Shown here: one piece after another, positions 1-64,000 of the stretch
How positions within the stretch are numbered: the first letter of the stretch is position 1
Layout of the letters: every line of letters begins with the position of its first letter
Assembly (NCBI GenBank): GCA_025061115.1
Contig: JANZKC010000001.1
Span: 576,001 to 640,000 of the forward strand
Reading direction: 5' to 3'
From: Candidatus Culexmicrobium cathedralense
GTDB lineage: Archaea > Thermoproteota > Methanomethylicia > Culexarchaeales > Culexmicrobiaceae
Length of the DNA stretch: 64,000 nt
Translations under genes and position numbers: made by a program
The notes under the pieces: generated by a model
What the model saw: only the letters and a program-made list of their open reading frames with translations
Databases searched by the model: none
Told to the model about the DNA's origin: nothing

Positions 1-239
1 AGGTCGACGTGCCCCTTCCTTGGATCAACCCTAATAACCTTCAAAACAACCTTGCGGCCCTCCTTGAGGAAGTCCCTGATATTGTGAACCCAGCTGGAGG
101 AAACCTCACCAATAGGCACATACCCCTCGATTTCGCCGTATTCATCTAAAATGACGTATGCACCCCTATCGAAAACCTCTGCAACAGTGGCCATCACCAG
201 CTCTCCAAGCTCGGGCAGCGGCCTCCTCCTTCTAACCAA
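1..239 (-). CDS. eif2a: Translation initiation factor aIF-2 alpha subunit (partial, runs off window start)
   Basis: Manual translation from TTG at 239: LVRRRRPLPELGELVMATVAEVFDRGAYVILDEYGEIEGYVPIGEVSSSWVHNIRD...VIRVDPRKGHVDL (S1 domain). GGAGG RBS upstream; canonical position after L44e-S27e. Confidence 0.95.
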   Translation of the reverse strand, partial: MVRRRRPLPELGELVMATVAEVFDRGAYVILDEYGEIEGYVPIGEVSSSWVHNIRDFLKEGRKVVLKVIRVDPRKGHVD

Positions 240-257
240 CCCATAAACCTCCAATAA

Positions 258-455
258 CTACTCCAAAACCCTAACCAGCTTGCCCTCAATAATAGCCTTA
301 CCGCCAGTCGGCCTAACCAAAACCTTATTGCAAACCAAGCACCTAACCACCGTGGAGGCCCTATCAAAGGTTATCTGCTCATTGCCGCACTCGGGGCAGC
401 TGACCACAATGAACCTGCTTTTAGGCTCCGGAATGAGTATCTTCTTCCTCTTCAT
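258..455 (-). CDS. rps27e: 30S ribosomal protein S27e
   Basis: IPEPKSRFIVVSCPECGNEQITF...CLVC...PTGGKA zinc ribbon; start taken at ATG 455. Confidence 0.97.
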   Translation of the reverse strand: MKRKKILIPEPKSRFIVVSCPECGNEQITFDRASTVVRCLVCNKVLVRPTGGKAIIEGKLVRVLE

Positions 456-471
456 CCTAACGATAGTCAAT

Positions 472-756
472 TCACCTCACCTCCACAATTTCAATCCTCT
501 TCATCCTAATGCCCTTCCTATGCAGAATGTATCCGCAAACCCTGCAGGTTAGCTTCAAAGTCTGCTTCTTAGTTACCTTAGCAAACCTCTTCTGCTCGGA
601 CTTCCTCTTGCTACCATAACCCTTCTTCTTAGCCCTATACCTCCTCTCTCCAGCGGCGAGGGCCCTCCTCTTACCGGCCTTATAAAGCGACACGGTGTGC
701 TCGGTATGCGCCTTACATCTCGGGCAGTAAGTCCTTATGATTCTAGGAACCTTCAT
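472..756 (-). CDS. rpl44e: 50S ribosomal protein L44e
   Basis: [20 protein letters not shown]...[16 protein letters not shown]. Confidence 0.97.
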
Positions 757-762
757 TCACAT

Positions 763-1284
763 TCACCCCAATATCTCAACTACACCCCTTCTAGCCAGCG
801 CTTCAGCATTTATCACGGGTATATTCGCTACATCCTCAGGCTTAAACGGCCCATACGTCTTCAAATCAGCGCCTACAAAGGCTGGAACCTCTCGAAGAAA
901 ACGAACTAATATTTTTTTCGCGAGCACGCCCTCCTCCAAGCTTGCGAACTTCTCAGTTAAGGATAGAAACTCCTCAATTGCGGATGCAATCTTCTCATAA
1001 GCGCTTAGCTCAACTTCAAGCAGATTCTTGGGAGGCTCGCTTCCACCACTCATGAAGTGCTTCAAAATCTTCCTCAACCTCAAACATACAATCGAGCTTA
1101 TAATTTCACAGGCAAGCTTAGCCTCGGCTTCAGCAAGCTTAGCTTCAACATCCGATCCCCCCTTAACCTTATCCCTCAAGCTCTGCATGTAAGCTTGAAC
1201 ATTAATGTAAAAGTCGGATGGAAGCTGGGAAAGCTCCTCCGACTCAAGCTCCTCATTAAGAACATTAATCAAGTGCTTGTACAT
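763..1284 (-). CDS. DNA replication complex GINS family protein (Gins51-like)
   Basis: ELSQLPSDFY, RLRKI, C-terminal B-domain VRFLREVPAFVGADLKTYGPFKPEDVANIPVINAEAL; directly after priS. Confidence 0.9.
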   Translation of the reverse strand: MYKHLINVLNEELESEELSQLPSDFYINVQAYMQSLRDKVKGGSDVEAKLAEAEAKLACEIISSIVCLRLRKILKHFMSGGSEPPKNLLEVELSAYEKIASAIEEFLSLTEKFASLEEGVLAKKILVRFLREVPAFVGADLKTYGPFKPEDVANIPVINAEALARRGVVEILG

Positions 1285-1329
1285 GATTGAGCCTCACTAT
1301 AATCCAGTAAATCTAAGTCAGTTATATTA

Positions 1330-2568
1330 TTAGCCCTCACCCCGCGGTAGGGTGGCAGCGCCCTTACATAGAAGGTAGATGGCTGCAGGCATTGGAAGCG
1401 TCACAGTAGCATCCTCAAACGGCCCAAAAGCCTCCCCTCCAACCGCAAAGCTCGGAGCACGATCAACGTGAACCTCAACCTCCCCCCTCCTAAAAACAAC
1501 TGCATCAACAAGTGGGTCGAAGCTCTCAAGCTCGCTGAAGCTCAACTTCTTAACCTTAAACCCGGTCTTCCCATGAATAGTTTCAGGCAACCTCATAAGG
1601 CGCTTAATGTCGGTCGTCACCCTCTCATCAATGAAGCTCCCCTGAGCCCTAGCAACGTGGGAGGCAATTCTGGACCAAGTAAGAACCGAAACACCCTTAA
1701 TTGAAGGCCACCTAGGAGGAGTGCTCTCCAAGCTCCTCAAAATCTCATCCCTATGCTCAACGATAACCCTTGCAACCCTGCTCCGCCTAATAACCTTCCG
1801 GACATCCTCAATTGAAGCTCTGCTTATGAAGTCGTAAAGCCCCCTAGCAAGCCTCCCCCGCCATCCTGGATCAGCCAGGTCTGGAGGGCCACCGCTTAGG
1901 GAAGCTCTGGAGAAGCCGTGAAGCTTAGGCATGATCCCCACACCCCTAATGTAGTCGGTTATCTCCCTCCTAGCCTCCTGCGATAGCTCCCTAACAACAT
2001 CACTATGAACGTGCACGTGATACCCCCTATGGCCCGAGAAGTTGAAGGACATCTCGCTTGTAGATAGCCCCAAGTCAGCAACCAAAAAGTCCTCCACGAG
2101 CTTGATCGTCTCGCTCTTAGCCACCTCAAGGCATAACTCGCAAAGCCAAGTTTCAGCTTTCAACCTCTTGGACTTACACTGGGGGCAAGCCTCGGGAGCC
2201 ATTCCAGATGAAGAGTAGCCGCAGTCAAGGCAAGTCCACCTGTCATGCTCCTCCTTGCATGGAGTGGGAATGTGATCCGCATCAATGTCGAAGACGAGGT
2301 CAGCCCCGAGCCAACCCTTACTATCCATATCCTCCGCATTAGGCACCTCATAGTAGGCTGAGGAGAAGTAGGCGTGGAGGGGAGCCTCACGCCTCAAAAA
2401 ATCATTAAGCTCATCACCACTCCTAAAGGACAAGTGCCTAACCATCCCTTCCCTACCAAAAAGAATGAAGCCAAACTCCCTCCTCTCAATGAGCTTTGGA
2501 GGTGGAATCAGGGACCTCGCATAGTATGCGGAAAACATCCTCCTAAGGAATTGATGCTCACCGCTCAA
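1330..2568 (-). CDS. priS: DNA primase small (catalytic) subunit
   Basis: REFGF, YFSSAYY, LVFDIDAD, FSGHRGYH, IDERVTTDIKRLMRLPETIHGKTG. Likely TTG start at 2568, overlapping the priL end. Confidence 0.95.
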   Translation of the reverse strand: MSGEHQFLRRMFSAYYARSLIPPPKLIERREFGFILFGREGMVRHLSFRSGDELNDFLRREAPLHAYFSSAYYEVPNAEDMDSKGWLGADLVFDIDADHIPTPCKEEHDRWTCLDCGYSSSGMAPEACPQCKSKRLKAETWLCELCLEVAKSETIKLVEDFLVADLGLSTSEMSFNFSGHRGYHVHVHSDVVRELSQEARREITDYIRGVGIMPKLHGFSRASLSGGPPDLADPGWRGRLARGLYDFISRASIEDVRKVIRRSRVARVIVEHRDEILRSLESTPPRWPSIKGVSVLTWSRIASHVARAQGSFIDERVTTDIKRLMRLPETIHGKTGFKVKKLSFSELESFDPLVDAVVFRRGEVEVHVDRAPSFAVGGEAFGPFEDATVTLPMPAAIYLLCKGAATLPRGEG

Positions 2569-3619
2569 CTTCGCTCTCACCCTTACTGCTCTTAACCTTA
2601 ATCTTATAGTAGGTAAGCGGGTGCTTAACCCTAGCACATAGAGGATCAACGCCGGATCCAACGCATAAGCCAAACGTCCTCAAGGTGCTGCAGCTTGGAG
2701 GAGTATACTTAATCCTTGAGCCCCTAAGCCCAGCAATGTGCTCAACCTGATACCTAGTGACGTTCTCATTGAAGTCCGCGGTCAAGCTAAATAAATGCAC
2801 GACCTCATCAACGCTCTTCCCCACATTCAGCAGAAATGAAGTTAATGCAAATCTAGCCATGTGGGAAATGGAGCTGCCCTTAAGGAGATCGCTCAAAATC
2901 GACCGCATGCAGGGCGGAAAGGCGCTCTCAACAACAGGCCCAGCGTACTCCTCCTCAATTTTAATGTACTTCCTAAAGCTTTCAAAAAGCTTCCTCAAAT
3001 CCTCAGCAGCCCTAGCAACCTCCTCGGGAACAACTATGCTTGGAGGAGGAGAATCAGCTCTACTTGCAATTCTAGCTCTAACAGCCTCTCCAATTAGCCT
3101 CGCAAGCTCATACTTTTGAACTCTAACCCAACCCCTAGAAACAAGCCTATTAACGAGCTTCCAGCTTGGAGCGTGAAATGAAGGGGCAACGCTCAAGTAA
3201 TCTGCGAAGAAAATCTCGAAGAAGCCGGCCTCAGCACACCGCCTAACCCTCCACCTAAAGTTGCTCTCAGCCAAGTACTGAGCCTTCCAATCCTCATCCA
3301 CCCTAAGCTCCTCATAAACCCTCTTAGCCTCAGCAACAGCATACCTCCTAAAAAGCGGAGGCTCACCTACGATGGTAAGCAAGGCCAAAGCCGCGGGATA
3401 GGAGAGAATTTCAACTTCAACATCAGTTAAGTCGGTTTTAACTCGGCCAAGCTTCACCGCACTTTCAATTCGCTCAACAGCTCTCCTCAAAATAACCCTA
3501 TAACCAGGCTTTGCGAGCTCGCTTAAAGTTAAGCCAATGCCTTCAACGTACTTGACGGCTTCAACGCTGAATGGGTACTTTGCCAAGTCCTCCTTGGTGA
3601 AAGCACCCCTCACGCGCAC
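2558..3619 (-). CDS. priL: DNA primase large subunit
   Basis: LAKYPF, WKLVNRLVSRGWV, Fe-S domain FPPCM...HMARF...TRYQVEHIAG...YTPPSCSTLRTFGLC...HPLTYY. Confidence 0.95.
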   Translation of the reverse strand: MRVRGAFTKEDLAKYPFSVEAVKYVEGIGLTLSELAKPGYRVILRRAVERIESAVKLGRVKTDLTDVEVEILSYPAALALLTIVGEPPLFRRYAVAEAKRVYEELRVDEDWKAQYLAESNFRWRVRRCAEAGFFEIFFADYLSVAPSFHAPSWKLVNRLVSRGWVRVQKYELARLIGEAVRARIASRADSPPPSIVVPEEVARAAEDLRKLFESFRKYIKIEEEYAGPVVESAFPPCMRSILSDLLKGSSISHMARFALTSFLLNVGKSVDEVVHLFSLTADFNENVTRYQVEHIAGLRGSRIKYTPPSCSTLRTFGLCVGSGVDPLCARVKHPLTYYKIKVKSSKGESEVER

Positions 3620-3668
3620 AACCTCTAATTAATAAGGGTAGGCAGATTGAAATAAGTTGCTAGCTCAC

Positions 3669-4415
3669 CTAAGCCTCCATTCTCGGAGCCAAGTAGTAAG
3701 TTATCCTGCCCTCCCCTGGAAGCATGAAGTCAAGCCTCAACGGCATGTCAGTTGAAAACTGCACTGTAACTATTTCAGCTGCAGCAACAGCCTTCATCAT
3801 GTCCGACAAGTAGCTTAAGCTGTAAGTGCTCCTGGAAGGCTCCTTAACTTCCAGCTCCACCAGAGAGCCCATATCCTCGCTAAGCTTAACCTCAACATCA
3901 CCCCTATCCCCAGAGGCAGTTAACATCAATGCTTCCTGATCGGCAGTGAACCTGACGTAATCGCTAACGATGCTTGCATCCTTAATTGCATCCTTCAAAG
4001 CATCAGCAATCACTCTAGCCTTAACATTGAACTCCAAGCTCGGAGAGGGAAGCTCCTCGCCAGCAATGTCTATTAGAGGCATTCGGAAAGTCCTCAAAGC
4101 CTTCCCCATGAAGCGCAAAGTCAACCTAGACCTGTCAGCGACCTCCATCTCCAATCGCTCCCTAGCCGAAGCCCTCTTAAGCAGCTTATTGAACTCGTCG
4201 AAGTTCACTCCAATCACCATCTCCTCATCACACCTGTACTCGTCGAAAGCAAGTTGAGGCAGATCCAGCTCAATCATAACGACGTGGGATGGATCCATGG
4301 CTCTCAGCCTAAGCCCATCCGGCGAAGCCACGAAGTTTGCTTCATCTATAAGCTCAGCAATTGCAGATACGATGCTGCGCCAGATCTTCGCACTCGTAAA
4401 AACAGCCCTAAACAC
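3669..4415 (-). CDS. pcn: DNA polymerase sliding clamp PCNA
   Basis: LRAMDPSHVVMI, YSLSYLSDM, MPLRLDF, YYLAPR; GTG start at 4415 after GGAGGTG. Confidence 0.96.
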   Translation of the reverse strand: MFRAVFTSAKIWRSIVSAIAELIDEANFVASPDGLRLRAMDPSHVVMIELDLPQLAFDEYRCDEEMVIGVNFDEFNKLLKRASARERLEMEVADRSRLTLRFMGKALRTFRMPLIDIAGEELPSPSLEFNVKARVIADALKDAIKDASIVSDYVRFTADQEALMLTASGDRGDVEVKLSEDMGSLVELEVKEPSRSTYSLSYLSDMMKAVAAAEIVTVQFSTDMPLRLDFMLPGEGRITYYLAPRMEA

Positions 4416-4457
4416 TATTAACACCTCCAAAATACTATTAGCGACACGTTTAATATT

Positions 4458-4664
4458 TTATTTACTTTGACGCTTCTTCACGTCCTCGCAAATCTCCCTT
4501 GAAATTTTTAGAGCACTTTCAATCATCCTCCTAAGCCTAGAAGCGTAAGTCTTAGCGTTCAAGTAGTAGGGGATCCTCGCCTCAACCTCGGCAACGGCCT
4601 TCAGCGCTTTACTTAGAAGAAGCTCCAAAGCCTCAGCCTTATCCTCGAGACTGCACTCCGACAC
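4458..4664 (-). CDS. Small helical hypothetical protein
   Basis: 68-aa ORF abutting the TFS stop and filling the gap before pcn. Confidence 0.6.
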   Translation of the reverse strand: MSECSLEDKAEALELLLSKALKAVAEVEARIPYYLNAKTYASRLRRMIESALKISREICEDVKKRQSK

Positions 4665-5002
4665 TAATCATATTCCCTCCAAGTATAGCCGCACCTAGTG
4701 CACCTGAAGAACCTGGTTGGACTTTCATCAGCCCTCCTAGTTTGAACCATCCACCAATAAGCCTCATTATGCCCGCACCTCGGGCATTCAACCCTAGTGG
4801 TGGGAAGCACCTTTGGAAGCTTGCTCTCATCAACCACTATAATTCCCCTATCCGGAGCGTGCTTGATCTCCTTAACAATCTTGTAGGTCGAGTCCTTCTC
4901 AACTGGCTCGGAGTAATTGCACCTCGAGCAGTAAAGCTCAACCACCCCATCACTTGAGCGCTTAGGCCTAAGCAAGCCGCCGCACTTCGGACAGAACTTC
5001 AT
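4664..5002 (-). CDS. tfs: Transcription factor S
   Basis: Two zinc ribbons (MKFCPKCG, CPRCGH) and the QTRRADESPTRFFRC acidic hairpin. Confidence 0.96.
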   Translation of the reverse strand: MKFCPKCGGLLRPKRSSDGVVELYCSRCNYSEPVEKDSTYKIVKEIKHAPDRGIIVVDESKLPKVLPTTRVECPRCGHNEAYWWMVQTRRADESPTRFFRCTRCGYTWREYD

Positions 5003-5026
5003 TTGAATTCGCCTCTGAAAAGCCAG

Positions 5027-5482
5027 CTAATTACAGCGCAAAGTCTCTAATAGGCTTAACGCTAAAAGTCTTGCAACCCTAATCGGCTCAGGAAAATCGC
5101 CAACAACAACTACGCTCAACAGATCTTCAGCAGCATCAAAGCTTAAACCCTCAAACTTCAAGTACAAGTCATACTTGCTTGAGCGCTTCGCTCCAGCGCG
5201 CCAGGCTGAGTCAACTGCAATTACAGGGCGCTTCAGCTCATCATAGAGGCGCTTAACGTCAATTGCAATGTCCCCCCACTCAAAGCCATCGAATAAAACG
5301 TAATTTACTTGAGGGTAGTGGGGGGAGCACTTCAAAAGCTCAACGGCCTCCTCAATAGGATGCTCCAAGCACGCCTTGGATAGAACGCCGTCAAGCCAAA
5401 GCCCACCCCTAAAAATTGTGCATACAACTAAGTTTTCGATGAAGGTCAGCCCAGCAACCCTCGTTTCAAGCTTAACTCTCAC
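5027..5482 (-). CDS. DUF99 / endonuclease V-like family protein (divergent)
   Basis: FRGGLWLDGV, VLFDG, IDVKRLYDELKRPVIAV, PEPIRVARLLA. Confidence 0.7.
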   Translation of the reverse strand: MRVKLETRVAGLTFIENLVVCTIFRGGLWLDGVLSKACLEHPIEEAVELLKCSPHYPQVNYVLFDGFEWGDIAIDVKRLYDELKRPVIAVDSAWRAGAKRSSKYDLYLKFEGLSFDAAEDLLSVVVVGDFPEPIRVARLLALSLLETLRCN

Positions 5483-5880
5483 TTAAATCTCTCCCAGATA
5501 AGCTTCAGCAACTCAGCGAAGGCATTGATTGAGGCTTCGAACTCACCTTCATCAAGCATGCACTTCAACTTGGATGCAAGCAGCTCTATGGCCTCATCAA
5601 TTCCAACGATCTTGGAAATCCAAGCGTAGGCAACCAGGGCTTCAGCGGCATCTCCCCTGGCCTGAACGTCAACTCTCCTGGGAAGCTCAGCTCTAAGGCC
5701 AGCCCTCCTCAAGGCCTCAGCCAAAATTCTATTTGAAACCCTTTCACCGCAAAACTTGCCTAAAACCCTAGATTTAGCGGCGGAATATAGGAAGTTTACT
5801 AGGCTATCGCCGAGCTCAGCCAATCCCTTATCCATTAAAACGCCGCTTAAGCTCGAATATCTCCCCATCAAGTCACCCAT
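5479..5880 (-). CDS. Archaeal ribonuclease III-like family protein
   Basis: DKGLAELGDSLVNFLYS, RVSNRILAEAL, GDAAEALVAYAW. Confidence 0.8.
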   Translation of the reverse strand: MGDLMGRYSSLSGVLMDKGLAELGDSLVNFLYSAAKSRVLGKFCGERVSNRILAEALRRAGLRAELPRRVDVQARGDAAEALVAYAWISKIVGIDEAIELLASKLKCMLDEGEFEASINAFAELLKLIWERFK

Positions 5881-6169
5881 TAGACTTAAGCGCGCTTAAG
5901 AAAAGCTCCTTAAACTTCAACGCATTATCCCTAACCCGCTCAGCCGCTTCAATAACCGCTTGGATCGGAGCCTTAGAGCCATCGGTTTGAACGTAAATTC
6001 TCGGCTTCCCAACCAAGGGGTGATCAATGTGGTAAGCGGCGAACACCACGTGCTTATCGTTAAAAAGCTCTTTGCATAGGGCATTGCAAAGCGTGTGATC
6101 CTCACCTTCAAGCTCCAACTCGAGGGAACTTTCGTCCACCTTAACAATCCTCACCTTACTCAAACTCAC
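5873..6169 (-). CDS. rpoL: DNA-directed RNA polymerase subunit L (Rpo11)
   Basis: EGEDHTLCNAL, FAAYHIDHPL. Confidence 0.96.
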   Translation of the reverse strand: MSLSKVRIVKVDESSLELELEGEDHTLCNALCKELFNDKHVVFAAYHIDHPLVGKPRIYVQTDGSKAPIQAVIEAAERVRDNALKFKELFLSALKSNG

Positions 6170-6206
6170 ACCTCAGCGCCTAGAGTCCACTTACATCAAA
6201 ATAAAG

Positions 6207-6845
6207 TTAGCGGAAAAGCTCCTCAACCTCCTTTAAAGAGGACAAAAGCTCGGTAAGCGCCTCCCTCCAAGCCTTGCGGAGCACGAGCCTTCCACTCTCA
6301 TTCCTACCCAAAAGCTTAAGCTCCTCAGCAGCACCAACCACGGTCCACAAATCCAGCCCGGAAACGCTTGAAGCCAATGCGAGGAGCTTCTTGACGCTGG
6401 ATGACTTGGTTTCATACTGAAGATTCGAGTATGCAGATCCAATTAGCCTAGCAACTTCAAATACGGTGTCTTCATCAGCGTCGGTTTCAACTCCACCATC
6501 AACAACTCTGCACTTAAAACCCCTAAGCTGAAGAGCTTCGGCCAGAAGCTCCAGCGAAATGGCTGTGCCAGCCTCCCTAGATAGAGCTCTAACTTCAAAT
6601 AGGTTGATTCCAACAAGCTTCAACTTGGATTTCCTCTTGACAATTGAAGTAAGCTCCCTAATTAGGCTTGCAGCCCTCCTAACATCATCATGGGAGCCGC
6701 GCACGGCCACCTTAACCACTCCAGGCTTAGAAGAAATGCTTAAGTCCACGAAGGTCAAGCGGCTGCAAATGGCGTCCAAAATCGCCAGAAGCTCCTTCTC
6801 ACTTGAAACGCTGATCTTAAATACCCTCTCAACGCCCCGCCTCAA
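6207..6845 (-). CDS. Conserved archaeal protein (DUF2067-like)
   Basis: Position between csl4 and rpoL and size match the DUF2067 family as I recall it; no strong motif. Confidence 0.6.
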   Translation of the reverse strand: MRRGVERVFKISVSSEKELLAILDAICSRLTFVDLSISSKPGVVKVAVRGSHDDVRRAASLIRELTSIVKRKSKLKLVGINLFEVRALSREAGTAISLELLAEALQLRGFKCRVVDGGVETDADEDTVFEVARLIGSAYSNLQYETKSSSVKKLLALASSVSGLDLWTVVGAAEELKLLGRNESGRLVLRKAWREALTELLSSLKEVEELFR

Positions 6846-7422
6846 GGATTAATCCCCCATAGTCAGCTGCAATCTTCCTGGACTCATAGGCCCTGCAATT
6901 CTGGCAGAATAGCCGGTCCCTCCGCCTAATAAGCGGCGACAAGCACCTCGTGCACTTCGCAAGCAGCACTCCAAGCTTAGAGCCCCTCATGGAAAGCTGG
7001 TAGGGAGTCCAGGAGTTGAGCACCTTAACTCTAACCCAATCCCCCAGGCGAACAGCATCAAACATGCTCCTAAACTTCTTCCTAATTGAAAGCTGGGAAA
7101 TGTGCAGGAAGCCAGTTAAGTAGGAAGATAGCTTCCCCTTACCCTCAAGATGATACATTCTAACAATCGCAATTTCATCCTTAACGTCATAGACAACTCC
7201 TAAAGCGACATCGCCCTCCCTAGGCAGCGGGAGGAAACACCCCTTATACGGCGCAACCGAAATAACCCTCTCCGCCAAGTCAAAGCGGACCATGCCAGCC
7301 CTAGCAGAATAAATGTTCCCATTCTCCTCGTAGGTGCCATCGCCTGGAATGAACTCCTCAATAACTGCCAGAAACTCCCCTGGAAGCACGAACTTGCCCT
7401 GAAATCGCTGCATAATCACCAC
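6829..7422 (-). CDS. csl4: Exosome complex RNA-binding protein Csl4
   Basis: FVLPGEFLAVIEEFIPGDGTYE, S1 domain, LGVLLAKCTRC...CQNC...RKIA. Confidence 0.94.
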   Translation of the reverse strand: MVIMQRFQGKFVLPGEFLAVIEEFIPGDGTYEENGNIYSARAGMVRFDLAERVISVAPYKGCFLPLPREGDVALGVVYDVKDEIAIVRMYHLEGKGKLSSYLTGFLHISQLSIRKKFRSMFDAVRLGDWVRVKVLNSWTPYQLSMRGSKLGVLLAKCTRCLSPLIRRRDRLFCQNCRAYESRKIAADYGGLILEAGR

Positions 7423-7465
7423 CCCTTACGAGCACATTTAAAATCCACTCGCTCGCTGCGCACAG

Positions 7466-8104
7466 CTAGCTCTCAGCCAATATTCTGTAAAGATCCACTT
7501 TAACCTTATGCCTCCTCTCAAAGTGGAAGTCGAACATGCGAGGTATCTCCAAGTAAAGTGGAATTATGTCAGTTACAACTCCGCCGAGCTCACCCACAAA
7601 CTTTAAGATGAAGCGCCTATTAAGCTCCCCAGCCTTGTGGAGGGAGTAGACCACCGAAGCCGAGGAAAGGGCGGCCTTCAGAAAAGCCCTATCAGCACCC
7701 CTCCTCTGAACCCCAAAAGGCGGATTCTGAACTACCGTATCCCCCCTAATCGAGAGGCTCTCAACGGAGGCGCGAATAAAGTCCACGCATCCACGGACAC
7801 CAACCTCCTCAGCATTAGCCAAGGCTACCCTCAAAGCCGTTGAATCGACATCAACGCCAACCACGAAGTCAGCTCCCAAAAGAGCAGCCCCAATGCCAAG
7901 CCTCCCACTTCCACAGCCGAAATCCAACACAGCCTTCCCCTCAATATCATCGTAAGTCCTCCCAGCAAACCAGAGAACCCTAGCTGCAGCTCCAGCTGAA
8001 ATAGTGTACTGCTCAAGCGAAGGAGTTGGGGAGGGGTGGGGCTTAACCCCCTCAAGAATAATTTCCAAGTGCCTAAGCTTCCTTATCCTCCCCATCAAGT
8101 CCAC
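7466..8104 (-). CDS. METTL5-family SAM-dependent RNA methyltransferase
   Basis: LEQYT, VLDFGCGSGRLGIG, NPPFG, YSLHK, FDFH. Confidence 0.9.
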   Translation of the reverse strand: MDLMGRIRKLRHLEIILEGVKPHPSPTPSLEQYTISAGAAARVLWFAGRTYDDIEGKAVLDFGCGSGRLGIGAALLGADFVVGVDVDSTALRVALANAEEVGVRGCVDFIRASVESLSIRGDTVVQNPPFGVQRRGADRAFLKAALSSASVVYSLHKAGELNRRFILKFVGELGGVVTDIIPLYLEIPRMFDFHFERRHKVKVDLYRILAES

Positions 8105-9125
8105 CCATTATAGTTGGAATCGGAAGTCCACTAACACCTTCAAATCCACCCAAAGCCAACTTCAACTCTCCAACGGTAATCAAGGGCTTCCTAAACCTAT
8201 CAGCATCATCAATTGCAATTCTAGGGCAGGCAGCAGCAACAAAGGCATCAACTTCATCAAAGGGGTATAGGGCTTCCGGCGAAATCTCCCTAGCAGCTAT
8301 CAAGTAGCATTTCCTACCATAACTCAAAATTAGCTTCTTAGCTTCAAGAGCAACATCAATCACCGCCTGCCCAGGCTTAACTCCAACGATAACTCCAAAA
8401 ACATCAGCATCCCTCGCCCTAGCGATGCTCGACCACCTCAAACTCAAAATTCTCTTCAAAAGCTTGGAGATATCCCTAGCCTCCCCCCTATATGGATCCG
8501 CCACAACCACAGGCTTGCCAGTTGAAAGAGCAACGCCAAGCGCATGAAAGTCCCCGCCAGCAATAACAAGGAATGCATCCACGCCACTCATAACCGAAAG
8601 AGCAGCGCAAACATCGCAGCCCAAAATTTGACCATCAAAGGGGACTCTACCACACCTACCTCCAATCAAAACCTCAAATCCAGAGGCCTCAAGAAGCCTC
8701 CTAGCTTCATCAAGCTTATGAACATGCTGAACAGTTGAAACCAAACCTATAACCCTATAGGATTTAAGCAGCTTAACAGCACTCTTAACAGCGCCAGCAA
8801 CTGGAAGCTCCGAAAAGGCAGGAATGTAAACTACCGGCACTTCACTAGACTTCAAAAATTGGGTATGGCCAAAGTGGATTATCAAGTCGGCAGAAAGCCT
8901 CCTAGCTTCATCAAACGCCACGTCGCACCCGCCATAGCATGGGTCAGCCAATACTATAACATCAACTCCGCACTTAGACTCAATCTCCCCAGCCAGCTTA
9001 AGAGCATAAACCTTCAATCCATCAGGAAACTGAAGAATAACCCTCCTAGCACGCCTACTCCTAACCTCTCGAACAACCCTATCCAACTCGAAGTTGTACA
9101 CTTTAAACCCCAAACAACCTTTCAC
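8073..9125 (-). CDS. dph2: Diphthamide biosynthesis enzyme Dph2
   Basis: LQFPDGLK, PCYGGCDV, HFGH, GQILGCD, ACPRIAIDD. Confidence 0.95.
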   Translation of the reverse strand: MKGCLGFKVYNFELDRVVREVRSRRARRVILQFPDGLKVYALKLAGEIESKCGVDVIVLADPCYGGCDVAFDEARRLSADLIIHFGHTQFLKSSEVPVVYIPAFSELPVAGAVKSAVKLLKSYRVIGLVSTVQHVHKLDEARRLLEASGFEVLIGGRCGRVPFDGQILGCDVCAALSVMSGVDAFLVIAGGDFHALGVALSTGKPVVVADPYRGEARDISKLLKRILSLRWSSIARARDADVFGVIVGVKPGQAVIDVALEAKKLILSYGRKCYLIAAREISPEALYPFDEVDAFVAAACPRIAIDDADRFRKPLITVGELKLALGGFEGVSGLPIPTIMGGLDGEDKEA

Positions 9126-9204
9126 CTACACTCCTATTAGGCAATTACTACGCCACTAAATGCAGGCAACAATGAAAAGCGAAATGAGCAGGTAAACCTG
9201 CTGC

Positions 9205-9230
9205 GAAAATAGCAAAAATAAAGAAGAGGG
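9205..9230 (-). terminator. Probable oligo-U terminator of the RHH gene
   Basis: Minus strand CTCTTCTTTATTTTTGCTATTTTCG immediately after the stop at 9234. Confidence 0.4.
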
Positions 9231-9233
9231 ATG

Positions 9234-9401
9234 TTACCCGTACACTTTAAGTGCGGAGCGAGCACTTACAAACTCCTTACGAATCAGATCCCTTATTGCT
9301 ACCCTGATCACCTCCGCCCTAGAGGTGTATCTGCCACTCTTGACGAGCAGATCAATTTCATTAAGGATAGCTTCAGGAACCCTAGCAACAATTACTTTCA
9401 C
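9234..9401 (-). CDS. Ribbon-helix-helix (CopG / CdrS / aCcr1-like) transcription factor, 55 aa, below the ORF-track cutoff
   Basis: MKVIVARVPEAILNEIDLLVKSGRYTSRAEVIRVAIRDLIRKEFVSARSALKVYG; strong RBS GGGGAGGGGTGA before the GTG. Confidence 0.88.
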   Translation of the reverse strand: MKVIVARVPEAILNEIDLLVKSGRYTSRAEVIRVAIRDLIRKEFVSARSALKVYG

Positions 9402-9451
9402 TCACCCCTCCCCCACAAAAATAAATTAAACTCGCTAACACTTAGGTGTGC

Positions 9452-9471
9452 GTATTACTAGTGTATTACTA
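9452..9471. promoter_or_regulatory. Tandem GTATTACTA boxes (11-bp period), putative RHH operator
   Basis: GTATTACTA at 9452-9460 and 9463-9471, 50-70 bp upstream of the RHH start. Confidence 0.55.
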
Positions 9472-9698
9472 AGAGAATACAAATTTACATGAAAAATTCC
9501 ACTGTCAAGCCCCCTCAAAATCCAAAAAAGGAATTAGAGAGGAGAATATCTGGAAAACTAGATAAAAATTAGGGAAATACGCTGCGAAAAACGTGGAAAA
9601 AACTCAAAAAAACTAAAAAAGGCGAAAAAAGGCTGCTACTTGAAATCGGTAAGTACAAAATATTAGAGTGAGAACTCCGATATCTATCGAGGAGCAAC

Positions 9699-10973
9699 AT
9701 GAGGAAGATTTACGTGGAAACCTACGGGTGCTCAGCGAACGTAGCTGACACGAACATAATGGTCACCCTGCTGAAGAAGGCAGGATACGAAGTAGTTGAC
9801 AGCATCGATGAAGCAGACGTAGTGATCCTAAACACCTGCACGGTTAGAGGCGAATCGGAGAGGAAAATGGTCAAAAGGCTCAAGGAGCTTGAAAAGCTCA
9901 GGCAAAGGTTGAACTTCAAATTAGTAGTTGCAGGATGCCTAGCTAAGGCTCAGCCAGCACTCATAGCGAAAATCTCCCCCAAAGCTTCGATGCTCGCGCC
10001 CCAGCTAATTGAGGAAGTAGTGGAGGTCGTGAAGGACGACTCCCGAATCATAAAAATTCTAGGTGAAGGCAAGAGGAGGACCCTGCCAAAGCACTTCGAA
10101 GGAGTTAAATTCACAGTTCCAATAGCCGAAGGCTGCATTGGAAGCTGCACGTACTGCATAGTTAAAGTTGCTAGAGGCAGGTTGAGGAGCTACCCTCCAG
10201 AGGAAATCGTTGAAGCAGTCGAATGCGCAGTGAAGGCTGGAGCCAGGGAAATTAGGCTAACAGCCCAAGACACGGCGGCATATGGACTAGACATAGGGAC
10301 AAGCCTGCCAGAGCTAGTGGAGAAAATAACTGAAATTCCAGGGGACTTCATGATCAGAATTGGAATGATGAATCCAGATGGAGCCCTAAAAATGCTAGAC
10401 AAGCTCCTAAAGGTCTACGAGAGCGATAAGGTGTACAAGTTCATCCACATACCGCTTCAAAGCGGAGATGACAGAATACTAAAGTTGATGAGGAGGAAGT
10501 ACACTTCAAGCCAATTCATCCAATTAGCCCGCGAATTCAGAAGGAGATTTCCAGAGGGCTTCATAGCAACAGACGTAATAGTAGGCTTCCCAACGGAGGA
10601 CGAGGCGGCATTCAACAACACGCTTAAAGTTATCAGCGAAGTCGAGCCAGACAAGGTTCACGTAGCAAGGTACAGTCCAAGACCCCACACCGAAGCAGCA
10701 GCACTACCTCAAATACCCGAAGCGGTGAAGAAGAAGAGGTCGAAAATCATGACAAACCTATCGCTCAAGATAGGCTTGAAGAGAAATATCCCACTCGTAG
10801 GCAGGGTTGAGGAAGCTTTAGCAGTTGACGAAGGATACGGCGGAACCATAAAAGCTAGATTGAACAACTACAAGATCGTAGTCTTCAATGGAGATCCGAG
10901 CATCATTGGCGAGAAAGTAAAAGTAAAAATTGTTGAAGCATCGCCAATCCAGCTCAGAGGGAAGCTCATCTAG
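9699..10973 (+). CDS. mtaB: tRNA t6A37 methylthiotransferase (MtaB/CDKAL1-type radical SAM)
   Basis: ETYGCSAN, NTCTV, GCL, EGCIGSCTYC, IVGFPTE, C-terminal TRAM domain. Confidence 0.9.
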   Translation: MRKIYVETYGCSANVADTNIMVTLLKKAGYEVVDSIDEADVVILNTCTVRGESERKMVKRLKELEKLRQRLNFKLVVAGCLAKAQPALIAKISPKASMLAPQLIEEVVEVVKDDSRIIKILGEGKRRTLPKHFEGVKFTVPIAEGCIGSCTYCIVKVARGRLRSYPPEEIVEAVECAVKAGAREIRLTAQDTAAYGLDIGTSLPELVEKITEIPGDFMIRIGMMNPDGALKMLDKLLKVYESDKVYKFIHIPLQSGDDRILKLMRRKYTSSQFIQLAREFRRRFPEGFIATDVIVGFPTEDEAAFNNTLKVISEVEPDKVHVARYSPRPHTEAAALPQIPEAVKKKRSKIMTNLSLKIGLKRNIPLVGRVEEALAVDEGYGGTIKARLNNYKIVVFNGDPSIIGEKVKVKIVEASPIQLRGKLI

Positions 10974-11254
10974 CCTCCTGAAGCAGGAGGCAGAATTGCA
11001 ATTTCATCTCCACTGCAAACTTCCCTTCCAAGCTCCTCTGGAACCCTCAAGTAAACCCTATTAACCGTAACTCGAAGGTAATCGTTGAAGCGTCCTCCCT
11101 CCCTAAACAAGCGCTGCTTAAAGTCATCGCCTAGAAGCTCAGCCAACTTCCTTAAAACGTCCAGCACGGTCGCTCCACTAGGAAGCTCCACCTCAATGGA
11201 GCCTGCACCTGCAATCTCCCTTAAAGAAGCGAAAAGCAGTACTTTGACCTTCAA
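10970..11254 (-). CDS. MoaD/ThiS-family ubiquitin-like protein (SAMP)
   Basis: VKVLLFASLREIAG...GDEIAILPPASGG with C-terminal GG. Confidence 0.9.
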   Translation of the reverse strand: MKVKVLLFASLREIAGAGSIEVELPSGATVLDVLRKLAELLGDDFKQRLFREGGRFNDYLRVTVNRVYLRVPEELGREVCSGDEIAILPPASGG

Positions 11255-11262
11255 AGCTATCG

Positions 11263-12783
11263 CTAATCCCCCTTAAGCTTCCGCTTATACATCCTCCACG
11301 ACAAGCACATGGTCCTTGGGTGGCTGGCCTTCACTTCATCAAGCCTCTCAATGGCAGTGTTGGTGGGCGCAGACGTCACCTTAGACGGGTCGCTGTAGGC
11401 TTCCTCCGAAATCCTCTTCAACACTTCAACGTAGCGGTCAATGTTCTCCTTAGATTCAGTGTCGGTGAACTCGATCATCAAAGCCTCCTTAACTATCAAT
11501 GGGAAGTACATGGTTGGAGCGTGAAGCCCATGGTCAAGCAGCCTCTTAGCCACATCCAAAGCTCTAACTCCAGTTTCCCTAAGCATCGGCTCAGCGCTCA
11601 AAACGCACTCATGCTTCCTCGGCTTATCGGGCGAGTAGGGCAAGGAAAATCCCCTAACGCCGGAAATTCTCTTTAGGAAGTAGTTGGTGTTGAGAACTGA
11701 AAGCTCCGCAGCCTCCTTCAAACCCCTAGCACCCATTGAAAGTATGTAAGCTGCAGTCTTAACTAGAACGGCGAAGTTCCCATAGAACGACCTAACCTTC
11801 CCAATCGAATGCGGGCGGTCGTAGTCTAGGTAGTAGCGCTTCCCATCAAACTCGATCACCGGTACTGGGAGAAACTTCTCCAGCTCCTCAGTAACTCCAA
11901 CCGGGCCGGCTCCAGGCCCGCCTCCACCATGAGGAGTGGAAAACGTCTTATGAACATTGATGTGAACGATGTCGAATCCCATGTCGCCAGGCCTAACCTT
12001 ACCCATAATGCCATTCAAGTTAGCTCCATCATAGTACAGGAGGCCCCCAGCCCCATGAACTATGTCCGCAATCTCCAATATGTGCTCCTCAAATATCCCA
12101 AGCGTATTTGGATTCGTCAACATCAAACCCGCAGTTCTATCGGAAGTAGCTGCCTTCAGCGCCTCCAAATCCACGCAGCCATCCTCAGCCGACGGAACAA
12201 CTACGACCTTAAAGCCTGCCATAGCAGCGCTAGCGGGATTCGTCCCATGAGCACTATCCGGAACGATCATCTCATCCCTATGAGGCTCACCATTAAACCT
12301 GTGGTAAGCCCTAATAATTAGGCAGCCAACGTACTCCCCATGAGCTCCAGCTGAAGGCTGAAGGGTAACCCTATGCATGCCAGTTATCTCCGCAAGCCAC
12401 TTCTCGACCAAATACATGAGCTCAAGCGCACCCTGAACAGTGCTCTCATCCTGGTATGGGTGAATCCAAGCAACATCATCGAGGGATGCGAGCTCCTCAT
12501 TAACCTTTGGATTGTACTTCATCGTGCAGGAGCCAAGCGGGTAGGGCCCAGAGTCAACTCCATAGTTCATCTGGGAAAGCCTAATGAAGTGGCGGGCAAC
12601 CTCAACCTCCGAAAGTTCAGGCAAGTCGACCTCATCCCTTCTAAGCCCCTCGGGAATGAGCTTAAAGACATCGCCGACAGCCCGCTTAACCTCACCGTCA
12701 GCCTCAGGAGGTAGATGGCCGATTCTCCCCGGAGTACTGAGCTCAAATATTAAGGGCTCAATCCACCTAGCCTGCCTAAACAC
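11263..12783 (-). CDS. gcvPB: Glycine dehydrogenase (decarboxylating) subunit 2
   Basis: YPLGSCTMKYNPK, AHGTNPASA, HKTFSTPHGGGGPG. Confidence 0.97.
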   Translation of the reverse strand: MFRQARWIEPLIFELSTPGRIGHLPPEADGEVKRAVGDVFKLIPEGLRRDEVDLPELSEVEVARHFIRLSQMNYGVDSGPYPLGSCTMKYNPKVNEELASLDDVAWIHPYQDESTVQGALELMYLVEKWLAEITGMHRVTLQPSAGAHGEYVGCLIIRAYHRFNGEPHRDEMIVPDSAHGTNPASAAMAGFKVVVVPSAEDGCVDLEALKAATSDRTAGLMLTNPNTLGIFEEHILEIADIVHGAGGLLYYDGANLNGIMGKVRPGDMGFDIVHINVHKTFSTPHGGGGPGAGPVGVTEELEKFLPVPVIEFDGKRYYLDYDRPHSIGKVRSFYGNFAVLVKTAAYILSMGARGLKEAAELSVLNTNYFLKRISGVRGFSLPYSPDKPRKHECVLSAEPMLRETGVRALDVAKRLLDHGLHAPTMYFPLIVKEALMIEFTDTESKENIDRYVEVLKRISEEAYSDPSKVTSAPTNTAIERLDEVKASHPRTMCLSWRMYKRKLKGD

Positions 12784-14186
12784 TACACACCACCTCCAAG
12801 CGCAGCTCTAAATGCACTCACAAGCTTCTCTATATCCTCCCTAGAGTGAATTTCAGTAACGCAGTACAATGCAGATTCGCCCAGCTCAGGAAACTCGCTC
12901 TTAATCACCTTACCCCCATGAACACCCATTTCGAGAAGCCGCCCATGAAGCTCCTCAATGCTCAACGGGGACTCGTCAACGTTAACCACGAACTCCTTGA
13001 AGTGGGGAGCATTGAATAGGGGAGCCTTAACCCCCGGAATCTCATTAAGCCTCTTCATAGCGTAGTGCGAATTGTAAAGTATGGTTTCACAAAGCTTCCT
13101 AAGCCCCCTAGGACCTAGAAGCGAAAGGTAAACTGCAGCTGCAACCGCACATAATGCTTCATTGGTGCAAATGTTGGAGGTAGCCTTCTCCCTCCTAATG
13201 TGCTGCTCCCTAGTCTGCAAAGCCATTACATAGCCCCTCCTAGAGCCGTCCTTAGTAGTGGTCATGCCAATTATCCTTCCAGGCATTTGCCTCATCAGCT
13301 TCATGTCACCTCTACACGCGAAAATCCCTAGGGATGGGCCGCCGAAGTTCATTGGATTGCCGAGAGGCTGCCCCTCGCCCACAACTATGTCGGCGCCATA
13401 ATCTCCAGGAGCCTTTAAAACTCCAAGTGAAATCGGATCCACTCCAACGATGTAGAGTGCTCCAGCCCTATGAGCTATGGAGGCTACCTCCTCAACATTC
13501 ACCTCAATCAAGCCAAAGTATGAGGGGTTCTCCACATAAACAGCAGCAACTTCGCTTGAAGCGGCATCCTCCAGCGAATTCAAGTCCAATAAGCCAGTCT
13601 CCCTATCATACTCCACCTCAACAACCTCTATGCCGTGAGGGCTAGTGTAAGTTTTAAGTACGAACTTCCGATCAGGGTGAATAGCCCTCGGAACAACTAT
13701 CTTCCTCCTCCTCGTCACCCTAACAGCCATGAGGGCGGCTTCAGCCAACGCTGAAGCCCAATCATACATTGAAGCGTTAGCCACATCCATTCCAGTGAGC
13801 TCGCAAATCAAACTCTGATACTCAAAAAGCGCTTGAAGCATTCCCTGCGACACTTCAGGCTGATATGGAGTGTAGGAAGTTAAGAACTCCGACCTCCTAA
13901 CAATCTCCTTAACAAGCGAAGGCACGTAGTGAGGCCAGCAGCCTGCTCCCAAGAATATCGGCATCTCCAATGCATTCACGTTCTTCGACAGAACTCTGCG
14001 AATAAACCTGTAAACCTCCCACTCAGACATTGGGCCCGGAACCTTTAGGTCGCGGTTCAACCTAATGCTCTCGGGAACATCAGCGTAGAGCCCATCAACA
14101 TCGCTAACCCCAATTTCCCTCAACATCTCCTCCTTAACCTTAGGAGCAGAGTTCGGCAAATATGGGTGAGTGAACCCCCTGCTCAA
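12783..14186 (-). CDS. gcvPA: Glycine dehydrogenase (decarboxylating) subunit 1
   Basis: SEFLTSYTPYQPEVSQG, NASMYD, LQTREQHIRREKATSNICTN. Confidence 0.97.
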   Translation of the reverse strand: MSRGFTHPYLPNSAPKVKEEMLREIGVSDVDGLYADVPESIRLNRDLKVPGPMSEWEVYRFIRRVLSKNVNALEMPIFLGAGCWPHYVPSLVKEIVRRSEFLTSYTPYQPEVSQGMLQALFEYQSLICELTGMDVANASMYDWASALAEAALMAVRVTRRRKIVVPRAIHPDRKFVLKTYTSPHGIEVVEVEYDRETGLLDLNSLEDAASSEVAAVYVENPSYFGLIEVNVEEVASIAHRAGALYIVGVDPISLGVLKAPGDYGADIVVGEGQPLGNPMNFGGPSLGIFACRGDMKLMRQMPGRIIGMTTTKDGSRRGYVMALQTREQHIRREKATSNICTNEALCAVAAAVYLSLLGPRGLRKLCETILYNSHYAMKRLNEIPGVKAPLFNAPHFKEFVVNVDESPLSIEELHGRLLEMGVHGGKVIKSEFPELGESALYCVTEIHSREDIEKLVSAFRAALGGGV

Positions 14187-14242
14187 CCCTCAGTCACCGA
14201 GAAAACTATTGCGCAAATAGCTTAAAACCTATTCATTCCGGA

Positions 14243-14694
14243 GAAGCGAAACAGCTAATTAAAGGCCTCAAGCTGAGGAGAATGTACTTCAGCAGCTTCA
14301 CGCCGATGCTCGGCACGCCCCTCGAAAATTGGAGGAGATGCCCGAAAAGCAGGGAGCACAGCCTATACCAAGCTTCATTCCTAATGATAGACTACGGATT
14401 CACCCTCGAAGACCTAAAACCATACTAAATGAAAGCGAAATGCTGCCAAAAGGAAACTCAAAGCTAGCATACGTAAAGGCAAATCCCAACTAGTGTCCAG
14501 TCAACCCAGCAAGCGCAAAGCTAAAGGAATTACTGAAAGTACTTGGAATGGGACCAAAGTCAGCTGGGAAAATCCTAAAGCTCAGAAAGGAAGGGAAGGA
14601 GGTCTGGACGTTCAAGGACGTAGCCGACATAGTTGGAGTGGGGAGGGCAAAGCTGGCAGCCCCACACCTGCATTTGAAGGGAAGGCGATGCTAA
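14243..14694 (+). pseudogene. C-terminal remnant of a putative DNA modification/repair radical SAM-HhH protein
   Basis: LRRMYFSSFTPMLGTPLEN...REHSLYQASFLMIDYGF, then a frameshift near 14420, then KLAYVKANPN*CPVNPASAKLKELLKVLGMGPKSAGKI (HhH) with internal TAG at 14491. No N-terminal CxxxCxxC region present. Confidence 0.75.
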
Positions 14695-14766
14695 GCAAAT
14701 ACGCTTTTATTATCCTATACTGAAGAGGATATATTGCTAAAGATAAGTTGAGAGTATGGTGATTCC

Positions 14767-16431
14767 ATGAAAAACTCAAAAATAGCAATCGCAGCAATAA
14801 TAGCCATAGCACTCCTAATGCAAACCTGCATTCCAACCGAATCCCAAAGCCCAGCCAAGCTGACGATCACAAGATTAATAGACGTCCAGCAAAGCTACAC
14901 CCTCATAATAGATGAGGTAACCGTAGCCCAAGGCAGCCTAAGCAACCTAACCATATACCTGCCAATACAGTATGAAAACAACACCTACGCCATAAGAGCA
15001 GTGGATTGGGAAGGCGAAGAGCTGGAAGTCAAAGTTCAAAGCACAGCAAACTATATGCAACTCAACGTTGAACTACCTCAAAAGCCAGCTCCCCTCAAGG
15101 TTAAAATCGAAATCTATATGATCAACCTACTCGCCCAAGCCGAGCATGATCTCGTCAAGCTAACCATCCCCCTCTACCCAACCCTACCCATAGAAGTGGA
15201 GTCCTGCTACGTAGAGGTCCTCCTACCCCAATGGACGAAAAGGGTTGAATCAGTCAATCCAAGTGCAAACGCCACCCTACTGAATGGAAGGTACTCGGTG
15301 AACTATACTAAAGCGCCGCTCCCAGCAATGATGGAAGAGCAACTTGAAGTAACATTCTCAGCAACCCTACATCAAGTTCAGTGCTTGAACTTGACAAGGG
15401 AAGTTAAGGTAAATGGAGAGCTCGACATCCTAGACGCAATCAAATTCAAGAACGCAGGGTTCACCTCCATACCAAAAGCATATGGAGTCAACTTCACCCT
15501 ACCCAAGGATGCAACCATAATTTCTGTAAAAGACGACTTCGGCGACCTCAAATTCAAAGTCCATGAAGCTGGAGAAGAAAAAATCGTTAACGTCAAGCTA
15601 AGGATAAATCTGGAAAGCGGATGGAAGTACGAAGTCTACATCCACTACAAGCTGCCAAGCTCAGGCTGGATTAAGGAGGAGGCGAACAAGGAGCTTTTAG
15701 TCCCCATGGACCCATTCTACAAGTTCCCAGCGGATCAACTCAAGGTAATAATTGACCTTCCTCCAGGCTCGGAGCTAAAGGCAACCCACGGAATGGAGCC
15801 AGCATCAGCCAATGGCAAAGTCATTTACGTAGCGCGCAAAGTAATAGGCGGCAGCTACCCACACAACGTGAAAGTGGAGTACACACCGCCGCCACTCAGA
15901 ATTGAAATACCAACAAGCGTGCTAGCCGGAACTTTGATTGGAGCACTAATTGGAGCAGCAGTATACTTCAAGCGCTACGTGTTCAAAAAGCCCAAACCCC
16001 CAGTCGAAGCAGCCCCCACCTACCTTGAGGACCTCTACGGAGCATACATGGATAAACTCGAAATTCTAATCGACATGAAAAACCTCGAAGAAGCCTACAG
16101 AGCAAAAAGAATAGTGAAAAGAGCCTATAGAGCGAGAATGAGGGAGCTTAGAGAAGAGCTAAAGCAAGTCGACAGCAAGATAAGTCAACTCAAAGCCAAG
16201 GCACTGGCTGAAAACGCAAAGCTGCAAAGCATAATCAAGGAGCTCGAAGAAGCAGAAGCCGAGTACTCAGCAGCAATGATGAAATTGAGGGAGCTTGAAA
16301 GAAATTATGCTTCAAAGAAGATAACAAGAAGAGAATACGAAGAAGCAAGGAGAACTCTAGAGAAAGACGCAAGAAAAGCCAGAATGAAACTCGAAAGAAA
16401 GCTCGCAGACCTCCTAGAATTAGCCTCCTAA
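14767..16431 (+). CDS. Ribophorin I (OST1/RPN1)-like type I membrane protein
   Basis: Signal peptide, two beta-rich extracellular domains (ITRLIDV; LTREVKV...TLPKDATIISVKDDFGDL...LRINLESGWKYEVYIHYKLP...LKVIIDLPPGS), one TM helix, C-terminal helical bundle. Confidence 0.65.
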   Translation: MKNSKIAIAAIIAIALLMQTCIPTESQSPAKLTITRLIDVQQSYTLIIDEVTVAQGSLSNLTIYLPIQYENNTYAIRAVDWEGEELEVKVQSTANYMQLNVELPQKPAPLKVKIEIYMINLLAQAEHDLVKLTIPLYPTLPIEVESCYVEVLLPQWTKRVESVNPSANATLLNGRYSVNYTKAPLPAMMEEQLEVTFSATLHQVQCLNLTREVKVNGELDILDAIKFKNAGFTSIPKAYGVNFTLPKDATIISVKDDFGDLKFKVHEAGEEKIVNVKLRINLESGWKYEVYIHYKLPSSGWIKEEANKELLVPMDPFYKFPADQLKVIIDLPPGSELKATHGMEPASANGKVIYVARKVIGGSYPHNVKVEYTPPPLRIEIPTSVLAGTLIGALIGAAVYFKRYVFKKPKPPVEAAPTYLEDLYGAYMDKLEILIDMKNLEEAYRAKRIVKRAYRARMRELREELKQVDSKISQLKAKALAENAKLQSIIKELEEAEAEYSAAMMKLRELERNYASKKITRREYEEARRTLEKDARKARMKLERKLADLLELAS

Positions 16432-16494
16432 CCGCTACTCTAAGCTAAAAAAGCTTAAAAACTAACTTAAAGCTAGAAGCATAAGGTGAAACTT

Positions 16495-16677
16495 ATGCCA
16501 AAAGTTGTGGTAGACGAGGAAAAGTGCATCGGCTGCGGAACATGCGTTCAAGTATGCCCAATGGGAGTCTACGAACTAGTTGACGAGAAAGCCAAGCCAG
16601 TAAATGAAGATCAGTGCGTAGCCTGCAGAGCATGCGAAGCCCAGTGCCCAGTCCAAGCAATCACCATTGAGGAGTAA
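16495..16677 (+). CDS. 2[4Fe-4S] ferredoxin
   Basis: CIGCGTCVQVCP and CVACRACEAQCP. Confidence 0.95.
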   Translation: MPKVVVDEEKCIGCGTCVQVCPMGVYELVDEKAKPVNEDQCVACRACEAQCPVQAITIEE

Positions 16678-16793
16678 AATAAATCCACCCTTTTACCTCA
16701 ACATTTTTATTCAATTTCAAATTCACAAACGCAGCCAGCTGACATCAGGCTCACGCTAAACGTATATTGCCCCTCGACGCAAAGTAGATTGAA

Positions 16794-17159
16794 ATGCCAT
16801 TCAAATGCATGAAATGCGGAAAATGCTGCAGAGAAACCGAAATGCCCCTAACGATGAGCGACATCAAGCGAATAACGTCGCTCGGATATAAGGTCAGCGA
16901 ATTCGCCACATTCAACGGGGCGGCCTGGCGATTAAAGAACGTTGATGGACACTGCTTCTTCCTAAATCCAGAAACCAACGAATGCAAAATATACCCCCAC
17001 AGGCCAGAAGGATGCAGAATATACCCTATAATATACATAGAAGGAGTTGGAGTTTCAGTCGACCCAGAATGCCCAGCAGCCCACACAGTAACTCCAGAGG
17101 AAATTGAAAAGGCAGCTCCAAAACTAATGAAACTAATTAGGGAGATAGAAGAGCCATGA
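16794..17159 (+). CDS. YkgJ-family cysteine cluster protein
   Basis: CMKCGKCC, CFFL, CKIYPHRPEGCRIYP. Confidence 0.9.
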   Translation: MPFKCMKCGKCCRETEMPLTMSDIKRITSLGYKVSEFATFNGAAWRLKNVDGHCFFLNPETNECKIYPHRPEGCRIYPIIYIEGVGVSVDPECPAAHTVTPEEIEKAAPKLMKLIREIEEP

Positions 17160-17335
17160 AGAAAATCATTAAAGCATTAAAGAACCTCCTGCACGAGCAA
17201 GCCTACTGCCCCCACTGCAAAGATTACGTAAGAGTAAAAGTCGAAACGCGCAGAAAAGGAAGAAAAACCGTCGAAATAAGATCCTGCACCCAATGCGGAA
17301 GAATAATTGAGGAAATTGTGAAAAATAAAGTTTAA
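17156..17335 (+). CDS. Small zinc-ribbon protein, 59 aa, below the ORF-track cutoff
   Basis: MKKIIKALKNLLHEQAYCPHCKDYVRVKVETRRKGRKTVEIRSCTQCGRIIEEIVKNKV; ATGA overlap with the upstream stop. Confidence 0.7.
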   Translation: MKKIIKALKNLLHEQAYCPHCKDYVRVKVETRRKGRKTVEIRSCTQCGRIIEEIVKNKV

Positions 17336-17439
17336 AATGCCCTCACAAATTCCAAGTGCAGAAAGGAATAATTCAATGCAAAAATTAATTGGAGCCGCCC
17401 CCAAATAAAACTACGACAGGGTGATGCGAGAGTAGAGCC

Positions 17440-18228
17440 TTGAGCGGAAAAGCGAGCAAAAAGAACAAGAAGGACGAGTACTGGCTGATAGGAAATCCGC
17501 TTAGGCGAAGAATACTTGAAATCATAGCTGAAAGAGGGGCAATAACCCCCTCAGAGCTGAGAAGAGAGCTGAACATAAGCTTTGGGACGCTCTACTACCA
17601 CCTAAACTTGATGAAAAACTACTTAGAGCGCAACTCCAACAAGGAGCTGAAGCTCAGCCCAGAAGGGTGGCGAGCACTATCATACGTCAGCGAGCTGGAA
17701 GTACTGAGAAAATTCAAGCTCACAAGCCTAGTAACAATATTCGAAACTGGAAAGCGAACGACCCTAAGAGCAGCACTAGCAACCCTAACCATCGCCAGCT
17801 ACATCGCAGCAGACCACCTGTACGGGCTGAAGACGAGCCTCATGATATCATTCTTCGAAAGCAGGCAAAGTCCAATACACCTATCCGCCCTCCACGTCCT
17901 AGGAAACTGGCTCACATTAACCTTAATAATGCTAGTACTAACCATCATACTCACAAGGAGAAAGCTAAGCCTAGCCGAAATTACAAACACGCTAATAGGC
18001 GTTGCTGCCTCCACATCCCCATGCCTACTATACCTTTGGTCAGCAATACTGGACAGCAGCTTCAGCCAATACGTGTTCGTAGCCTCCCAAGCATTAACCT
18101 GCATGATGATAATATCAATGCTCATAGGCACGCTTAAAATTGGAAGCGAAAAGGCAGCAATAATAACCCTCCTAACCATGTACAGCGCCCTCCTAGCCCT
18201 AGAAGCAGTAGCCACGTTCTTAATTTAG
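17440..18228 (+). CDS. Winged-HTH (ArsR-like) regulator with C-terminal multi-pass membrane domain
   Basis: NPLRRRILEII...PSELRRELNISFGTLYYHL followed by about 5 hydrophobic segments. Confidence 0.8.
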   Translation: MSGKASKKNKKDEYWLIGNPLRRRILEIIAERGAITPSELRRELNISFGTLYYHLNLMKNYLERNSNKELKLSPEGWRALSYVSELEVLRKFKLTSLVTIFETGKRTTLRAALATLTIASYIAADHLYGLKTSLMISFFESRQSPIHLSALHVLGNWLTLTLIMLVLTIILTRRKLSLAEITNTLIGVAASTSPCLLYLWSAILDSSFSQYVFVASQALTCMMIISMLIGTLKIGSEKAAIITLLTMYSALLALEAVATFLI

Positions 18229-18248
18229 CTCTCGAATTATTCGAGAGC
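18228..18248. promoter_or_regulatory. Perfect palindrome GCTCTCGAAT-T-ATTCGAGAGC (putative operator or hairpin)
   Basis: 10-bp arms with 1-nt spacer; a related CTCGA-N6-TCGAG follows at 18252-18267. Confidence 0.55.
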
Positions 18249-18285
18249 CACCTCGACTCAACTCGAGAAAATAAAGCTTTTCTCC

Positions 18286-20958
18286 ATGAACTCCAAGGGT
18301 AGAGCGGCGATGCAAATGAAGAAGACCTTAATCGGATTAGCACTACTAGCACTAACAGTAATATCGACCCTACCAGTAGCTCAGCTAGCAGCAGCCCAAA
18401 CCACCCAGCCAGCCCTCAAGCAATGGAGGACAAAGGGCTGGAAAGCCATTGAGACGGACGTCGTCACAATAATATTCCCAGCAGGAGGAAAGCACCCAAT
18501 ATTCATCTGGTACTACAACAGGGACAACAAGACAATCCACGTAGTTCACTTCAAGGGAATGTGGGACTACTTTACAATCGACGTTCCCCACCTAATAGAG
18601 TTCAGGAGAAACCTGAACTTCACAGCTGAATTGGTCAACAAAACCATAACCTCCAAGCTCATAAGAAGGGCAATTGAAATCGAAAGACTGCACAGGTGGC
18701 TTCAACTACACTTAAACAAAACAGCGGAGAAAGCCAGGCAGCTAAGCCTAGAGCTGGAGGAGGCAGCAAATGCAACTCGCGCAATCAAAGAAAGATTCGA
18801 GCGAGCCTGGCAGATACGCATGAGAATAATGAACGAAACAAGAAATATCGTAAGGGAATGCTATGAAGCCATCAAAAGCATAAACAACTTCAACGAAAGC
18901 CTAAGGGGATTAAAGGAGGAATGCGGTCAAGGCGGCTGCGACATATCATTAAAAGTTTCAACAATGAAGGCGTTCACCAAGCAATTAGCAATCAAGATCG
19001 CGGAAAGACTGCTGTTAATGCTGAATCAAACCATGGAATTAAACGCAACAATGCTTAGAAGCCGAATGCATGAAATGGACGTGGAAATAGGCGAAATGAT
19101 CGGCTTATTGAATTCAGTTACAAGCGAATTGAATGCAACTGACAGCATCATCCAATCATTCTTCGGCCCCGGACACCACCTCCTACAGAGGATAAGGCAG
19201 AGAATCAGCAAGTGCAGAAGCCACCTAGCCGAGATCTCTGAAAAGCTAAGCTTAATCCGCAGCGTAACTCGATTAGCAATGGAAGAGGCAGATGAATTGG
19301 AGGATGAAATACGTGAAGCGCGCAAGCACTTTGAGCATGCAAGCAAAGTAGTTAAAGTGATCAGGGAAGTAATGCATGAACTGAAAGCCGACCTAGAAGA
19401 GGGAGCTGCAAACTACACAGACCTACAAAACATCGTCAACGTTGCTCTAAACGCTTCAATCAACATTTCACACGTCCTACAAGTATTAAACAAATTAAAT
19501 GTAACCACAGACGTTGAGGTTGCAGCGTCGCTGGCAAGGCAATTGGACCTCAACGTAAGCAAAGTCAAATCGTTCATAATCAATATTGAAAAGAACATCT
19601 CCAAAGCAATGGGCAGGTGTCATGAAGAGGCCGAGAAAGCAAGGCAAATGATGGAGAACATAAAGGGAATGGTTGCAGCGTGGAAAGCCAAGTGGCGCCC
19701 ACCATTCTTCCACTTCGCCTCTGGATTCTGGAACCTAACCGACGTAGGGCCAATAACGGCAGAGGATGGAACTGAAATAGGAGTGACGTTCACATACAAG
19801 CTAACCTACGTTCCAAATCCCCACTTCAAATTCCTCGAAGACAACCTAATGATCAGGTGCAGGTTCTACTATGTGCCAGTAAAGGAGGAAGTTGGCAACG
19901 TAACCTACACGGTAACCAAGGCGGAGCTTAAAATGGACTTCGTCCTAAGCAAGTGGAATTGGATACTGGATGAAATCAAGGAAGCACTAGAGGAGTACGG
20001 CGTCAAAGTAAATGGAACCGAAGGACTTGCACTATGGATAGACGCAGCATCACTCAACCTGGAAAGGCTACGGAAACACAACATGACAATCGTGGAGGCA
20101 GGAGAGAAAATTGCTACGGCAGCTGCAAGGGCAAGCATATTAACTCACGTAAACGCAGTGGGAAGAGAAGTAAAGGTTAACGTAAACGTGAAGGTTAACG
20201 CCACCAAGGAGTATGAAAGGCCGCTGCCAATACCGAGGGAGCTAGGCGAACACCTGAAAATCAGATTCCTATCGGAAAACGAAACTCTAGGAGGATTCTT
20301 CAAATTCATAAACGTTGCAACAGTAACCTATCCAAATGGAACTAGGGAAACAGTTGACGTCAAAGCATCATACTTGGAGGCAGGCGGAGCACTAAGAATA
20401 TTCATATGCTACCCATACTTCGATGGAGGAATATTGGAGCACGATCCAAGCATAGGACTTGAAGTGGAGGAAACCACAACGCCCGAAGCCCTAAACCCAA
20501 TCTACACGCTACAAGCTCCAACGGCAGGGGAGCTTGAACCAACATCCGCTCTAATAATAATGGCAGCAACGCCAAAAGCCACAGAAATCACGGCAACCCA
20601 TGGAGAAACCATAGAGGTGGAAGTAGCACTAAAAGACGCATATGGAAGGCCAGTTGAATCGGCAAGCGTTGAAGTAACAATTGCAGGAACTACATATACA
20701 GCAACTGAAGTTGAGCCAGGAGTATACGCTGCAAGCATACCAACTGAAGACCTGTCACCCGGAAAGTACGTTGCAGAAGTAGAGGCCAGCAAGGAAGGAT
20801 ACTCATTAGCAGAGGCTTCCATCAACATAGTCATAAATCCAAAGCCGCCTGCCCAGCTAATAGTTGGATTCGAAACGGTAGTCATGACTGCAGTAGCAAT
20901 AGGAGCAATTGCAACCGCAATCATAGTAACCAAGAAAAGAGCGGGAAAGAAAGTTTGA
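18286..20958 (+). CDS. Large cell-surface glycoprotein with long helical/coiled-coil insertion, Ig-like domain and C-terminal TM anchor
   Basis: Signal peptide (MKKTLIGLALLAL), about 23 N-x-S/T sequons by manual count, HDPSIG motif, C-terminal TM followed by KKRAGKKV. Confidence 0.75.
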   Translation: MNSKGRAAMQMKKTLIGLALLALTVISTLPVAQLAAAQTTQPALKQWRTKGWKAIETDVVTIIFPAGGKHPIFIWYYNRDNKTIHVVHFKGMWDYFTIDVPHLIEFRRNLNFTAELVNKTITSKLIRRAIEIERLHRWLQLHLNKTAEKARQLSLELEEAANATRAIKERFERAWQIRMRIMNETRNIVRECYEAIKSINNFNESLRGLKEECGQGGCDISLKVSTMKAFTKQLAIKIAERLLLMLNQTMELNATMLRSRMHEMDVEIGEMIGLLNSVTSELNATDSIIQSFFGPGHHLLQRIRQRISKCRSHLAEISEKLSLIRSVTRLAMEEADELEDEIREARKHFEHASKVVKVIREVMHELKADLEEGAANYTDLQNIVNVALNASINISHVLQVLNKLNVTTDVEVAASLARQLDLNVSKVKSFIINIEKNISKAMGRCHEEAEKARQMMENIKGMVAAWKAKWRPPFFHFASGFWNLTDVGPITAEDGTEIGVTFTYKLTYVPNPHFKFLEDNLMIRCRFYYVPVKEEVGNVTYTVTKAELKMDFVLSKWNWILDEIKEALEEYGVKVNGTEGLALWIDAASLNLERLRKHNMTIVEAGEKIATAAARASILTHVNAVGREVKVNVNVKVNATKEYERPLPIPRELGEHLKIRFLSENETLGGFFKFINVATVTYPNGTRETVDVKASYLEAGGALRIFICYPYFDGGILEHDPSIGLEVEETTTPEALNPIYTLQAPTAGELEPTSALIIMAATPKATEITATHGETIEVEVALKDAYGRPVESASVEVTIAGTTYTATEVEPGVYAASIPTEDLSPGKYVAEVEASKEGYSLAEASINIVINPKPPAQLIVGFETVVMTAVAIGAIATAIIVTKKRAGKKV

Positions 20959-20960
20959 AT

Positions 20961-21884
20961 TCACCTAAAAACCCTTTTCTTTTTACGGCTTGAAGATTTA
21001 TGGTCGGTTTTAAATTTCAATTCAACAACATCACCAACAATAAAGCTCCAAGAAGAAGGCTTAATCACTTTAAGTAGAGGCTTATTAAAGTAGCTTCCAA
21101 CACCCCTAACCCTCAAACCCCCAACATAAACTTCACACAAAGCCTTGAAAAGGGAATAGCAGCTAAAGCCCCGATAAACCTCTCCAACCACGCTGCCCAA
21201 AGCATCAACAAGCCTAAAGCCAGCTGGAAGCGCCAAATTGAGGGCAGCGCCATAACCATAGTGGGGCAAGCCTCCATCAACAAATGCAGCTTCACCATCA
21301 GCATATAGAGCCAAGCCGCACCTCATAAAGCCTCCACAATCAGATGGTCTAAGCCACACGTAGCATCCGCAATCCTCGTAAACTGTGTAGAGGCTGCCAA
21401 TGCAGCTCGGCTTTGAAATTAAGCGAACAGCTGGACTAACATCAAGTTCAAATGCCCCTAAAGCCCTCTTCGCATCATCTGGAGGGCGCACCTCAATGTG
21501 CATGTGCAAGTCAGACCAAGGGGAGAAGTAGCCCGAAGTCCAAAGCACGCCAAGATAATCCCCAAGAGAAACCCTCTCACCAGGTTTAACCTTAGGCTTA
21601 ACGTGAAGTATTTTTAAGACAGCATCATCCCCAACCCTAATGATAGTTAGGTAGTCGAAGCCATCTGCATCCCTCCTAAACCTCGGGCACTCAAACTTCT
21701 CAACCTCCAAAACAACGCCTTCCTCAGCAGGGAAGAGAGCCTCCAAATCCGGAAAGTAGATGTCAATTGCAGATGAAGACTTGTGGGCAGGATATGGACT
21801 ATTGAAAAAGCTAAACCAGCAGCTGCTTGGAACCTTAACCTCCAAACCCCTACACTTCGCAATGGTGACGTACATGCCCACCAC
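20961..21884 (-). CDS. Peptidase M23-like fold protein, uncharacterised
   Basis: HKSSSAIDIY, APxxGxV-like FPAEEGVV, LHVKPKVKPGERVSLGDYLG, SGYFSPWSDLHMHIEVR. Confidence 0.55.
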   Translation of the reverse strand: MVGMYVTIAKCRGLEVKVPSSCWFSFFNSPYPAHKSSSAIDIYFPDLEALFPAEEGVVLEVEKFECPRFRRDADGFDYLTIIRVGDDAVLKILHVKPKVKPGERVSLGDYLGVLWTSGYFSPWSDLHMHIEVRPPDDAKRALGAFELDVSPAVRLISKPSCIGSLYTVYEDCGCYVWLRPSDCGGFMRCGLALYADGEAAFVDGGLPHYGYGAALNLALPAGFRLVDALGSVVGEVYRGFSCYSLFKALCEVYVGGLRVRGVGSYFNKPLLKVIKPSSWSFIVGDVVELKFKTDHKSSSRKKKRVFR

Positions 21885-21987
21885 AATCGATTAACCGTGA
21901 TTAGCAATCAAGTGATACGCAGATAAGTATTTAAGACAACTTCGAATCGTAACCTATTTATTATGACAGAAACAGCTATACTACGGT

Positions 21988-22021
21988 GATTCGACTATTA
22001 ATGAAGGAGGATTCGACTATT
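21988..22021. repeat. 12-bp direct repeat GATTCGACTATT x2 flanking the thiolase RBS
   Basis: Copies at 21988-21999 and 22010-22021 with AAGGAGG between them. Confidence 0.7.
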
Positions 22022-23225
22022 GACGATAAAACCCGTAATCGTTGGAGCAGGTAGAACCTCATTCGGAGAGCACTACGAGGAAAACCCCGAGGAACTAATT
22101 GAGGAAGCAGGGCTAAGAGCCCTGGAAGCCGCGGGAATCGAAAGGAAAGATCTAGATGCAGTCTTCATAGCAGATTACTTCCTCCAAGTCACCAACAAAA
22201 TCGGGCTGGAGGAGGGATTCATCTCAGAGCTGCTTGAAATCAACGTTCCAATGGAAACCCTGCGATCATTTAGCTCAGCGCTCTCCTACGCATGCAATGC
22301 AATTGAAGCAGGAAGATTCAACGTCGTCCTCGTAGGTGGAGTTGAAAAGATGACCGACAGGCTCGACAAGATAAGAGATGACCTAATGATGCTTGGAGAC
22401 CCATGGAGCTACTACGCTGGAGGAACCCCCGAAGCATTCCACGAACTAATGCTCAGAGAATACGTTAAAAAGCACGGAATATCCGGAGGCGACTACGAGA
22501 AGCTGCTGAAGGCATTGGCATTCATTTCATCAAAGAACCACGAATACGGATCCACCAATCCGCTCGCCCACTTCTACGGAAGGAGGATAAGCGTTGAAGA
22601 CGTCATCAAAATGAGGAAGAGGAGCGGAAGCATCCTAGGCCTATACGACTTCGCCCCAATATCAGATGGAGCCTCAGCAATAATAGTAGTAAGCTCGAAC
22701 GTAGCCAGCAAAATAGCGGATGAAGGATTGCTAATAGCTGGAAGAGGATGCGCAACCGACTACATATCCTACTTCGCAAGGGAGGAAAAGGCAGGATTCA
22801 AATCCACCAGAAAGGCAGCTGCAAAAGCATTTGAAGAGGCAGAAGCGTCAGTCAAGGACATCGAGCTAGCAGAGGTTTACGACCAATCAACGCTTCTGGA
22901 GCTCACCACGCTTGAAGACCTGAAGCTCTGCGAAGCAGGAAAAGCGTGGGAAGTAATTTACGGAAGCTGCGAAGCAGGAAAGCTCACCTACAACATCAAT
23001 GGGAAGGAAATATACGTAAACACCAATGGAGGGCTAAAAGCCGACGGCAACCCATTGGGAGCAACTGGAGGAGCACAAGTATGCGAAGCATACACGCAGC
23101 TACTTGAAAAAGCCGGCGCAAGGCAAGTCCAATTCAGCAGCAAAGACCCCCACGCATTAACCGTAGAGCTTGAAGGCTTTGGAACCAAATCATACGTCTA
23201 CATATTTAGGAGGTGGAGAGGTTGA
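22020..23225 (+). CDS. Thiolase-family protein with degenerate catalytic motifs
   Basis: GGVEKMTD, APISDGASA, VNTNGGLKADGNPLGATG, AGARQV. Confidence 0.85.
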   Translation: MTIKPVIVGAGRTSFGEHYEENPEELIEEAGLRALEAAGIERKDLDAVFIADYFLQVTNKIGLEEGFISELLEINVPMETLRSFSSALSYACNAIEAGRFNVVLVGGVEKMTDRLDKIRDDLMMLGDPWSYYAGGTPEAFHELMLREYVKKHGISGGDYEKLLKALAFISSKNHEYGSTNPLAHFYGRRISVEDVIKMRKRSGSILGLYDFAPISDGASAIIVVSSNVASKIADEGLLIAGRGCATDYISYFAREEKAGFKSTRKAAAKAFEEAEASVKDIELAEVYDQSTLLELTTLEDLKLCEAGKAWEVIYGSCEAGKLTYNINGKEIYVNTNGGLKADGNPLGATGGAQVCEAYTQLLEKAGARQVQFSSKDPHALTVELEGFGTKSYVYIFRRWRG

Positions 23226-24730
23226 GCTCCGAGCCAATTGAGAGGAGAGTTAGCTACATAGCAGACAGGCTTAGGGGAAGCGAATGCACCCTATGCGGAA
23301 GAAGGTACTTCAAGCCAAGAGACTACTGCGGAAAATGCGGTAGGAAGAGCTTCGGAAAAATGAGGGAAATAAACTTCTTCTACTCCAAAGGCGTGGTGGA
23401 AGTATGTACCATCATCATGGAAGCCACCAACAGATTCAGAATGCTAGCCCCATTCATATATGGAATAGTATCCTTCAATGGAGTTAAAGTTCCAGGAAGA
23501 CTAACCGACTACATACCTGAAGGGGAATTCGACCCAGCCAAGTTCGAGGGAAGAGAAGTTGTAGCTAGATTTAGAAGGAGGTACTCGGCCAGGCCCGAAG
23601 ACATAATTCCAACATCATCGCTCACATTCACCTTCGCAGACGAATACTACCCATACATGGAGTACAAGGTTGAAAAGCCGAAGGAGTACTCGGAAAAGCC
23701 GGGAATAGTAGGATATGGCCTATACACTTCAAGATTCAGAATTAGGGAAGGCAGAATGGAGAGGTCAGTCCCATTCCTAGATGAAGACGCCATAACAGCT
23801 GCAGTTGAAGCAGGAAAAATAGCGCTCATCCACTCAGCATTAGACAGCAAGCTCATAAGGAAAATCTACGTGGGATCAGAGTCAAATCCATATGCAGTCA
23901 AGCCAATAGCCTCCAAAGTCGCCCAAGTCCTAGACCTAGGCGAAGACCTCGGAGATGCAGTTAAGGGAGTAGACGCAATAGACACCGAATTCGCATGCAA
24001 AGCAGCTACAAGCATGTTCAAAGACGCAGCAGCACTTACAAGCTACATGAACAATCTAGGCGAAGACTACTTCGCAATGGTTATCGGAGCAGACAACTCC
24101 CAAGCAGCACCAAGATGGGCTCCAGGAGGAGAGCTCGACTACTTCGTTGGATTTGGAGCAGCAGCATTCATAATCGGCAATCGAGACGTCATAGCTGAAA
24201 TAGAAGGATGGTACTCATGCACCTCAGACACCCCGGACTTCTGGAGGAGAGACGGGCAGAAATACCCCATGCACGGAGGAAGATTCACAGGCGAGCCAGC
24301 CTACTTCAAGCACATAATTAAAGCTGCTAAAGCCCTCATGGACAAAATGAGGCTAAAGCCAAGCGACATAGAATACTTCGTCCCCCACCAGCCAAACGCT
24401 AGATTCCCACTCAAAGCAGCCAAGAGGCTTGGATTCAAGAACGAGCAGTGCCTACCCGCACTTAAAGTTGTAAACTTCGGAAACCTATACTCAGGCTCCT
24501 CGCCGGCAGGACTCGCGGCAGTGCTTGACATAGCCAAGCCATACGAAAAAATACTCCTAGTAAGCTACGGCTCAGGAGCAGGAAGCGACGCGTACCTACT
24601 AACCGTAACGCCAAAAATAGTTGAAAAGCGGAAGAGGACGGAGAAGTTCAACGTGAAGTGGCAGGTTCAAAACCCATACCTAAAGTACATAGACTACAGC
24701 ACCTACAGAAAGTTCAAAGAGGGAATTTAA
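23213..24730 (+). CDS. DUF35 (Zn-ribbon/OB-fold)-hydroxymethylglutaryl-CoA synthase fusion
   Basis: N-terminal GSECTLCGRRYFKPRDYCGKC...ARFRR; C-terminal DEDAITAAVEA, VGSESNPYAVKP, EFACKA, DFWRR, HQPN, GNLYSGS, SYGSGAGSD. Confidence 0.9.
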   Translation: MERLSSEPIERRVSYIADRLRGSECTLCGRRYFKPRDYCGKCGRKSFGKMREINFFYSKGVVEVCTIIMEATNRFRMLAPFIYGIVSFNGVKVPGRLTDYIPEGEFDPAKFEGREVVARFRRRYSARPEDIIPTSSLTFTFADEYYPYMEYKVEKPKEYSEKPGIVGYGLYTSRFRIREGRMERSVPFLDEDAITAAVEAGKIALIHSALDSKLIRKIYVGSESNPYAVKPIASKVAQVLDLGEDLGDAVKGVDAIDTEFACKAATSMFKDAAALTSYMNNLGEDYFAMVIGADNSQAAPRWAPGGELDYFVGFGAAAFIIGNRDVIAEIEGWYSCTSDTPDFWRRDGQKYPMHGGRFTGEPAYFKHIIKAAKALMDKMRLKPSDIEYFVPHQPNARFPLKAAKRLGFKNEQCLPALKVVNFGNLYSGSSPAGLAAVLDIAKPYEKILLVSYGSGAGSDAYLLTVTPKIVEKRKRTEKFNVKWQVQNPYLKYIDYSTYRKFKEGI

Positions 24731-24736
24731 GGCCCC

Positions 24737-25975
24737 TTAAGACCTCAACTCTTTTTGCTTAATAATCAAGTCAACCGAGGGGTAGGGGGAGCCGGCCATC
24801 CCATGAAGGAAGGCTCCCCCACTCAAGCACACCGTCCCGCCTGTGCTGGTAATAATCCTATCCAACCCGTACTTCACTATTTCGGCGGTAGTATCGCCGC
24901 CGAGAAATATCAAGCCGCTGCCTGCAATCCGCTTAGTCAGGATTATGCCGTGATTATAGCCCCTCTCATAAACTCCAAGCGGGCCAGCCCTAATCCTAAT
25001 GGTCTTCTCCTGAAGCTTCTCAGCATATAGGTCGACGGTCTCCATGCCAATATCCATGATGACTCCATTACTCTTGCTCAACTCGTTTATTGAGACCTCC
25101 CTATTCTCCCCATTCTCCAAAACGACGAAGTCAACTGGATGATAAATCTTGAACTTCCTAACAAGCATCCTAGCAACATCAAATATTTCAGGAGAAAACT
25201 TCTCCTCCAAAAACCTATTATTCCTCGGCCCCAAGTCATACCCCTTAACCCTAGCAATAAGCTGGCCGGGCAAACCGCCAGTAAAAGCATCCATTTTAGA
25301 GAGAATTGAAACCAAGTAATTCGTCTTAGCAAGCTTAGCGCCACCCATAATAATGCCGCAGTCGCCGGCAGGCTCATGCAAAACCTCACTCAAAGCCTTC
25401 AACTCATAAACAGACCTAACTCCAACCCAAGTTGGAGCAATGTATGGCAATGCCATCAAGCTTGTGTGAGCCCTATGCCAAACGGGCATTGCATCATTAA
25501 CGCAGCTCTTAATCACACCCTTAAAGAACTTGATGTAACTTGAAGTTGAAGGATCAAACTCATATTCGCTCTTAAACATCCTAACATTGTCAAGGAGGAG
25601 AATTTCGCCGGCCCTAAGCTCCCTAATCCTACGCCTAGTCTCCTCAGTAAACACCTTATCGGCTGGAATGAAGTCGATGTCAATTTTAGTGGGTAGAAGC
25701 CGCCTCAAAACAATCCAATGCTGCTTCAAGCTAATGAAGTCCTTATTTCCAGGCCTCCCCTGATGAGCAGTTACAACCAGCCCAGCATACTCGGAAAGCA
25801 GCTCCAAAACATGGGCATAAGCAATTATCCTCATATTATCCTCCATGATCCTGCCGCCAACAACAGGAATGTTAATGTCGATCCTAACAAGGGTTGGAGA
25901 ATTTAGCTGAGAAGCCAAGTTAACCAGCCAATAATCCCTAGTAGCCTTATAGTAGTCGACCCCCACAACCACCAC
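24737..25975 (-). CDS. pgk: Phosphoglycerate kinase (divergent)
   Basis: VRIDINIP, AHQGRP, DNVR, HRAHTS, GGAK, MDIG, GPLGVYE, GGDT, SGGAFL. Confidence 0.8.
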   Translation of the reverse strand: MVVVGVDYYKATRDYWLVNLASQLNSPTLVRIDINIPVVGGRIMEDNMRIIAYAHVLELLSEYAGLVVTAHQGRPGNKDFISLKQHWIVLRRLLPTKIDIDFIPADKVFTEETRRRIRELRAGEILLLDNVRMFKSEYEFDPSTSSYIKFFKGVIKSCVNDAMPVWHRAHTSLMALPYIAPTWVGVRSVYELKALSEVLHEPAGDCGIIMGGAKLAKTNYLVSILSKMDAFTGGLPGQLIARVKGYDLGPRNNRFLEEKFSPEIFDVARMLVRKFKIYHPVDFVVLENGENREVSINELSKSNGVIMDIGMETVDLYAEKLQEKTIRIRAGPLGVYERGYNHGIILTKRIAGSGLIFLGGDTTAEIVKYGLDRIITSTGGTVCLSGGAFLHGMAGSPYPSVDLIIKQKELRS

Positions 25976-26075
25976 CTATATTTACGTCTGTATATATAAC
26001 TTAAAAGTCTTCCCGCCAACCGAAGACAGCAAGAACTTTAAACCCAAAATTGAAAGGAAAAACGGAGGAAAAGCA

Positions 26076-26639
26076 ATGGGCAGATTCGAAGTAATGGCAC
26101 TCCTACAAGCAGCAAGATACTACCTACTATCAGGAGACAGGGAAAAGGCATACTCATTTGGACTCAACAGAGCAATATTCTACGCATGGGCCAAGCACAA
26201 AGGCAAATTCCAAGCAAAAGTAAGAAAGCGCAGACTAACCAAGCCAATTGAGCAGGTAAAGGAGGGAGACAAAATAATGGTATACTTTGGAGATGAAGGA
26301 GCATTCATATCACCTAGAGGATGGTTCATGATTGGAAACATTGAGCAGAGACCAGAGGACTTCAAGAGACAGGTAATTTACAAAATAAATACGCAGGTAC
26401 CCTTCGAAAAAGCATGGAAAGCTGCAATAAATTATGTAAGTAAATTCGGCAAGAATACCTTACTTAGTCAACAAAAATTTTATGAGAAAGTATATAAGCC
26501 AGTTAGAGATAACTTCCTGAACCTAATCAGCAGCCAAGCAACTTCTTCTAAAAACAAAATTCAAGACTTATCAAAATTTATAAAAAATCAGACAAAAGCA
26601 ACTAAAGAAGAAGCTAAAGTGCCAGAAAAACCCAATTAG
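26076..26639 (+). CDS. Conserved hypothetical protein
   Basis: MGRFEVMALLQAARYYL...GLNRAIFYAWAK; GGAGG RBS upstream. Confidence 0.75.
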   Translation: MGRFEVMALLQAARYYLLSGDREKAYSFGLNRAIFYAWAKHKGKFQAKVRKRRLTKPIEQVKEGDKIMVYFGDEGAFISPRGWFMIGNIEQRPEDFKRQVIYKINTQVPFEKAWKAAINYVSKFGKNTLLSQQKFYEKVYKPVRDNFLNLISSQATSSKNKIQDLSKFIKNQTKATKEEAKVPEKPN

Positions 26640-26821
26640 GCTTCTAAAAACGTAAAAACGGCCCTAGGACGCTTCTCATAGTTCCCCATTCACGCACACA
26701 CAGTTAAGACACTCACAGAATCAGGGCATAAAGTAGTTAACTAGATTTAGGAAAGGATATATCTTATAGAGAAGAGATATTAATATTAGAATACCATCCT
26801 CTACAAATAATATTGTAGGGG

Positions 26822-27850
26822 TTGTTTTACATGCCCCTTATTAGTATCTACGGAACAGTATATAATAATGCTTACATAATAGAAAACTCTATATCCTCTC
26901 TAATCAGAGCATTACGTGATTTCGAAGAAAGATATGAGCTAGTTATCGTGGAAAACTACTCTACTGACGGAACTTGGGAAAAGTTACTAAAGATAAAGAA
27001 ACAATACGAAAACCTGAGACTCTTTAGATATAAATGTAGCAGAGGAAAGGGAAGAGATATAGCTCTTAGACAAACTACAGGCGACTTTGTCATGTACCTA
27101 GATTTTGATTGTCTATTTAGTCGCGAGCTTGGGATGATCGTTGAGAGACTATCTAAACTCTGCATGAAAGGAGAAATATGGAACTTCGGCTTCTCGACTA
27201 GAGAAACTATGATAGAGCAGATTGGCGGATGGAAAGATTTAAACTTTGGCGAAGACTGGGAACTTCTCGGAAGAGCGATTAAAAGAGATGTAAAAATAAA
27301 AATCATTCCAGTGAGACGACCCATTCGAAATATAAGGACGACTGAAAACGGAGTATATGGAGAGAGAAGGTATACTCGAGGTACAACATCCTATCTATCA
27401 AGGAAATTACGAAACCTTCGAGACACAGTAATTGGATGGAATTTAAACCCTGCTCATGTAATTTACTCTAACGATAATCTAGCAAGACCTAGCACGTTCA
27501 TGCTATTAATCCTCTCCGCAATCTATAGCTTTACTTTTAGTAATGATCCGCAACATATTAAGTACAAAGTGTACGCAAATACAGAGTACCTACTTCCAGA
27601 AGAAGTAGGCTTGCCTAAAGAATGGTTTTACATTAAATGGGAAAATATTGATCAAACATGGTCAGTAGTGGTTAAACACGTTAAGGAGTTCATCAGAAAG
27701 GATAAAAGAATCCATTTTGCAATACTTCCATTTAGGAAGCTACTAATCTGTTTCAGAGAATATGAAGTATTTAAGAAAAGCTTAGAGGAACATACGTTTT
27801 ACCCATCTTGTGAAAGAATAGGAAAAATTATACTTAAACAATATTTTTGA
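26822..27850 (+). CDS. Glycosyltransferase family 2
   Basis: ISIYGTVYNNA, VIVENYSTDGT, RGKGRD, YLDFD, GEDWE. Confidence 0.85.
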   Translation: MFYMPLISIYGTVYNNAYIIENSISSLIRALRDFEERYELVIVENYSTDGTWEKLLKIKKQYENLRLFRYKCSRGKGRDIALRQTTGDFVMYLDFDCLFSRELGMIVERLSKLCMKGEIWNFGFSTRETMIEQIGGWKDLNFGEDWELLGRAIKRDVKIKIIPVRRPIRNIRTTENGVYGERRYTRGTTSYLSRKLRNLRDTVIGWNLNPAHVIYSNDNLARPSTFMLLILSAIYSFTFSNDPQHIKYKVYANTEYLLPEEVGLPKEWFYIKWENIDQTWSVVVKHVKEFIRKDKRIHFAILPFRKLLICFREYEVFKKSLEEHTFYPSCERIGKIILKQYF

Positions 27851-28250
27851 AACTAAGTCTATATATTTTTGGTATATATAGTAAGGAGTGCATCACCAGT
27901 GGTGAACCTATTTTCATAGAGTCATCTGGGGAGCTTCTCCTTGTAAGTTCGTCTAATTTTCTTTTCCTGAACTATCATACGCGCTAGGCGTTCTAAATGG
28001 CAATTCAACTTCAAGCACAAACTTAAAGTTAATAGATCTTGCAATAATCATATACTTCGTAAGCGGAACAGGTTCTTCGGCTGATCTTAAAATATAAAAC
28101 AATAGACGATAGAGACCTCCTAATAGGAGCTACAGTAATAGTTCACACATTCTAATACTAACTAAAAAATCACGAACACGTCAATAGATAAAAAATATAG
28201 ATTAAAGCTGCTTTAGACGCTAAAATTTCAATTTAACTTGTAAGAATTAT

Positions 28251-28326
28251 TGGTAGCCGGGGGGAGATTCGAACTCCCGTCGGCGGGGCCAAAGCCCGCC
28301 ATGCTTGGCCGCTACACCACCCGGCT
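28251..28326 (-). tRNA. tRNA-Gln(TTG), intronless, CCA encoded
   Basis: AGCCGGGTGGTGTAGCGGCCAAGCATGGCGGGCT-TTG-GCCCCGCCGACGGGAGTTCGAATCTCCCCCCGGCTACCA; A1-U72 pair typical of archaeal tRNA-Gln. Confidence 0.97.
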
Positions 28327-28353
28327 TCACTAGAATGATAGGTAGATGCTAGA

Positions 28354-28369
28354 GTATAAAAATTTCCTC
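28354..28369 (-). promoter_or_regulatory. BRE/TATA promoter of tRNA-Gln
   Basis: Minus strand GAGGAAATTTTTATAC, about 30 nt upstream of the tRNA 5' end. Confidence 0.6.
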
Positions 28370-28386
28370 ACTTCGCTGAGGCATGG

Positions 28387-28809
28387 TCACCGCTTCACTT
28401 CATATGAGGCTGTGACGCGCACACCGCCATTCTTCAGCATCAGTGAAACCGAGCAGTACTTCTCCTTGGAAAGCTGAATTGCCCTGGCAACCTTATCTTC
28501 ATCAACATCTCCATAAACAATGTAGTTCAAATGGATGTCGGTGTAAACTCTTGGAGTCTCCTCCCTACGCTTGCCTTTAACGGTTATCTCCAACCCCTCA
28601 ACCCTCTGCTTCATCTTACTCAAAATTGAAACTATGTCGTAGGCTGTGCAGCCAGCTAAAGCTATTAAAACCAGCTCCATAGGGCTAGGGCCCAACGGCG
28701 GATCAACTACAGCTCCGGGAGCTTTAAGCACTACGGCATAATTCGACTTCGTCTTGCCGATGAAGCCATAGTCCTTGACCAGCTTCAAGGAAACCTCAAC
28801 TTCACTCAT
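28387..28809 (-). CDS. OsmC family protein
   Basis: GPSPMELVLIALAGCTAYD, KYCSVS; ATG start at 28809. Confidence 0.9.
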   Translation of the reverse strand: MSEVEVSLKLVKDYGFIGKTKSNYAVVLKAPGAVVDPPLGPSPMELVLIALAGCTAYDIVSILSKMKQRVEGLEITVKGKRREETPRVYTDIHLNYIVYGDVDEDKVARAIQLSKEKYCSVSLMLKNGGVRVTASYEVKR

Positions 28810-28822
28810 ACACGTACACCTC

Positions 28823-30220
28823 CTACTTCGAGTAAATCTTGGTCTTAGAAATGTCAATTAAGCCGTATGGAACGTTAGCCTTCCTAATGGCTTCCTCACC
28901 CCGTTCAGTCGTCAATATGAAGCCGCCGCTGCCAACGACAACCCCATTAACCATGATTATCTCACCCCTAGCAATTCCCAAGCAAGCCTTACAGGACACT
29001 GGATCTATAACTGTAATGTCGGCATCCGCACCAACACCCAAATGACCCTTACTTTCCAATCCAAGCATCCTAGCTGGATTAAGTGAAAGCTTAACCGCCA
29101 ACTCAGAAAGCGTCAATGCCCCAAACTTCACTAGGAGCATGCCCTTCTCCACAGCCACATTCCTAGGAATAGCTCCACCATCAGTGCTTATCGCATCAAT
29201 TATGAAGTTGCCATCAGAGTCCTTGGCAGTAGCCAGAACTATTTGAGCCTCAGGATCATTAACTGGAAAGCTCAAGCCAATCTCAGTTTCAGCTTCAAGC
29301 CAATACCTCAACCCTTCCTCGCCAGTAACTAGAAGCACCTCACCTCCAGCTTCAACCCTAACACGAGCATAGCCGTCTAGGATGGCTTGCTTAACCCCAT
29401 CATAAGTTTCGGGATAACCCCTAAGCCTCAAGCAGTTCCGAGTAACCCTACTAACTGGAACGCCATTAACGCACTTGCCGCTAGTCCCATTAATAGTAGC
29501 CAGGTAGGATTCGGAGGCAATATTCCGCTTACCCCTCAAATGTTCCAAAGCCTCCAAAGCCTCAGCAACAGGATCCTTAATCAAACCCCTACAATAGCTA
29601 TTCACGTGAGCAACGTGAAGCCCATTATCACCAGCAAGCTCGACAGCCTCAATAAGCCCATTCAAGTCACTGCCAGTCTCAGTAGTGCCAACGTGAAAAG
29701 CGATGTACGCTTTCTGCCTATTGCACTCCTCAATGATTTTAGCGGTCGTCTCAGGCGTGAAAGGCCTATGACCACCAGTAATCTTAAGCCCCAAAGCCCC
29801 TTCACTAACAGTTCTCGAAACAGCATTCTCAATCTCCTCATCAGTCAACGTATCACCAGCATCAGGATAATAATGCCTAATATTAGTCACGAAAAGCACG
29901 TTCAAACCAGCGCCATAAGCCTTCAAATTGCTTATAATCTCCTCAGCTGGAGCACTAAGGTCAAAAGCAGTTATAACGCCAGCCTTAGCCATCATCCTAT
30001 GCCCAAGCTTATCAATATGAACATGCGAGTCAATAACCCCTGGAAACACTATTTTACCCTTGACATCGATAGCCACTTTGGCCTTCCGAGCATCAAGCTC
30101 GTCAGCTACTTCAACTATCCTTCCATTTTCTATTCCAATATCTAAAACATCTTCAACCCCATTTTTAGGGTCAACGACAAAGCCGCCTTTAACAAGTAAA
30201 TCGTACATGGCTAATCCCAT
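28823..30220 (-). CDS. Metal-dependent amidohydrolase, substrate unknown
   Basis: PGVIDSHVH, GLK, FHVG, HVAH, STDGG, NPARMLGL, GADADITV. Confidence 0.85.
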   Translation of the reverse strand: MGLAMYDLLVKGGFVVDPKNGVEDVLDIGIENGRIVEVADELDARKAKVAIDVKGKIVFPGVIDSHVHIDKLGHRMMAKAGVITAFDLSAPAEEIISNLKAYGAGLNVLFVTNIRHYYPDAGDTLTDEEIENAVSRTVSEGALGLKITGGHRPFTPETTAKIIEECNRQKAYIAFHVGTTETGSDLNGLIEAVELAGDNGLHVAHVNSYCRGLIKDPVAEALEALEHLRGKRNIASESYLATINGTSGKCVNGVPVSRVTRNCLRLRGYPETYDGVKQAILDGYARVRVEAGGEVLLVTGEEGLRYWLEAETEIGLSFPVNDPEAQIVLATAKDSDGNFIIDAISTDGGAIPRNVAVEKGMLLVKFGALTLSELAVKLSLNPARMLGLESKGHLGVGADADITVIDPVSCKACLGIARGEIIMVNGVVVGSGGFILTTERGEEAIRKANVPYGLIDISKTKIYSK

Positions 30221-30407
30221 AATGTATAGCCAACAGTCAACCTATAAATCAATAACTATTCCATGCAAGTTTACCCTAGCTAAATAGTAAATGCAGTTCT
30301 TTCCAACATTCCTTAAGTCTACCTTAATAATGCAAGATAATGTTCGTACTAAAAGTCGCTTAGTCCACCAAGTTACTCTGCTGTAAAATTAAAATGATCA
30401 TACAGGC

Positions 30408-31250
30408 TTAAATAATGCTGGAATTCCGGTTGAGCCCAGACATTATCTGAATATCGTGGTTATATACCTCAACCCATGGAACTTCCAGCAAACTTTTATC
30501 GCCCCAACCACACGGATGCCCTACAACTCGATAATATCCAATTCCATATGGAAGCCAGTTCTTCAAAAATTTAAGAAGATTTTTTCTAAAGTATAACTTA
30601 AAAGTCTTAAGAGGTGCATAAACACCTAATAACTCAGAATGATCAGAAGTTATGGCAATACTATACCCAAGTTTCATAGCTGAATAAATTAACTTCTTTG
30701 CAACTTTGAGAACATATCTCAGGTTTTCTAAGTAGGCTCTTGCGAATTCCTTTCTAGCCTTACTGCTCCTAGTTGCCTGCTTATATATACTTGAACCTGC
30801 CAATGTAGGATCGTCACCATAGTCTCTCAGCCAAGTACTACAAATAAATGGAGCATGCGGTTGAAGATAATGAACAATTAAATTCTCTCCTCTTAAAAGA
30901 TACCTTAAAGCTATTAGATTAACGTGTTCAGCCCTAACAGTTTTTAGCTTATTATCCCAAAACTTAACTGAAACATCAATTACGCGTTTAAATACATTCT
31001 TTCCTTTAAATACAATTGATACCCAAGGATTTGCCGACACATATACTGCATTAACAGGCTCTGTAAAAGTTTTCTCCAACCATTCTTTGGTACAGCTGCC
31101 GGCGGATAGAACTCTTTCAACATTTACATTCAAATTACCTAAAAAACGAATGTTATCCTCCAACATATCAGGTCTACAAGCATCTAATACAAATAGAATA
31201 CTTTTGTTGTGCCTCAACAACCGATAGATTAGGATTCTCTGGCTCTTCAC
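30408..31250 (-). CDS. Alkaline phosphatase / sulfatase superfamily protein
   Basis: VLDACRPD, SAGSCTKEW, HYLQPHAPF, ITSDHSE, GHP, VPW. Confidence 0.8.
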   Translation of the reverse strand: MKSQRILIYRLLRHNKSILFVLDACRPDMLEDNIRFLGNLNVNVERVLSAGSCTKEWLEKTFTEPVNAVYVSANPWVSIVFKGKNVFKRVIDVSVKFWDNKLKTVRAEHVNLIALRYLLRGENLIVHYLQPHAPFICSTWLRDYGDDPTLAGSSIYKQATRSSKARKEFARAYLENLRYVLKVAKKLIYSAMKLGYSIAITSDHSELLGVYAPLKTFKLYFRKNLLKFLKNWLPYGIGYYRVVGHPCGWGDKSLLEVPWVEVYNHDIQIMSGLNRNSSII

Positions 31251-31650
31251 CTATAACACATCCATAAGCTCATTGTCCATTAGTTGTGAGACGATCAAAG
31301 CGTATCATGGCAATGAGCCTCCAGGGTAATATAATATGGTGTAACTAATTAACAACTACGCATATTCTTTGAAAAACATTTATCCTAAACATAGAAATGT
31401 TAGTGATTCAACTGTCAATCAACCGCAGTTAATCATAAAAGATTATGAGTTTTATGGTGTGATTTATGAAAGCTATCATTAAGCCAAGATATAATGTAAC
31501 AAAATTATGACATTTTGAAAAGTAGATTATAAGTGAGAAGATATAGTAATCTTCAATATTGTAATGTATAAAGTAAAGCATTATACCTTAATATTAAATA
31601 AGCTTAGTTAAGTTATATTTAATAAGGTAATTAACTGGAGGATCTAAACT

Positions 31651-32475
31651 ATGGTAAAAATAACTTTTATAACTTTTACTAGGAACTCAGCAGCTAGAAT
31701 TGAAGGTTTACTTAAACATATAAGAGACATAGTTGATGAAATCATAGTTGTAGATGGTTTCAGTACCGATGGTACGGTGGAGATAGCTAAAAGCTATGAT
31801 GCCAAGATATACCTGAGAAAGCCTTGGGGATATCCCGATCCAGACCGCATGTTTGCTTTAAGGATGGCTTCAAATGAGTGGATTATATACCTCGACGATG
31901 ACGAACGACTATGTCGAAAACTTAAGAACGACATCAGAGATATCATTGAGAAATCCAAAAACGTATCAGCATTTAGCACACTGCGCATTAACATACTACC
32001 TGGGAAGAAAATCATTTTGGGTCCATTTCTTAATAGACAAATCAGAATATTCAAAAAGTCTAAGGTAATATTTAAGGGGTTAGTTCATGAACTCCCTCAA
32101 GTTCACGGCATTCTGAAACATCTTCCTGAATATTATTGCCTCCTCCATTTTATTAAGCGAGACTGGTCAAGACGTCTATTCTATGCAAGACTTGAAGCAT
32201 TACAGTACCATAAGCGCAAAACTAAAAGCATATGGAAAAAAGTACTTTGGCAATTAGCTCCATTAAGCACACCGCTAATATATTTATATTATTTAGCCTT
32301 TTCAGCTAAAAATAGAAAACCTCTAAACATACCAACATTGATTTATGCTATGGACAGCGCATTGTACAGAGCCATCGTTCAAACTATTATGCATATTAGA
32401 GGAAAAAACAAAACTCGCAGAGCTAAATTAATTGAAGAGATAGGCTTAATCAAACTATTAAAATTAGATAAGTAA
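31651..32475 (+). CDS. Glycosyltransferase family 2
   Basis: IIVVDGFSTDGT, WIIYLDDDER, VHE. Confidence 0.9.
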   Translation: MVKITFITFTRNSAARIEGLLKHIRDIVDEIIVVDGFSTDGTVEIAKSYDAKIYLRKPWGYPDPDRMFALRMASNEWIIYLDDDERLCRKLKNDIRDIIEKSKNVSAFSTLRINILPGKKIILGPFLNRQIRIFKKSKVIFKGLVHELPQVHGILKHLPEYYCLLHFIKRDWSRRLFYARLEALQYHKRKTKSIWKKVLWQLAPLSTPLIYLYYLAFSAKNRKPLNIPTLIYAMDSALYRAIVQTIMHIRGKNKTRRAKLIEEIGLIKLLKLDK

Positions 32476-32499
32476 CAATTATAAATTAATAAAATAATA

Positions 32500-33633
32500 T
32501 TACATATTATAATATTTTTCAACTATAAATAAAATCTTTCTTCTGAAAATATCATCAGAAAATAATTTAGCTCTTCTAATTAAAATTTCTTTTAGCTTTA
32601 CATCCCACCTTTCTAATGCTAACTTTACCTTTGAAGCTATCTCAGCTGGAATTAATTTCTCGTATCCAAACCCATACTTTCCGTATTCAGCGATATCTAT
32701 CCACTGCCCACCAGATTGGTGAACAACGGGTAAGCATCCTGATGCTAAACCTTCAACAACGACTATTCCAAAATGCTCGTAGGGATACAAGTGTAACAGA
32801 ACTTTACATTTGCTTAGTAACTCTAGCTTAACTTTGTGCGGAGCATTGGGAATTAGAGTTAGATTATTAATATTAAGTTTATTTTTCAAATTAACAATCT
32901 TATTAAAATATTCTTCAGATTTGAAGCCTCTAACAGATCCTATTATATAAAACTTAACTTTGGGAAGCAGTTTGGCTACGTATGGCACTAAATGTAAATG
33001 CTTTTCTGGCATAAATCTTGATATAACTATGACCGCATCATCTCTATCATCATTTTCTGAATAAGTTAGATAATCATCTATTTCAACTGGCGGGTAGACT
33101 ATAATTGCGTCTCTATTAACGTATTTCATTATTATTTCCTTGGAAAACTCGGAGTTAGTTAATAAAAGTGTTTTATTCAAAGTACTTTTCGTAAAATTGA
33201 GCAATAATTCATAAGGAGTAAAGTATGCTCTCCAGAAAAGCGACTTGGAGTACTTAACGTATGGACTCCACTCGCCTCGAAGTATCATTATGGTTGGAAA
33301 ATGCATGTACGTAATGTCTGATGGAACGATCATAGTGTCGCCGTGAGTGTTAATGATCAAATCATACTTCCTTCTGAGTCTAAGTACATTTATGAAAAGA
33401 AGCTGCCTTTGATATATGCCAAACATTCTCAATTGTCTAGTAAGTGAATACTCTCTGGGGATTCTAGGGAGTTTAATTCCCATAACAGTGAAAACCTTAT
33501 TCCAATTCGTTTTCTCTACAGTAGCTAGAGAAACATCATGACCAGCTTCCATTAATGCCTTAATGATATGTAAGCAAACCCTTTCTCCACCACCAGTGCT
33601 GTTAAGCGAATTGTGAGTTATTAAGATATTCAC
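32500..33633 (-). CDS. Glycosyltransferase family 4 (ALG11-like motifs)
   Basis: GGGERV, YMHFP, NSEFS, VYPPV, SRFMPEK, EHFGIVVVE. Confidence 0.9.
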   Translation of the reverse strand: MNILITHNSLNSTGGGERVCLHIIKALMEAGHDVSLATVEKTNWNKVFTVMGIKLPRIPREYSLTRQLRMFGIYQRQLLFINVLRLRRKYDLIINTHGDTMIVPSDITYMHFPTIMILRGEWSPYVKYSKSLFWRAYFTPYELLLNFTKSTLNKTLLLTNSEFSKEIIMKYVNRDAIIVYPPVEIDDYLTYSENDDRDDAVIVISRFMPEKHLHLVPYVAKLLPKVKFYIIGSVRGFKSEEYFNKIVNLKNKLNINNLTLIPNAPHKVKLELLSKCKVLLHLYPYEHFGIVVVEGLASGCLPVVHQSGGQWIDIAEYGKYGFGYEKLIPAEIASKVKLALERWDVKLKEILIRRAKLFSDDIFRRKILFIVEKYYNM

Positions 33634-33880
33634 TTTTAACTCCCAAATAACCTACTAAAAACCCAAATATAACTATAATCAATTAAGCCAATCTGAAAGG
33701 TGTTATACAACTATGAATGTAAACATAGTTAAAAATATTGTATTTAAATATGTAAGACACTTCATGTAAGAACATTGAAAAAGTAAATATAACTACAATA
33801 TATGCAATTTTCGAATGAAACAGTTAAACTTAACCATTAAATTAATTGTGAATAAATAATAAACTGGTAGTGGTGGTAAT

Positions 33881-34093
33881 ATGATGGACGACAAAATTGC
33901 GGTCTACATTAAAAAAGATCTTTATGATAGAATAGCTAAACAGGTTGAGAAAAGTCAAGGCATTTTCAAAAGTGTGGATGAATACGTAAATTTCGCACTT
34001 GAAGAAATTCTTAAAGAGGAAGAAAGCCCCTTCACACCGGAAGAAGAGGAAGAGATAAAGAAAAGACTTAGGTCATTAGACTACATAGGTTAG
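33881..34093 (+). CDS. CopG/RHH-family small protein with RLxxL(G/D)Y tail
   Basis: IAVYIKKDLYDRI...FKSVDEYVNFALEEIL...EEEEEIKKRLRSLDYIG; close paralog of 54558. Confidence 0.85.
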   Translation: MMDDKIAVYIKKDLYDRIAKQVEKSQGIFKSVDEYVNFALEEILKEEESPFTPEEEEEIKKRLRSLDYIG

Positions 34094-34183
34094 CTAAATC
34101 TAAACTAACACCAGAGTATTAAATATAATATAAACAGAAATTTAGATAAAAATGTCGTACATACAGGTTAAATTGAGGAGCTC

Positions 34184-34444
34184 ATGATCATGAAAGTTTC
34201 CATCCTCACATTAGACAGTCTTGAATACAAGCTAGTGGTAAAATGGAAGCTAAAGAATTTAATGCAATTAAAGTGCGGTTATTTTGAAGATAGCGACGAA
34301 TATTTGCATGAAGAGACAAAAGTTCCATATACCTATTACTTAGGCTTCATTCATAACGGGTAAAAAGCTGGAGGAGTATAGCGTTAGGACAAAATGGACA
34401 TATGGTTGACTTTTAGATATAATAAGACACATTGACACTATATA
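34184..34444 (+). pseudogene. Remnant of an AlkP/phosphodiesterase-family gene
   Basis: MKVSILTLDSLEYKLVVKWKLKNLMQ...PYT, frameshift, IT*ASFITGKKLEEYSV (compare TxPxWASxxTGKxPxxxG in 57348), then further stops. Confidence 0.6.
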
Positions 34445-34542
34445 GAAAACTTAAAGGAAAAAGGCATGTTCTTTCTAAGTTCGGATCGAAACTAAAGTTT
34501 TTTATAAAATTTTAATTATGATTTCTTGAAAATTATCATAAA

Positions 34543-35679
34543 TTATTGAAAGCATATTTTATATTTAGCTCTTCTATTGAATAATTTATTAAATTCATTC
34601 TTATGCTTAAAGACAATTATTGGTATGAGCAGCGTCGTATATTGGCTGAATAGCGTGAACTTAATTAAATTAGCAAGGGCATTTAGCCAACTCTCACACT
34701 TAGTCAGTCTTAACTTTACGATGTACAGCAGAGATAAGACTCCATGCATCCCAATTAATATTAATCCAAAATTGATAGTGATATTTGTAAGCAACAATAA
34801 AAGCCCTACTAGGAGAGTAAAGCTATTTAAAACATGAAAAAGCATTCTCTTCCCAACGGTACTTTTCAAGAAATTAAGTGATGTTTTAAAAAAGCTTCCA
34901 CTATAATAAGTATATGCTATAACGAGAGCCTTCTTGTATAAGCCACGGAAGTACTCTCGAATACTCATACGGACATAAATATCAGATCGCTTAATTATGT
35001 TTATATCATATGCTAGGGGTTTATCGGAGCTAATAGAATAAACTTTGTATTCGTTTTTCCATACATGATAACCGAAAAGGCGATCTTCACTAAAAGTCAT
35101 GTCCGAATCAAATTTTATACGATTTGCTATTTCTGCTGGGATTAATGTCAAACTCATTTCACACCAAGGAACAGGCTTTGCTTTAATATTTAGCTCACAC
35201 TTATCCTCATCTAAATCTACAATGCTATTAGCAAATTGTACTAGATCATTCAAATTTGTAAATGTCTTGAACATTGTCTTTGCACTGACCACGCAAGGAC
35301 CATTATTTATATCAAAATCAATTAACTTAAGTAATATTTGTTTATTAGCTATAGTTATATCCGAATCAATAAAAAGTATATAATCAACACACTTTTTAAT
35401 TGCTCTAATTATACATTCATTCCTTCCCTCTGGGATATTGCATGGTTTAACTGTAATTTCATATCTTAACCCATATGAGTCAAGTATTTTCTTTGCTATA
35501 TCAGCAGTACCATCAGTGCTGCCGCCATCAACTATTATTATGTAAATCTTATCCTTAGGATATTTAAGTTTAGCAATACTTCTAAGCGCATATCCAATAA
35601 CATTACTTGCATTCTTACATGTCATGCAGATGGCAACCAGCGGGTACGAAAATTGGCGATTAAATTTATCAGAACACAT
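34543..35679 (-). CDS. Glycosyltransferase family 2 with C-terminal TM helices
   Basis: IIIVDGGSTDGT, PEGRN, FIDSD, FSED. Confidence 0.88.
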   Translation of the reverse strand: MCSDKFNRQFSYPLVAICMTCKNASNVIGYALRSIAKLKYPKDKIYIIIVDGGSTDGTADIAKKILDSYGLRYEITVKPCNIPEGRNECIIRAIKKCVDYILFIDSDITIANKQILLKLIDFDINNGPCVVSAKTMFKTFTNLNDLVQFANSIVDLDEDKCELNIKAKPVPWCEMSLTLIPAEIANRIKFDSDMTFSEDRLFGYHVWKNEYKVYSISSDKPLAYDINIIKRSDIYVRMSIREYFRGLYKKALVIAYTYYSGSFFKTSLNFLKSTVGKRMLFHVLNSFTLLVGLLLLLTNITINFGLILIGMHGVLSLLYIVKLRLTKCESWLNALANLIKFTLFSQYTTLLIPIIVFKHKNEFNKLFNRRAKYKICFQ

Positions 35680-36145
35680 ATTTCTATTTCACTTATTCTC
35701 ATTTTTAAAATTCTCTAAAGTCTCTTTTCTAAGTATTTATATAATACAATACCATTTAACAGTAATTTTTAATATTACCTCTCAATTTAAAATATATTCT
35801 AAAAAATCACAAAATAATAAAGTTATATTACAGGATTAATTACTAGAATAATTGAAAAATATCACAAAAGGTAGCCACTAGTAAATTTTTCTTTTTAGAA
35901 CGCATAGCTAATAAAATATAAAAACTAATAAAAGATAAAGCTCATCATAAGTTATTTGTGGCAGCTAGAATGCATAAAAACTTCTTTGACAACCTTATAG
36001 CTATAATCATAATATTAACATTTCATATTTTATTGATTTGCAAGATAAGTTCATTATGAAATTAATCAAGAAAGCAGAATGTTATGTCGTAAGGTCAAAG
36101 CAGAAAAAATTTATGTAAACATAATCAATATTGGATATTTATAAT

Positions 36146-37400
36146 TTAATTAAAATATTTTTTAATAATTTTCGCTTCTGATTTAACAACATTACTCCAA
36201 CTTGAAAACTTATTTAAAAACATTCTTATTTGATGAAAATCGAATTTCAAATCTCCTTTGAGAAACTTAAATATTTTATTTGCCATTGCATTTACATCGC
36301 CAACTGAAACCCTTATTACGGCATTAACTCGTTCATAGTTGAATTTTATGGCAGGAATTTCATATGCAATAACAGGTATGTTATGTGATAGACTTTCCAT
36401 AATTGCTAGAGATATTGCATCTAGATAGCTTGGATATACCATAACCTTACATGTTTTTAACAAACTTGTAAGCTTGCTATGTGATAGAAAACCGAGAAAA
36501 GTTATGTAGTCATTTAAAGATAAACTTTCAATTAATTTGAAGAAAAAGATTTCTACACTTTTATTATAGAATTTGCCTGCAACTGCCAATTTGACGTTAA
36601 CCCCTTTTTCTAGTACTTTTTTCCAAATTAGAGGTAAATCCAAAACACCTTTTTTAGGTATTAACCTTGCGAAGAAAATTGCATCATAGTTCATATGCGG
36701 CTTACTAATGTTAGTTTTAGCTATATTCTTAATATGCTCATAAGATGTGTTTGGACCTAGAACTTTAAGCCTATTAATCCACTGATCCCCCATTTCATAG
36801 GGTATTGATTGTGATACTGATAAAATTAAGTCAAACCTTTTTAGTGTTCTTCTCAATATTATTTTTCATTTTATTTAAACTCATAATCGTTATCTTTTTA
36901 GATATTCTTTTTAAAGTTTTATTTGAGTAGATAATATTGTTGAAGTAGAAATTCAATTTAGGGATTCTGTCATCATGATAGAAAGGAGGTAAGCAAAGAA
37001 GCGCTATCTTAGGTATTCTCAATAAGTTTGAAAGATAATATGAAAAAATTATTAGCTTGAAATTTTCATGATGGCAATACACTGCGTCGAAATGATCCTT
37101 ACCATAGTTTTTAATAATTTCTCTAGCTACTTTTTCAGCACACTTGCGGCAAGCATAGAGATATTCAGAAGTTTTTGTAAGTAAGGTGTACTTAAGTACG
37201 TCGATTTTTTGGATGAAGTCAATGCTTCCAACGAGGTCGATATTTAAATTTTCTTCCCTAACATTTTTGATATGTCTCTTATAGGTTATTAAGTGAGGCT
37301 CAATATCATATTCTCCCAGGTACTTTAAACTCATTAAACTTCTTAAGCTGCCGCCACTTTGCTTACTTGGCGCCGAAACATAAAGTAATTTCAATTGCAA
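36146..37400 (-). pseudogene. Glycosyltransferase family 4, split by a frameshift
   Basis: N-half 36831-37400 (SGGSLR) and C-half 36146-36856 (FARLIPKKG, YPSYLDAISLAIMES) join if one base is removed near the T5 run at 36862-36866. Confidence 0.75.
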
Positions 37401-37624
37401 TTAAATACTCCTCAGCTGAAGGTTAATCTACTCTGTTAATCACTAACATATGAAATCATTTATAAACTAATGCTAGAATTCTATTAAGTTCACCTTTTCA
37501 GAAACTACATAGTAACACAAAGATTAGGACTCATAACGTTATAGTTATTGTAACTTTACATGCATCAGTTATCATGCAAAACTGCTCAAAGTATTTTTAT
37601 TCGACTAACTTAGGAATTTTACTT

Positions 37625-38605
37625 ATGAATTTCATTGTGGGTGTTGATGGCGGCGGGGTGAAGACGGAAGCAGTGGTAGCTACAGTTGAAGGCGAAATTA
37701 TTGGATTTGGAAGAGGGGGACCTTCCAATATTAACGTTGCAAGTAAAAAGGAAGTGGCAAGATCGCTTAGGAAGGCAATTTTTTCAGCTTTGAAGAAGAG
37801 TGGGGCTAGTGGTAAGGCACTTGCTGGAGTTTTAGGTGTAGCTGGAACTGAAAGGAGGGATAACGCCGAAGCAATTAGAGAAATTGCTTTAAAACTTGAC
37901 TTTGCTGAAAGAGTTATCGTTACTTCAGACGCCATGATCGCACTTATCTCAGCAACCAAGATGAAACCAGGCATAATATTAATTTCAGGCACTGGCTCAA
38001 TTGCCTTTGGAATGAATAGTAATGGAAACACTGCTAGAGCAGGCGGCTGGGGCTACATACTAGATGATGAGGGAAGCGGATACTGGATAGGGCTAAGAGC
38101 ACTTAGAGAAGTTATGAAAGCATATGATGGTAGAGGACATAGAACTACTCTTGCTAGCACTTTGTTTGATCATCTTAATATTGAACAGCCAGAGGATTTA
38201 GTATCAATGATTTATTCCGGAGAATTGAAAGTTTCAAACATAGCTTCACTCGCGGAATTAGTTGTAAAGTGCGCCAAAATGGGAGATCAAGTGGCTAATG
38301 AAATACTGAGAGAAGCTGGCGAAAAACTAGCTGAAATGGCTGTAGCTGTAGCTAAGAAATTGAAATTCAATAGTAAAGTTGACATCTATTATTTTGGAGG
38401 AGTATTTAAGGCAGGCAATCTCATCTTAAAGCCACTAAAAAATAAGCTGTACGAATTAGGAGTTTTCGCTGAATTTAGGAAATCCGAATTAAAGCCAGTA
38501 GTAGGCGCAGTCATCTTAGCATTAAAGGCATTAGGTATAGATTTAGATGAAAAAATCTGGGCAAACTTAGTCGATTCGGCTAAGGCATGGGGATTAGCTC
38601 ACTAA
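37625..38605 (+). CDS. BadF/BadG/BcrA/BcrD-type N-acetylglucosamine / N-acetylmuramic acid kinase (MurK-like)
   Basis: VGVDGGGVKT, GPSN, GVAG, SDA, ISGTGSIAFG, RAGGWGYILDDEGSGYWIG. Confidence 0.85.
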   Translation: MNFIVGVDGGGVKTEAVVATVEGEIIGFGRGGPSNINVASKKEVARSLRKAIFSALKKSGASGKALAGVLGVAGTERRDNAEAIREIALKLDFAERVIVTSDAMIALISATKMKPGIILISGTGSIAFGMNSNGNTARAGGWGYILDDEGSGYWIGLRALREVMKAYDGRGHRTTLASTLFDHLNIEQPEDLVSMIYSGELKVSNIASLAELVVKCAKMGDQVANEILREAGEKLAEMAVAVAKKLKFNSKVDIYYFGGVFKAGNLILKPLKNKLYELGVFAEFRKSELKPVVGAVILALKALGIDLDEKIWANLVDSAKAWGLAH

Positions 38606-38658
38606 TTTCCAGACATAATTTAAGCTTTTACGACACCGCTCTCAATAAAATAGATAAT

Positions 38659-40632
38659 TTATGAGAATCTGCACATCATGAAATCTTTTTTTCCAAAACA
38701 GCTTGACCTCTTCGCAAACTTGCAAATTAACCCTATAATTTTAGGTAGTTCTTTAGGTCTTGTTGAAGGAAGCCCCAACCTTAAACTCTGAAACAGCTTA
38801 TAACTATTTTTAGCAACTCTAATTGGATGCGCGCCAACTCTAATTGCTGTGATAACATTAATCAAATTATCTTCCACAACTATTATTGGATCATCGCTAC
38901 CATAATTGAACCTGCTCATACACGCTTGGAAAAGTGACTCTTTCAATGGGCCAAAGCCTGAATCTCTACCTACCACATAGTGAAAAATGCTGGTTAAGCC
39001 AACCTTCTCCAATGCCTTGGAGGCGGATTTAACGCTTTGCTTGGTGGCTAAGCAAATATACGCTTCACTAGCCAACTTTCTCAAGTAATCCACTTCATTA
39101 ACTAATAGTTTCACATACCTAATTGAATTCAGTTCGAAAGACTCAATTACACTTGATGCTCTATAAAAATCCTCAACATTATTCATCCAAAGCCTAGAAA
39201 GAGCAGCAGAAACACTTTCCCATTTGAAGGCCAGATTAGCTTTAATAAGAGCTCTTTTGACTAAAATCCAATTAATATTAAAGTCGACTAACGTTCCATC
39301 AAGATCGAAAATGAACAAAGGCCTCTTCTTCGATCTCATCAATCTACTACATAGAGATTGAAACCATCTGCTCAAAGAACTTAAGCTTTTTTCTACACTT
39401 TTTCTCCACCTTATCTTCTCACTTTTCAAACTAGACAATCCAACTAATAATTGAGGTACAAGTCTAGTTGGGTCTGATAGGTGGAAATCGCTGAATCCAA
39501 ACCCTAGAAGGCCTTTTCGAGCCATGTACAGCCAAGTAGTAGGCACTTTAGCTAAATATCTAAGCCCATCAACAACCCAATAATACTCCCCCTTAAGTAC
39601 CTTTAGCGTTTTAGCCAACTTCTCAGCACTCTCCACTCCCTCTAAGTAAGCCAAAGCAAGTATCGCAGGAAAGTGATAGCCAAGAGATACGGAAAGATGC
39701 AAGCTACCCCAAAACTTAGGGTTAAGCTCAATGACATAGTACTTACCTAGCTCATAATTCCACTTTGTTTCAACCATGAGAGGGCCGCTCCACCTTAAAT
39801 GCCTAACAACAGCTCTACCCAATGCGTAAAGATTCGGATCCATCATTGGACCTTTAGCAGCTAAACTAGCACCACCACTTGGGTCGTATTCAACAATTCT
39901 TTCATGAGTAAATTCTAGTAGAGGAGTGCCCTCATAAGCTACTACGTAATATCCTCTAGCTCTTCCAGGAGCGTACTCTTGGACAAGGCATGGAGCCCTC
40001 TTTAACGCCATTTCAGCTGCTAGCTCATGCGAGATAACATACTCAGGTTTAGAGGCGTCTCCCAAACCCTTAACAACAAGCGGCGGTTTTAAATCTCTAA
40101 TTAGGTTAACATTCTCTGAGCCTTTTACAATCACTAAGCTAGGGACCTCAGCAATTCCCTTAAGAGTTTTTGGCAAGTCCCCTTTGCTTGAAGCCTTAGC
40201 AACTGCCTCATAACTAGGCGCAGCTACTTTAACTTCAAATTCATCAAAAATCTTGATGTACTTCGAAAATGTAGCTACATCAATAAAATCTACAGGTACT
40301 ACAAGATCAGCAGCTACATTTCTTGCCAGCTTAGCTACAGCTAAAGCCCATGCAGCTTTTTCCCTATCAACTTTAACAATGTGTTTCTCATCTAGAAGCT
40401 TGGAGTAATTATGAGGATGGTGAACTCTATGAGACACGCCGATAATTTTAGCTTTAATAACCTCCTTCAACGAGTACATCATCCCAATAGCTTTGCGAGA
40501 TGCTATGGAGGCTAATAAAATTTTATATGTCATCATTAATACACCCACATCCAACACATTAACGACGGAATATTTTATCACCTTACCTCCGCGATCCAGC
40601 TTTCGCGATGTTAAGTATGAAAATTGAACCAA
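38659..40632 (-). CDS. ATP-grasp domain fused to a C-terminal HAD-family hydrolase
   Basis: PLVVKG, LVQEYAPG, MVETK, IELNPKFWGS; then FIFDLDGTL, ATKQ, GRD, VVEDN. True start may be about 100 nt downstream (MMTYK). Confidence 0.8.
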   Translation of the reverse strand: MVQFSYLTSRKLDRGGKVIKYSVVNVLDVGVLMMTYKILLASIASRKAIGMMYSLKEVIKAKIIGVSHRVHHPHNYSKLLDEKHIVKVDREKAAWALAVAKLARNVAADLVVPVDFIDVATFSKYIKIFDEFEVKVAAPSYEAVAKASSKGDLPKTLKGIAEVPSLVIVKGSENVNLIRDLKPPLVVKGLGDASKPEYVISHELAAEMALKRAPCLVQEYAPGRARGYYVVAYEGTPLLEFTHERIVEYDPSGGASLAAKGPMMDPNLYALGRAVVRHLRWSGPLMVETKWNYELGKYYVIELNPKFWGSLHLSVSLGYHFPAILALAYLEGVESAEKLAKTLKVLKGEYYWVVDGLRYLAKVPTTWLYMARKGLLGFGFSDFHLSDPTRLVPQLLVGLSSLKSEKIRWRKSVEKSLSSLSRWFQSLCSRLMRSKKRPLFIFDLDGTLVDFNINWILVKRALIKANLAFKWESVSAALSRLWMNNVEDFYRASSVIESFELNSIRYVKLLVNEVDYLRKLASEAYICLATKQSVKSASKALEKVGLTSIFHYVVGRDSGFGPLKESLFQACMSRFNYGSDDPIIVVEDNLINVITAIRVGAHPIRVAKNSYKLFQSLRLGLPSTRPKELPKIIGLICKFAKRSSCFGKKDFMMCRFS

Positions 40633-41688
40633 TTAAACACTACTTATCCAATAGTTGTAAATTTCCTCAGCACTAGTCATCCAAGCCTTCTTTTCTTTCA
40701 GATACATCAAAATTTTCTCATAAAGCTTTGCCCAATCTCCATAACGTAATTCATCAAAAGTGTTGTTGTGCCAAAGAATCGTTATCACGCCATTATTTCT
40801 CTCTGTAACATCTATTAAATGTTTTATAATGTCATAGGCTTTACTAGGACTTATACGCATGTATCCATAGAAAGTTGTATCCATCACCACTAAGGGAATT
40901 TCCAGGATGTCTATCTCGGCATCCTTGTTTAGGTCATATGGTTTAAACGGGTGGCACATTCCATTTCTGAAACCCGGCATATCAGGGTATCCGAAGGTGG
41001 TATCATACTTGAAACCCAGCTGAGCTAGTAGATTCCAGGTATCAGGTACCTGAAACCTTAGGTAATGCATCCGCACTCCAATAACCCTTTTCCCTACAAC
41101 CTTTTCTACTCTCTCCCTTTCTTTAGCCAATTCTTTAGGATCATTATAAGAGTAATATCCTCCATGAAGGCCGACCTCCCAACCCATATCAACAATGTAC
41201 GCAAATTCATCCGTCAACTCATTGATATCATAAACTGAACCAAAATCTCTTGTTGCTGATTTAAAGAAAAAAGTAGATTTTGCATCATATTTATTCTCAA
41301 GTTCAATAATATACCTAAAATTCCAGTAAGGGCTAAGTGACTTGCTTTTAGTAATTCCTCCAAAAAAGCGCTTAAAGCTTTCAACTAACCTTTGGTTTTT
41401 AAGAAGTTTAAGCGTTGCAGAGAAAATGTGTTTCCAATTTGGATGAATATGATCTATGTCATGAGTTAAACATGCTGCAAATCTGAAGCCCTCAGGCCAA
41501 GCAATATCCATAATACCTTCTTTGACAAGGTAACTTGAAACAACAGGATCAAATGCATTCTTGTAATTTGAGAATTTATATATGAAACGCCCATGCTCGT
41601 CCTTCATACTACTATATTCCTGTTTTGCAGTAAAAATATCAAATAGCTCCTTTTCACGTTTTATCTTCTCAACAAAAGGAACCTTCAT
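40633..41688 (-). CDS. Polysaccharide deacetylase family protein
   Basis: LTHDID, STFFF, EVGLHG, RMHYLR, YDTT, GFRNGMCHPF, EIPLVVMD, LWHN. Confidence 0.88.
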   Translation of the reverse strand: MKVPFVEKIKREKELFDIFTAKQEYSSMKDEHGRFIYKFSNYKNAFDPVVSSYLVKEGIMDIAWPEGFRFAACLTHDIDHIHPNWKHIFSATLKLLKNQRLVESFKRFFGGITKSKSLSPYWNFRYIIELENKYDAKSTFFFKSATRDFGSVYDINELTDEFAYIVDMGWEVGLHGGYYSYNDPKELAKERERVEKVVGKRVIGVRMHYLRFQVPDTWNLLAQLGFKYDTTFGYPDMPGFRNGMCHPFKPYDLNKDAEIDILEIPLVVMDTTFYGYMRISPSKAYDIIKHLIDVTERNNGVITILWHNNTFDELRYGDWAKLYEKILMYLKEKKAWMTSAEEIYNYWISSV

Positions 41689-41864
41689 TTGACCCCCCTC
41701 AAATGAAGTAGCCTCGTTATCATTATGATTATTGTCATTTATACCATTTATTAATATAATTTTAAGCGTATAATTTTAGCCAACTAAAAACAAGCTTAAA
41801 AGGATGAGGTGATGAATCATAGCTACTTATTTAAATATTAAAAATAAATTGAATATAAAAATCA

Positions 41865-42680
41865 TTAAAATTTGATTAATAATCTACAAAGAAAATTTTT
41901 TAGTTTTTCAATATATCTTCTCTTTTGCAATTCCTTCATAAAATCGGAAATATCTGATGATGATTCCACAGAGCTTATGAATCCAGCTATCATGTGCACG
42001 CCTAGAGCAAGAGACCGCATGGAAAGTAGCACGCTTCTACTAATAGCATAAGGCCACCAATATCCAACTACCTTCATCGCCTTACCCCATAAAAAGGCTT
42101 TTCTAGGAGACACTCTAGTGGGTCTTATGAGCTTGAACTTGAGGTCATCATAAGTCCGCGCATTATAACCCTGCGATAAAGCCTTAAAAATAAGCCATGG
42201 CTCAAAGCCATAAATTAGGGGATACCTATAACCAATACTCTTAAACCAATCGGCATCAACAAGCCTACCTGCACCTCTCACACCATATTCACTGCTTTCT
42301 TCACCAACAGCAATGCCAGAGGCTACTACAACCCCATCGCGCATCATCCTCTTTGCCAGCTCCTCGACATAGTGAGGAGGCTAGAGGCAATCAGCACCTG
42401 AAATCATCACGTAATCTAGCTTAAGTGACTCGAGAACTTCAAAGCCCTTATTTATCAGATAAGCGATATAAGGTGTCCCTACCATATTTGCAGTGGATTT
42501 TCTCTTAATCCTTATAACTGTGGCGCCTAATTTCTCAGCAATATCAGCGGTCCCGTCAGAACTAGAATCGTCCACTACAACTATCTTTTGAGGGGGAATT
42601 GATTGTCTCAACAAGCTTTTCAGAGTTAACCCAATGAATTTTCTCTCATTTCTAGCTGGTATTACGACGCCATATTTCAT
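41865..42680 (-). pseudogene. Glycosyltransferase family 2 interrupted by one in-frame TAG
   Basis: VVIPARNE...VVDDSSSDGT...ISGADCL*PPHYVEELAKRMMRDG; both ORFs are in the same frame, TAG at 42381-42383. Confidence 0.8.
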
Positions 42681-43086
42681 GAATCACACCCATATGTCTG
42701 TCAACTGCACTATATTCCTAATAAAGCATCTATAAATTATTATTGAACCACTTTCTAATCAATTTTCGAACTATAAAACATTCTAAACTATAAAATAAAA
42801 TTTCTAACACTACAATCAAGAAAACTTGAAAGAGATTTACATGTTGTAAGAAGCTCTGGCGAGGCAGCATTTTAAAAGACGCATTTACTGCAACTAAGCC
42901 AGTTAAATTACTTTGGAAAAGCATTTTATATGAGTGTAGAATCATTATTCACTCAAAGTAGAACTAAAAACTAATTTCAAACCAGCAGTGAAAGCATTAA
43001 TTTTGGCGCTTAAAAATTAGCAAATAGAGGTAAATGAGGATGAGTGGAACGTGCTTTTACAATCAACTAAAAGTGGAGGTTAATCA

Positions 43087-44046
43087 ATGAATTTTAGCGA
43101 GGAAGAGAAGAGAATATTCGAGGAGCTCTCTAGGCTTGAGACCGAGCAGATAAATCCGAGGGCTCAGCAATTAAGTGAGCTGCCAACGATAGAAGTCCTA
43201 AAGGTGATTAATGAGGAAGATAAGAAGGTTGCCTATGCTATTGAAAAGGAGCTCCCAAGAATAGCTGAAGCAGTTGAAGTGATAGTTGATGCGGTGAGAA
43301 GAGGTGGAAAGTGGATATATGTGGGTGCGGGAACGAGCGGTAGGCTTGGAGTAATCGATGTTGCTGAGCTGCTTCCAACCTATAATGTCGGGCCGGAAAC
43401 TGCAGATGCCATTATAGCCGGCGGGCCGGGAGCAATGTTCAGGCCTATAGAGGGAGCGGAAGATGATGAGGAAATGGCGGTGAGAGAGCTGAAGGCTAGA
43501 AGGCTAAGGAGCAAAGACGTGGTGATTGGAATTTCAGCCAGTGGGAGAACGCCTTTCGTAATTTCAGCGCTCAAGTACGCGAGAAAAATTGGAGCTAAAA
43601 CTGTGGCGATAACCTGCGTCAAGAACTCTCCAATAACAAGGCACGCAGATATAATTATTTGCCCTCAAACTGGGCCGGAAGTAATCACCGGCTCAACAAG
43701 AATGAAGGCTGCAACAGCCCAAAAAATGATTTTGACGATGCTTAGCACTGCAGTCATGGTTAGGCTTGGAAGGGTTCACGGAAGCCTAATGGTGACTCTA
43801 GAGCCAGTTAGCAAAAAGCTCATTGAAAGAGCTAAGAGGATCATAATGATAGAAGCTGGAGTGAGCTATGAGGAGGCTGCTGAGCTGCTGGAAATGTCGG
43901 GTGGAAATGTCACCGTAGCCATAGTAATGGCAAAAGCTGGAGTTAATAGGGAAATTGCAGAGAAGCTCTTAGAAGCCTCAAACAACATACCTACAAGGGC
44001 AATTAAGCTTGCAGAGGAGCTGAAATGCAGTGAGAAGGAAAGCTGA
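43087..44046 (+). CDS. murQ: N-acetylmuramic acid 6-phosphate etherase
   Basis: TEQINP, YVGAGTSGRLGVIDVAELLPTY, IEGAED, GISASGRTPFV, GPEVITGSTRMKAATAQKMIL, KLIERA; both catalytic Glu positions retained. Confidence 0.95.
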   Translation: MNFSEEEKRIFEELSRLETEQINPRAQQLSELPTIEVLKVINEEDKKVAYAIEKELPRIAEAVEVIVDAVRRGGKWIYVGAGTSGRLGVIDVAELLPTYNVGPETADAIIAGGPGAMFRPIEGAEDDEEMAVRELKARRLRSKDVVIGISASGRTPFVISALKYARKIGAKTVAITCVKNSPITRHADIIICPQTGPEVITGSTRMKAATAQKMILTMLSTAVMVRLGRVHGSLMVTLEPVSKKLIERAKRIIMIEAGVSYEEAAELLEMSGGNVTVAIVMAKAGVNREIAEKLLEASNNIPTRAIKLAEELKCSEKES

Positions 44047-45205
44047 AGTAAAAGTTAAAACTGGACTTGACATCCTTGTAGAGGAGGACTTCAGGAGAAT
44101 TAGAGGATATACCATTGGAGTTGTGGCAAATCAAGCTTCAACAACGAGAAACCTAACCCACCTAGTTGAAGAAGCAAAGAAGAAAAGGCGATGCAATTTA
44201 GAGATAGTATTCTCGCCGGAGCACGGATTTTTAGGCGAGAGGCCGTGCGGAGAGAAGATCGCTGGAGAGTACTACGATCTAGACTATAACGTAAGGGTCT
44301 TCAGCCTATATGGAGAAAGTTTTAAGCCGCCAATAGAGCTTCTTGAAAAGCTCGACGCGCTAATATTCGACCTGCAAGATGTAGGTGTAAGGTGGTACAC
44401 CTACACGTCAACGCTATACTACTGCATCGAAGCCTGCGGCGAAGCAAAAACCCCAATATACGTGCTGGACAGGCCCAATCCAATAACCGGAGAAGTAATT
44501 GAAGGCCCAATTCTAAATCCAAAGTACAAGTCGTTTGTGGGAATTGCAGAAGTTCCCGTGAGGTATGGGCTAACAATAGGGGAATTAGCATTACTATTAA
44601 ACGACAAGTACAATCTAAAAGCAGACCTGCAAGTAGTTACAATGAAAAACTGGAAGAGAGATTATTGGTTTAAGGACACTGGGCTACCGTGGATTCTCCC
44701 ATCCCCTAACATGCCAACTCCAGAAACAGCACTAGTCTATCCTGGAACAGCACTACTTGAAGGAACCAACATCTCCGAAGGTAGGGGGACAACCAAGCCA
44801 TTCGAACTGATAGGAGCTCCATGGATTAAAGCCAGCAAGCTGGCTAAGGAACTAAATGCCCGAGGTCTGGCCGGAGTCATGTTTAGGCCAGCCTACTTTA
44901 GGCCCAGCACATCCAAGTACGCGGGAGAGCTATGCGGAGGAGTTCAAGTGCATGTGGTTGATAGGGAGGAGTTCAGAGCATTTGAAGTTGGAGTTCACAT
45001 AATATGCGCAATTAGAAACCTATATGAAGACAAGCTTCGATGGATAAGAAGAGGTCCAATCTACTTCATAGATCAGCTGGCTGGAACAAATAAGCTAAGA
45101 GAAATGGTGGATAGTGGAGTGGATGCGTGGGAAATAGTTGATAAACTCGAAAGGGAGCTAGACAAATACGTAATTGAAAGGGAGAAGTACCTGCTATACT
45201 TCTAG
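44030..45205 (+). CDS. namZ: Exo-beta-N-acetylmuramidase NamZ (DUF1343/YbbC family)
   Basis: FSPEHG, FDLQDVGVRWYTY, VLDRPNP, RYGLTIGELA, WILPSPNMP, LEGTNISEGRGTTKPFE. Confidence 0.92.
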   Translation: MRRKAEVKVKTGLDILVEEDFRRIRGYTIGVVANQASTTRNLTHLVEEAKKKRRCNLEIVFSPEHGFLGERPCGEKIAGEYYDLDYNVRVFSLYGESFKPPIELLEKLDALIFDLQDVGVRWYTYTSTLYYCIEACGEAKTPIYVLDRPNPITGEVIEGPILNPKYKSFVGIAEVPVRYGLTIGELALLLNDKYNLKADLQVVTMKNWKRDYWFKDTGLPWILPSPNMPTPETALVYPGTALLEGTNISEGRGTTKPFELIGAPWIKASKLAKELNARGLAGVMFRPAYFRPSTSKYAGELCGGVQVHVVDREEFRAFEVGVHIICAIRNLYEDKLRWIRRGPIYFIDQLAGTNKLREMVDSGVDAWEIVDKLERELDKYVIEREKYLLYF

Positions 45206-46806
45206 CCACCAACTAGAGGAACCCTAGCAAACACGTCGTCTATATTAACTGGAAGGCGGCCGCCAGCTTGCAGCTCTCCAAACAAAATCCTAACCAGCGC
45301 CTCAAGCTGAGGCAATGTAATGCCATAAGTAGCGATGAAGCACTTAACCTGCGGAAAAGCCTTAACGTCATATGGGTCTCTAGAAGCAACAATCACAGCA
45401 TTACCCAGCTTATCAACCCGATTAACAAGTTCAATCTGGCCGGGATTCAGCAATGCATTATAAGTGAAAACAATTATTGCATCGCAAAATTCAAGATCAC
45501 CCAGCAACCCCTCGACTTCCTCACGTGAAGGATCCACTGAATAGATTTGGACGCTCAGCTCTTCACACTTTCCGCTGAAAATGCTATTCAATAAAACTTC
45601 AATACCCCCATGCTCCGCACCCAACCTGCCTGCAAGCTTATCTGGAACAGCTATGCCCAGCCTTCCCAAACCACCGCTTAGAGGCAGCAAACCCTCATCC
45701 TTAACAACGGTTATCGAGCTAACAGCAATTTCAAGCACGGCCTTCCGATGGGAATTGCAGCCGACAACCGATAAAGCAGCAGGATCAAACCTGTAGCTGT
45801 AAAGGCCGAATTCCCTCCTCAAACTCTCAATTCTCGCGTAAGACTCGATCAACCTATGCTTATCAATTCTGCCAGCCTCAACACCCTTGATAATTTCATC
45901 CTTGAGCTCAATCATTAGGTCATAATCACTGGCCGGCAATAGCAAGTCAACGCCAGCATTCAATGCGAGAGCTACAATCTCCTTAGGCTCGAAGCGATCG
46001 CGAATAGCCTTCATCTCCAAAGCATCAGTCATAACAACTCCATCAAAGCCAAGCATCCCCCTCAATATTCCACCCACAATTGGCTTTGAAAGCGTAGCTG
46101 GAAGCCCCGACTCATCAATTTTAGGATAAGCTATGTGAGCAGCCATAATTGACGATACGCCGGCTTCAACTGCAGCCTTAAATGGAATCAATTCACGCTT
46201 AACCATTTCCTCCAAGCTCAAGTTCAAAACCGGAAGGTCCAAGTGGGAGTCAACCGAAGTGTCGCCGTGACCTGGAAAGTGCTTCGCAACAGCCATAACT
46301 CCATTAGATTGAAGGGATTTAATGTAAGCTTCACTGAAGGCAGCAACCTCAATTGGATCATCGCCGAAGGATCTAACCCCAATAATAGGATTAACAGGAT
46401 TGGTATTTACATCAACAACTGGAGCTAAATTCATGTTTATGCCAATAGCCTTCAACTCCTTAGCTGCAATTTCAGCTACAATTCTAGCGCATTCAATTCT
46501 CCTAGTAGCTGAAATTGCCATTAAGCTGGGAAGAGATGTTGCTCCGCGGCTAATTCTCACAACAATTCCACCCTCATAATCTATGGAGACTATCAGTGGA
46601 GGCAAACCAATCTTCTTTGCAAAGGCCTGAAAGTCTTTAATTAATCCGGCAAGCTGCTTAGGGTCAACGATGTTCCTCTTGAACAATATTATTCCAGACG
46701 GCTTAATGACCTTCAAAAGCTCTTCATGCTCCTCAGAAAACTCAACACCATGGAAGCCTACCATCATAAGCTGACCTGAAAGGAAGTTCAAATCCATCAG
46801 GCTCAC
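45202..46806 (-). CDS. nagZ: GH3 beta-N-acetylhexosaminidase (two-domain)
   Basis: GIILFKRN, IDYEGG, APVVDVN, RSFG, KHFPGHGDTSVDSH (NagZ signature), TDALEM. Confidence 0.93.
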   Translation of the reverse strand: MSLMDLNFLSGQLMMVGFHGVEFSEEHEELLKVIKPSGIILFKRNIVDPKQLAGLIKDFQAFAKKIGLPPLIVSIDYEGGIVVRISRGATSLPSLMAISATRRIECARIVAEIAAKELKAIGINMNLAPVVDVNTNPVNPIIGVRSFGDDPIEVAAFSEAYIKSLQSNGVMAVAKHFPGHGDTSVDSHLDLPVLNLSLEEMVKRELIPFKAAVEAGVSSIMAAHIAYPKIDESGLPATLSKPIVGGILRGMLGFDGVVMTDALEMKAIRDRFEPKEIVALALNAGVDLLLPASDYDLMIELKDEIIKGVEAGRIDKHRLIESYARIESLRREFGLYSYRFDPAALSVVGCNSHRKAVLEIAVSSITVVKDEGLLPLSGGLGRLGIAVPDKLAGRLGAEHGGIEVLLNSIFSGKCEELSVQIYSVDPSREEVEGLLGDLEFCDAIIVFTYNALLNPGQIELVNRVDKLGNAVIVASRDPYDVKAFPQVKCFIATYGITLPQLEALVRILFGELQAGGRLPVNIDDVFARVPLVGG

Positions 46807-47900
46807 CTCACGAGCGAAGCTGCAATTACGTTGTGAAGCTTAGGCCTAACATCTTTAATAGATGTGTTCTCCCTAGTTGGATGCACCCTTTTAGTTAGGA
46901 ATATGACGATCAATCTTGCTTCGGGATCTATCCACAAGGAAGTGCCGGTAAATCCGGTGTGCCCATAAGACTTGTCGGAGAATAGGTCGCCGCACGAAGA
47001 CCCAAAGGACTTGACATCCCACCCCAAACCCCTAGCTTCACCCAAGTCCGTAGTGTGGTTCATGGTCATCAACTTCGCGGTTCTAGGACTCAGAATTCTA
47101 ACCGCATTGTAGGAGCCGAAGTTGAGCATCATTTGAGCAAAAATTGCTAAGTCAAGTGCAGTTGAAAACAAGCCTGCATGCCCAGAAACGCCGTCCATCC
47201 TATACGCATTCTCATCATGAACTTCACCCCAAACAATTCGCCCCCTAAACTTGCAATACTCGGTTGTTGCAATTCTCTCCCTCGACTCCGCCGGAGGATT
47301 GTACATGGTGTCATTCGTGCCGAGAGGAGTGAAAATCTCTGAACTTGCAAACTCATCAATTCTAGCTCCGCAAAGCTTCTCTATGATTCTAGTTAAAATT
47401 ATGAAGCCAACGTCACTGTAAATCACTGTTTCGCCGGGCTTGCGCTCAAGGCCAGTACTTAAAGCCAAATTAAATACATCCTCCCTACTGGAAGCAGTCA
47501 AGTAAAATGGCTTCCAAGCAGGTAAACCTGAAGTGTGAGTTAGCAAGTGCATTAAAGTCACATCCTCCCGCCCATCGCCACTAAAGTTCGGTAAATACTT
47601 GCACACGGGATCGTCGAGGCGGAGAAGCCCTCTCTCAAGCAGAATCATCGCGGAGGTTGCAGCCACAACAGGCTTAGTTATTGAAGCTAGGTCGAAGATC
47701 GTGTCGATCCTCGTAATCCGCCTATCAGGAACAAGCATCGAGAAGCCGAAGGCCTTATGGTAAGCGATGAAGCCATCTTTTACAATTAGCAGAACTGCAC
47801 CTGGAAAGGCTCCACTTTCAATGCAGTTCACAATGAAATCATCTACTCGATTTAAACGCTTAACCGAAAATCCAACGTCCTCCGGACTGCACCTCTCCAA
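46803..47900 (-). CDS. Beta-lactamase-class serine hydrolase, AmiE-like (putative MurNAc-L-Ala amidase)
   Basis: FDLASITK, LLTHTSG, YSDVG, GEVHDENA, GHAGLFS, GHTGFTG; 4-bp overlap with nagZ, same order as B. subtilis amiE-nagZ. Confidence 0.8.
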   Translation of the reverse strand: MERCSPEDVGFSVKRLNRVDDFIVNCIESGAFPGAVLLIVKDGFIAYHKAFGFSMLVPDRRITRIDTIFDLASITKPVVAATSAMILLERGLLRLDDPVCKYLPNFSGDGREDVTLMHLLTHTSGLPAWKPFYLTASSREDVFNLALSTGLERKPGETVIYSDVGFIILTRIIEKLCGARIDEFASSEIFTPLGTNDTMYNPPAESRERIATTEYCKFRGRIVWGEVHDENAYRMDGVSGHAGLFSTALDLAIFAQMMLNFGSYNAVRILSPRTAKLMTMNHTTDLGEARGLGWDVKSFGSSCGDLFSDKSYGHTGFTGTSLWIDPEARLIVIFLTKRVHPTRENTSIKDVRPKLHNVIAASLVR

Positions 47901-47970
47901 TCAAGCCCACCAATAAAAGCTTGCACGCAACTATAATATCACTTTGACCACAACCATCTAGGGAGAGCTG

Positions 47971-49170
47971 ATGAACCCAATTGAAAAATTGGCTAAGCTC
48001 CAAAGCAAAAGGCGCAAAATCGCCGTAGGATTAATGTCAGGAACATCAGTCGACGGAGTTTCAGCAGTACTAGTTGAAATTGAGGGAAACTGGCTAAACA
48101 CGAAGTTCAAGATAATCGGCCACAAAACCTACCCTTACCCAAATGAGGTTAGGGAGAAGATATTCGAGCTGTTCGATCCTGAAACTGGAACGGTGGATAA
48201 GATCTGCACCATGAACTTCATTTTAGGGAAAATATTTGCTCAAGCAGTATTGAAAATAGCTGAAGAGTGCGGATTCCCAATTGGAGACGTAGACTTAATT
48301 GCAAGCCACGGACAGACAATCCACCACATGCCAAGGAAAATTAGAATTGCAAACTACGAGTCCAAGTCGACGCTGCAAATTGGCGAGCCATCAGTGATAG
48401 CTGAGGAGACAGGAGTGCTGACAATTGCAGACTTCAGGCCAAAAGATGTAGCTGCAGGCGGAGAAGGAGCACCAATAAGCGCATACGCAGACTACATAAT
48501 TTTCAGAAGCAGCAAAGCTTCAAGGGCAATTCAAAACATCGGAGGAATAGCAAACGTAACCTACATACCTAAAAGTGCGGATTTAAGCGAAGTCATAGCA
48601 TTCGACACTGGGCCGGGAAACATGCTAATAGATGCAATGGTAAAACGCGTAACAGACGGGAAAATGAAGTACGACTCCAATGGAAAGTTGGCTGCAAAGG
48701 GAAGAATTTCAGAGGAGCTGCTAAGCTGGCTCATGAATCACCCATACATCCATAGAAAACCTCCAAAAACAACTGGTCGAGAGGAATTTGGAGAAAAATT
48801 CGCCGAAAAAGTATTTGAAAAGGCAGCTGAGCTGGGAGTGAAAGGAGAAGACCTAATTGCAACAGTAACTATGTACACAGCCAAAACAATAGCAGAAAGC
48901 TACCGAAGACATCTACCCACAATGCCGGATGAAGTCATTGTCGGCGGAGGAGGCTCATACAATAAAACTCTAATGAAAATGCTGAAGGAAGAAATTGAAG
49001 AGGCAAAAATAATGACCCACGAAGACTTCAGAATACCTGCACAGGCAAAGGAGCCCCTAGTAATGGTTATCCTAGCAAATGAAGTAATTCACGGACACTT
49101 CAACAACATTCCAAACGCCACTGGAGCCTCAAGGAAAGTGATTATGGGAAAAATAGTTTTTGGAAATTAA
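47971..49170 (+). CDS. anmK: Anhydro-N-acetylmuramic acid kinase
   Basis: GLMSGTSVDG, SHGQT, DFRPKDVAAGGEGAP, NIGGIAN, FDTGPGN, PPKTTGRE, GGGSYN. Confidence 0.95.
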   Translation: MNPIEKLAKLQSKRRKIAVGLMSGTSVDGVSAVLVEIEGNWLNTKFKIIGHKTYPYPNEVREKIFELFDPETGTVDKICTMNFILGKIFAQAVLKIAEECGFPIGDVDLIASHGQTIHHMPRKIRIANYESKSTLQIGEPSVIAEETGVLTIADFRPKDVAAGGEGAPISAYADYIIFRSSKASRAIQNIGGIANVTYIPKSADLSEVIAFDTGPGNMLIDAMVKRVTDGKMKYDSNGKLAAKGRISEELLSWLMNHPYIHRKPPKTTGREEFGEKFAEKVFEKAAELGVKGEDLIATVTMYTAKTIAESYRRHLPTMPDEVIVGGGGSYNKTLMKMLKEEIEEAKIMTHEDFRIPAQAKEPLVMVILANEVIHGHFNNIPNATGASRKVIMGKIVFGN

Positions 49171-49176
49171 AATGCC

Positions 49177-50208
49177 TCACCCCAACAGCTTCCTATCAAA
49201 TTCAACCAGCTCAGGATGAACAAACCTCCCATCCTTCAGTAAGCAAGTGCCATCAACGTAAACCGTTGGATTCAAGCAATTTCCATCAGAATGAGCCTTA
49301 GCCCTTCCAACCTTACCTTTAAATCTAAGCGACTGAGAGCCGAAGCCAAACTCTATGCAGCCATAAACCCTCTCATCCTCAAGTGGAACTCCAGTCAACC
49401 TAGCTCCAGGATTAAATCCGAAGGATACATGAGCAATATAATACATTTTGGGGTCATTGAAGCCTGCAAGCCAGCGCTTAAAGGCCTCAGCCTCCCAGCC
49501 ACCCTCAACATCAACAATTCTCCCCTCCTCAATGGTTAAAGCTACAGGTGAAGAGAGTACGCCGACATTCTGAGGAGGCCAAAGAAATCCGTCCAGAACA
49601 AGCCTACCATTAATGCTCTTCTCAATTGGAGCCCAAGAAACTTGCCCGCCCAGAAACTTCAATTCACCCGGCTTGCGAACCTTACCATCATTATGGTAAA
49701 CCGGCCTATGGGGATCGTTTTCCATCACAAGTGAAGTCCCCTTAGGAGAATGCACTTCGATTTTCCTCGCCATTGAAATCACCTTTGCAAGCGCATCGCC
49801 AAGCTTGCACATCGCCTCATAATCCACCTTGCCGATCAACCTAATCATCATGTCAGGATTCATTCCAGTCAAATCGCAAATCCTAGCCCCAGCATTTAGA
49901 GCCTCGTAGAAAGCATTGGTATGAATAATATATTGGTATACGAAGTCTATGATGACGTCACTTGAAGCCATTGCAGCTGCAACTGGCTTTGGAGGCTCAA
50001 CATTAACCTCGCTCCTAGTCTCATAAACAACTTCAACAGCCTCACCTCCAACCGCATGAGCCATGGCGGTGACCACATCAACCATACTTCTGTCAACTGC
50101 AGTATCAGCTAAAACTAGAACTGACTCACCAGCTTCAACGCCAGCTAAAAGCTTCACGACCTTATATGCAGCTCTAGCAAGCTCCATAAACATGCGGCCA
50201 CCAAGCAC
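49177..50208 (-). CDS. M29-like (aminopeptidase T / leucyl aminopeptidase-type) metallo-enzyme
   Basis: GESVLVLAD, EPPKPVAAAM, GTSL, NGRLVLDG, GFNP, EDERVYG, HSDG. Some metal ligands look atypical, so the substrate is uncertain. Confidence 0.7.
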   Translation of the reverse strand: MLGGRMFMELARAAYKVVKLLAGVEAGESVLVLADTAVDRSMVDVVTAMAHAVGGEAVEVVYETRSEVNVEPPKPVAAAMASSDVIIDFVYQYIIHTNAFYEALNAGARICDLTGMNPDMMIRLIGKVDYEAMCKLGDALAKVISMARKIEVHSPKGTSLVMENDPHRPVYHNDGKVRKPGELKFLGGQVSWAPIEKSINGRLVLDGFLWPPQNVGVLSSPVALTIEEGRIVDVEGGWEAEAFKRWLAGFNDPKMYYIAHVSFGFNPGARLTGVPLEDERVYGCIEFGFGSQSLRFKGKVGRAKAHSDGNCLNPTVYVDGTCLLKDGRFVHPELVEFDRKLLG

Positions 50209-50222
50209 AAACTATTACATGG

Positions 50223-50235
50223 CTAGTATTACTAG
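50223..50235. promoter_or_regulatory. Palindrome CTAGTA-T-TACTAG upstream of the aminopeptidase gene
   Basis: Perfect 13-bp palindrome containing the same GTATTACTA box seen at 9452-9471. Confidence 0.45.
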
Positions 50236-50290
50236 GTTGCGCTAACGCGAATTGAGGATAATAAAGTTATGTAAAAAGAGTGCGGAGCTC

Positions 50291-51601
50291 CTAGTACCTC
50301 CTACGCATATACTGGAGAAGCAATATCACAATTATTATCACTATTAAAGCAGCAACCACGTAGAGCGTCGCTGGAGGAGGTGGAGGAGGACGACTACTAA
50401 CATTTACAGTCACTGAATTCGACTGAACATTATCAGCAACTGCGCGCGCCGTGTATGAGCCGGCCTCTCCAAAAGTCACCGTAAACGAAGCAACGCCATT
50501 AGCGTCGGTAGTCCTTATGCTGTAAAGCTCATCGTTAATGTATAGAGTTACGCTGACGCCGGACATCGGATTGCCATTTTGATCGTGAACCGTAGCTCTA
50601 AATGTAACTGGCTCGCCAGTTACGGCGGACTCCTTATCAACCTCCAAGCTTATGCTAGTCACAGTCGGAGCTGGCGGCAGAGGGCTGACGGTCACCGTAA
50701 TAGTGTTGGACTTCACGGAGTCCGCGATCGCATATACTTCGTGAGCACCCTCAACATCAAATCTAACTAGGAATACAGCTGCACCTCCAATTCCAGCATA
50801 CTTGGTGTCGTAGAGCTCTCCATCAACCATCAAATCGACTTGAACTCCAGCCATAGGACTACCGTACTGGTCTCGGACTGTTGCCGTAAAGATCACTACA
50901 CCCCCAACATCAACTTCAGTTGTTTCAGCGTCAAGCAATATGCTGTGAACTGCAGGGGGCTCGCGAACAGTTATATCAACAGTATTCGATTGAACGCCAT
51001 CAGCTACCGCGTAAACTTCAAAGACACCCGCTTCATCGAAAGTGACGTAGAAAGTTACTGTACCATCATAAGAGGAATTCCGAGCCCCGTAAAGCTCCCC
51101 ATCAATGTATAGTTTTACTTCAACATTGGCCATGGGGTCGCCATACTGATCATAGACTACAGCAGTGAATGCCACCACATCTCCAACGTAGATCATGCGT
51201 ATATTGGCAGTAAGCTCAACCCTACTAACTACTGGTGGAGGAGCACTAACAGTAAACGTGCACGTACTAACACTACCAGTGGAAACATCCTTAGCATAAA
51301 GCGTATAATCTCCAGTGGGCCAGTCGCTTGGAACCTTCAGCTGCATGGTTAGAGTGCCATCTGAAGATGCAACATCCTCCCAAACCCACATTGGACCAGT
51401 AGGCCCATTAAGCTGAAGCATAACCTTTCCATTTGGAGTAGCGCCTGAGACAGTTATCGTCATAACCTCGCCCAATCTATATGAAGACTTGTCGGTTGTA
51501 ACAGTAAATGAGGCATACACTAGAACTGTGGTAAACGATAGGGCGAAGAGCAAAGTTAGTGTTAGCAAAGCCAAACCCCTTAGTCTCATGATAATCACCA
51601 C
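50291..51601 (-). CDS. Cell-surface protein with Ig-like (Big-1-like) repeats and C-terminal TM anchor
   Basis: Signal peptide, N-terminal TDKSSYRLGE domain, three repeats of about 95 aa, poly-Pro linker, TM helix, RRRY tail. Confidence 0.85.
   Translation of the reverse strand: MVIIMRLRGLALLTLTLLFALSFTTVLVYASFTVTTDKSSYRLGEVMTITVSGATPNGKVMLQLNGPTGPMWVWEDVASSDGTLTMQLKVPSDWPTGDYTLYAKDVSTGSVSTCTFTVSAPPPVVSRVELTANIRMIYVGDVVAFTAVVYDQYGDPMANVEVKLYIDGELYGARNSSYDGTVTFYVTFDEAGVFEVYAVADGVQSNTVDITVREPPAVHSILLDAETTEVDVGGVVIFTATVRDQYGSPMAGVQVDLMVDGELYDTKYAGIGGAAVFLVRFDVEGAHEVYAIADSVKSNTITVTVSPLPPAPTVTSISLEVDKESAVTGEPVTFRATVHDQNGNPMSGVSVTLYINDELYSIRTTDANGVASFTVTFGEAGSYTARAVADNVQSNSVTVNVSSRPPPPPPATLYVVAALIVIIIVILLLQYMRRRY
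50395..51235 (-). repeat. Three intragenic Ig-like repeats (approximate bounds)
   Basis: FxAxVxDQxGxPMxxVxVxLxxxxELY...VxFxxxGxxxxxAxADxVxSN occurs three times. Confidence 0.85.
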
Positions 51602-52158
51602 TAACCTTGAACTTGGAAGGTAAATTCAAGCCCACTCTTGGAAGCTAAAGGTACTCCTCCCTCATCAAGCCAGTTGCTCCACACCATAACCTTAACCTTA
51701 TAAGTTCCAGTTGGGGCATCATCCGGAATTCTATATCCAATGCCAGCAGACTCGGTTTCGCCTGGAGATATCTCCTCAACAACGAAACCCATGAACACTG
51801 GAGTATTCCCATACATTACTTGGATTAGTAGCAAGAACTTAGTTGGCGTAGTGAAGTAGTAATAAGAGGTAGTATCTCCAAAGTAGTAAGCATATGCCAT
51901 CTCGATAGTTGCGTTTATCAAGACCAGCTCGCCTCTGCTAAATGTGCTCTTAGGATTTCCCGTCTGATCAGCGCTGAAAGCTGTAGTTATGTCTAGGGGT
52001 AATTCTTGAGATGGAGCTATGAAGCTCGCCAATGAGCCAATATAGCTGATTAAAGCGCCAACAGCAATAACTGCTACCAGCACTATTGCTATTAACCGCT
52101 TAGCGTCAATTTCAATGACAATCTCCCTAATTTCACCTTCGGGCAAAGCTTCTCCCAT
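51601..52158 (-). CDS. Membrane-anchored Ig-like domain protein
   Basis: N-terminal TM helix, KSTFSRGELV, IPDDAPTGTYKVKVMVW. Confidence 0.75.
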   Translation of the reverse strand: MGEALPEGEIREIVIEIDAKRLIAIVLVAVIAVGALISYIGSLASFIAPSQELPLDITTAFSADQTGNPKSTFSRGELVLINATIEMAYAYYFGDTTSYYYFTTPTKFLLLIQVMYGNTPVFMGFVVEEISPGETESAGIGYRIPDDAPTGTYKVKVMVWSNWLDEGGVPLASKSGLEFTFQVQG

Positions 52159-52358
52159 CCATTAAATTCTATTGAATCATATTAAAGCGCCATCTATTTA
52201 TATGTTATTCCCTCCCAATAAAGCCCTATAAATTAGCAACATACTTAAGCTAACCTAAAATAACAAATAAATATTCATAATAACATTAGCAAAGTAAATT
52301 TACACAACGGAAATAGAGGCATTGCCTAGCCATAAGCAAAGTTGGTTGGAGGGCGAAA

Positions 52359-54089
52359 ATGAAGTTCAAAAGGATATTGCCGCTGGCTCAATCAATTCAA
52401 GCACTATTAGGAGCAGTATTGCTGCTAGACGCCCTTAAAGTGTATCATCACCCAACAATCCACAGAGCTACAGTCGCACTACAATTTCAGCTTAAATACG
52501 ACCTAACGCCGTTCGCTCTGCCACTTGTAGCAGTAACTGCAATTCACCTGGCAAAGCAGAGGCAATCCAAAATCCTAGGAAGCATAATCATAGCTTCGCT
52601 CATGCTATATCAGGCATTTGGGCTAAAAGCATCAGTAGCCACCATAGCTCTAGCTTTAACGGCACTAATCACCATAGTTGAGAGAAACGTAGTGGAAGTA
52701 GCCTTTTACACTTTAGCCTCACTAACAGCATTCGAATTCCTAGCACTGGCGCACTGGGCAATCACACTCCCATTAATGGGCTCATCGCTATTAGAAGAGC
52801 CAGCATTCCTGGAGCTCTCACTATTCTACATAGTAGCACCGCTATCGCCATTACTAATGCTATCAATCCTATACGCTTGGCTTGCAAAGCCAATAGTGAA
52901 GCAGCACTTAACCCCCATCCTAAGGTACATAACCGTAAAGATAACTAGGAAAAGGAATGAAGCGAAAAGCCTCCACCTCAACCCCAAAATTGCATTTGCA
53001 CTCTCAATAATTCTATCAGTCATAGTTGCGGCATACCCCTACATTCCCAGCATCAACCCCAAAGAAGTGCCAGTTGGAGTAGACATTAGATATTATGCAG
53101 GATGGACCCGCATGTTGGAGAGAGATCTAAACAACATTTTCACCATTGCAGGGGGCTCAAGACCCACAATCCTACTATTACTATATGCGCTTCGCCAGAT
53201 AACTGGACTGGAGCCCATCGAAGTGGTCAAGTGGACTCCAATCCTACTAAATCCACTCCTAACAATCATTACATACTACATGATTTCAAGGGCAACCGAA
53301 GATGATGAATGGGCAGCACTATCGGCCCTAATAACTGCAATTGGGCTCAAAGCAACGGTAAACATGTACTCATACTTCCTAACCAACATGCTGGCCCTCA
53401 TATTCCAGTATGCATCCATAACACTACTAGCAGTAGCAATCGAGAAAAGGGAGAAAGTTGCACTTGCAGCAGCTATAGCACTATCCTCAGCAGCCATATT
53501 CACTCACCCATGGACCTTCACCCAATACTACGCAGCCATAGCCCTATCACTTCTCATACAACTTTTAAGGCGAGCATACGCATCATCGTGGGATGAGTGG
53601 AAGGTAAAAGCACTGCTAGCATTCCTTGCAGCCACGGGCATCGTAGATGTGGTTAAAGAAAAGTTCATTGGAGCTGGAAGCTATAAGGCAACCCAAGCAA
53701 CAGTAATTAGCCAGCCAATGTACGCAAATATAATGGAGTTTTGGAACAACAACATATTTGCCTTCAGATTGCTATATGGAGGATACCTATCGAACGCAGT
53801 TCTACTGGCAATTGCAGCGCTAGGCGCCTACACTCTAAGCAGAAGAGGAGAGCTACATAAAATAATCATGAACCTCCTAATCGTGATGTCAATTACATAT
53901 CCATTCGTGAATGGAACTCTTCAAAGCAGGCTTATATTCAATTTACCAATAGAAGTCTTGACAGCTCAAGGACTACTATTCATAGTGAGAAAAGTCACAA
54001 TACCAAAGAAGCTAAGAAAAATAGCAGTAGCATTTACTATAACATCAACACTAACCTACGCACTCAGATCGCTAGCCAACTTAATTTAG
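52359..54089 (+). CDS. Polytopic membrane protein, probable GT-C-fold glycosyltransferase
   Basis: More than 12 hydrophobic segments, PVGVDIRYY loop, HPWT, SRL. Confidence 0.6.
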   Translation: MKFKRILPLAQSIQALLGAVLLLDALKVYHHPTIHRATVALQFQLKYDLTPFALPLVAVTAIHLAKQRQSKILGSIIIASLMLYQAFGLKASVATIALALTALITIVERNVVEVAFYTLASLTAFEFLALAHWAITLPLMGSSLLEEPAFLELSLFYIVAPLSPLLMLSILYAWLAKPIVKQHLTPILRYITVKITRKRNEAKSLHLNPKIAFALSIILSVIVAAYPYIPSINPKEVPVGVDIRYYAGWTRMLERDLNNIFTIAGGSRPTILLLLYALRQITGLEPIEVVKWTPILLNPLLTIITYYMISRATEDDEWAALSALITAIGLKATVNMYSYFLTNMLALIFQYASITLLAVAIEKREKVALAAAIALSSAAIFTHPWTFTQYYAAIALSLLIQLLRRAYASSWDEWKVKALLAFLAATGIVDVVKEKFIGAGSYKATQATVISQPMYANIMEFWNNNIFAFRLLYGGYLSNAVLLAIAALGAYTLSRRGELHKIIMNLLIVMSITYPFVNGTLQSRLIFNLPIEVLTAQGLLFIVRKVTIPKKLRKIAVAFTITSTLTYALRSLANLI

Positions 54090-54141
54090 CAAGCTAATAA
54101 TTTAATTGAGAATGACAAACAAGCTTTCGAGGTGAAAGTTC

Positions 54142-54453
54142 TTGACGAAATATCGCGTAAAAATAGTGGTTAAGGAAGTTAGAGGACAATGCGCTGCAGG
54201 ATATAAAGCTGGAGATACAATCATTGCTGAGCGATTTTACATCATACCACAAAATTCAGCGAAAATATGTCTACACGCACTATCAGCAATGCAAACAATA
54301 TTGTCGGCATTCCTCCACGGAACTTCGGCTAAAGAGTTAGGGATAGGCGAAAAGGATGATGCGGGATACCTTCAATGCCCAGATCCCGGACCCCCACTAA
54401 CAAAGGGAGGAACAGTTATATTCGAGTTAAAACGTGAACCCATGCAATCTTGA
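54142..54453 (+). CDS. TIGR04076-family protein
   Basis: GQCAAGYKAGD, ICLHAL, QCPDPG, VIFELKR. Confidence 0.85.
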   Translation: MTKYRVKIVVKEVRGQCAAGYKAGDTIIAERFYIIPQNSAKICLHALSAMQTILSAFLHGTSAKELGIGEKDDAGYLQCPDPGPPLTKGGTVIFELKREPMQS

Positions 54454-54557
54454 AATGCTAAGTAGGTAGCCATTGAAATAACGTGCATCATTCAATTAAA
54501 ACTTAAAGGCTCTGAGAATTAACGTTAAATACAATTAAACAAGTACTTTGTGTAGAG

Positions 54558-54785
54558 GTGCAAAACTTGAGCGAGGAGAAAGTTGCAATCTACATACCAA
54601 AGGAACTCTACGACAAGATAGTTGAGGAAGTTGAAAAGAGTAAGGGAGAATTCAAAAGCGTAGAAGAATACGTGAAATTCGTGCTTGAAGAATTACTGAA
54701 AGAGGAGGAAGACGAGTACGTATACACCCCGGAAGAGGAAGAGGAAATCAAGAAGAGGCTTAGAGCACTTGGCTATATAGGCTAA
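54558..54785 (+). CDS. CopG/RHH-family small protein with RLRALGY tail
   Basis: VAIYIPKELYDKI...FKSVEEYVKFVLEELL...EEEEEIKKRLRALGYIG. Confidence 0.88.
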   Translation: MQNLSEEKVAIYIPKELYDKIVEEVEKSKGEFKSVEEYVKFVLEELLKEEEDEYVYTPEEEEEIKKRLRALGYIG

Positions 54786-54915
54786 ATTCAGCAGATCATA
54801 CAAACTTTCAAACCCATCAAATCGAATTCTAGCAAAATCCACGAAATGCGTAATTCAAGCTTAAAATCGCCCAAGAAAATCGATGCTCTTTTATTTAATT
54901 AAATATAATTAAATT

Positions 54916-55170
54916 TTGAGGCGATCATCCTTGGGCGAGGAAAGCAGAAGCAAGGGAAAGTACACCACAGTTTCAATACCAACAACCCTCTATAATAGAA
55001 TTAAGCAGTTAATCGAAGACACTGGATTCACCTCAGTTTCAAGCTACGTGACATACGTTTTGAGGGAGATAGTAGCCGCACATGAAGAGGCCCGGTACAG
55101 CGAGCCGTACACCGAGGAAGACAAGATGAGGATCATTGAGAAGCTTAGGAAGCTAGGCTACTTAGAGTAG
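54916..55170 (+). CDS. CopG/RHH-family small protein with KLRKLGY tail
   Basis: YTTVSIPTTLYNRIKQLIEDTGFTSVSSYVTYVLREIV...IIEKLRKLGYLE. Confidence 0.88.
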   Translation: MRRSSLGEESRSKGKYTTVSIPTTLYNRIKQLIEDTGFTSVSSYVTYVLREIVAAHEEARYSEPYTEEDKMRIIEKLRKLGYLE

Positions 55171-55172
55171 GG

Positions 55173-56336
55173 GTGAAAGCTATGGTAGCGCCACCACATG
55201 GTGGAAAGCTCGTAAATAGAGTTTCATCGGGCAGAAGGAGAAGTAGGCTCCTAAGCGAAGTTGAAGAGCTCCCGAAAATAGCTGTCCCCAAGGAGATAGC
55301 CGTTGATGTTGAAAACATAGCCTATGGAGTTTTCAGCCCACTGGAGGGATTCATGACCCAGGAAGACTACTCACACGTGTTAAACGACATGAGGCTTAGC
55401 AACGACATACCATGGACCATCCCAATAGTATTGGACGTAGAGCCAAAAGCCATCAAAAGCTTGAAAGAAGGCGATGAAATCGCAATTACAGATAAGAATG
55501 AAGCGCCCATAGCCATCATGAAAATCGAGGAGGCATACAAGTGGGATAAAAAGGAGCATGCAATCAAGGTATTCAAAACCCTAGACGCGAACCATCCGGG
55601 CGTAGCCAAGACCATGAAAATGAAGGACACATTGCTAGCCGGAAAACTGGAATTGATAAGGGAAGTAGAAAATCCATTCTACCGCTACACTCTAAGGCCG
55701 GTGGAAACGAGAATCCTTTTCGAGGAGAAGAGGTGGAGGACGATAGTTGGATTTCAAACGAGAAATGCGCCACACCTGGGCCACGAGTACGTGCAAAAGG
55801 CAGCGCTAACCTTCACGGATGGACTCTTCATAAACCCCCTAGTAGGCTGGAAGAAGCCTGGAGACTACAAGGATGAAGTAATTTTAGAAGCATACGACGC
55901 CCTGATCAAGCACTACTACCCGAAGAATGCTGTAGTACTGGCAGTGCTAAGAACATCAATGAGGTACGCCGGCCCAAGAGAAGCGATATTCCACGCAATA
56001 GTACGCAAAAACTTTGGATGCACCCACTTCATCGTGGGCAGAGACCATGCAGGCGTAGGAAACTACTATAAGCCCTATGAGGCGCAGGAAATATTCAAGG
56101 AATTCCCAGATTTGGGAATAATACCCCTATTCGTAAAAGAGGCATTCTACTGCGCCAAGTGCGGAGGAATGGTCAGCGAGAAAATATGCCCCCACCCAGA
56201 CAATTACAAGATACGAATGAGCGGGACTAAAATCAGGCAAATAATAATGAAGAGAGTTAAGCCGCCTCCAACAATGATGCGGCCAGAAGTGGCGGAGGCA
56301 ATACTGAAATGGGAAAATCCATTCGTGACCAGCTGA
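55173..56336 (+). CDS. sat: Sulfate adenylyltransferase
   Basis: PHGGKLV, FSPLEGFM, FQTRNAPHLGHE, MRYAGPREA, GRDHAGVG, SGTKIR, MRPEV. Confidence 0.97.
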   Translation: MKAMVAPPHGGKLVNRVSSGRRRSRLLSEVEELPKIAVPKEIAVDVENIAYGVFSPLEGFMTQEDYSHVLNDMRLSNDIPWTIPIVLDVEPKAIKSLKEGDEIAITDKNEAPIAIMKIEEAYKWDKKEHAIKVFKTLDANHPGVAKTMKMKDTLLAGKLELIREVENPFYRYTLRPVETRILFEEKRWRTIVGFQTRNAPHLGHEYVQKAALTFTDGLFINPLVGWKKPGDYKDEVILEAYDALIKHYYPKNAVVLAVLRTSMRYAGPREAIFHAIVRKNFGCTHFIVGRDHAGVGNYYKPYEAQEIFKEFPDLGIIPLFVKEAFYCAKCGGMVSEKICPHPDNYKIRMSGTKIRQIIMKRVKPPPTMMRPEVAEAILKWENPFVTS

Positions 56337-57355
56337 AAAAAGCTGAAAGCATATTAGCAGTACACCACTGGGACGCCGACGGCATAGCTTCAGCAGCCAT
56401 GATAGCTGAAGAATATGGAGAAATAGTAAATTACTGCCCGCCAATAGGGCTCTTCAAAGTCAATGACGAAGTGCTAGATGAGTTAAAAAGTAGGCTCAGC
56501 ACGAAAAGCGATTTAATATTAATTTTAGATTGGAACATCCCCTACAAAGATGCAGAGACGATGGAGAAAGCATTAGGGGCAAAAGTGGCAGTAATAGATC
56601 ACCACTACAAAAGCGAGCCACCGCCGAAACCAGCATACTACAACCCAGTGGCATGCGGAGAGCCGGAGGAAAACTGGCCGTCAACCACGTGGACAATCAT
56701 GAAAGCCCTAAACATGCAATTAAACCTAAAGGTCATATTAGGAGTATTTGGAGATCTAGAAGAAAAAGCCACCACGCTAAAGCTGTACCGCCAAGCGATA
56801 AAGCCCCACATAGAGAGGCGGAAACACTCAGTTGAAGAGCTCATCGAAGCGGCAAAGCGCTTGAACGCCTGTGGGAGAATTGGAGATAGAAAAATTGTAG
56901 AAAATGCTGTTTGGAAGCTAATTAAGTACGGCAGCGACTTGAAAACTATTTTAAGTGATGAAGAGTGGAGGAAAGCGCAAGCAACAATCGAAGCGGAAGT
57001 TAATAGGATAATAAATTCGGGTGGAGAAGTCATTCATGGAAACATCTTGGTGAAGAGGTTTGCAAGCCCCTACAACTTAACTTCAGAAGTCGCAAGAAAG
57101 CTTGCAAAGCTAAAGCCCAAGTCGATCATAGTGGCAGCAAATGAAAGCGCAAGGCTTAACGAAGCCGAAATTTACGTGAGAAGGGGAAGCATGCTAAAAG
57201 TGAAGCTCACTCCAATCATCAATAAGCTCAGAAAAGTAGGTTTAGAAGCAGGAGGCAAAGAGGCAGTATTTGGAGTGAAAGTAACTCACAGCAAAGTAGA
57301 AGAAGCTTTAAAATCGACATTAAACACGCTTATGGAGGATTTGAATATTGGCTAG
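56309..57355 (+). CDS. DHH-family phosphoesterase (candidate PAP phosphatase)
   Basis: HHWDADG, ILD, IDHH, GVFGD, DHHA1-like AGGK. Confidence 0.85.
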   Translation: MGKSIRDQLKKAESILAVHHWDADGIASAAMIAEEYGEIVNYCPPIGLFKVNDEVLDELKSRLSTKSDLILILDWNIPYKDAETMEKALGAKVAVIDHHYKSEPPPKPAYYNPVACGEPEENWPSTTWTIMKALNMQLNLKVILGVFGDLEEKATTLKLYRQAIKPHIERRKHSVEELIEAAKRLNACGRIGDRKIVENAVWKLIKYGSDLKTILSDEEWRKAQATIEAEVNRIINSGGEVIHGNILVKRFASPYNLTSEVARKLAKLKPKSIIVAANESARLNEAEIYVRRGSMLKVKLTPIINKLRKVGLEAGGKEAVFGVKVTHSKVEEALKSTLNTLMEDLNIG

Positions 57356-58694
57356 GAAGCTAATGGTAATTGGGCTGGACGCAGCACCTCCAAAGCTAAT
57401 TTACGAGCAATATGAGGACGAGCTCCCAACCATATCCAAGCTAATGGTAGAGGGATGTAAAGCCGAGCTGAGAAGCACCCACCCCCCAATAACCATACCA
57501 GCATGGGCCTCCATGGTCACAGGAAAAACGCCTGGAGAACTCGGAATGTACGGCTTCAGACATAAAAAGCCTAAAAGCTACACAGACTTCTACATTGCAA
57601 ACTCGAAATTCATCAAGCACCCAACAGTATGGGATAAAGCTGGTGAAAGGGGGCTTAAAAGCATAGTTGTCGGAGTGCCTCCAGGATACCCGCCCAAGCA
57701 GATAAATGGATTTTGGGTGAGCTGCTTCATAACTCCAAGCAACAAATCCCAATACACCTACCCGCCGAAGCTAAAGCGAGAAATCGAAGAAAAATTTGGG
57801 TCATACCAGTTCGACGTAGTATTTAGAACCGAGGAGAGGGACAAGCTCATAAAGGAACTTTGGGAGATGACTAGATACCACTTCAAAGTATTAAGGTGGC
57901 TAGCGCAGAAGAGCTGGGACTTCTTCATGTTCGTAGAAATAGGGGTAGACAGAGTGCAGCACGCATTCTGGGGATACATGGATCCGGAACACCACAAGTA
58001 CAAGCCAGGAAACAAGTACGAGAAAACGATACTAGAGTACTACAAGCTAATAGATAGCGAGCTGGAAAAACTTCTGAAAAACACGCCTAAAGACGCTGCA
58101 GTAATGGTAATCTCAGACCACGGAGCAAAAAGAATGAAGGGAGCATTCTGCATAAACCAGTGGCTTGCAGAGAAAGGGTACTTGAAGCTCAAAAGCAAAC
58201 CCTCAAAGCCAGGAATAGAACTGGCTAAAGTAGACGTAGACTGGAGCAACACAATAGCGTGGGGTTGGGGCGGATACTACGCAAGAATATACCTAAACCT
58301 AGAAGGAAGAGAGGCTAAGGGAATCATTAAGCAGAAGGACTACGAGCACTACAGAGACGAGCTAGCAGAGGAGATCAGGAAGATTAAGGGCCCAAACGGA
58401 GAAAAGTGGGAGACCAAAGTCTACAAGCCGGAGGAGCTCTACCCAAAAGTTAGAGGAGACCCACCAGACCTAATAGTCTACCTAGACGACCTATACTGGA
58501 GGAGCGCAGGAACCCTCGGATGGGAAACCAAGTACCTAAGAGAAAATGATCGAGGACCAGATGACGCTGTTCACGACTGGAATGGCATCATAGTGGTGTA
58601 CGACCCAGAAAAAACCGTAGAGCTGAAAAACGAAATGGTAGAAATAGCTAGAGTGCACGAAATAATGCTCAAGCTACTGGAAATTGGAGAGTGA
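57348..58694 (+). CDS. AlkP superfamily type I phosphodiesterase / nucleotide pyrophosphatase family protein
   Basis: IGLDAA, PPITIPAWASMVTGKTPGELG, DRVQH, SDHG, DDAVHDWNG. Confidence 0.9.
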   Translation: MARKLMVIGLDAAPPKLIYEQYEDELPTISKLMVEGCKAELRSTHPPITIPAWASMVTGKTPGELGMYGFRHKKPKSYTDFYIANSKFIKHPTVWDKAGERGLKSIVVGVPPGYPPKQINGFWVSCFITPSNKSQYTYPPKLKREIEEKFGSYQFDVVFRTEERDKLIKELWEMTRYHFKVLRWLAQKSWDFFMFVEIGVDRVQHAFWGYMDPEHHKYKPGNKYEKTILEYYKLIDSELEKLLKNTPKDAAVMVISDHGAKRMKGAFCINQWLAEKGYLKLKSKPSKPGIELAKVDVDWSNTIAWGWGGYYARIYLNLEGREAKGIIKQKDYEHYRDELAEEIRKIKGPNGEKWETKVYKPEELYPKVRGDPPDLIVYLDDLYWRSAGTLGWETKYLRENDRGPDDAVHDWNGIIVVYDPEKTVELKNEMVEIARVHEIMLKLLEIGE

Positions 58695-59244
58695 AACGGT
58701 GGATAAAGGATTCGTGCTATGGATAACAGGTCTGCCAGGATCAGGAAAAACAACCATAGCAAGAGGAGTGGCGGAAAAGCTAAGGCAAAGAGGATTAAAA
58801 GTGGAATTGCTCGACGGAGATGAAGTTAGAAGGTGGCTTAGCCCAGAAGCAGGCTTCACCAGAGAAGACAGAACAAGACACTTGATAAGAGTGGCGCACG
58901 TAGCAAAGCTACTAGCCAGAAATGGAGTAGCAGTAATAGCATCCTTCGTATCCCCATACAAAGACGTTAGAAAAAAGGCAAGAGAAATAATTGAAGGAGA
59001 AGGAATACCATTCATAGAAGTCTACGTGGAGTGCAGCCTAGAAGAATGCATGAGGAGAGACCCAAAAGGACTATATAAAAGAGCATTGAGAGGAGAAATA
59101 AAGCACATGACAGGCATAGACGATCCATACGAGCCCCCCGAAAATCCAGAAATAAAGGTAAACACAGAAAAAGATGGTATAGCCGAAAACATTGAAAAAG
59201 TAATAAGTAAAGTCGAAGAACTAAAGCTAATAACACAAAATTAA
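58684..59244 (+). CDS. cysC: Adenylyl-sulfate kinase
   Basis: WITGLPGSGKTT, LDGDEVR, SFVSPY, RDPKGLY, TGIDDPYEPP. Confidence 0.97.
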   Translation: MESETVDKGFVLWITGLPGSGKTTIARGVAEKLRQRGLKVELLDGDEVRRWLSPEAGFTREDRTRHLIRVAHVAKLLARNGVAVIASFVSPYKDVRKKAREIIEGEGIPFIEVYVECSLEECMRRDPKGLYKRALRGEIKHMTGIDDPYEPPENPEIKVNTEKDGIAENIEKVISKVEELKLITQN

Positions 59245-59397
59245 CAATCAAATTATTTTAACTAATTCAAGCTTCTCAACATAACAATCTGAAATGCTGC
59301 AAGCCCATCAACGTAACGACAGTAAATCAGGTAGAGCATTAATGCTATCAATCAGCTAAGCAAACCTAATAAGGTGAAAGCGCCGCGAGGTGAGCAT

Positions 59398-59811
59398 ATG
59401 GAGAAATTTGAAGTAAAACCCGGCATCAGTTTAATTGAAGACTATGAAGTAAAACCTGAACATGCAGCCAAGCACGTAGGCTCAGGAGAAGTTGAAGTTC
59501 TATCCACTCCATCCATGATAGCATTCATGGAAAGAACAGCACTTAAGTGCGTTCAAAAGCAGTTGCCTAAAGGCTTCATCACAGTAGGAGTTGGAGTAAA
59601 CGTAAAGCACTTAAAGCCAGCTCCAGTGGGAGCAAAAGTAACCGTAGAAGCCGAGCTGGTAAAAGTTGAAGGTAGAAAGCTGACATTTAAAGTAAAAGCA
59701 AAATGGAAGGAGGTCACTATTGGAGAGGGAACCCATGAAAGATACATAGTAAATAAGGAAAAATTCCTAGAAAAAGTAAAAAGAATGTTCGAGGAAAAAA
59801 GCAAGAATTAA
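59398..59811 (+). CDS. Hot-dog thioesterase (FlK-like)
   Basis: VGSGEVEVLSTPSMIAFME, TVG, HLKPAPVG, GEGTHER. Confidence 0.88.
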   Translation: MEKFEVKPGISLIEDYEVKPEHAAKHVGSGEVEVLSTPSMIAFMERTALKCVQKQLPKGFITVGVGVNVKHLKPAPVGAKVTVEAELVKVEGRKLTFKVKAKWKEVTIGEGTHERYIVNKEKFLEKVKRMFEEKSKN

Positions 59812-59855
59812 ATTGTATCAATCACAAAACAGTGGAAAATACAGAGGACGGCCCA

Positions 59856-60825
59856 ATGCCTATACTATTTGGATGCATAAGTAAAAGCAGTGAACTGAAA
59901 ACCTCGAGGACATAGTCGTAAAGGCAGCTGAAAATAAATACAATCAAAAAGTAGAAGTGCGCAACCCCCACAAGAAAAGCAATCATAGGGTATAGTTGTA
60001 AAAGTAATGAGATATTCGTTGAGCAGGATCGCGAAAATTAAAGGTGATATATACAGACACCCCCAAGCACTAAGTTCAGACTCAGCAGAAATAACACTAA
60101 CAGCAAACAAGCTTGAAATTGAGGTAGACGCATTCAACATGAAAAGAATTTACATTTACAAAACTTCAAGGCAACTAATATTCAGCACCTCTCTAAGGCA
60201 TATAGCTGAAATAATGAAAAAGCTAGATTTGAAATTAAAGTTAAATGTAAAGTCAACGATTTTCTACCTAGCCACAGGCATACTCCCAATAGAAACTACC
60301 ATAATTGAAGGAATTAGAAAAACAGCTCCGGGAGAAAAGCTAATAATAGAGCTAGAAAACCTCCAGGAAAATAGCATTAAGAGAGACTACATAGAATATG
60401 GAGAGCCTCCCAAAATAACTGAAAATCACATCGAAATTCTCTACAACCACTTGCTGGAAGCAGTGAAGAAAAGAGCGGAAGACAACGTGAAGCCAGCAGT
60501 AATGCTAAGTGGAGGAATAGACTCAGCCCTACTAGCAGCTTTAGTTGCTAAGTACAATGAGAATCTAACTGCAGTAAATCTCACAATCCCAAACTTCTAC
60601 AGCGAATATGAAAATGCGAGAAAAGTAGCAGAATACCTAAACATTCCAATCATGAAAATAGAAGTCAAAGTAAGAGAAAACGAAATGGTAGAAGAGCACG
60701 TAAAAGCAGCAAGCTACATTAAAGAGCCAACATCACGAGCAGGCTTCTACAACCACTATAAAATTATGAAAGAAGCGCAAGAACACTTATCAGCCAACAA
60801 TCAAACTTTAACATTAGAACAATGA
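59856..60825 (+). pseudogene. Degraded asparagine synthase-related gene
   Basis: Frameshifted 5' region from ATG 59856; ORF 60007-60825 has LSGGIDS and EP but ends before the usual GxGGDE motif. Confidence 0.6.
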
Positions 60826-61901
60826 AGTTTAAACCATTAAATTTCGAAATTGGATGGTTCGACTCCCTTGGCGCCAAGTCAGCGTCAGTGCTAATCGAAA
60901 CGCCTGATGTGAAGGTTTTCATAGATCCTGGAATTGCAGTCATGCATCCATCATTTCCAGCACCAGTGGAAGTTAAATTTGAGCTCTACGAGAAGGGTTA
61001 TGAGAGAATTGTAGAGCTGGCGAAGAAGGCTGACGTAATAATAATTACGCATTACCACTACGACCACTTCACCGACTTCGACCCGCAGATTTATAGGGGT
61101 AAATTGGTGTTTGCAAAAAATCCAAATGAGTACATCAACAATTCCCAGAGGAAGAGGGCAATCAACTTCTACGAAAACCTCTATGGCCAACTCGGAGAGG
61201 TTAAGCTGGAAGAAGTCATGCTTGAGCCGGAGGAGAAGGATTACCCAAGCCCACTTAGTGACCTTGAAATAGCACGCTCCAAAAGCTTTGGCGACTACGA
61301 TGAGAGGAGGAGGCAACTACTGATGAAAGGCGAAGAGGCATTTAGGAAGCTGACTGAAAAGTGGTGTTCATGGAGGAGGGTACCTGAAGCAGATGCGAAA
61401 AACATCAAATTACGCTTTGCAGATGGCCGAAAAATCGAATTCGGCAATACAACCATTAAATTCACAAAGCCATTGTTTCATGGCATCGAATACTCCAAGT
61501 TGGGGTGGACCTATTCGGTTGTAATTGAGCATGAAGGCATTAAGCTGATGCACACATCAGACTTGAACGGACCAATCATCGAAGACTATGCGGATCTAAT
61601 AATCAATGAAAATCCCGACATATTATTCCTAGATGGGCCTCCAACATACCTTCTAGGATACACCATGAACCTAACCAACTTCAAAAGAGCAGTGGAAAAT
61701 GCTATCAAAATTATCGAAAACACGAGAAACCTCAAGCTAATAATATATGATCACCACCTACCAAGAGAACCGAAATTTAGGGAGAGAACCAAGAAGGTCT
61801 GGGAAATAGGCGAAAAAATTGAAGTTGAAATAGTTACAGCAGCAGAGTACCTTGGTGAAAAACCAGCAGTACTTCGATTCTCTAAACCTAAAAATCATTA
61901 G
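60822..61901 (+). CDS. MBL-fold metallohydrolase (UPF0282-like)
   Basis: FDSLGAKS, IDPG, THYHYDH, FHG, HTSD, LDGPPTY, YDHHL. Confidence 0.88.
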   Translation: MKFKPLNFEIGWFDSLGAKSASVLIETPDVKVFIDPGIAVMHPSFPAPVEVKFELYEKGYERIVELAKKADVIIITHYHYDHFTDFDPQIYRGKLVFAKNPNEYINNSQRKRAINFYENLYGQLGEVKLEEVMLEPEEKDYPSPLSDLEIARSKSFGDYDERRRQLLMKGEEAFRKLTEKWCSWRRVPEADAKNIKLRFADGRKIEFGNTTIKFTKPLFHGIEYSKLGWTYSVVIEHEGIKLMHTSDLNGPIIEDYADLIINENPDILFLDGPPTYLLGYTMNLTNFKRAVENAIKIIENTRNLKLIIYDHHLPREPKFRERTKKVWEIGEKIEVEIVTAAEYLGEKPAVLRFSKPKNH

Positions 61902-61952
61902 AGATAAAATCTTAGAAAAACATATATTTCTTAGATTTATAGATCATTCTAG

Positions 61953-62222
61953 GTGAACTATTTGGAACTAAGTAAAGTAAGTAAGAAAGGTTTAACCAGC
62001 ATTCCAGCAAGAGTGAGAAAAGCAGCCAAAATTGAAGAAGGAGACTTTCTATCTTGGGAAGTTGATGAAAAAACTAAAACAATCATAGTTAAAGTCATTA
62101 AAAATCCATACAAATTTCTGAGGGGAAAATATTGCGACCCAAATTTAACTTATGAAAATGTGGAGGGCGAAGCCGAAAAACTACTGTTTGGGGAGCTAAA
62201 GGATGCCCGTAATAGAGCTTGA
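61953..62222 (+). CDS. vapB: AbrB/MazE/SpoVT-family antitoxin
   Basis: SKVSKKGLTSIPARVRKAAKIEEGD; overlaps the PIN gene. Confidence 0.85.
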   Translation: MNYLELSKVSKKGLTSIPARVRKAAKIEEGDFLSWEVDEKTKTIIVKVIKNPYKFLRGKYCDPNLTYENVEGEAEKLLFGELKDARNRA

Positions 62223-62625
62223 CATGCTAATAGCCTTTGTAAACAAATCAGACAAGCTCCATAAAGCAGCAGATAAACTCTTCCAAAGGATAATTCGAGG
62301 AGAAATCAGAAATCTTAAGGTCGCCTCATCCGCCTACCTAGAGTATGAGCTAATCCTCCGATCCAAGGGATATACTGAATTTCAAATACGCTCGGATCTA
62401 GCAGCCTTCAAAGGCATACCTAATTTGGGTGAAGCTCCACTAACTGCAGACGTGCTCCTGAAAGCCTCTGAACTACGAGAGAAATACAATCTAACATACT
62501 TTGACTCTCTTCACGGAGCAACAGCAATTCTTCTAGACGGAGAAATAATTTCTTCGGATAAAGACTATGAAAACGTGGAAGAGCTAAAATTGATAAATCC
62601 ATTAAAAATGGCAACAAGCCCGTAA
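62203..62625 (+). CDS. vapC: PIN-domain toxin
   Basis: IELDMLIA, D.LH, YLE, LTYFDSLHGATA, IISSDKDY. Confidence 0.88.
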   Translation: MPVIELDMLIAFVNKSDKLHKAADKLFQRIIRGEIRNLKVASSAYLEYELILRSKGYTEFQIRSDLAAFKGIPNLGEAPLTADVLLKASELREKYNLTYFDSLHGATAILLDGEIISSDKDYENVEELKLINPLKMATSP

Positions 62626-62698
62626 TTATAATCACCTTGTATGGCTACGAATAGCTTAAGATGTGCATGAGTTCAATTTACTTTTGGTGCTGTGGGCC

Positions 62699-64000
62699 GT
62701 GATAAAAGCCTTAGAAAGAATTGTAGGTAAGGAAAATGTGATTACTGATAGGAAGAAGATTGAGAACTACCTTCTAGATGAGACCCCCAGCATTATCAGA
62801 CCTAAACCTGCAGCCAAGCTAGTTCTAGTGAAGCCTGCAAGCACTAGGGAAGTCTCTGAAATATTGAAGTTCGCCAATGAAAATAAAATTCCAGTCTACC
62901 CTAGAGGCGGAGGAACAGGGCTTGCTGGAGGAGCAATCCCAACTAAAGATGGCATAATTCTCTCCCTTGAAAGAATGAATAAAATCGAGGTAGATAAGGA
63001 CAATTTAATGGCAATAGCAGAGGCAGGAGTAACCCTAGAAAAGCTGATAAAGGCAGCTGATGAAGCAGGCCTATTCTTCCCTCTACACCCAGGTGATGAA
63101 AGCGCTCAAATAGGCGGACTAATAGCAACCAATGCAGGAGGAGCAAGAGCAGTCAAGTTCGGAGTAATGAGAAACTACGTTCGAGGCCTAGAGGTGGTAC
63201 TGCCCACAGGCGAAATACTAAATCTAGGAGGAAAACTTCAAAAGAACAACGTAGGCTACGACCTAATGAACCTAATAATTGGAAGCGAGGGAACGCTGGC
63301 AGTAATAACCAAGGCGATTTTAAGGCTATACCCAAAGTACGAGGCAACAGCAACCCTAGTCATACCATTCAACAGCAGGCACGACGCACTAAGCAGCGTA
63401 CCAAAAATACTGCAAGATGGAAGAATGCCACTAGCAATAGAGTATGTCGAAAAGGACCTGATGGAGAGGACAGCCAAAATACTTGGAGAAGCATGGCCAG
63501 TTAAACAGGGAAAATATTACCTACTAATAATAGTGGCGGAGCAAAGTAGAGATCAAATGCTAAATGAAAGCCTAAGAATAGCCGAAATATGCCAGGCAAA
63601 CGGAGCCCTAGAACCGCTCTTCGCAGAGCCAAAAGATCAGCAGGAGAAACTACTGAGAATAAGGAGCAACATATACATAGCATTAAAGCCATACACGGCA
63701 GACATCCTAGACACCACGGTTCCACCGGCAAGCATAGGCAAATTCATAGATGCAGTAGATGAAATAGCAAAGAAGTACAACACATACCTACCAGCCTACG
63801 GCCACGCTGGAGATGGAAACCTACACATCCACATTATGCAGGAAGAAGGAATAGACGTAAATTACATCGACAAAATAAGAAGCGAAATCTACGAAGCAGC
63901 AGTAAAGCTGGGAGGAGTAATAACAGGAGAGCACGGCATAGGGAAAGTTAGACTATCAAGCCTCAAACGCTACGCCGACGAAAAGTACTTGGAGTTAATG
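62699..64000 (+). CDS. FAD-binding oxidoreductase, GlcD / D-lactate dehydrogenase family (runs off window end; not in ORF track)
   Basis: Manual translation: PRGGGTGLAGGA, AEAGV, IGGLIATNAGG, KNNVGYDL, GSEGTL, GHAGDGNLH, GEHGIG. Confidence 0.92.
   Translation, partial: MIKALERIVGKENVITDRKKIENYLLDETPSIIRPKPAAKLVLVKPASTREVSEILKFANENKIPVYPRGGGTGLAGGAIPTKDGIILSLERMNKIEVDKDNLMAIAEAGVTLEKLIKAADEAGLFFPLHPGDESAQIGGLIATNAGGARAVKFGVMRNYVRGLEVVLPTGEILNLGGKLQKNNVGYDLMNLIIGSEGTLAVITKAILRLYPKYEATATLVIPFNSRHDALSSVPKILQDGRMPLAIEYVEKDLMERTAKILGEAWPVKQGKYYLLIIVAEQSRDQMLNESLRIAEICQANGALEPLFAEPKDQQEKLLRIRSNIYIALKPYTADILDTTVPPASIGKFIDAVDEIAKKYNTYLPAYGHAGDGNLHIHIMQEEGIDVNYIDKIRSEIYEAAVKLGGVITGEHGIGKVRLSSLKRYADEKYLELM

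Follow-up and report, generated by a model that had tools for sequence, protein, structure and literature searches.

Why does an archaeon from hot vent sediments carry genes resembling the bacterial route for breaking down MurNAc and anhydro-MurNAc (anhMurNAc), and what might it use them for? We analysed a window of 64,000 nucleotides (C1:576001-640000; contig C1, 843,365 bp) that contains such a cluster. The analysis makes it rather probable that these genes are an authentic archaeal version, long established in the genome, of the bacterial catabolic route, which would consume murein fragments that the host does not make itself; its probable food is wall fragments released by bacteria nearby. 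The route is the bacterial one known elsewhere. Literature searches turned up no archaeal version of MurNAc salvage, as an earlier note on this DNA had supposed, and such a version is apparently undescribed in the literature searched.

We annotated the cluster and reproduced the boundaries previously given for murQ, namZ, nagZ, the AmiE-like gene, anmK and orf343, with overlaps of 17 bp between murQ and namZ and 4 bp between nagZ and the AmiE-like gene (Table 1).

Table 1. Features of the cluster and an associated gene, in window positions
Feature	Position	Strand	Evidence
MurK-like sugar kinase, BadF/BadG/BcrA/BcrD ATPase family	37625..38605	+	PF01869 1.5e-49
Glycan-biosynthesis genes, about 4.4 kb, between kinase and murQ	38659..42680	-	Pfam and NCBIfam
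MurQ, MurNAc-6-phosphate etherase	43087..44046	+	TIGR00274, 334.5 bits
NamZ, DUF1343/GH171-type exo-beta-N-acetylmuramidase	44030..45205	+	NamZ_N 1.8e-77, NamZ_C 2e-56
NagZ, GH3 beta-N-acetylglucosaminidase	45202..46806	-	NF003740, 225.6 bits
AmiE/PBP4B-like serine hydrolase, beta-lactamase fold	46803..47900	-	PF00144 5.4e-71
AnmK, putative 1,6-anhydro-sugar kinase (anhMurNAc to MurNAc-6-P)	47971..49170	+	PF03702 1.5e-98
orf343, NicX/aminopeptidase-T-like (M29-superfamily) metalloenzyme	49177..50208	-	PDB 7cn3 9e-16
Amidohydrolase	28823..30220	-	orthologues 66-73 % identical beside cassette in relatives

The encoded proteins were compared with curated models and solved structures. MurQ exceeded the TIGR00274 cut-off of 302 and aligned end to end with 4s12 (5.6e-76) and 4lzj (1.8e-69), with E94 and E125 conserved, and NamZ matched 4k05 over its full length (9.1e-75). 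NagZ exceeded the NF003740 cut-off of 207 and matched 6k5j (3.2e-93) and B. subtilis YbbD (4.1e-72), retaining KHFPGHGDT..DSH at 175-188 and TD at 260-261. AnmK lay above two AnmK equivalog cut-offs, scored 490.9 bits against NF007148 (cut-off 387) and kept D212 within DTGPGN. The AmiE-like protein carries SITK at 73 and HTG at 314. The catalytic signatures are thus intact, as had been claimed.

The kinase gene has a maximal reading frame of 37574-38605 (+), with homology beginning at Met18 (base 37625), the start chosen previously. Its best PDB match was the MurNAc/GlcNAc kinase 8zo3 (clostridial MurK, 7.9e-53), followed by the broad-specificity Sulfolobus hexokinase 2e2n (3e-48), and its predicted product is MurNAc-6-P and/or GlcNAc-6-P. 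The gene is single-copy in the window genome and ends 4.48 kb before murQ, matching the earlier figure of about 4.5 kb. The genes in between (an ATP-grasp+HAD fusion, a VimE-like deacetylase, orf160 and a 99-aa GT2 fragment; GC 0.36-0.40) lie outside the MurNAc pathway, and this insertion was found in the window genome only, being absent from that place in all other loci. In all 8 other loci of the order that cover this side, the kinase orthologue lies directly 5' of murQ and kinase-murQ-namZ are contiguous. BadF-kinase/MurQ fusions accounted for 4 of the 8 MurQ representatives examined, indicating that the kinase works with MurQ. Two observations on the kinase count against the preferred reading: it is almost as near the Sulfolobus hexokinase as MurK, and in the window genome its gene is detached from its operon.

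To establish where the substrate would come from, we turn to wall synthesis, secretion and uptake. Neither MurB (MurB_C) nor Mur ligases (Mur_ligase_M) were found in any of five genomes, with bacterial controls positive, indicating that the MurNAc substrate is exogenous. Signal peptides are missing from NagZ, the AmiE-like protein and NamZ, whose N-terminus could not accommodate a leader, and all cluster enzymes are leaderless; PTS EIIC and RpiR/MurR were each absent from all 12 genomes of the order. These results point to a cytoplasmic, kinase-driven route independent of PTS and MurR, and the analogy with B. subtilis drawn in the earlier note proved misleading.

The mechanism is a proposal in which every step is deduced from protein family and genomic neighbourhood. 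Soluble fragments, with GlcNAc-MurNAc, MurNAc-GlcNAc and GlcNAc-anhMurNAc as candidates, with or without peptide, would be imported. In the cytoplasm, NagZ would remove terminal GlcNAc and NamZ terminal MurNAc, and in the window's genus the stem peptide would be stripped or trimmed by the AmiE/PBP4B-like enzyme, in place of which some relatives have an AmpD-type amidase. The MurK-like kinase would phosphorylate MurNAc and probably GlcNAc too, AnmK would convert anhMurNAc to MurNAc-6-P, and MurQ would cut the lactyl ether, releasing GlcNAc-6-P and D-lactate. The two entries, by kinase and by AnmK, would converge on MurQ, in keeping with the proposal that both MurNAc and anhMurNAc are handled. 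In family f3, a NagB-PIG-L fusion might convert GlcNAc-6-P to fructose-6-P.

No importer was identified in the window genome. The MFS permease beside the G003 cluster was rejected with its window-genome orthologue 570 kb away, the ABC system adjoining the G317 cassette as molybdate-type, orf576 as resembling a GT-C glycosyltransferase, and the OPT transporter of G213 as lacking an orthologue in the window genome. NagA did not exceed its cut-off in any of five genomes, and NagB and PIG-L are absent from the window genome and family f1. Of the claimed recycling route to GlcNAc-6-P, the enzymes up to MurQ are present, but no importer, NagA or NagB was found here. LdcA was likewise absent (0/5 genomes), no other recognised stem-peptide peptidase was found, and the window genome has no AmpD; a LysA gene adjoins the cassette in G213.

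The route could be real and yet anabolic, with GlcNAc-6-P passing to UDP-GlcNAc for N-glycans or surface glycans and not to carbon or energy, a reading that overlaps the preferred one and differs solely in end use. The missing NagA and NagB of the window genome and f1 would suit it, as would the setting of the window cluster, which is flanked on one side by a glycosyltransferase island and on the other by a GT-C-like membrane glycosyltransferase together with a surface Ig-domain protein. However, f3 has the same cassette and the fusion able to complete catabolism, and the adjoining glycan genes are not kept beside the cassette outside f1. We regard an anabolic purpose as possible, though on balance unlikely.

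To place the cassette in its lineage, we surveyed related genomes. Among the other genomes of the window's order, 10 of 11 had AnmK (f1, 4/4; f2, 1/1; f3, 5/6, the miss being a 45 % complete genome). In the class AnmK occurred in 11 of 62 genomes, all 11 from this order, and in none of 50 from other families. The region is embedded in synteny common to relatives, and the conserved, ancestral unit is the kinase-murQ-namZ operon plus nagZ and anmK. Of 401 genomes sampled from the phylum, 26 carried MurQ, AnmK and NamZ together. The trait that the earlier note saw in this archaeon is thus not singular to it, and the 26 genomes belong to two or three separate archaeal clades at the least. Trees of MurQ and NamZ share one archaeal clade, comprising the window's order with f33, f41, f50 and f55 (support 100/99 for MurQ and 100 for NamZ; none of 11 named bacteria inside the NamZ clade), indicating that the cassette was co-inherited. 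It was probably acquired from bacteria in ancient times and then inherited through the whole order, and related cassettes occur in several other archaeal lineages.

These distributions also bear on whether the enzymes act on something other than murein, namely chitin or N-glycan oligosaccharides (NagZ, kinase), levoglucosan-like 1,6-anhydro-sugars (AnmK) or other lactyl-ether sugars (MurQ). A fungal levoglucosan kinase outscored the solved bacterial AnmKs as a match to AnmK (4zxz, 4e-78, vs 3cqy, 5.6e-64), the kinase is near a broad-specificity archaeal hexokinase, and in 5 of the genomes sampled AnmK and NamZ occur with no MurQ above its cut-off. Against this stand the curated equivalog scores of MurQ, with both glutamates kept, and of AnmK; moreover, NamZ belongs to an exo-muramidase family, shares an operon with MurQ at almost all archaeal loci examined and accompanies it in 34 of the 36 sampled MurQ-bearing genomes. 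Non-murein substrates seem improbable to us.

The earlier note proposed, as one of two options, that the archaeon lives on bacteria, in which case a predator or epibiont would attack them and use the cluster to process lysed material. Such an organism would benefit from a complete intracellular route for products of both the lysozyme and the transglycosylase type. Yet GH23 (SLT), GH25 and LysM were absent from all five genomes searched, Amidase_3 appeared only on one small contig of a single relative, and no cluster enzyme is secreted, which makes predation very improbable. With no lytic enzymes, importer, NagA or NagB found in the window genome, scavenging of soluble fragments fits and predation does not. 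Of the claim, the scavenging of bacterial wall debris is probable, with an exogenous substrate and an intact enzyme set, and life on bacteria is unsupported.

We also examined the integrity of the region. The window contains PriS and mevalonate-pathway genes of archaeal type, the rRNA on contig C4 is archaeal, and the closest named relatives are Methanomethylicia/Culexarchaeum MAGs, upholding an archaeal host. Cluster genes (GC 0.43-0.47) resemble flanking host genes (0.46-0.47) and not the AT-rich island at 30.4-37.4 kb (0.30-0.36), as first noticed. The coverage check that had been suggested gave an even depth of 72-103 across 34-53 kb in run X1, and contigs from run X2, a separate study, bridged the nagZ/AmiE, AmiE/anmK/orf343 and orf343/next-gene junctions. 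Although bin contamination was estimated at 7.65 %, an assembly chimera or a bin contaminated by bacteria is effectively refuted by this composition, by the even depth and bridged junctions from two studies, by the position deep inside the contig, and by 10 other genomes of the order with the same cluster in the same archaeal synteny. The cluster is genuine, native-looking, non-chimeric archaeal DNA.

The system was then set against known ones. Tannerella forsythia scavenges MurNAc through MurT-MurK-MurQ with NamZ, and Clostridium acetobutylicum has MurK-MurQ. The archaeal cluster shares with these systems a PTS-independent, kinase-dependent entry to MurQ, a BadF-type MurK-like kinase encoded next to MurQ, a NamZ within the system and the use, predicted for the archaeon, of MurNAc from bacteria around it; the best solved relative of its kinase is MurK 8zo3. 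Unlike these systems, its host is a murein-less archaeon, its NamZ is leaderless, the cluster includes no MurT-like importer, and AnmK belongs to the conserved set. E. coli recycles its own wall in the cytoplasm with AmpG, NagZ, AmpD, AnmK and MurQ, has murQ-murP-yfeW/PBP4B, and takes up MurNAc by the MurP PTS. In the archaeon, NagZ, AnmK and MurQ would likewise act on anhydromuropeptides in the cytoplasm, and murQ is accompanied by a PBP4B-like gene; the archaeon lacks PTS, MurR, LdcA and AmpD, and has NamZ and a MurK-like kinase instead. In B. subtilis (murQ-murR-murP-amiE-nagZ-namZ), NagZ, AmiE and NamZ are extracellular, and uptake of MurNAc is by the MurP PTS, controlled by MurR. The MurQ, NagZ, NamZ and beta-lactamase-fold AmiE-like families are shared, whereas the archaeal enzymes are leaderless, without PTS or RpiR regulator, and AnmK and MurK are added.

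A further parallel comes from anaerobic ciliates, which gained pbp4b, NamZ, anmK, nagB-PIGL, murQ and lysA by lateral transfer; the authors of that study interpret the amino-sugar genes among them as a pathway for degrading peptidoglycan (PMC13198582). A murein-less host again holds a laterally acquired gene set of prokaryotic origin. In our survey, the NagB-PIG-L fusion (f3) and LysA neighbour (G213) recur in archaeal lineages; unlike the archaeon, the ciliate hosts are eukaryotic and the genes are scattered transcripts with no operon. That study describes no archaeal pathway. Its gene set appears to be an independent parallel for murein-fragment use by a murein-less organism.

The remaining genes are less widely shared. 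The best NCBIfam match of the AmiE-like protein was PBP4B, at 233 bits under a cut-off of 385, and it may act as a MurNAc-L-Ala amidase or a stem-peptide peptidase. Only G000 and G012 have its gene and orf343 at this locus, and AmiE-like homologues (42-61 % identity) adjoin the cassette in G213, G307 and G118; both genes are genus-level additions outside the conserved core. In the Pfam copy searched, orf343 matched neither Peptidase_M29 nor any other model, and its His..His-x-Asp positions are conserved relative to 7cn3. Sources label the family aminopeptidase, M29 or NicX, and 3 among the 120 orf343-family matches listed also carry PF02073. The description "M29-like" therefore holds at superfamily but not at family level, and orf343 is a possible accessory for peptide processing. 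Orthologues of the amidohydrolase adjoin the cassette in six relatives (G003, G004, G005, G006, G007 and G008), and in f2 and f3 the orthologue and a thioredoxin gene are divergent from kinase-murQ-namZ. Its matches were weak and N-terminal only (dihydroorotase, D-aminoacylase, FwdA); a functional link to the cassette is possible.

The ORF map agreed with the earlier note, which had claimed a bacterial-type peptidoglycan salvage cluster in this archaeon, on the gene coordinates and on the overlaps between murQ and namZ and between nagZ and the AmiE-like gene. A BadF-type ORF also lies where the note had placed a MurK-like kinase upstream of murQ, 4.5 kb away in the window's own genome, G000. 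Below, the cassette means kinase-murQ-namZ together with nagZ and anmK, and the AmiE-like gene and orf343 are genus-level additions.

Features of the window discussed here, in window positions
Feature	Position	Strand	Remark
BadF-type MurK-like kinase	ORF 37574-38605	+	homology from Met18, base 37625
murQ	43087-44046	+	17-bp overlap with namZ
namZ	44030-45205	+	NamZ_N and NamZ_C
nagZ	45202-46806	-	4-bp overlap with beta-lactamase-fold gene
AmiE-like beta-lactamase-fold gene	46803-47900	-	PF00144
anmK	47971-49170	+	PF03702
orf343	49177-50208	-	NicX/aminopeptidase-T-like
AT-rich glycan-biosynthesis island	30300-42700		GC 0.30-0.40; GT4 and GT2 genes; encloses kinase and parts it from murQ
ATP-grasp and HAD fusion	38659-40632		in island
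VimE-like deacetylase	40633-41688		in island
Two glycosyltransferase fragments	36146-36856 and 42381-42680		in island
Amidohydrolase	28823-30220		orthologue of a gene divergent from the kinase in f2 and f3
Trio beside the cluster	50291-54089		Ig-domain surface protein, small membrane protein, 576-aa polytopic protein
orf576	52359-54089		the 576-aa protein of the trio
ATP sulfurylase, DHH/DHHA1 phosphoesterase, type I phosphodiesterase	55173-58694	+	in a row
Ribophorin I domain protein	14767-16431	+	554 aa
GlcD-like FAD-linked oxidase	62663-64000	+	runs off the window

A chimeric assembly at the cluster is effectively excluded. The window occupies 576001-640000 of an 843,365-bp contig in a genome of 1.98 Mb and 25 contigs, and it holds genes for PriS primase, archaeal HMG-CoA synthase/thiolase and a ribophorin-I-like protein. 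Archaeal SSU and LSU rRNA genes, winners of Rfam clan competition, are found on contig C4 of the genome. Parts of the stretch were present in seven public sequencing runs from seven studies, none of them listed as RNA, and four runs were compared over 34000-53000. Depth in this interval was even (72-103) in run X1, which is the likely source of the assembly and not independent of it. One X1 contig runs from 34000 to 43253, crossing island, kinase and insertion and reaching into murQ, and further contigs cover murQ-namZ-nagZ, nagZ-AmiE-anmK and anmK onward. In run X2, from another study and 95-99 % alike, contigs bridge nagZ/AmiE, AmiE/anmK/orf343 and orf343 with the next gene; the X2 contig at 41994-43116, which reaches only 30 letters into murQ, was left out as a bridge of that junction. 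GC content confirmed that the cluster resembles host DNA rather than the island: it was 0.43-0.47 in the cluster genes and 0.46-0.47 in flanking host genes, as against 0.30-0.36 in the island genes at 30.4-37.4 kb (genome 1-kb mean 0.412, sd 0.045).

We then compared the cluster proteins with profiles and structures. The signatures of MurQ, NagZ, AnmK and the AmiE-like protein were intact, as had been noted from the sequence, and the structure alignments ran end to end. MurQ passed the TIGR00274 equivalog in an NCBIfam profile search (334.5 bits vs cut-off 302, residues 18-300) and matched PDB 4s12 at 5.6e-76. The catalytic glutamates of E. coli MurQ are Glu83 and Glu114; in the window protein E94 (VAELLPT) and E125 (EGAEDD) stand at the conserved Glu positions of 4s12 and 4lzj. 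By family the window MurQ is a MurNAc-6-P etherase, and etherase activity is predicted. NamZ, by family an exo-beta-N-acetylmuramidase (DUF1343/GH171), carries both Pfam domains at full length (NamZ_N 1.8e-77, NamZ_C 2e-56) and matched PDB 4k05 over residues 4-390 (9.1e-75). The characterised NamZ of B. subtilis is extracytoplasmic, a location for which the window NamZ shows no leader in its maximal ORF, where 28 residues precede the domain without a hydrophobic stretch. Named bacterial relatives are often 20-60 residues longer, and all five named relatives with at least 50 % identity are archaeal. A leaderless cytoplasmic NamZ would contrast usefully with the form that bacteria secrete. NagZ, of the GH3 beta-N-acetylglucosaminidases, scored 225.6 bits against NF003740 (cut-off 207). 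This family has an Asp-His signature KH(F/I)PG(H/L)G..D(S/T)H plus a nucleophile Asp, and the window protein has KHFPGHGDT..DSH at 175-188 and TD, the nucleophile context, at 260-261.

The kinase belongs to PF01869 (BadF/BadG, 1.5e-49). Its top PDB match was MurK, a MurNAc/GlcNAc kinase from a clostridium (8zo3, 7.9e-53); a Sulfolobus hexokinase scored nearly as well (3e-48). Its sole NCBIfam match was NagK_SO3507, at 144 bits vs a cut-off of 370. The protein is MurK-like, and phosphorylation of MurNAc is predicted. It is present as a single copy in G000 and shares 61 % identity with the kinases that adjoin murQ in f1, the window's own family. All eight other loci of the order that cover that side (G003, G004, G005, G006, G007, G008, G010 and G011) have kinase, murQ and namZ next to one another on the same strand, and the kinase lies beside murQ in eight of nine loci from other archaeal families (nine genomes, eight families), with none in the ninth, G357. 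Only in G000 are the two parted, by about 4.4 kb of glycan genes (the ATP-grasp/HAD fusion, the VimE-like deacetylase, orf160 and a GT2 fragment); a related strain in X2 carries the island as well. An exhaustive MurQ search returned 9260 matches at E<=0.001, from which eight representatives were examined. Four of these join a BadF kinase to MurQ, with either domain first, and in another MupG is fused to MurQ. Fusions are common among the MurQ representatives (P0006, P0011, P0016, P0020, P0027, P0038) and also include one of a NanE/pterin-binding-like domain with MurQ.

AnmK matched PF03702 (1.5e-98) and passed both NF007148 (490.9 bits vs 387) and NF007142 (454.6 vs 435). Its best PDB match was levoglucosan kinase (4e-78 vs 5.6e-64 for AnmK 3cqy), and the catalytic Asp D212 (DTGPGN) is conserved in levoglucosan kinase and AnmK structures alike. 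The MurQ context favours anhMurNAc as substrate over other 1,6-anhydro-sugars. Nearest neighbours in the protein atlas were bacterial AnmK clusters alone and gave no resolution. The closest named loci were MAGs labelled Candidatus Methanomethylicota/Methanomethylicia archaeon (81 % and 61 %) and Candidatus Culexarchaeum nevadense (58 %), followed by one uncultured bacterium at 42 %. Within anmK, at 48157-48632, loose ends with identical flanking letters were observed in X1 and in X4, a further public run. Read joints with sides of 20-21 letters, unreliable as all below 30 are, occurred at 48176>48593 in X1, X2 and X4 and at 37124>45469 in X4. The loose ends and the 48176>48593 joints may point to a co-occurring relative with a short, near-identical anmK stretch in another context.

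The AmiE-like protein matched PF00144 (5.4e-71), with SITK (S-x-x-K) at 73 and HTG at 314; a pattern search found no canonical Y-x-N second motif. Its best NCBIfam match was PBP4B, at 233 bits and under the cut-off of 385. Together with orf343, the gene is confined at the cluster locus to G000 and the congeneric G012, and homologues lie near the cassette in genomes of other families (G213, 61 %; G307, 54 %; G118, 42 %). An AmpD-type Amidase_2 was present in G006 and G010 and absent from G000 among five genomes searched, so the AmiE-like gene may be a non-orthologous replacement for AmpD in this genus. For orf343 no Pfam family was matched at E<=1, Peptidase_M29 (PF02073) included. It resembles the 2,5-dihydroxypyridine dioxygenase NicX (PDB 7cn3, 9e-16) and keeps the His..His-x-Asp positions. 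The family is widespread, its named members are mostly archaeal, and source names read aminopeptidase T, M29 or NicX; relatives carry PF26233, and PF02073 too in only 3 of the 120 listed. The description "M29-like" is therefore right at the level of the superfamily, where the family names and these three relatives place it, and does not extend to a Pfam Peptidase_M29 match.

Conservation within the order was high. Of the 62 genomes of the class 11 carry AnmK, every one of them a member of the order: 4/4 in f1, and 1/1 and 5/6 in the other two families, f2 and f3. The single f3 genome lacking it is 45 % complete, and the other families of the class gave 0/50. In six of eight kinase-murQ-namZ loci of the order nagZ is convergent to namZ, and anmK adjoins kinase-murQ-namZ or lies 1.7-5 kb off. 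Genes for a thioredoxin and an amidohydrolase diverge from the kinase in f2 and f3, and the window orthologue of the latter is 66-73 % identical.

Beyond the order, we counted the genes in 401 evenly sampled genomes of the phylum, with MurQ taken over cut-off. MurQ was present in 36, AnmK in 34 and NamZ in 41; at least one of the three occurred in 45, and all three in 26 (about 6 %), of which nine belong to the order and 17 lie outside. The cassette is a recurrent trait across the phylum and not a near-unique one. At the nine loci outside the order, NamZ, NagZ or the AmiE-like gene often accompanies MurQ. The locus of G213 (L042, G213:C1:212000-229000, 1459-13045) runs NagZ, kinase-MurQ-NamZ and AmiE-like gene (61 %). 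Its neighbours are an OPT oligopeptide transporter, a C39-like cysteine peptidase and a diaminopimelate decarboxylase that is a genuine LysA (456 bits vs 297.9); it may be a fuller muropeptide-utilisation locus. Five sampled genomes (G113, G169, G257, G385 and G387, in families f31, f60 and f48) have AnmK and NamZ without MurQ over cut-off, some of them as complete single contigs. In those lineages the two enzymes may serve a different route.

MurQ trees were built with FastTree (167 rows) and with IQ-TREE (39 of those 167); they are unrooted and most rows are unlabelled. In both trees all nine MurQ sequences of the order fell into one clade with the archaeal families f33, f41, f50 and f55 and one further, unlabelled representative (IQ-TREE support 100/99). 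Those of f22 and f40 fell outside it, as did those of f15 and f17. Inside the clade, f1 grouped with f33, f41, f50 and f55 (98/91) and not with f2 and f3. In the unrooted NamZ tree of 86 rows, the order lies inside a 36-row clade (100) that also takes in a Thermoprotei sequence and f33, f41, f50 and f55, and all 11 named bacteria fall outside this clade. Two more archaeal groups stand apart, one of Bathyarchaeia, Thermoproteales and f17 and the other of Nitrososphaeria and Bathyarchaeia. The single archaeal clade that the earlier note would have read as ancient acquisition was thus replaced by at least two to three; the order sits in a large all-archaeal clade, on which MurQ and NamZ agree. 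Such a pattern is what one would expect if the cassette had been acquired long ago in one piece and then inherited vertically within the order. Its patchy occurrence in other families could reflect either transfer between archaea or many losses. We leave the direction of transfer between archaea unclaimed, because monophyly of the order's MurQ was not rejected (AU test, p = 0.36) and its NamZ is monophyletic (99).

We searched five genomes (G000, G010, G006, G007 and G003) for the steps before and after the cassette, with bacterial controls positive each time. Murein synthesis was not seen (MurB_C 0/5, Mur_ligase_M 0/5), so these archaea would make no MurNAc by the known route and the MurNAc substrate would be foreign. 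SLT/GH23, GH25, LysM and LdcA were each absent (0/5), and Amidase_3 occurred only on a small contig of G006. The suggestion that this archaeon lives on bacteria finds no backing here, as no sign of secreted wall-lytic machinery (SLT/GH23, GH25, LysM) appeared in the five genomes. No leader peptide or membrane anchor was found in the kinase, MurQ, NamZ, NagZ, AmiE-like protein, AnmK or orf343, and PTS EIIC and the RpiR/MurR HTH were both absent from the 12 genomes of the order. The system therefore appears to be cytoplasmic and driven by the kinase, with neither PTS nor MurR. These same absences count against the B. subtilis operon as a model for it.

No importer was recognised among the candidates examined near the cassettes. 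In G317, another archaeal genome, an ABC system just upstream of kinase-murQ-namZ has a permease that passes the ModB molybdate equivalog (189.5 vs 182.6 bits); given this match and MoeA genes at the same place in G118, its adjacency is to molybdenum genes. The polytopic orf576 has GT-C/STT3-like leads and an archaeal family with one member carrying PF02516, and is probably a glycosyltransferase. The OPT transporter and C39-like peptidase of G213 have no orthologue in G000, and an MFS permease by the cluster in G003 is generic, with its 57 % orthologue in G000 at C1:3119-4309. For the onward steps, NagA over cut-off was absent from all five genomes. Two G000 amidohydrolases scored 55 and 51 bits (cut-off 225.65), and the amidohydrolase of the table gave weak N-terminal matches to dihydroorotase, FwdA and D-aminoacylase. 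In G006 (C3:95820-97280) and G007 (C1:147052-148536), a NagB-type deaminase and a PIG-L deacetylase domain share one frame of 604-628 aa, and G005, where PIG-L alone was searched, has this domain in a 605-aa frame (C29:21036-21503). NagB and PIG-L are absent from f1.

Based on these results, we propose that an importer would bring soluble fragments into the cell, where NagZ and NamZ would trim GlcNAc and MurNAc, respectively, from non-reducing ends. The stem peptide would be handled by the AmiE/PBP4B-like enzyme, or by AmpD in some relatives. Both the MurK-like kinase and AnmK would produce MurNAc-6-P, and MurQ would convert it to GlcNAc-6-P and D-lactate. A candidate D-lactate dehydrogenase is the GlcD-like oxidase, unlinked at 12 kb from the cluster (TIGR00387, 311 bits, below cut-off). 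Onward use of GlcNAc-6-P through the NagB-PIG-L fusion is plausible in f3; the lack of a visible NagA/NagB route in G000 would leave room there for an anabolic, amino-sugar-sparing use.

Bacterial routes for comparison are the MurK-MurQ route of clostridia and Tannerella, the NagZ/AnmK steps of E. coli and the B. subtilis operon. The window system would work more like the first two combined, sharing kinase-driven entry with clostridia and Tannerella and the NagZ/AnmK steps with E. coli, than like the B. subtilis operon, from which it differs in being cytoplasmic and PTS- and MurR-free. It also differs from bacterial self-recycling in that its host shows no murein synthesis. It would thus combine known enzyme families with a murein-less archaeal host and a wholly cytoplasmic, kinase-driven arrangement; the observation of the earlier note is confirmed, and its interpretation is partly supported. 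A wider proposal, speculative and in our judgement rather unlikely to hold in full, is that this MurNAc/anhMurNAc cassette defines a murein-necromass feeding niche in uncultured Thermoproteota, was donated by bacteria several times and then passed between archaea as a unit, relies on an importer and GlcNAc-6-P-processing enzymes of not-yet-recognised families, and may be the donor of a near-identical ciliate gene set.

Sediments contain much carbon and nitrogen in the form of peptidoglycan, a fairly recalcitrant material whose turnover is, to our knowledge, attributed almost entirely to bacteria. An order-wide, genome-embedded cassette, with related cassettes in about 6 % of the sampled genomes of the phylum, would mean that some heterotrophic archaea also consume wall debris from bacteria. 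It would call for an archaeal muropeptide/MurNAc importer and, in f1, for a GlcNAc-6-P deacetylase and a deaminase of non-canonical type. Enrichment of these uncultured archaea could be attempted with MurNAc or muropeptides as the selective substrate.

Full-text searches turned up no published account of a MurNAc route in archaea, in line with the earlier note's remark on characterised versions, and the supplements of PMC9723716 and PMC13198582 may list genes or donors. The main text of the Culexarchaeia description (PMC9723716), supplementary gene tables apart, contains no muramic, peptidoglycan, murein, chitin or acetylglucosamin-, and gives fructose and galactose as sugars used. In the passages concerned, PMC13288992 and PMC10437873 treat peptidoglycan-degrading CAZymes in general terms only, and PMC10322874 has Candidatus Bathyarchaeota in niche-overlap tables only, without a link to MurNAc catabolism. 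Anaerobic ciliates offer the closest parallel: according to PMC13198582, they laterally acquired pbp4b, NamZ, anmK, nagB-PIGL, murQ and lysA, their amino-sugar genes are read as a complete peptidoglycan-degradation pathway, and donors are placed among uncultured "dark matter" lineages. Their nagB-PIGL fusion resembles that of G006 and G007 in f3. That one module turns up in two kinds of murein-less organism is good circumstantial support for its function.

Several other features of the window were observed. The trio beside the cluster is kept there in f1 (G010, G011 and G012); its Ig-domain protein has a leader and a C-terminal anchor, and paralogues of this protein and of orf576 lie at about C1:680-702 kb. 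Ribophorin I is an oligosaccharyltransferase-subunit domain of eukaryotic type. One protein of the window carries it (PF04597, 4.9e-10), and the word 'ribophorin' is absent from the main text of PMC9723716. The ATP sulfurylase gene, which lies in a row with two phosphoesterase-type genes, is syntenic with the cluster flank in G010 and G011.
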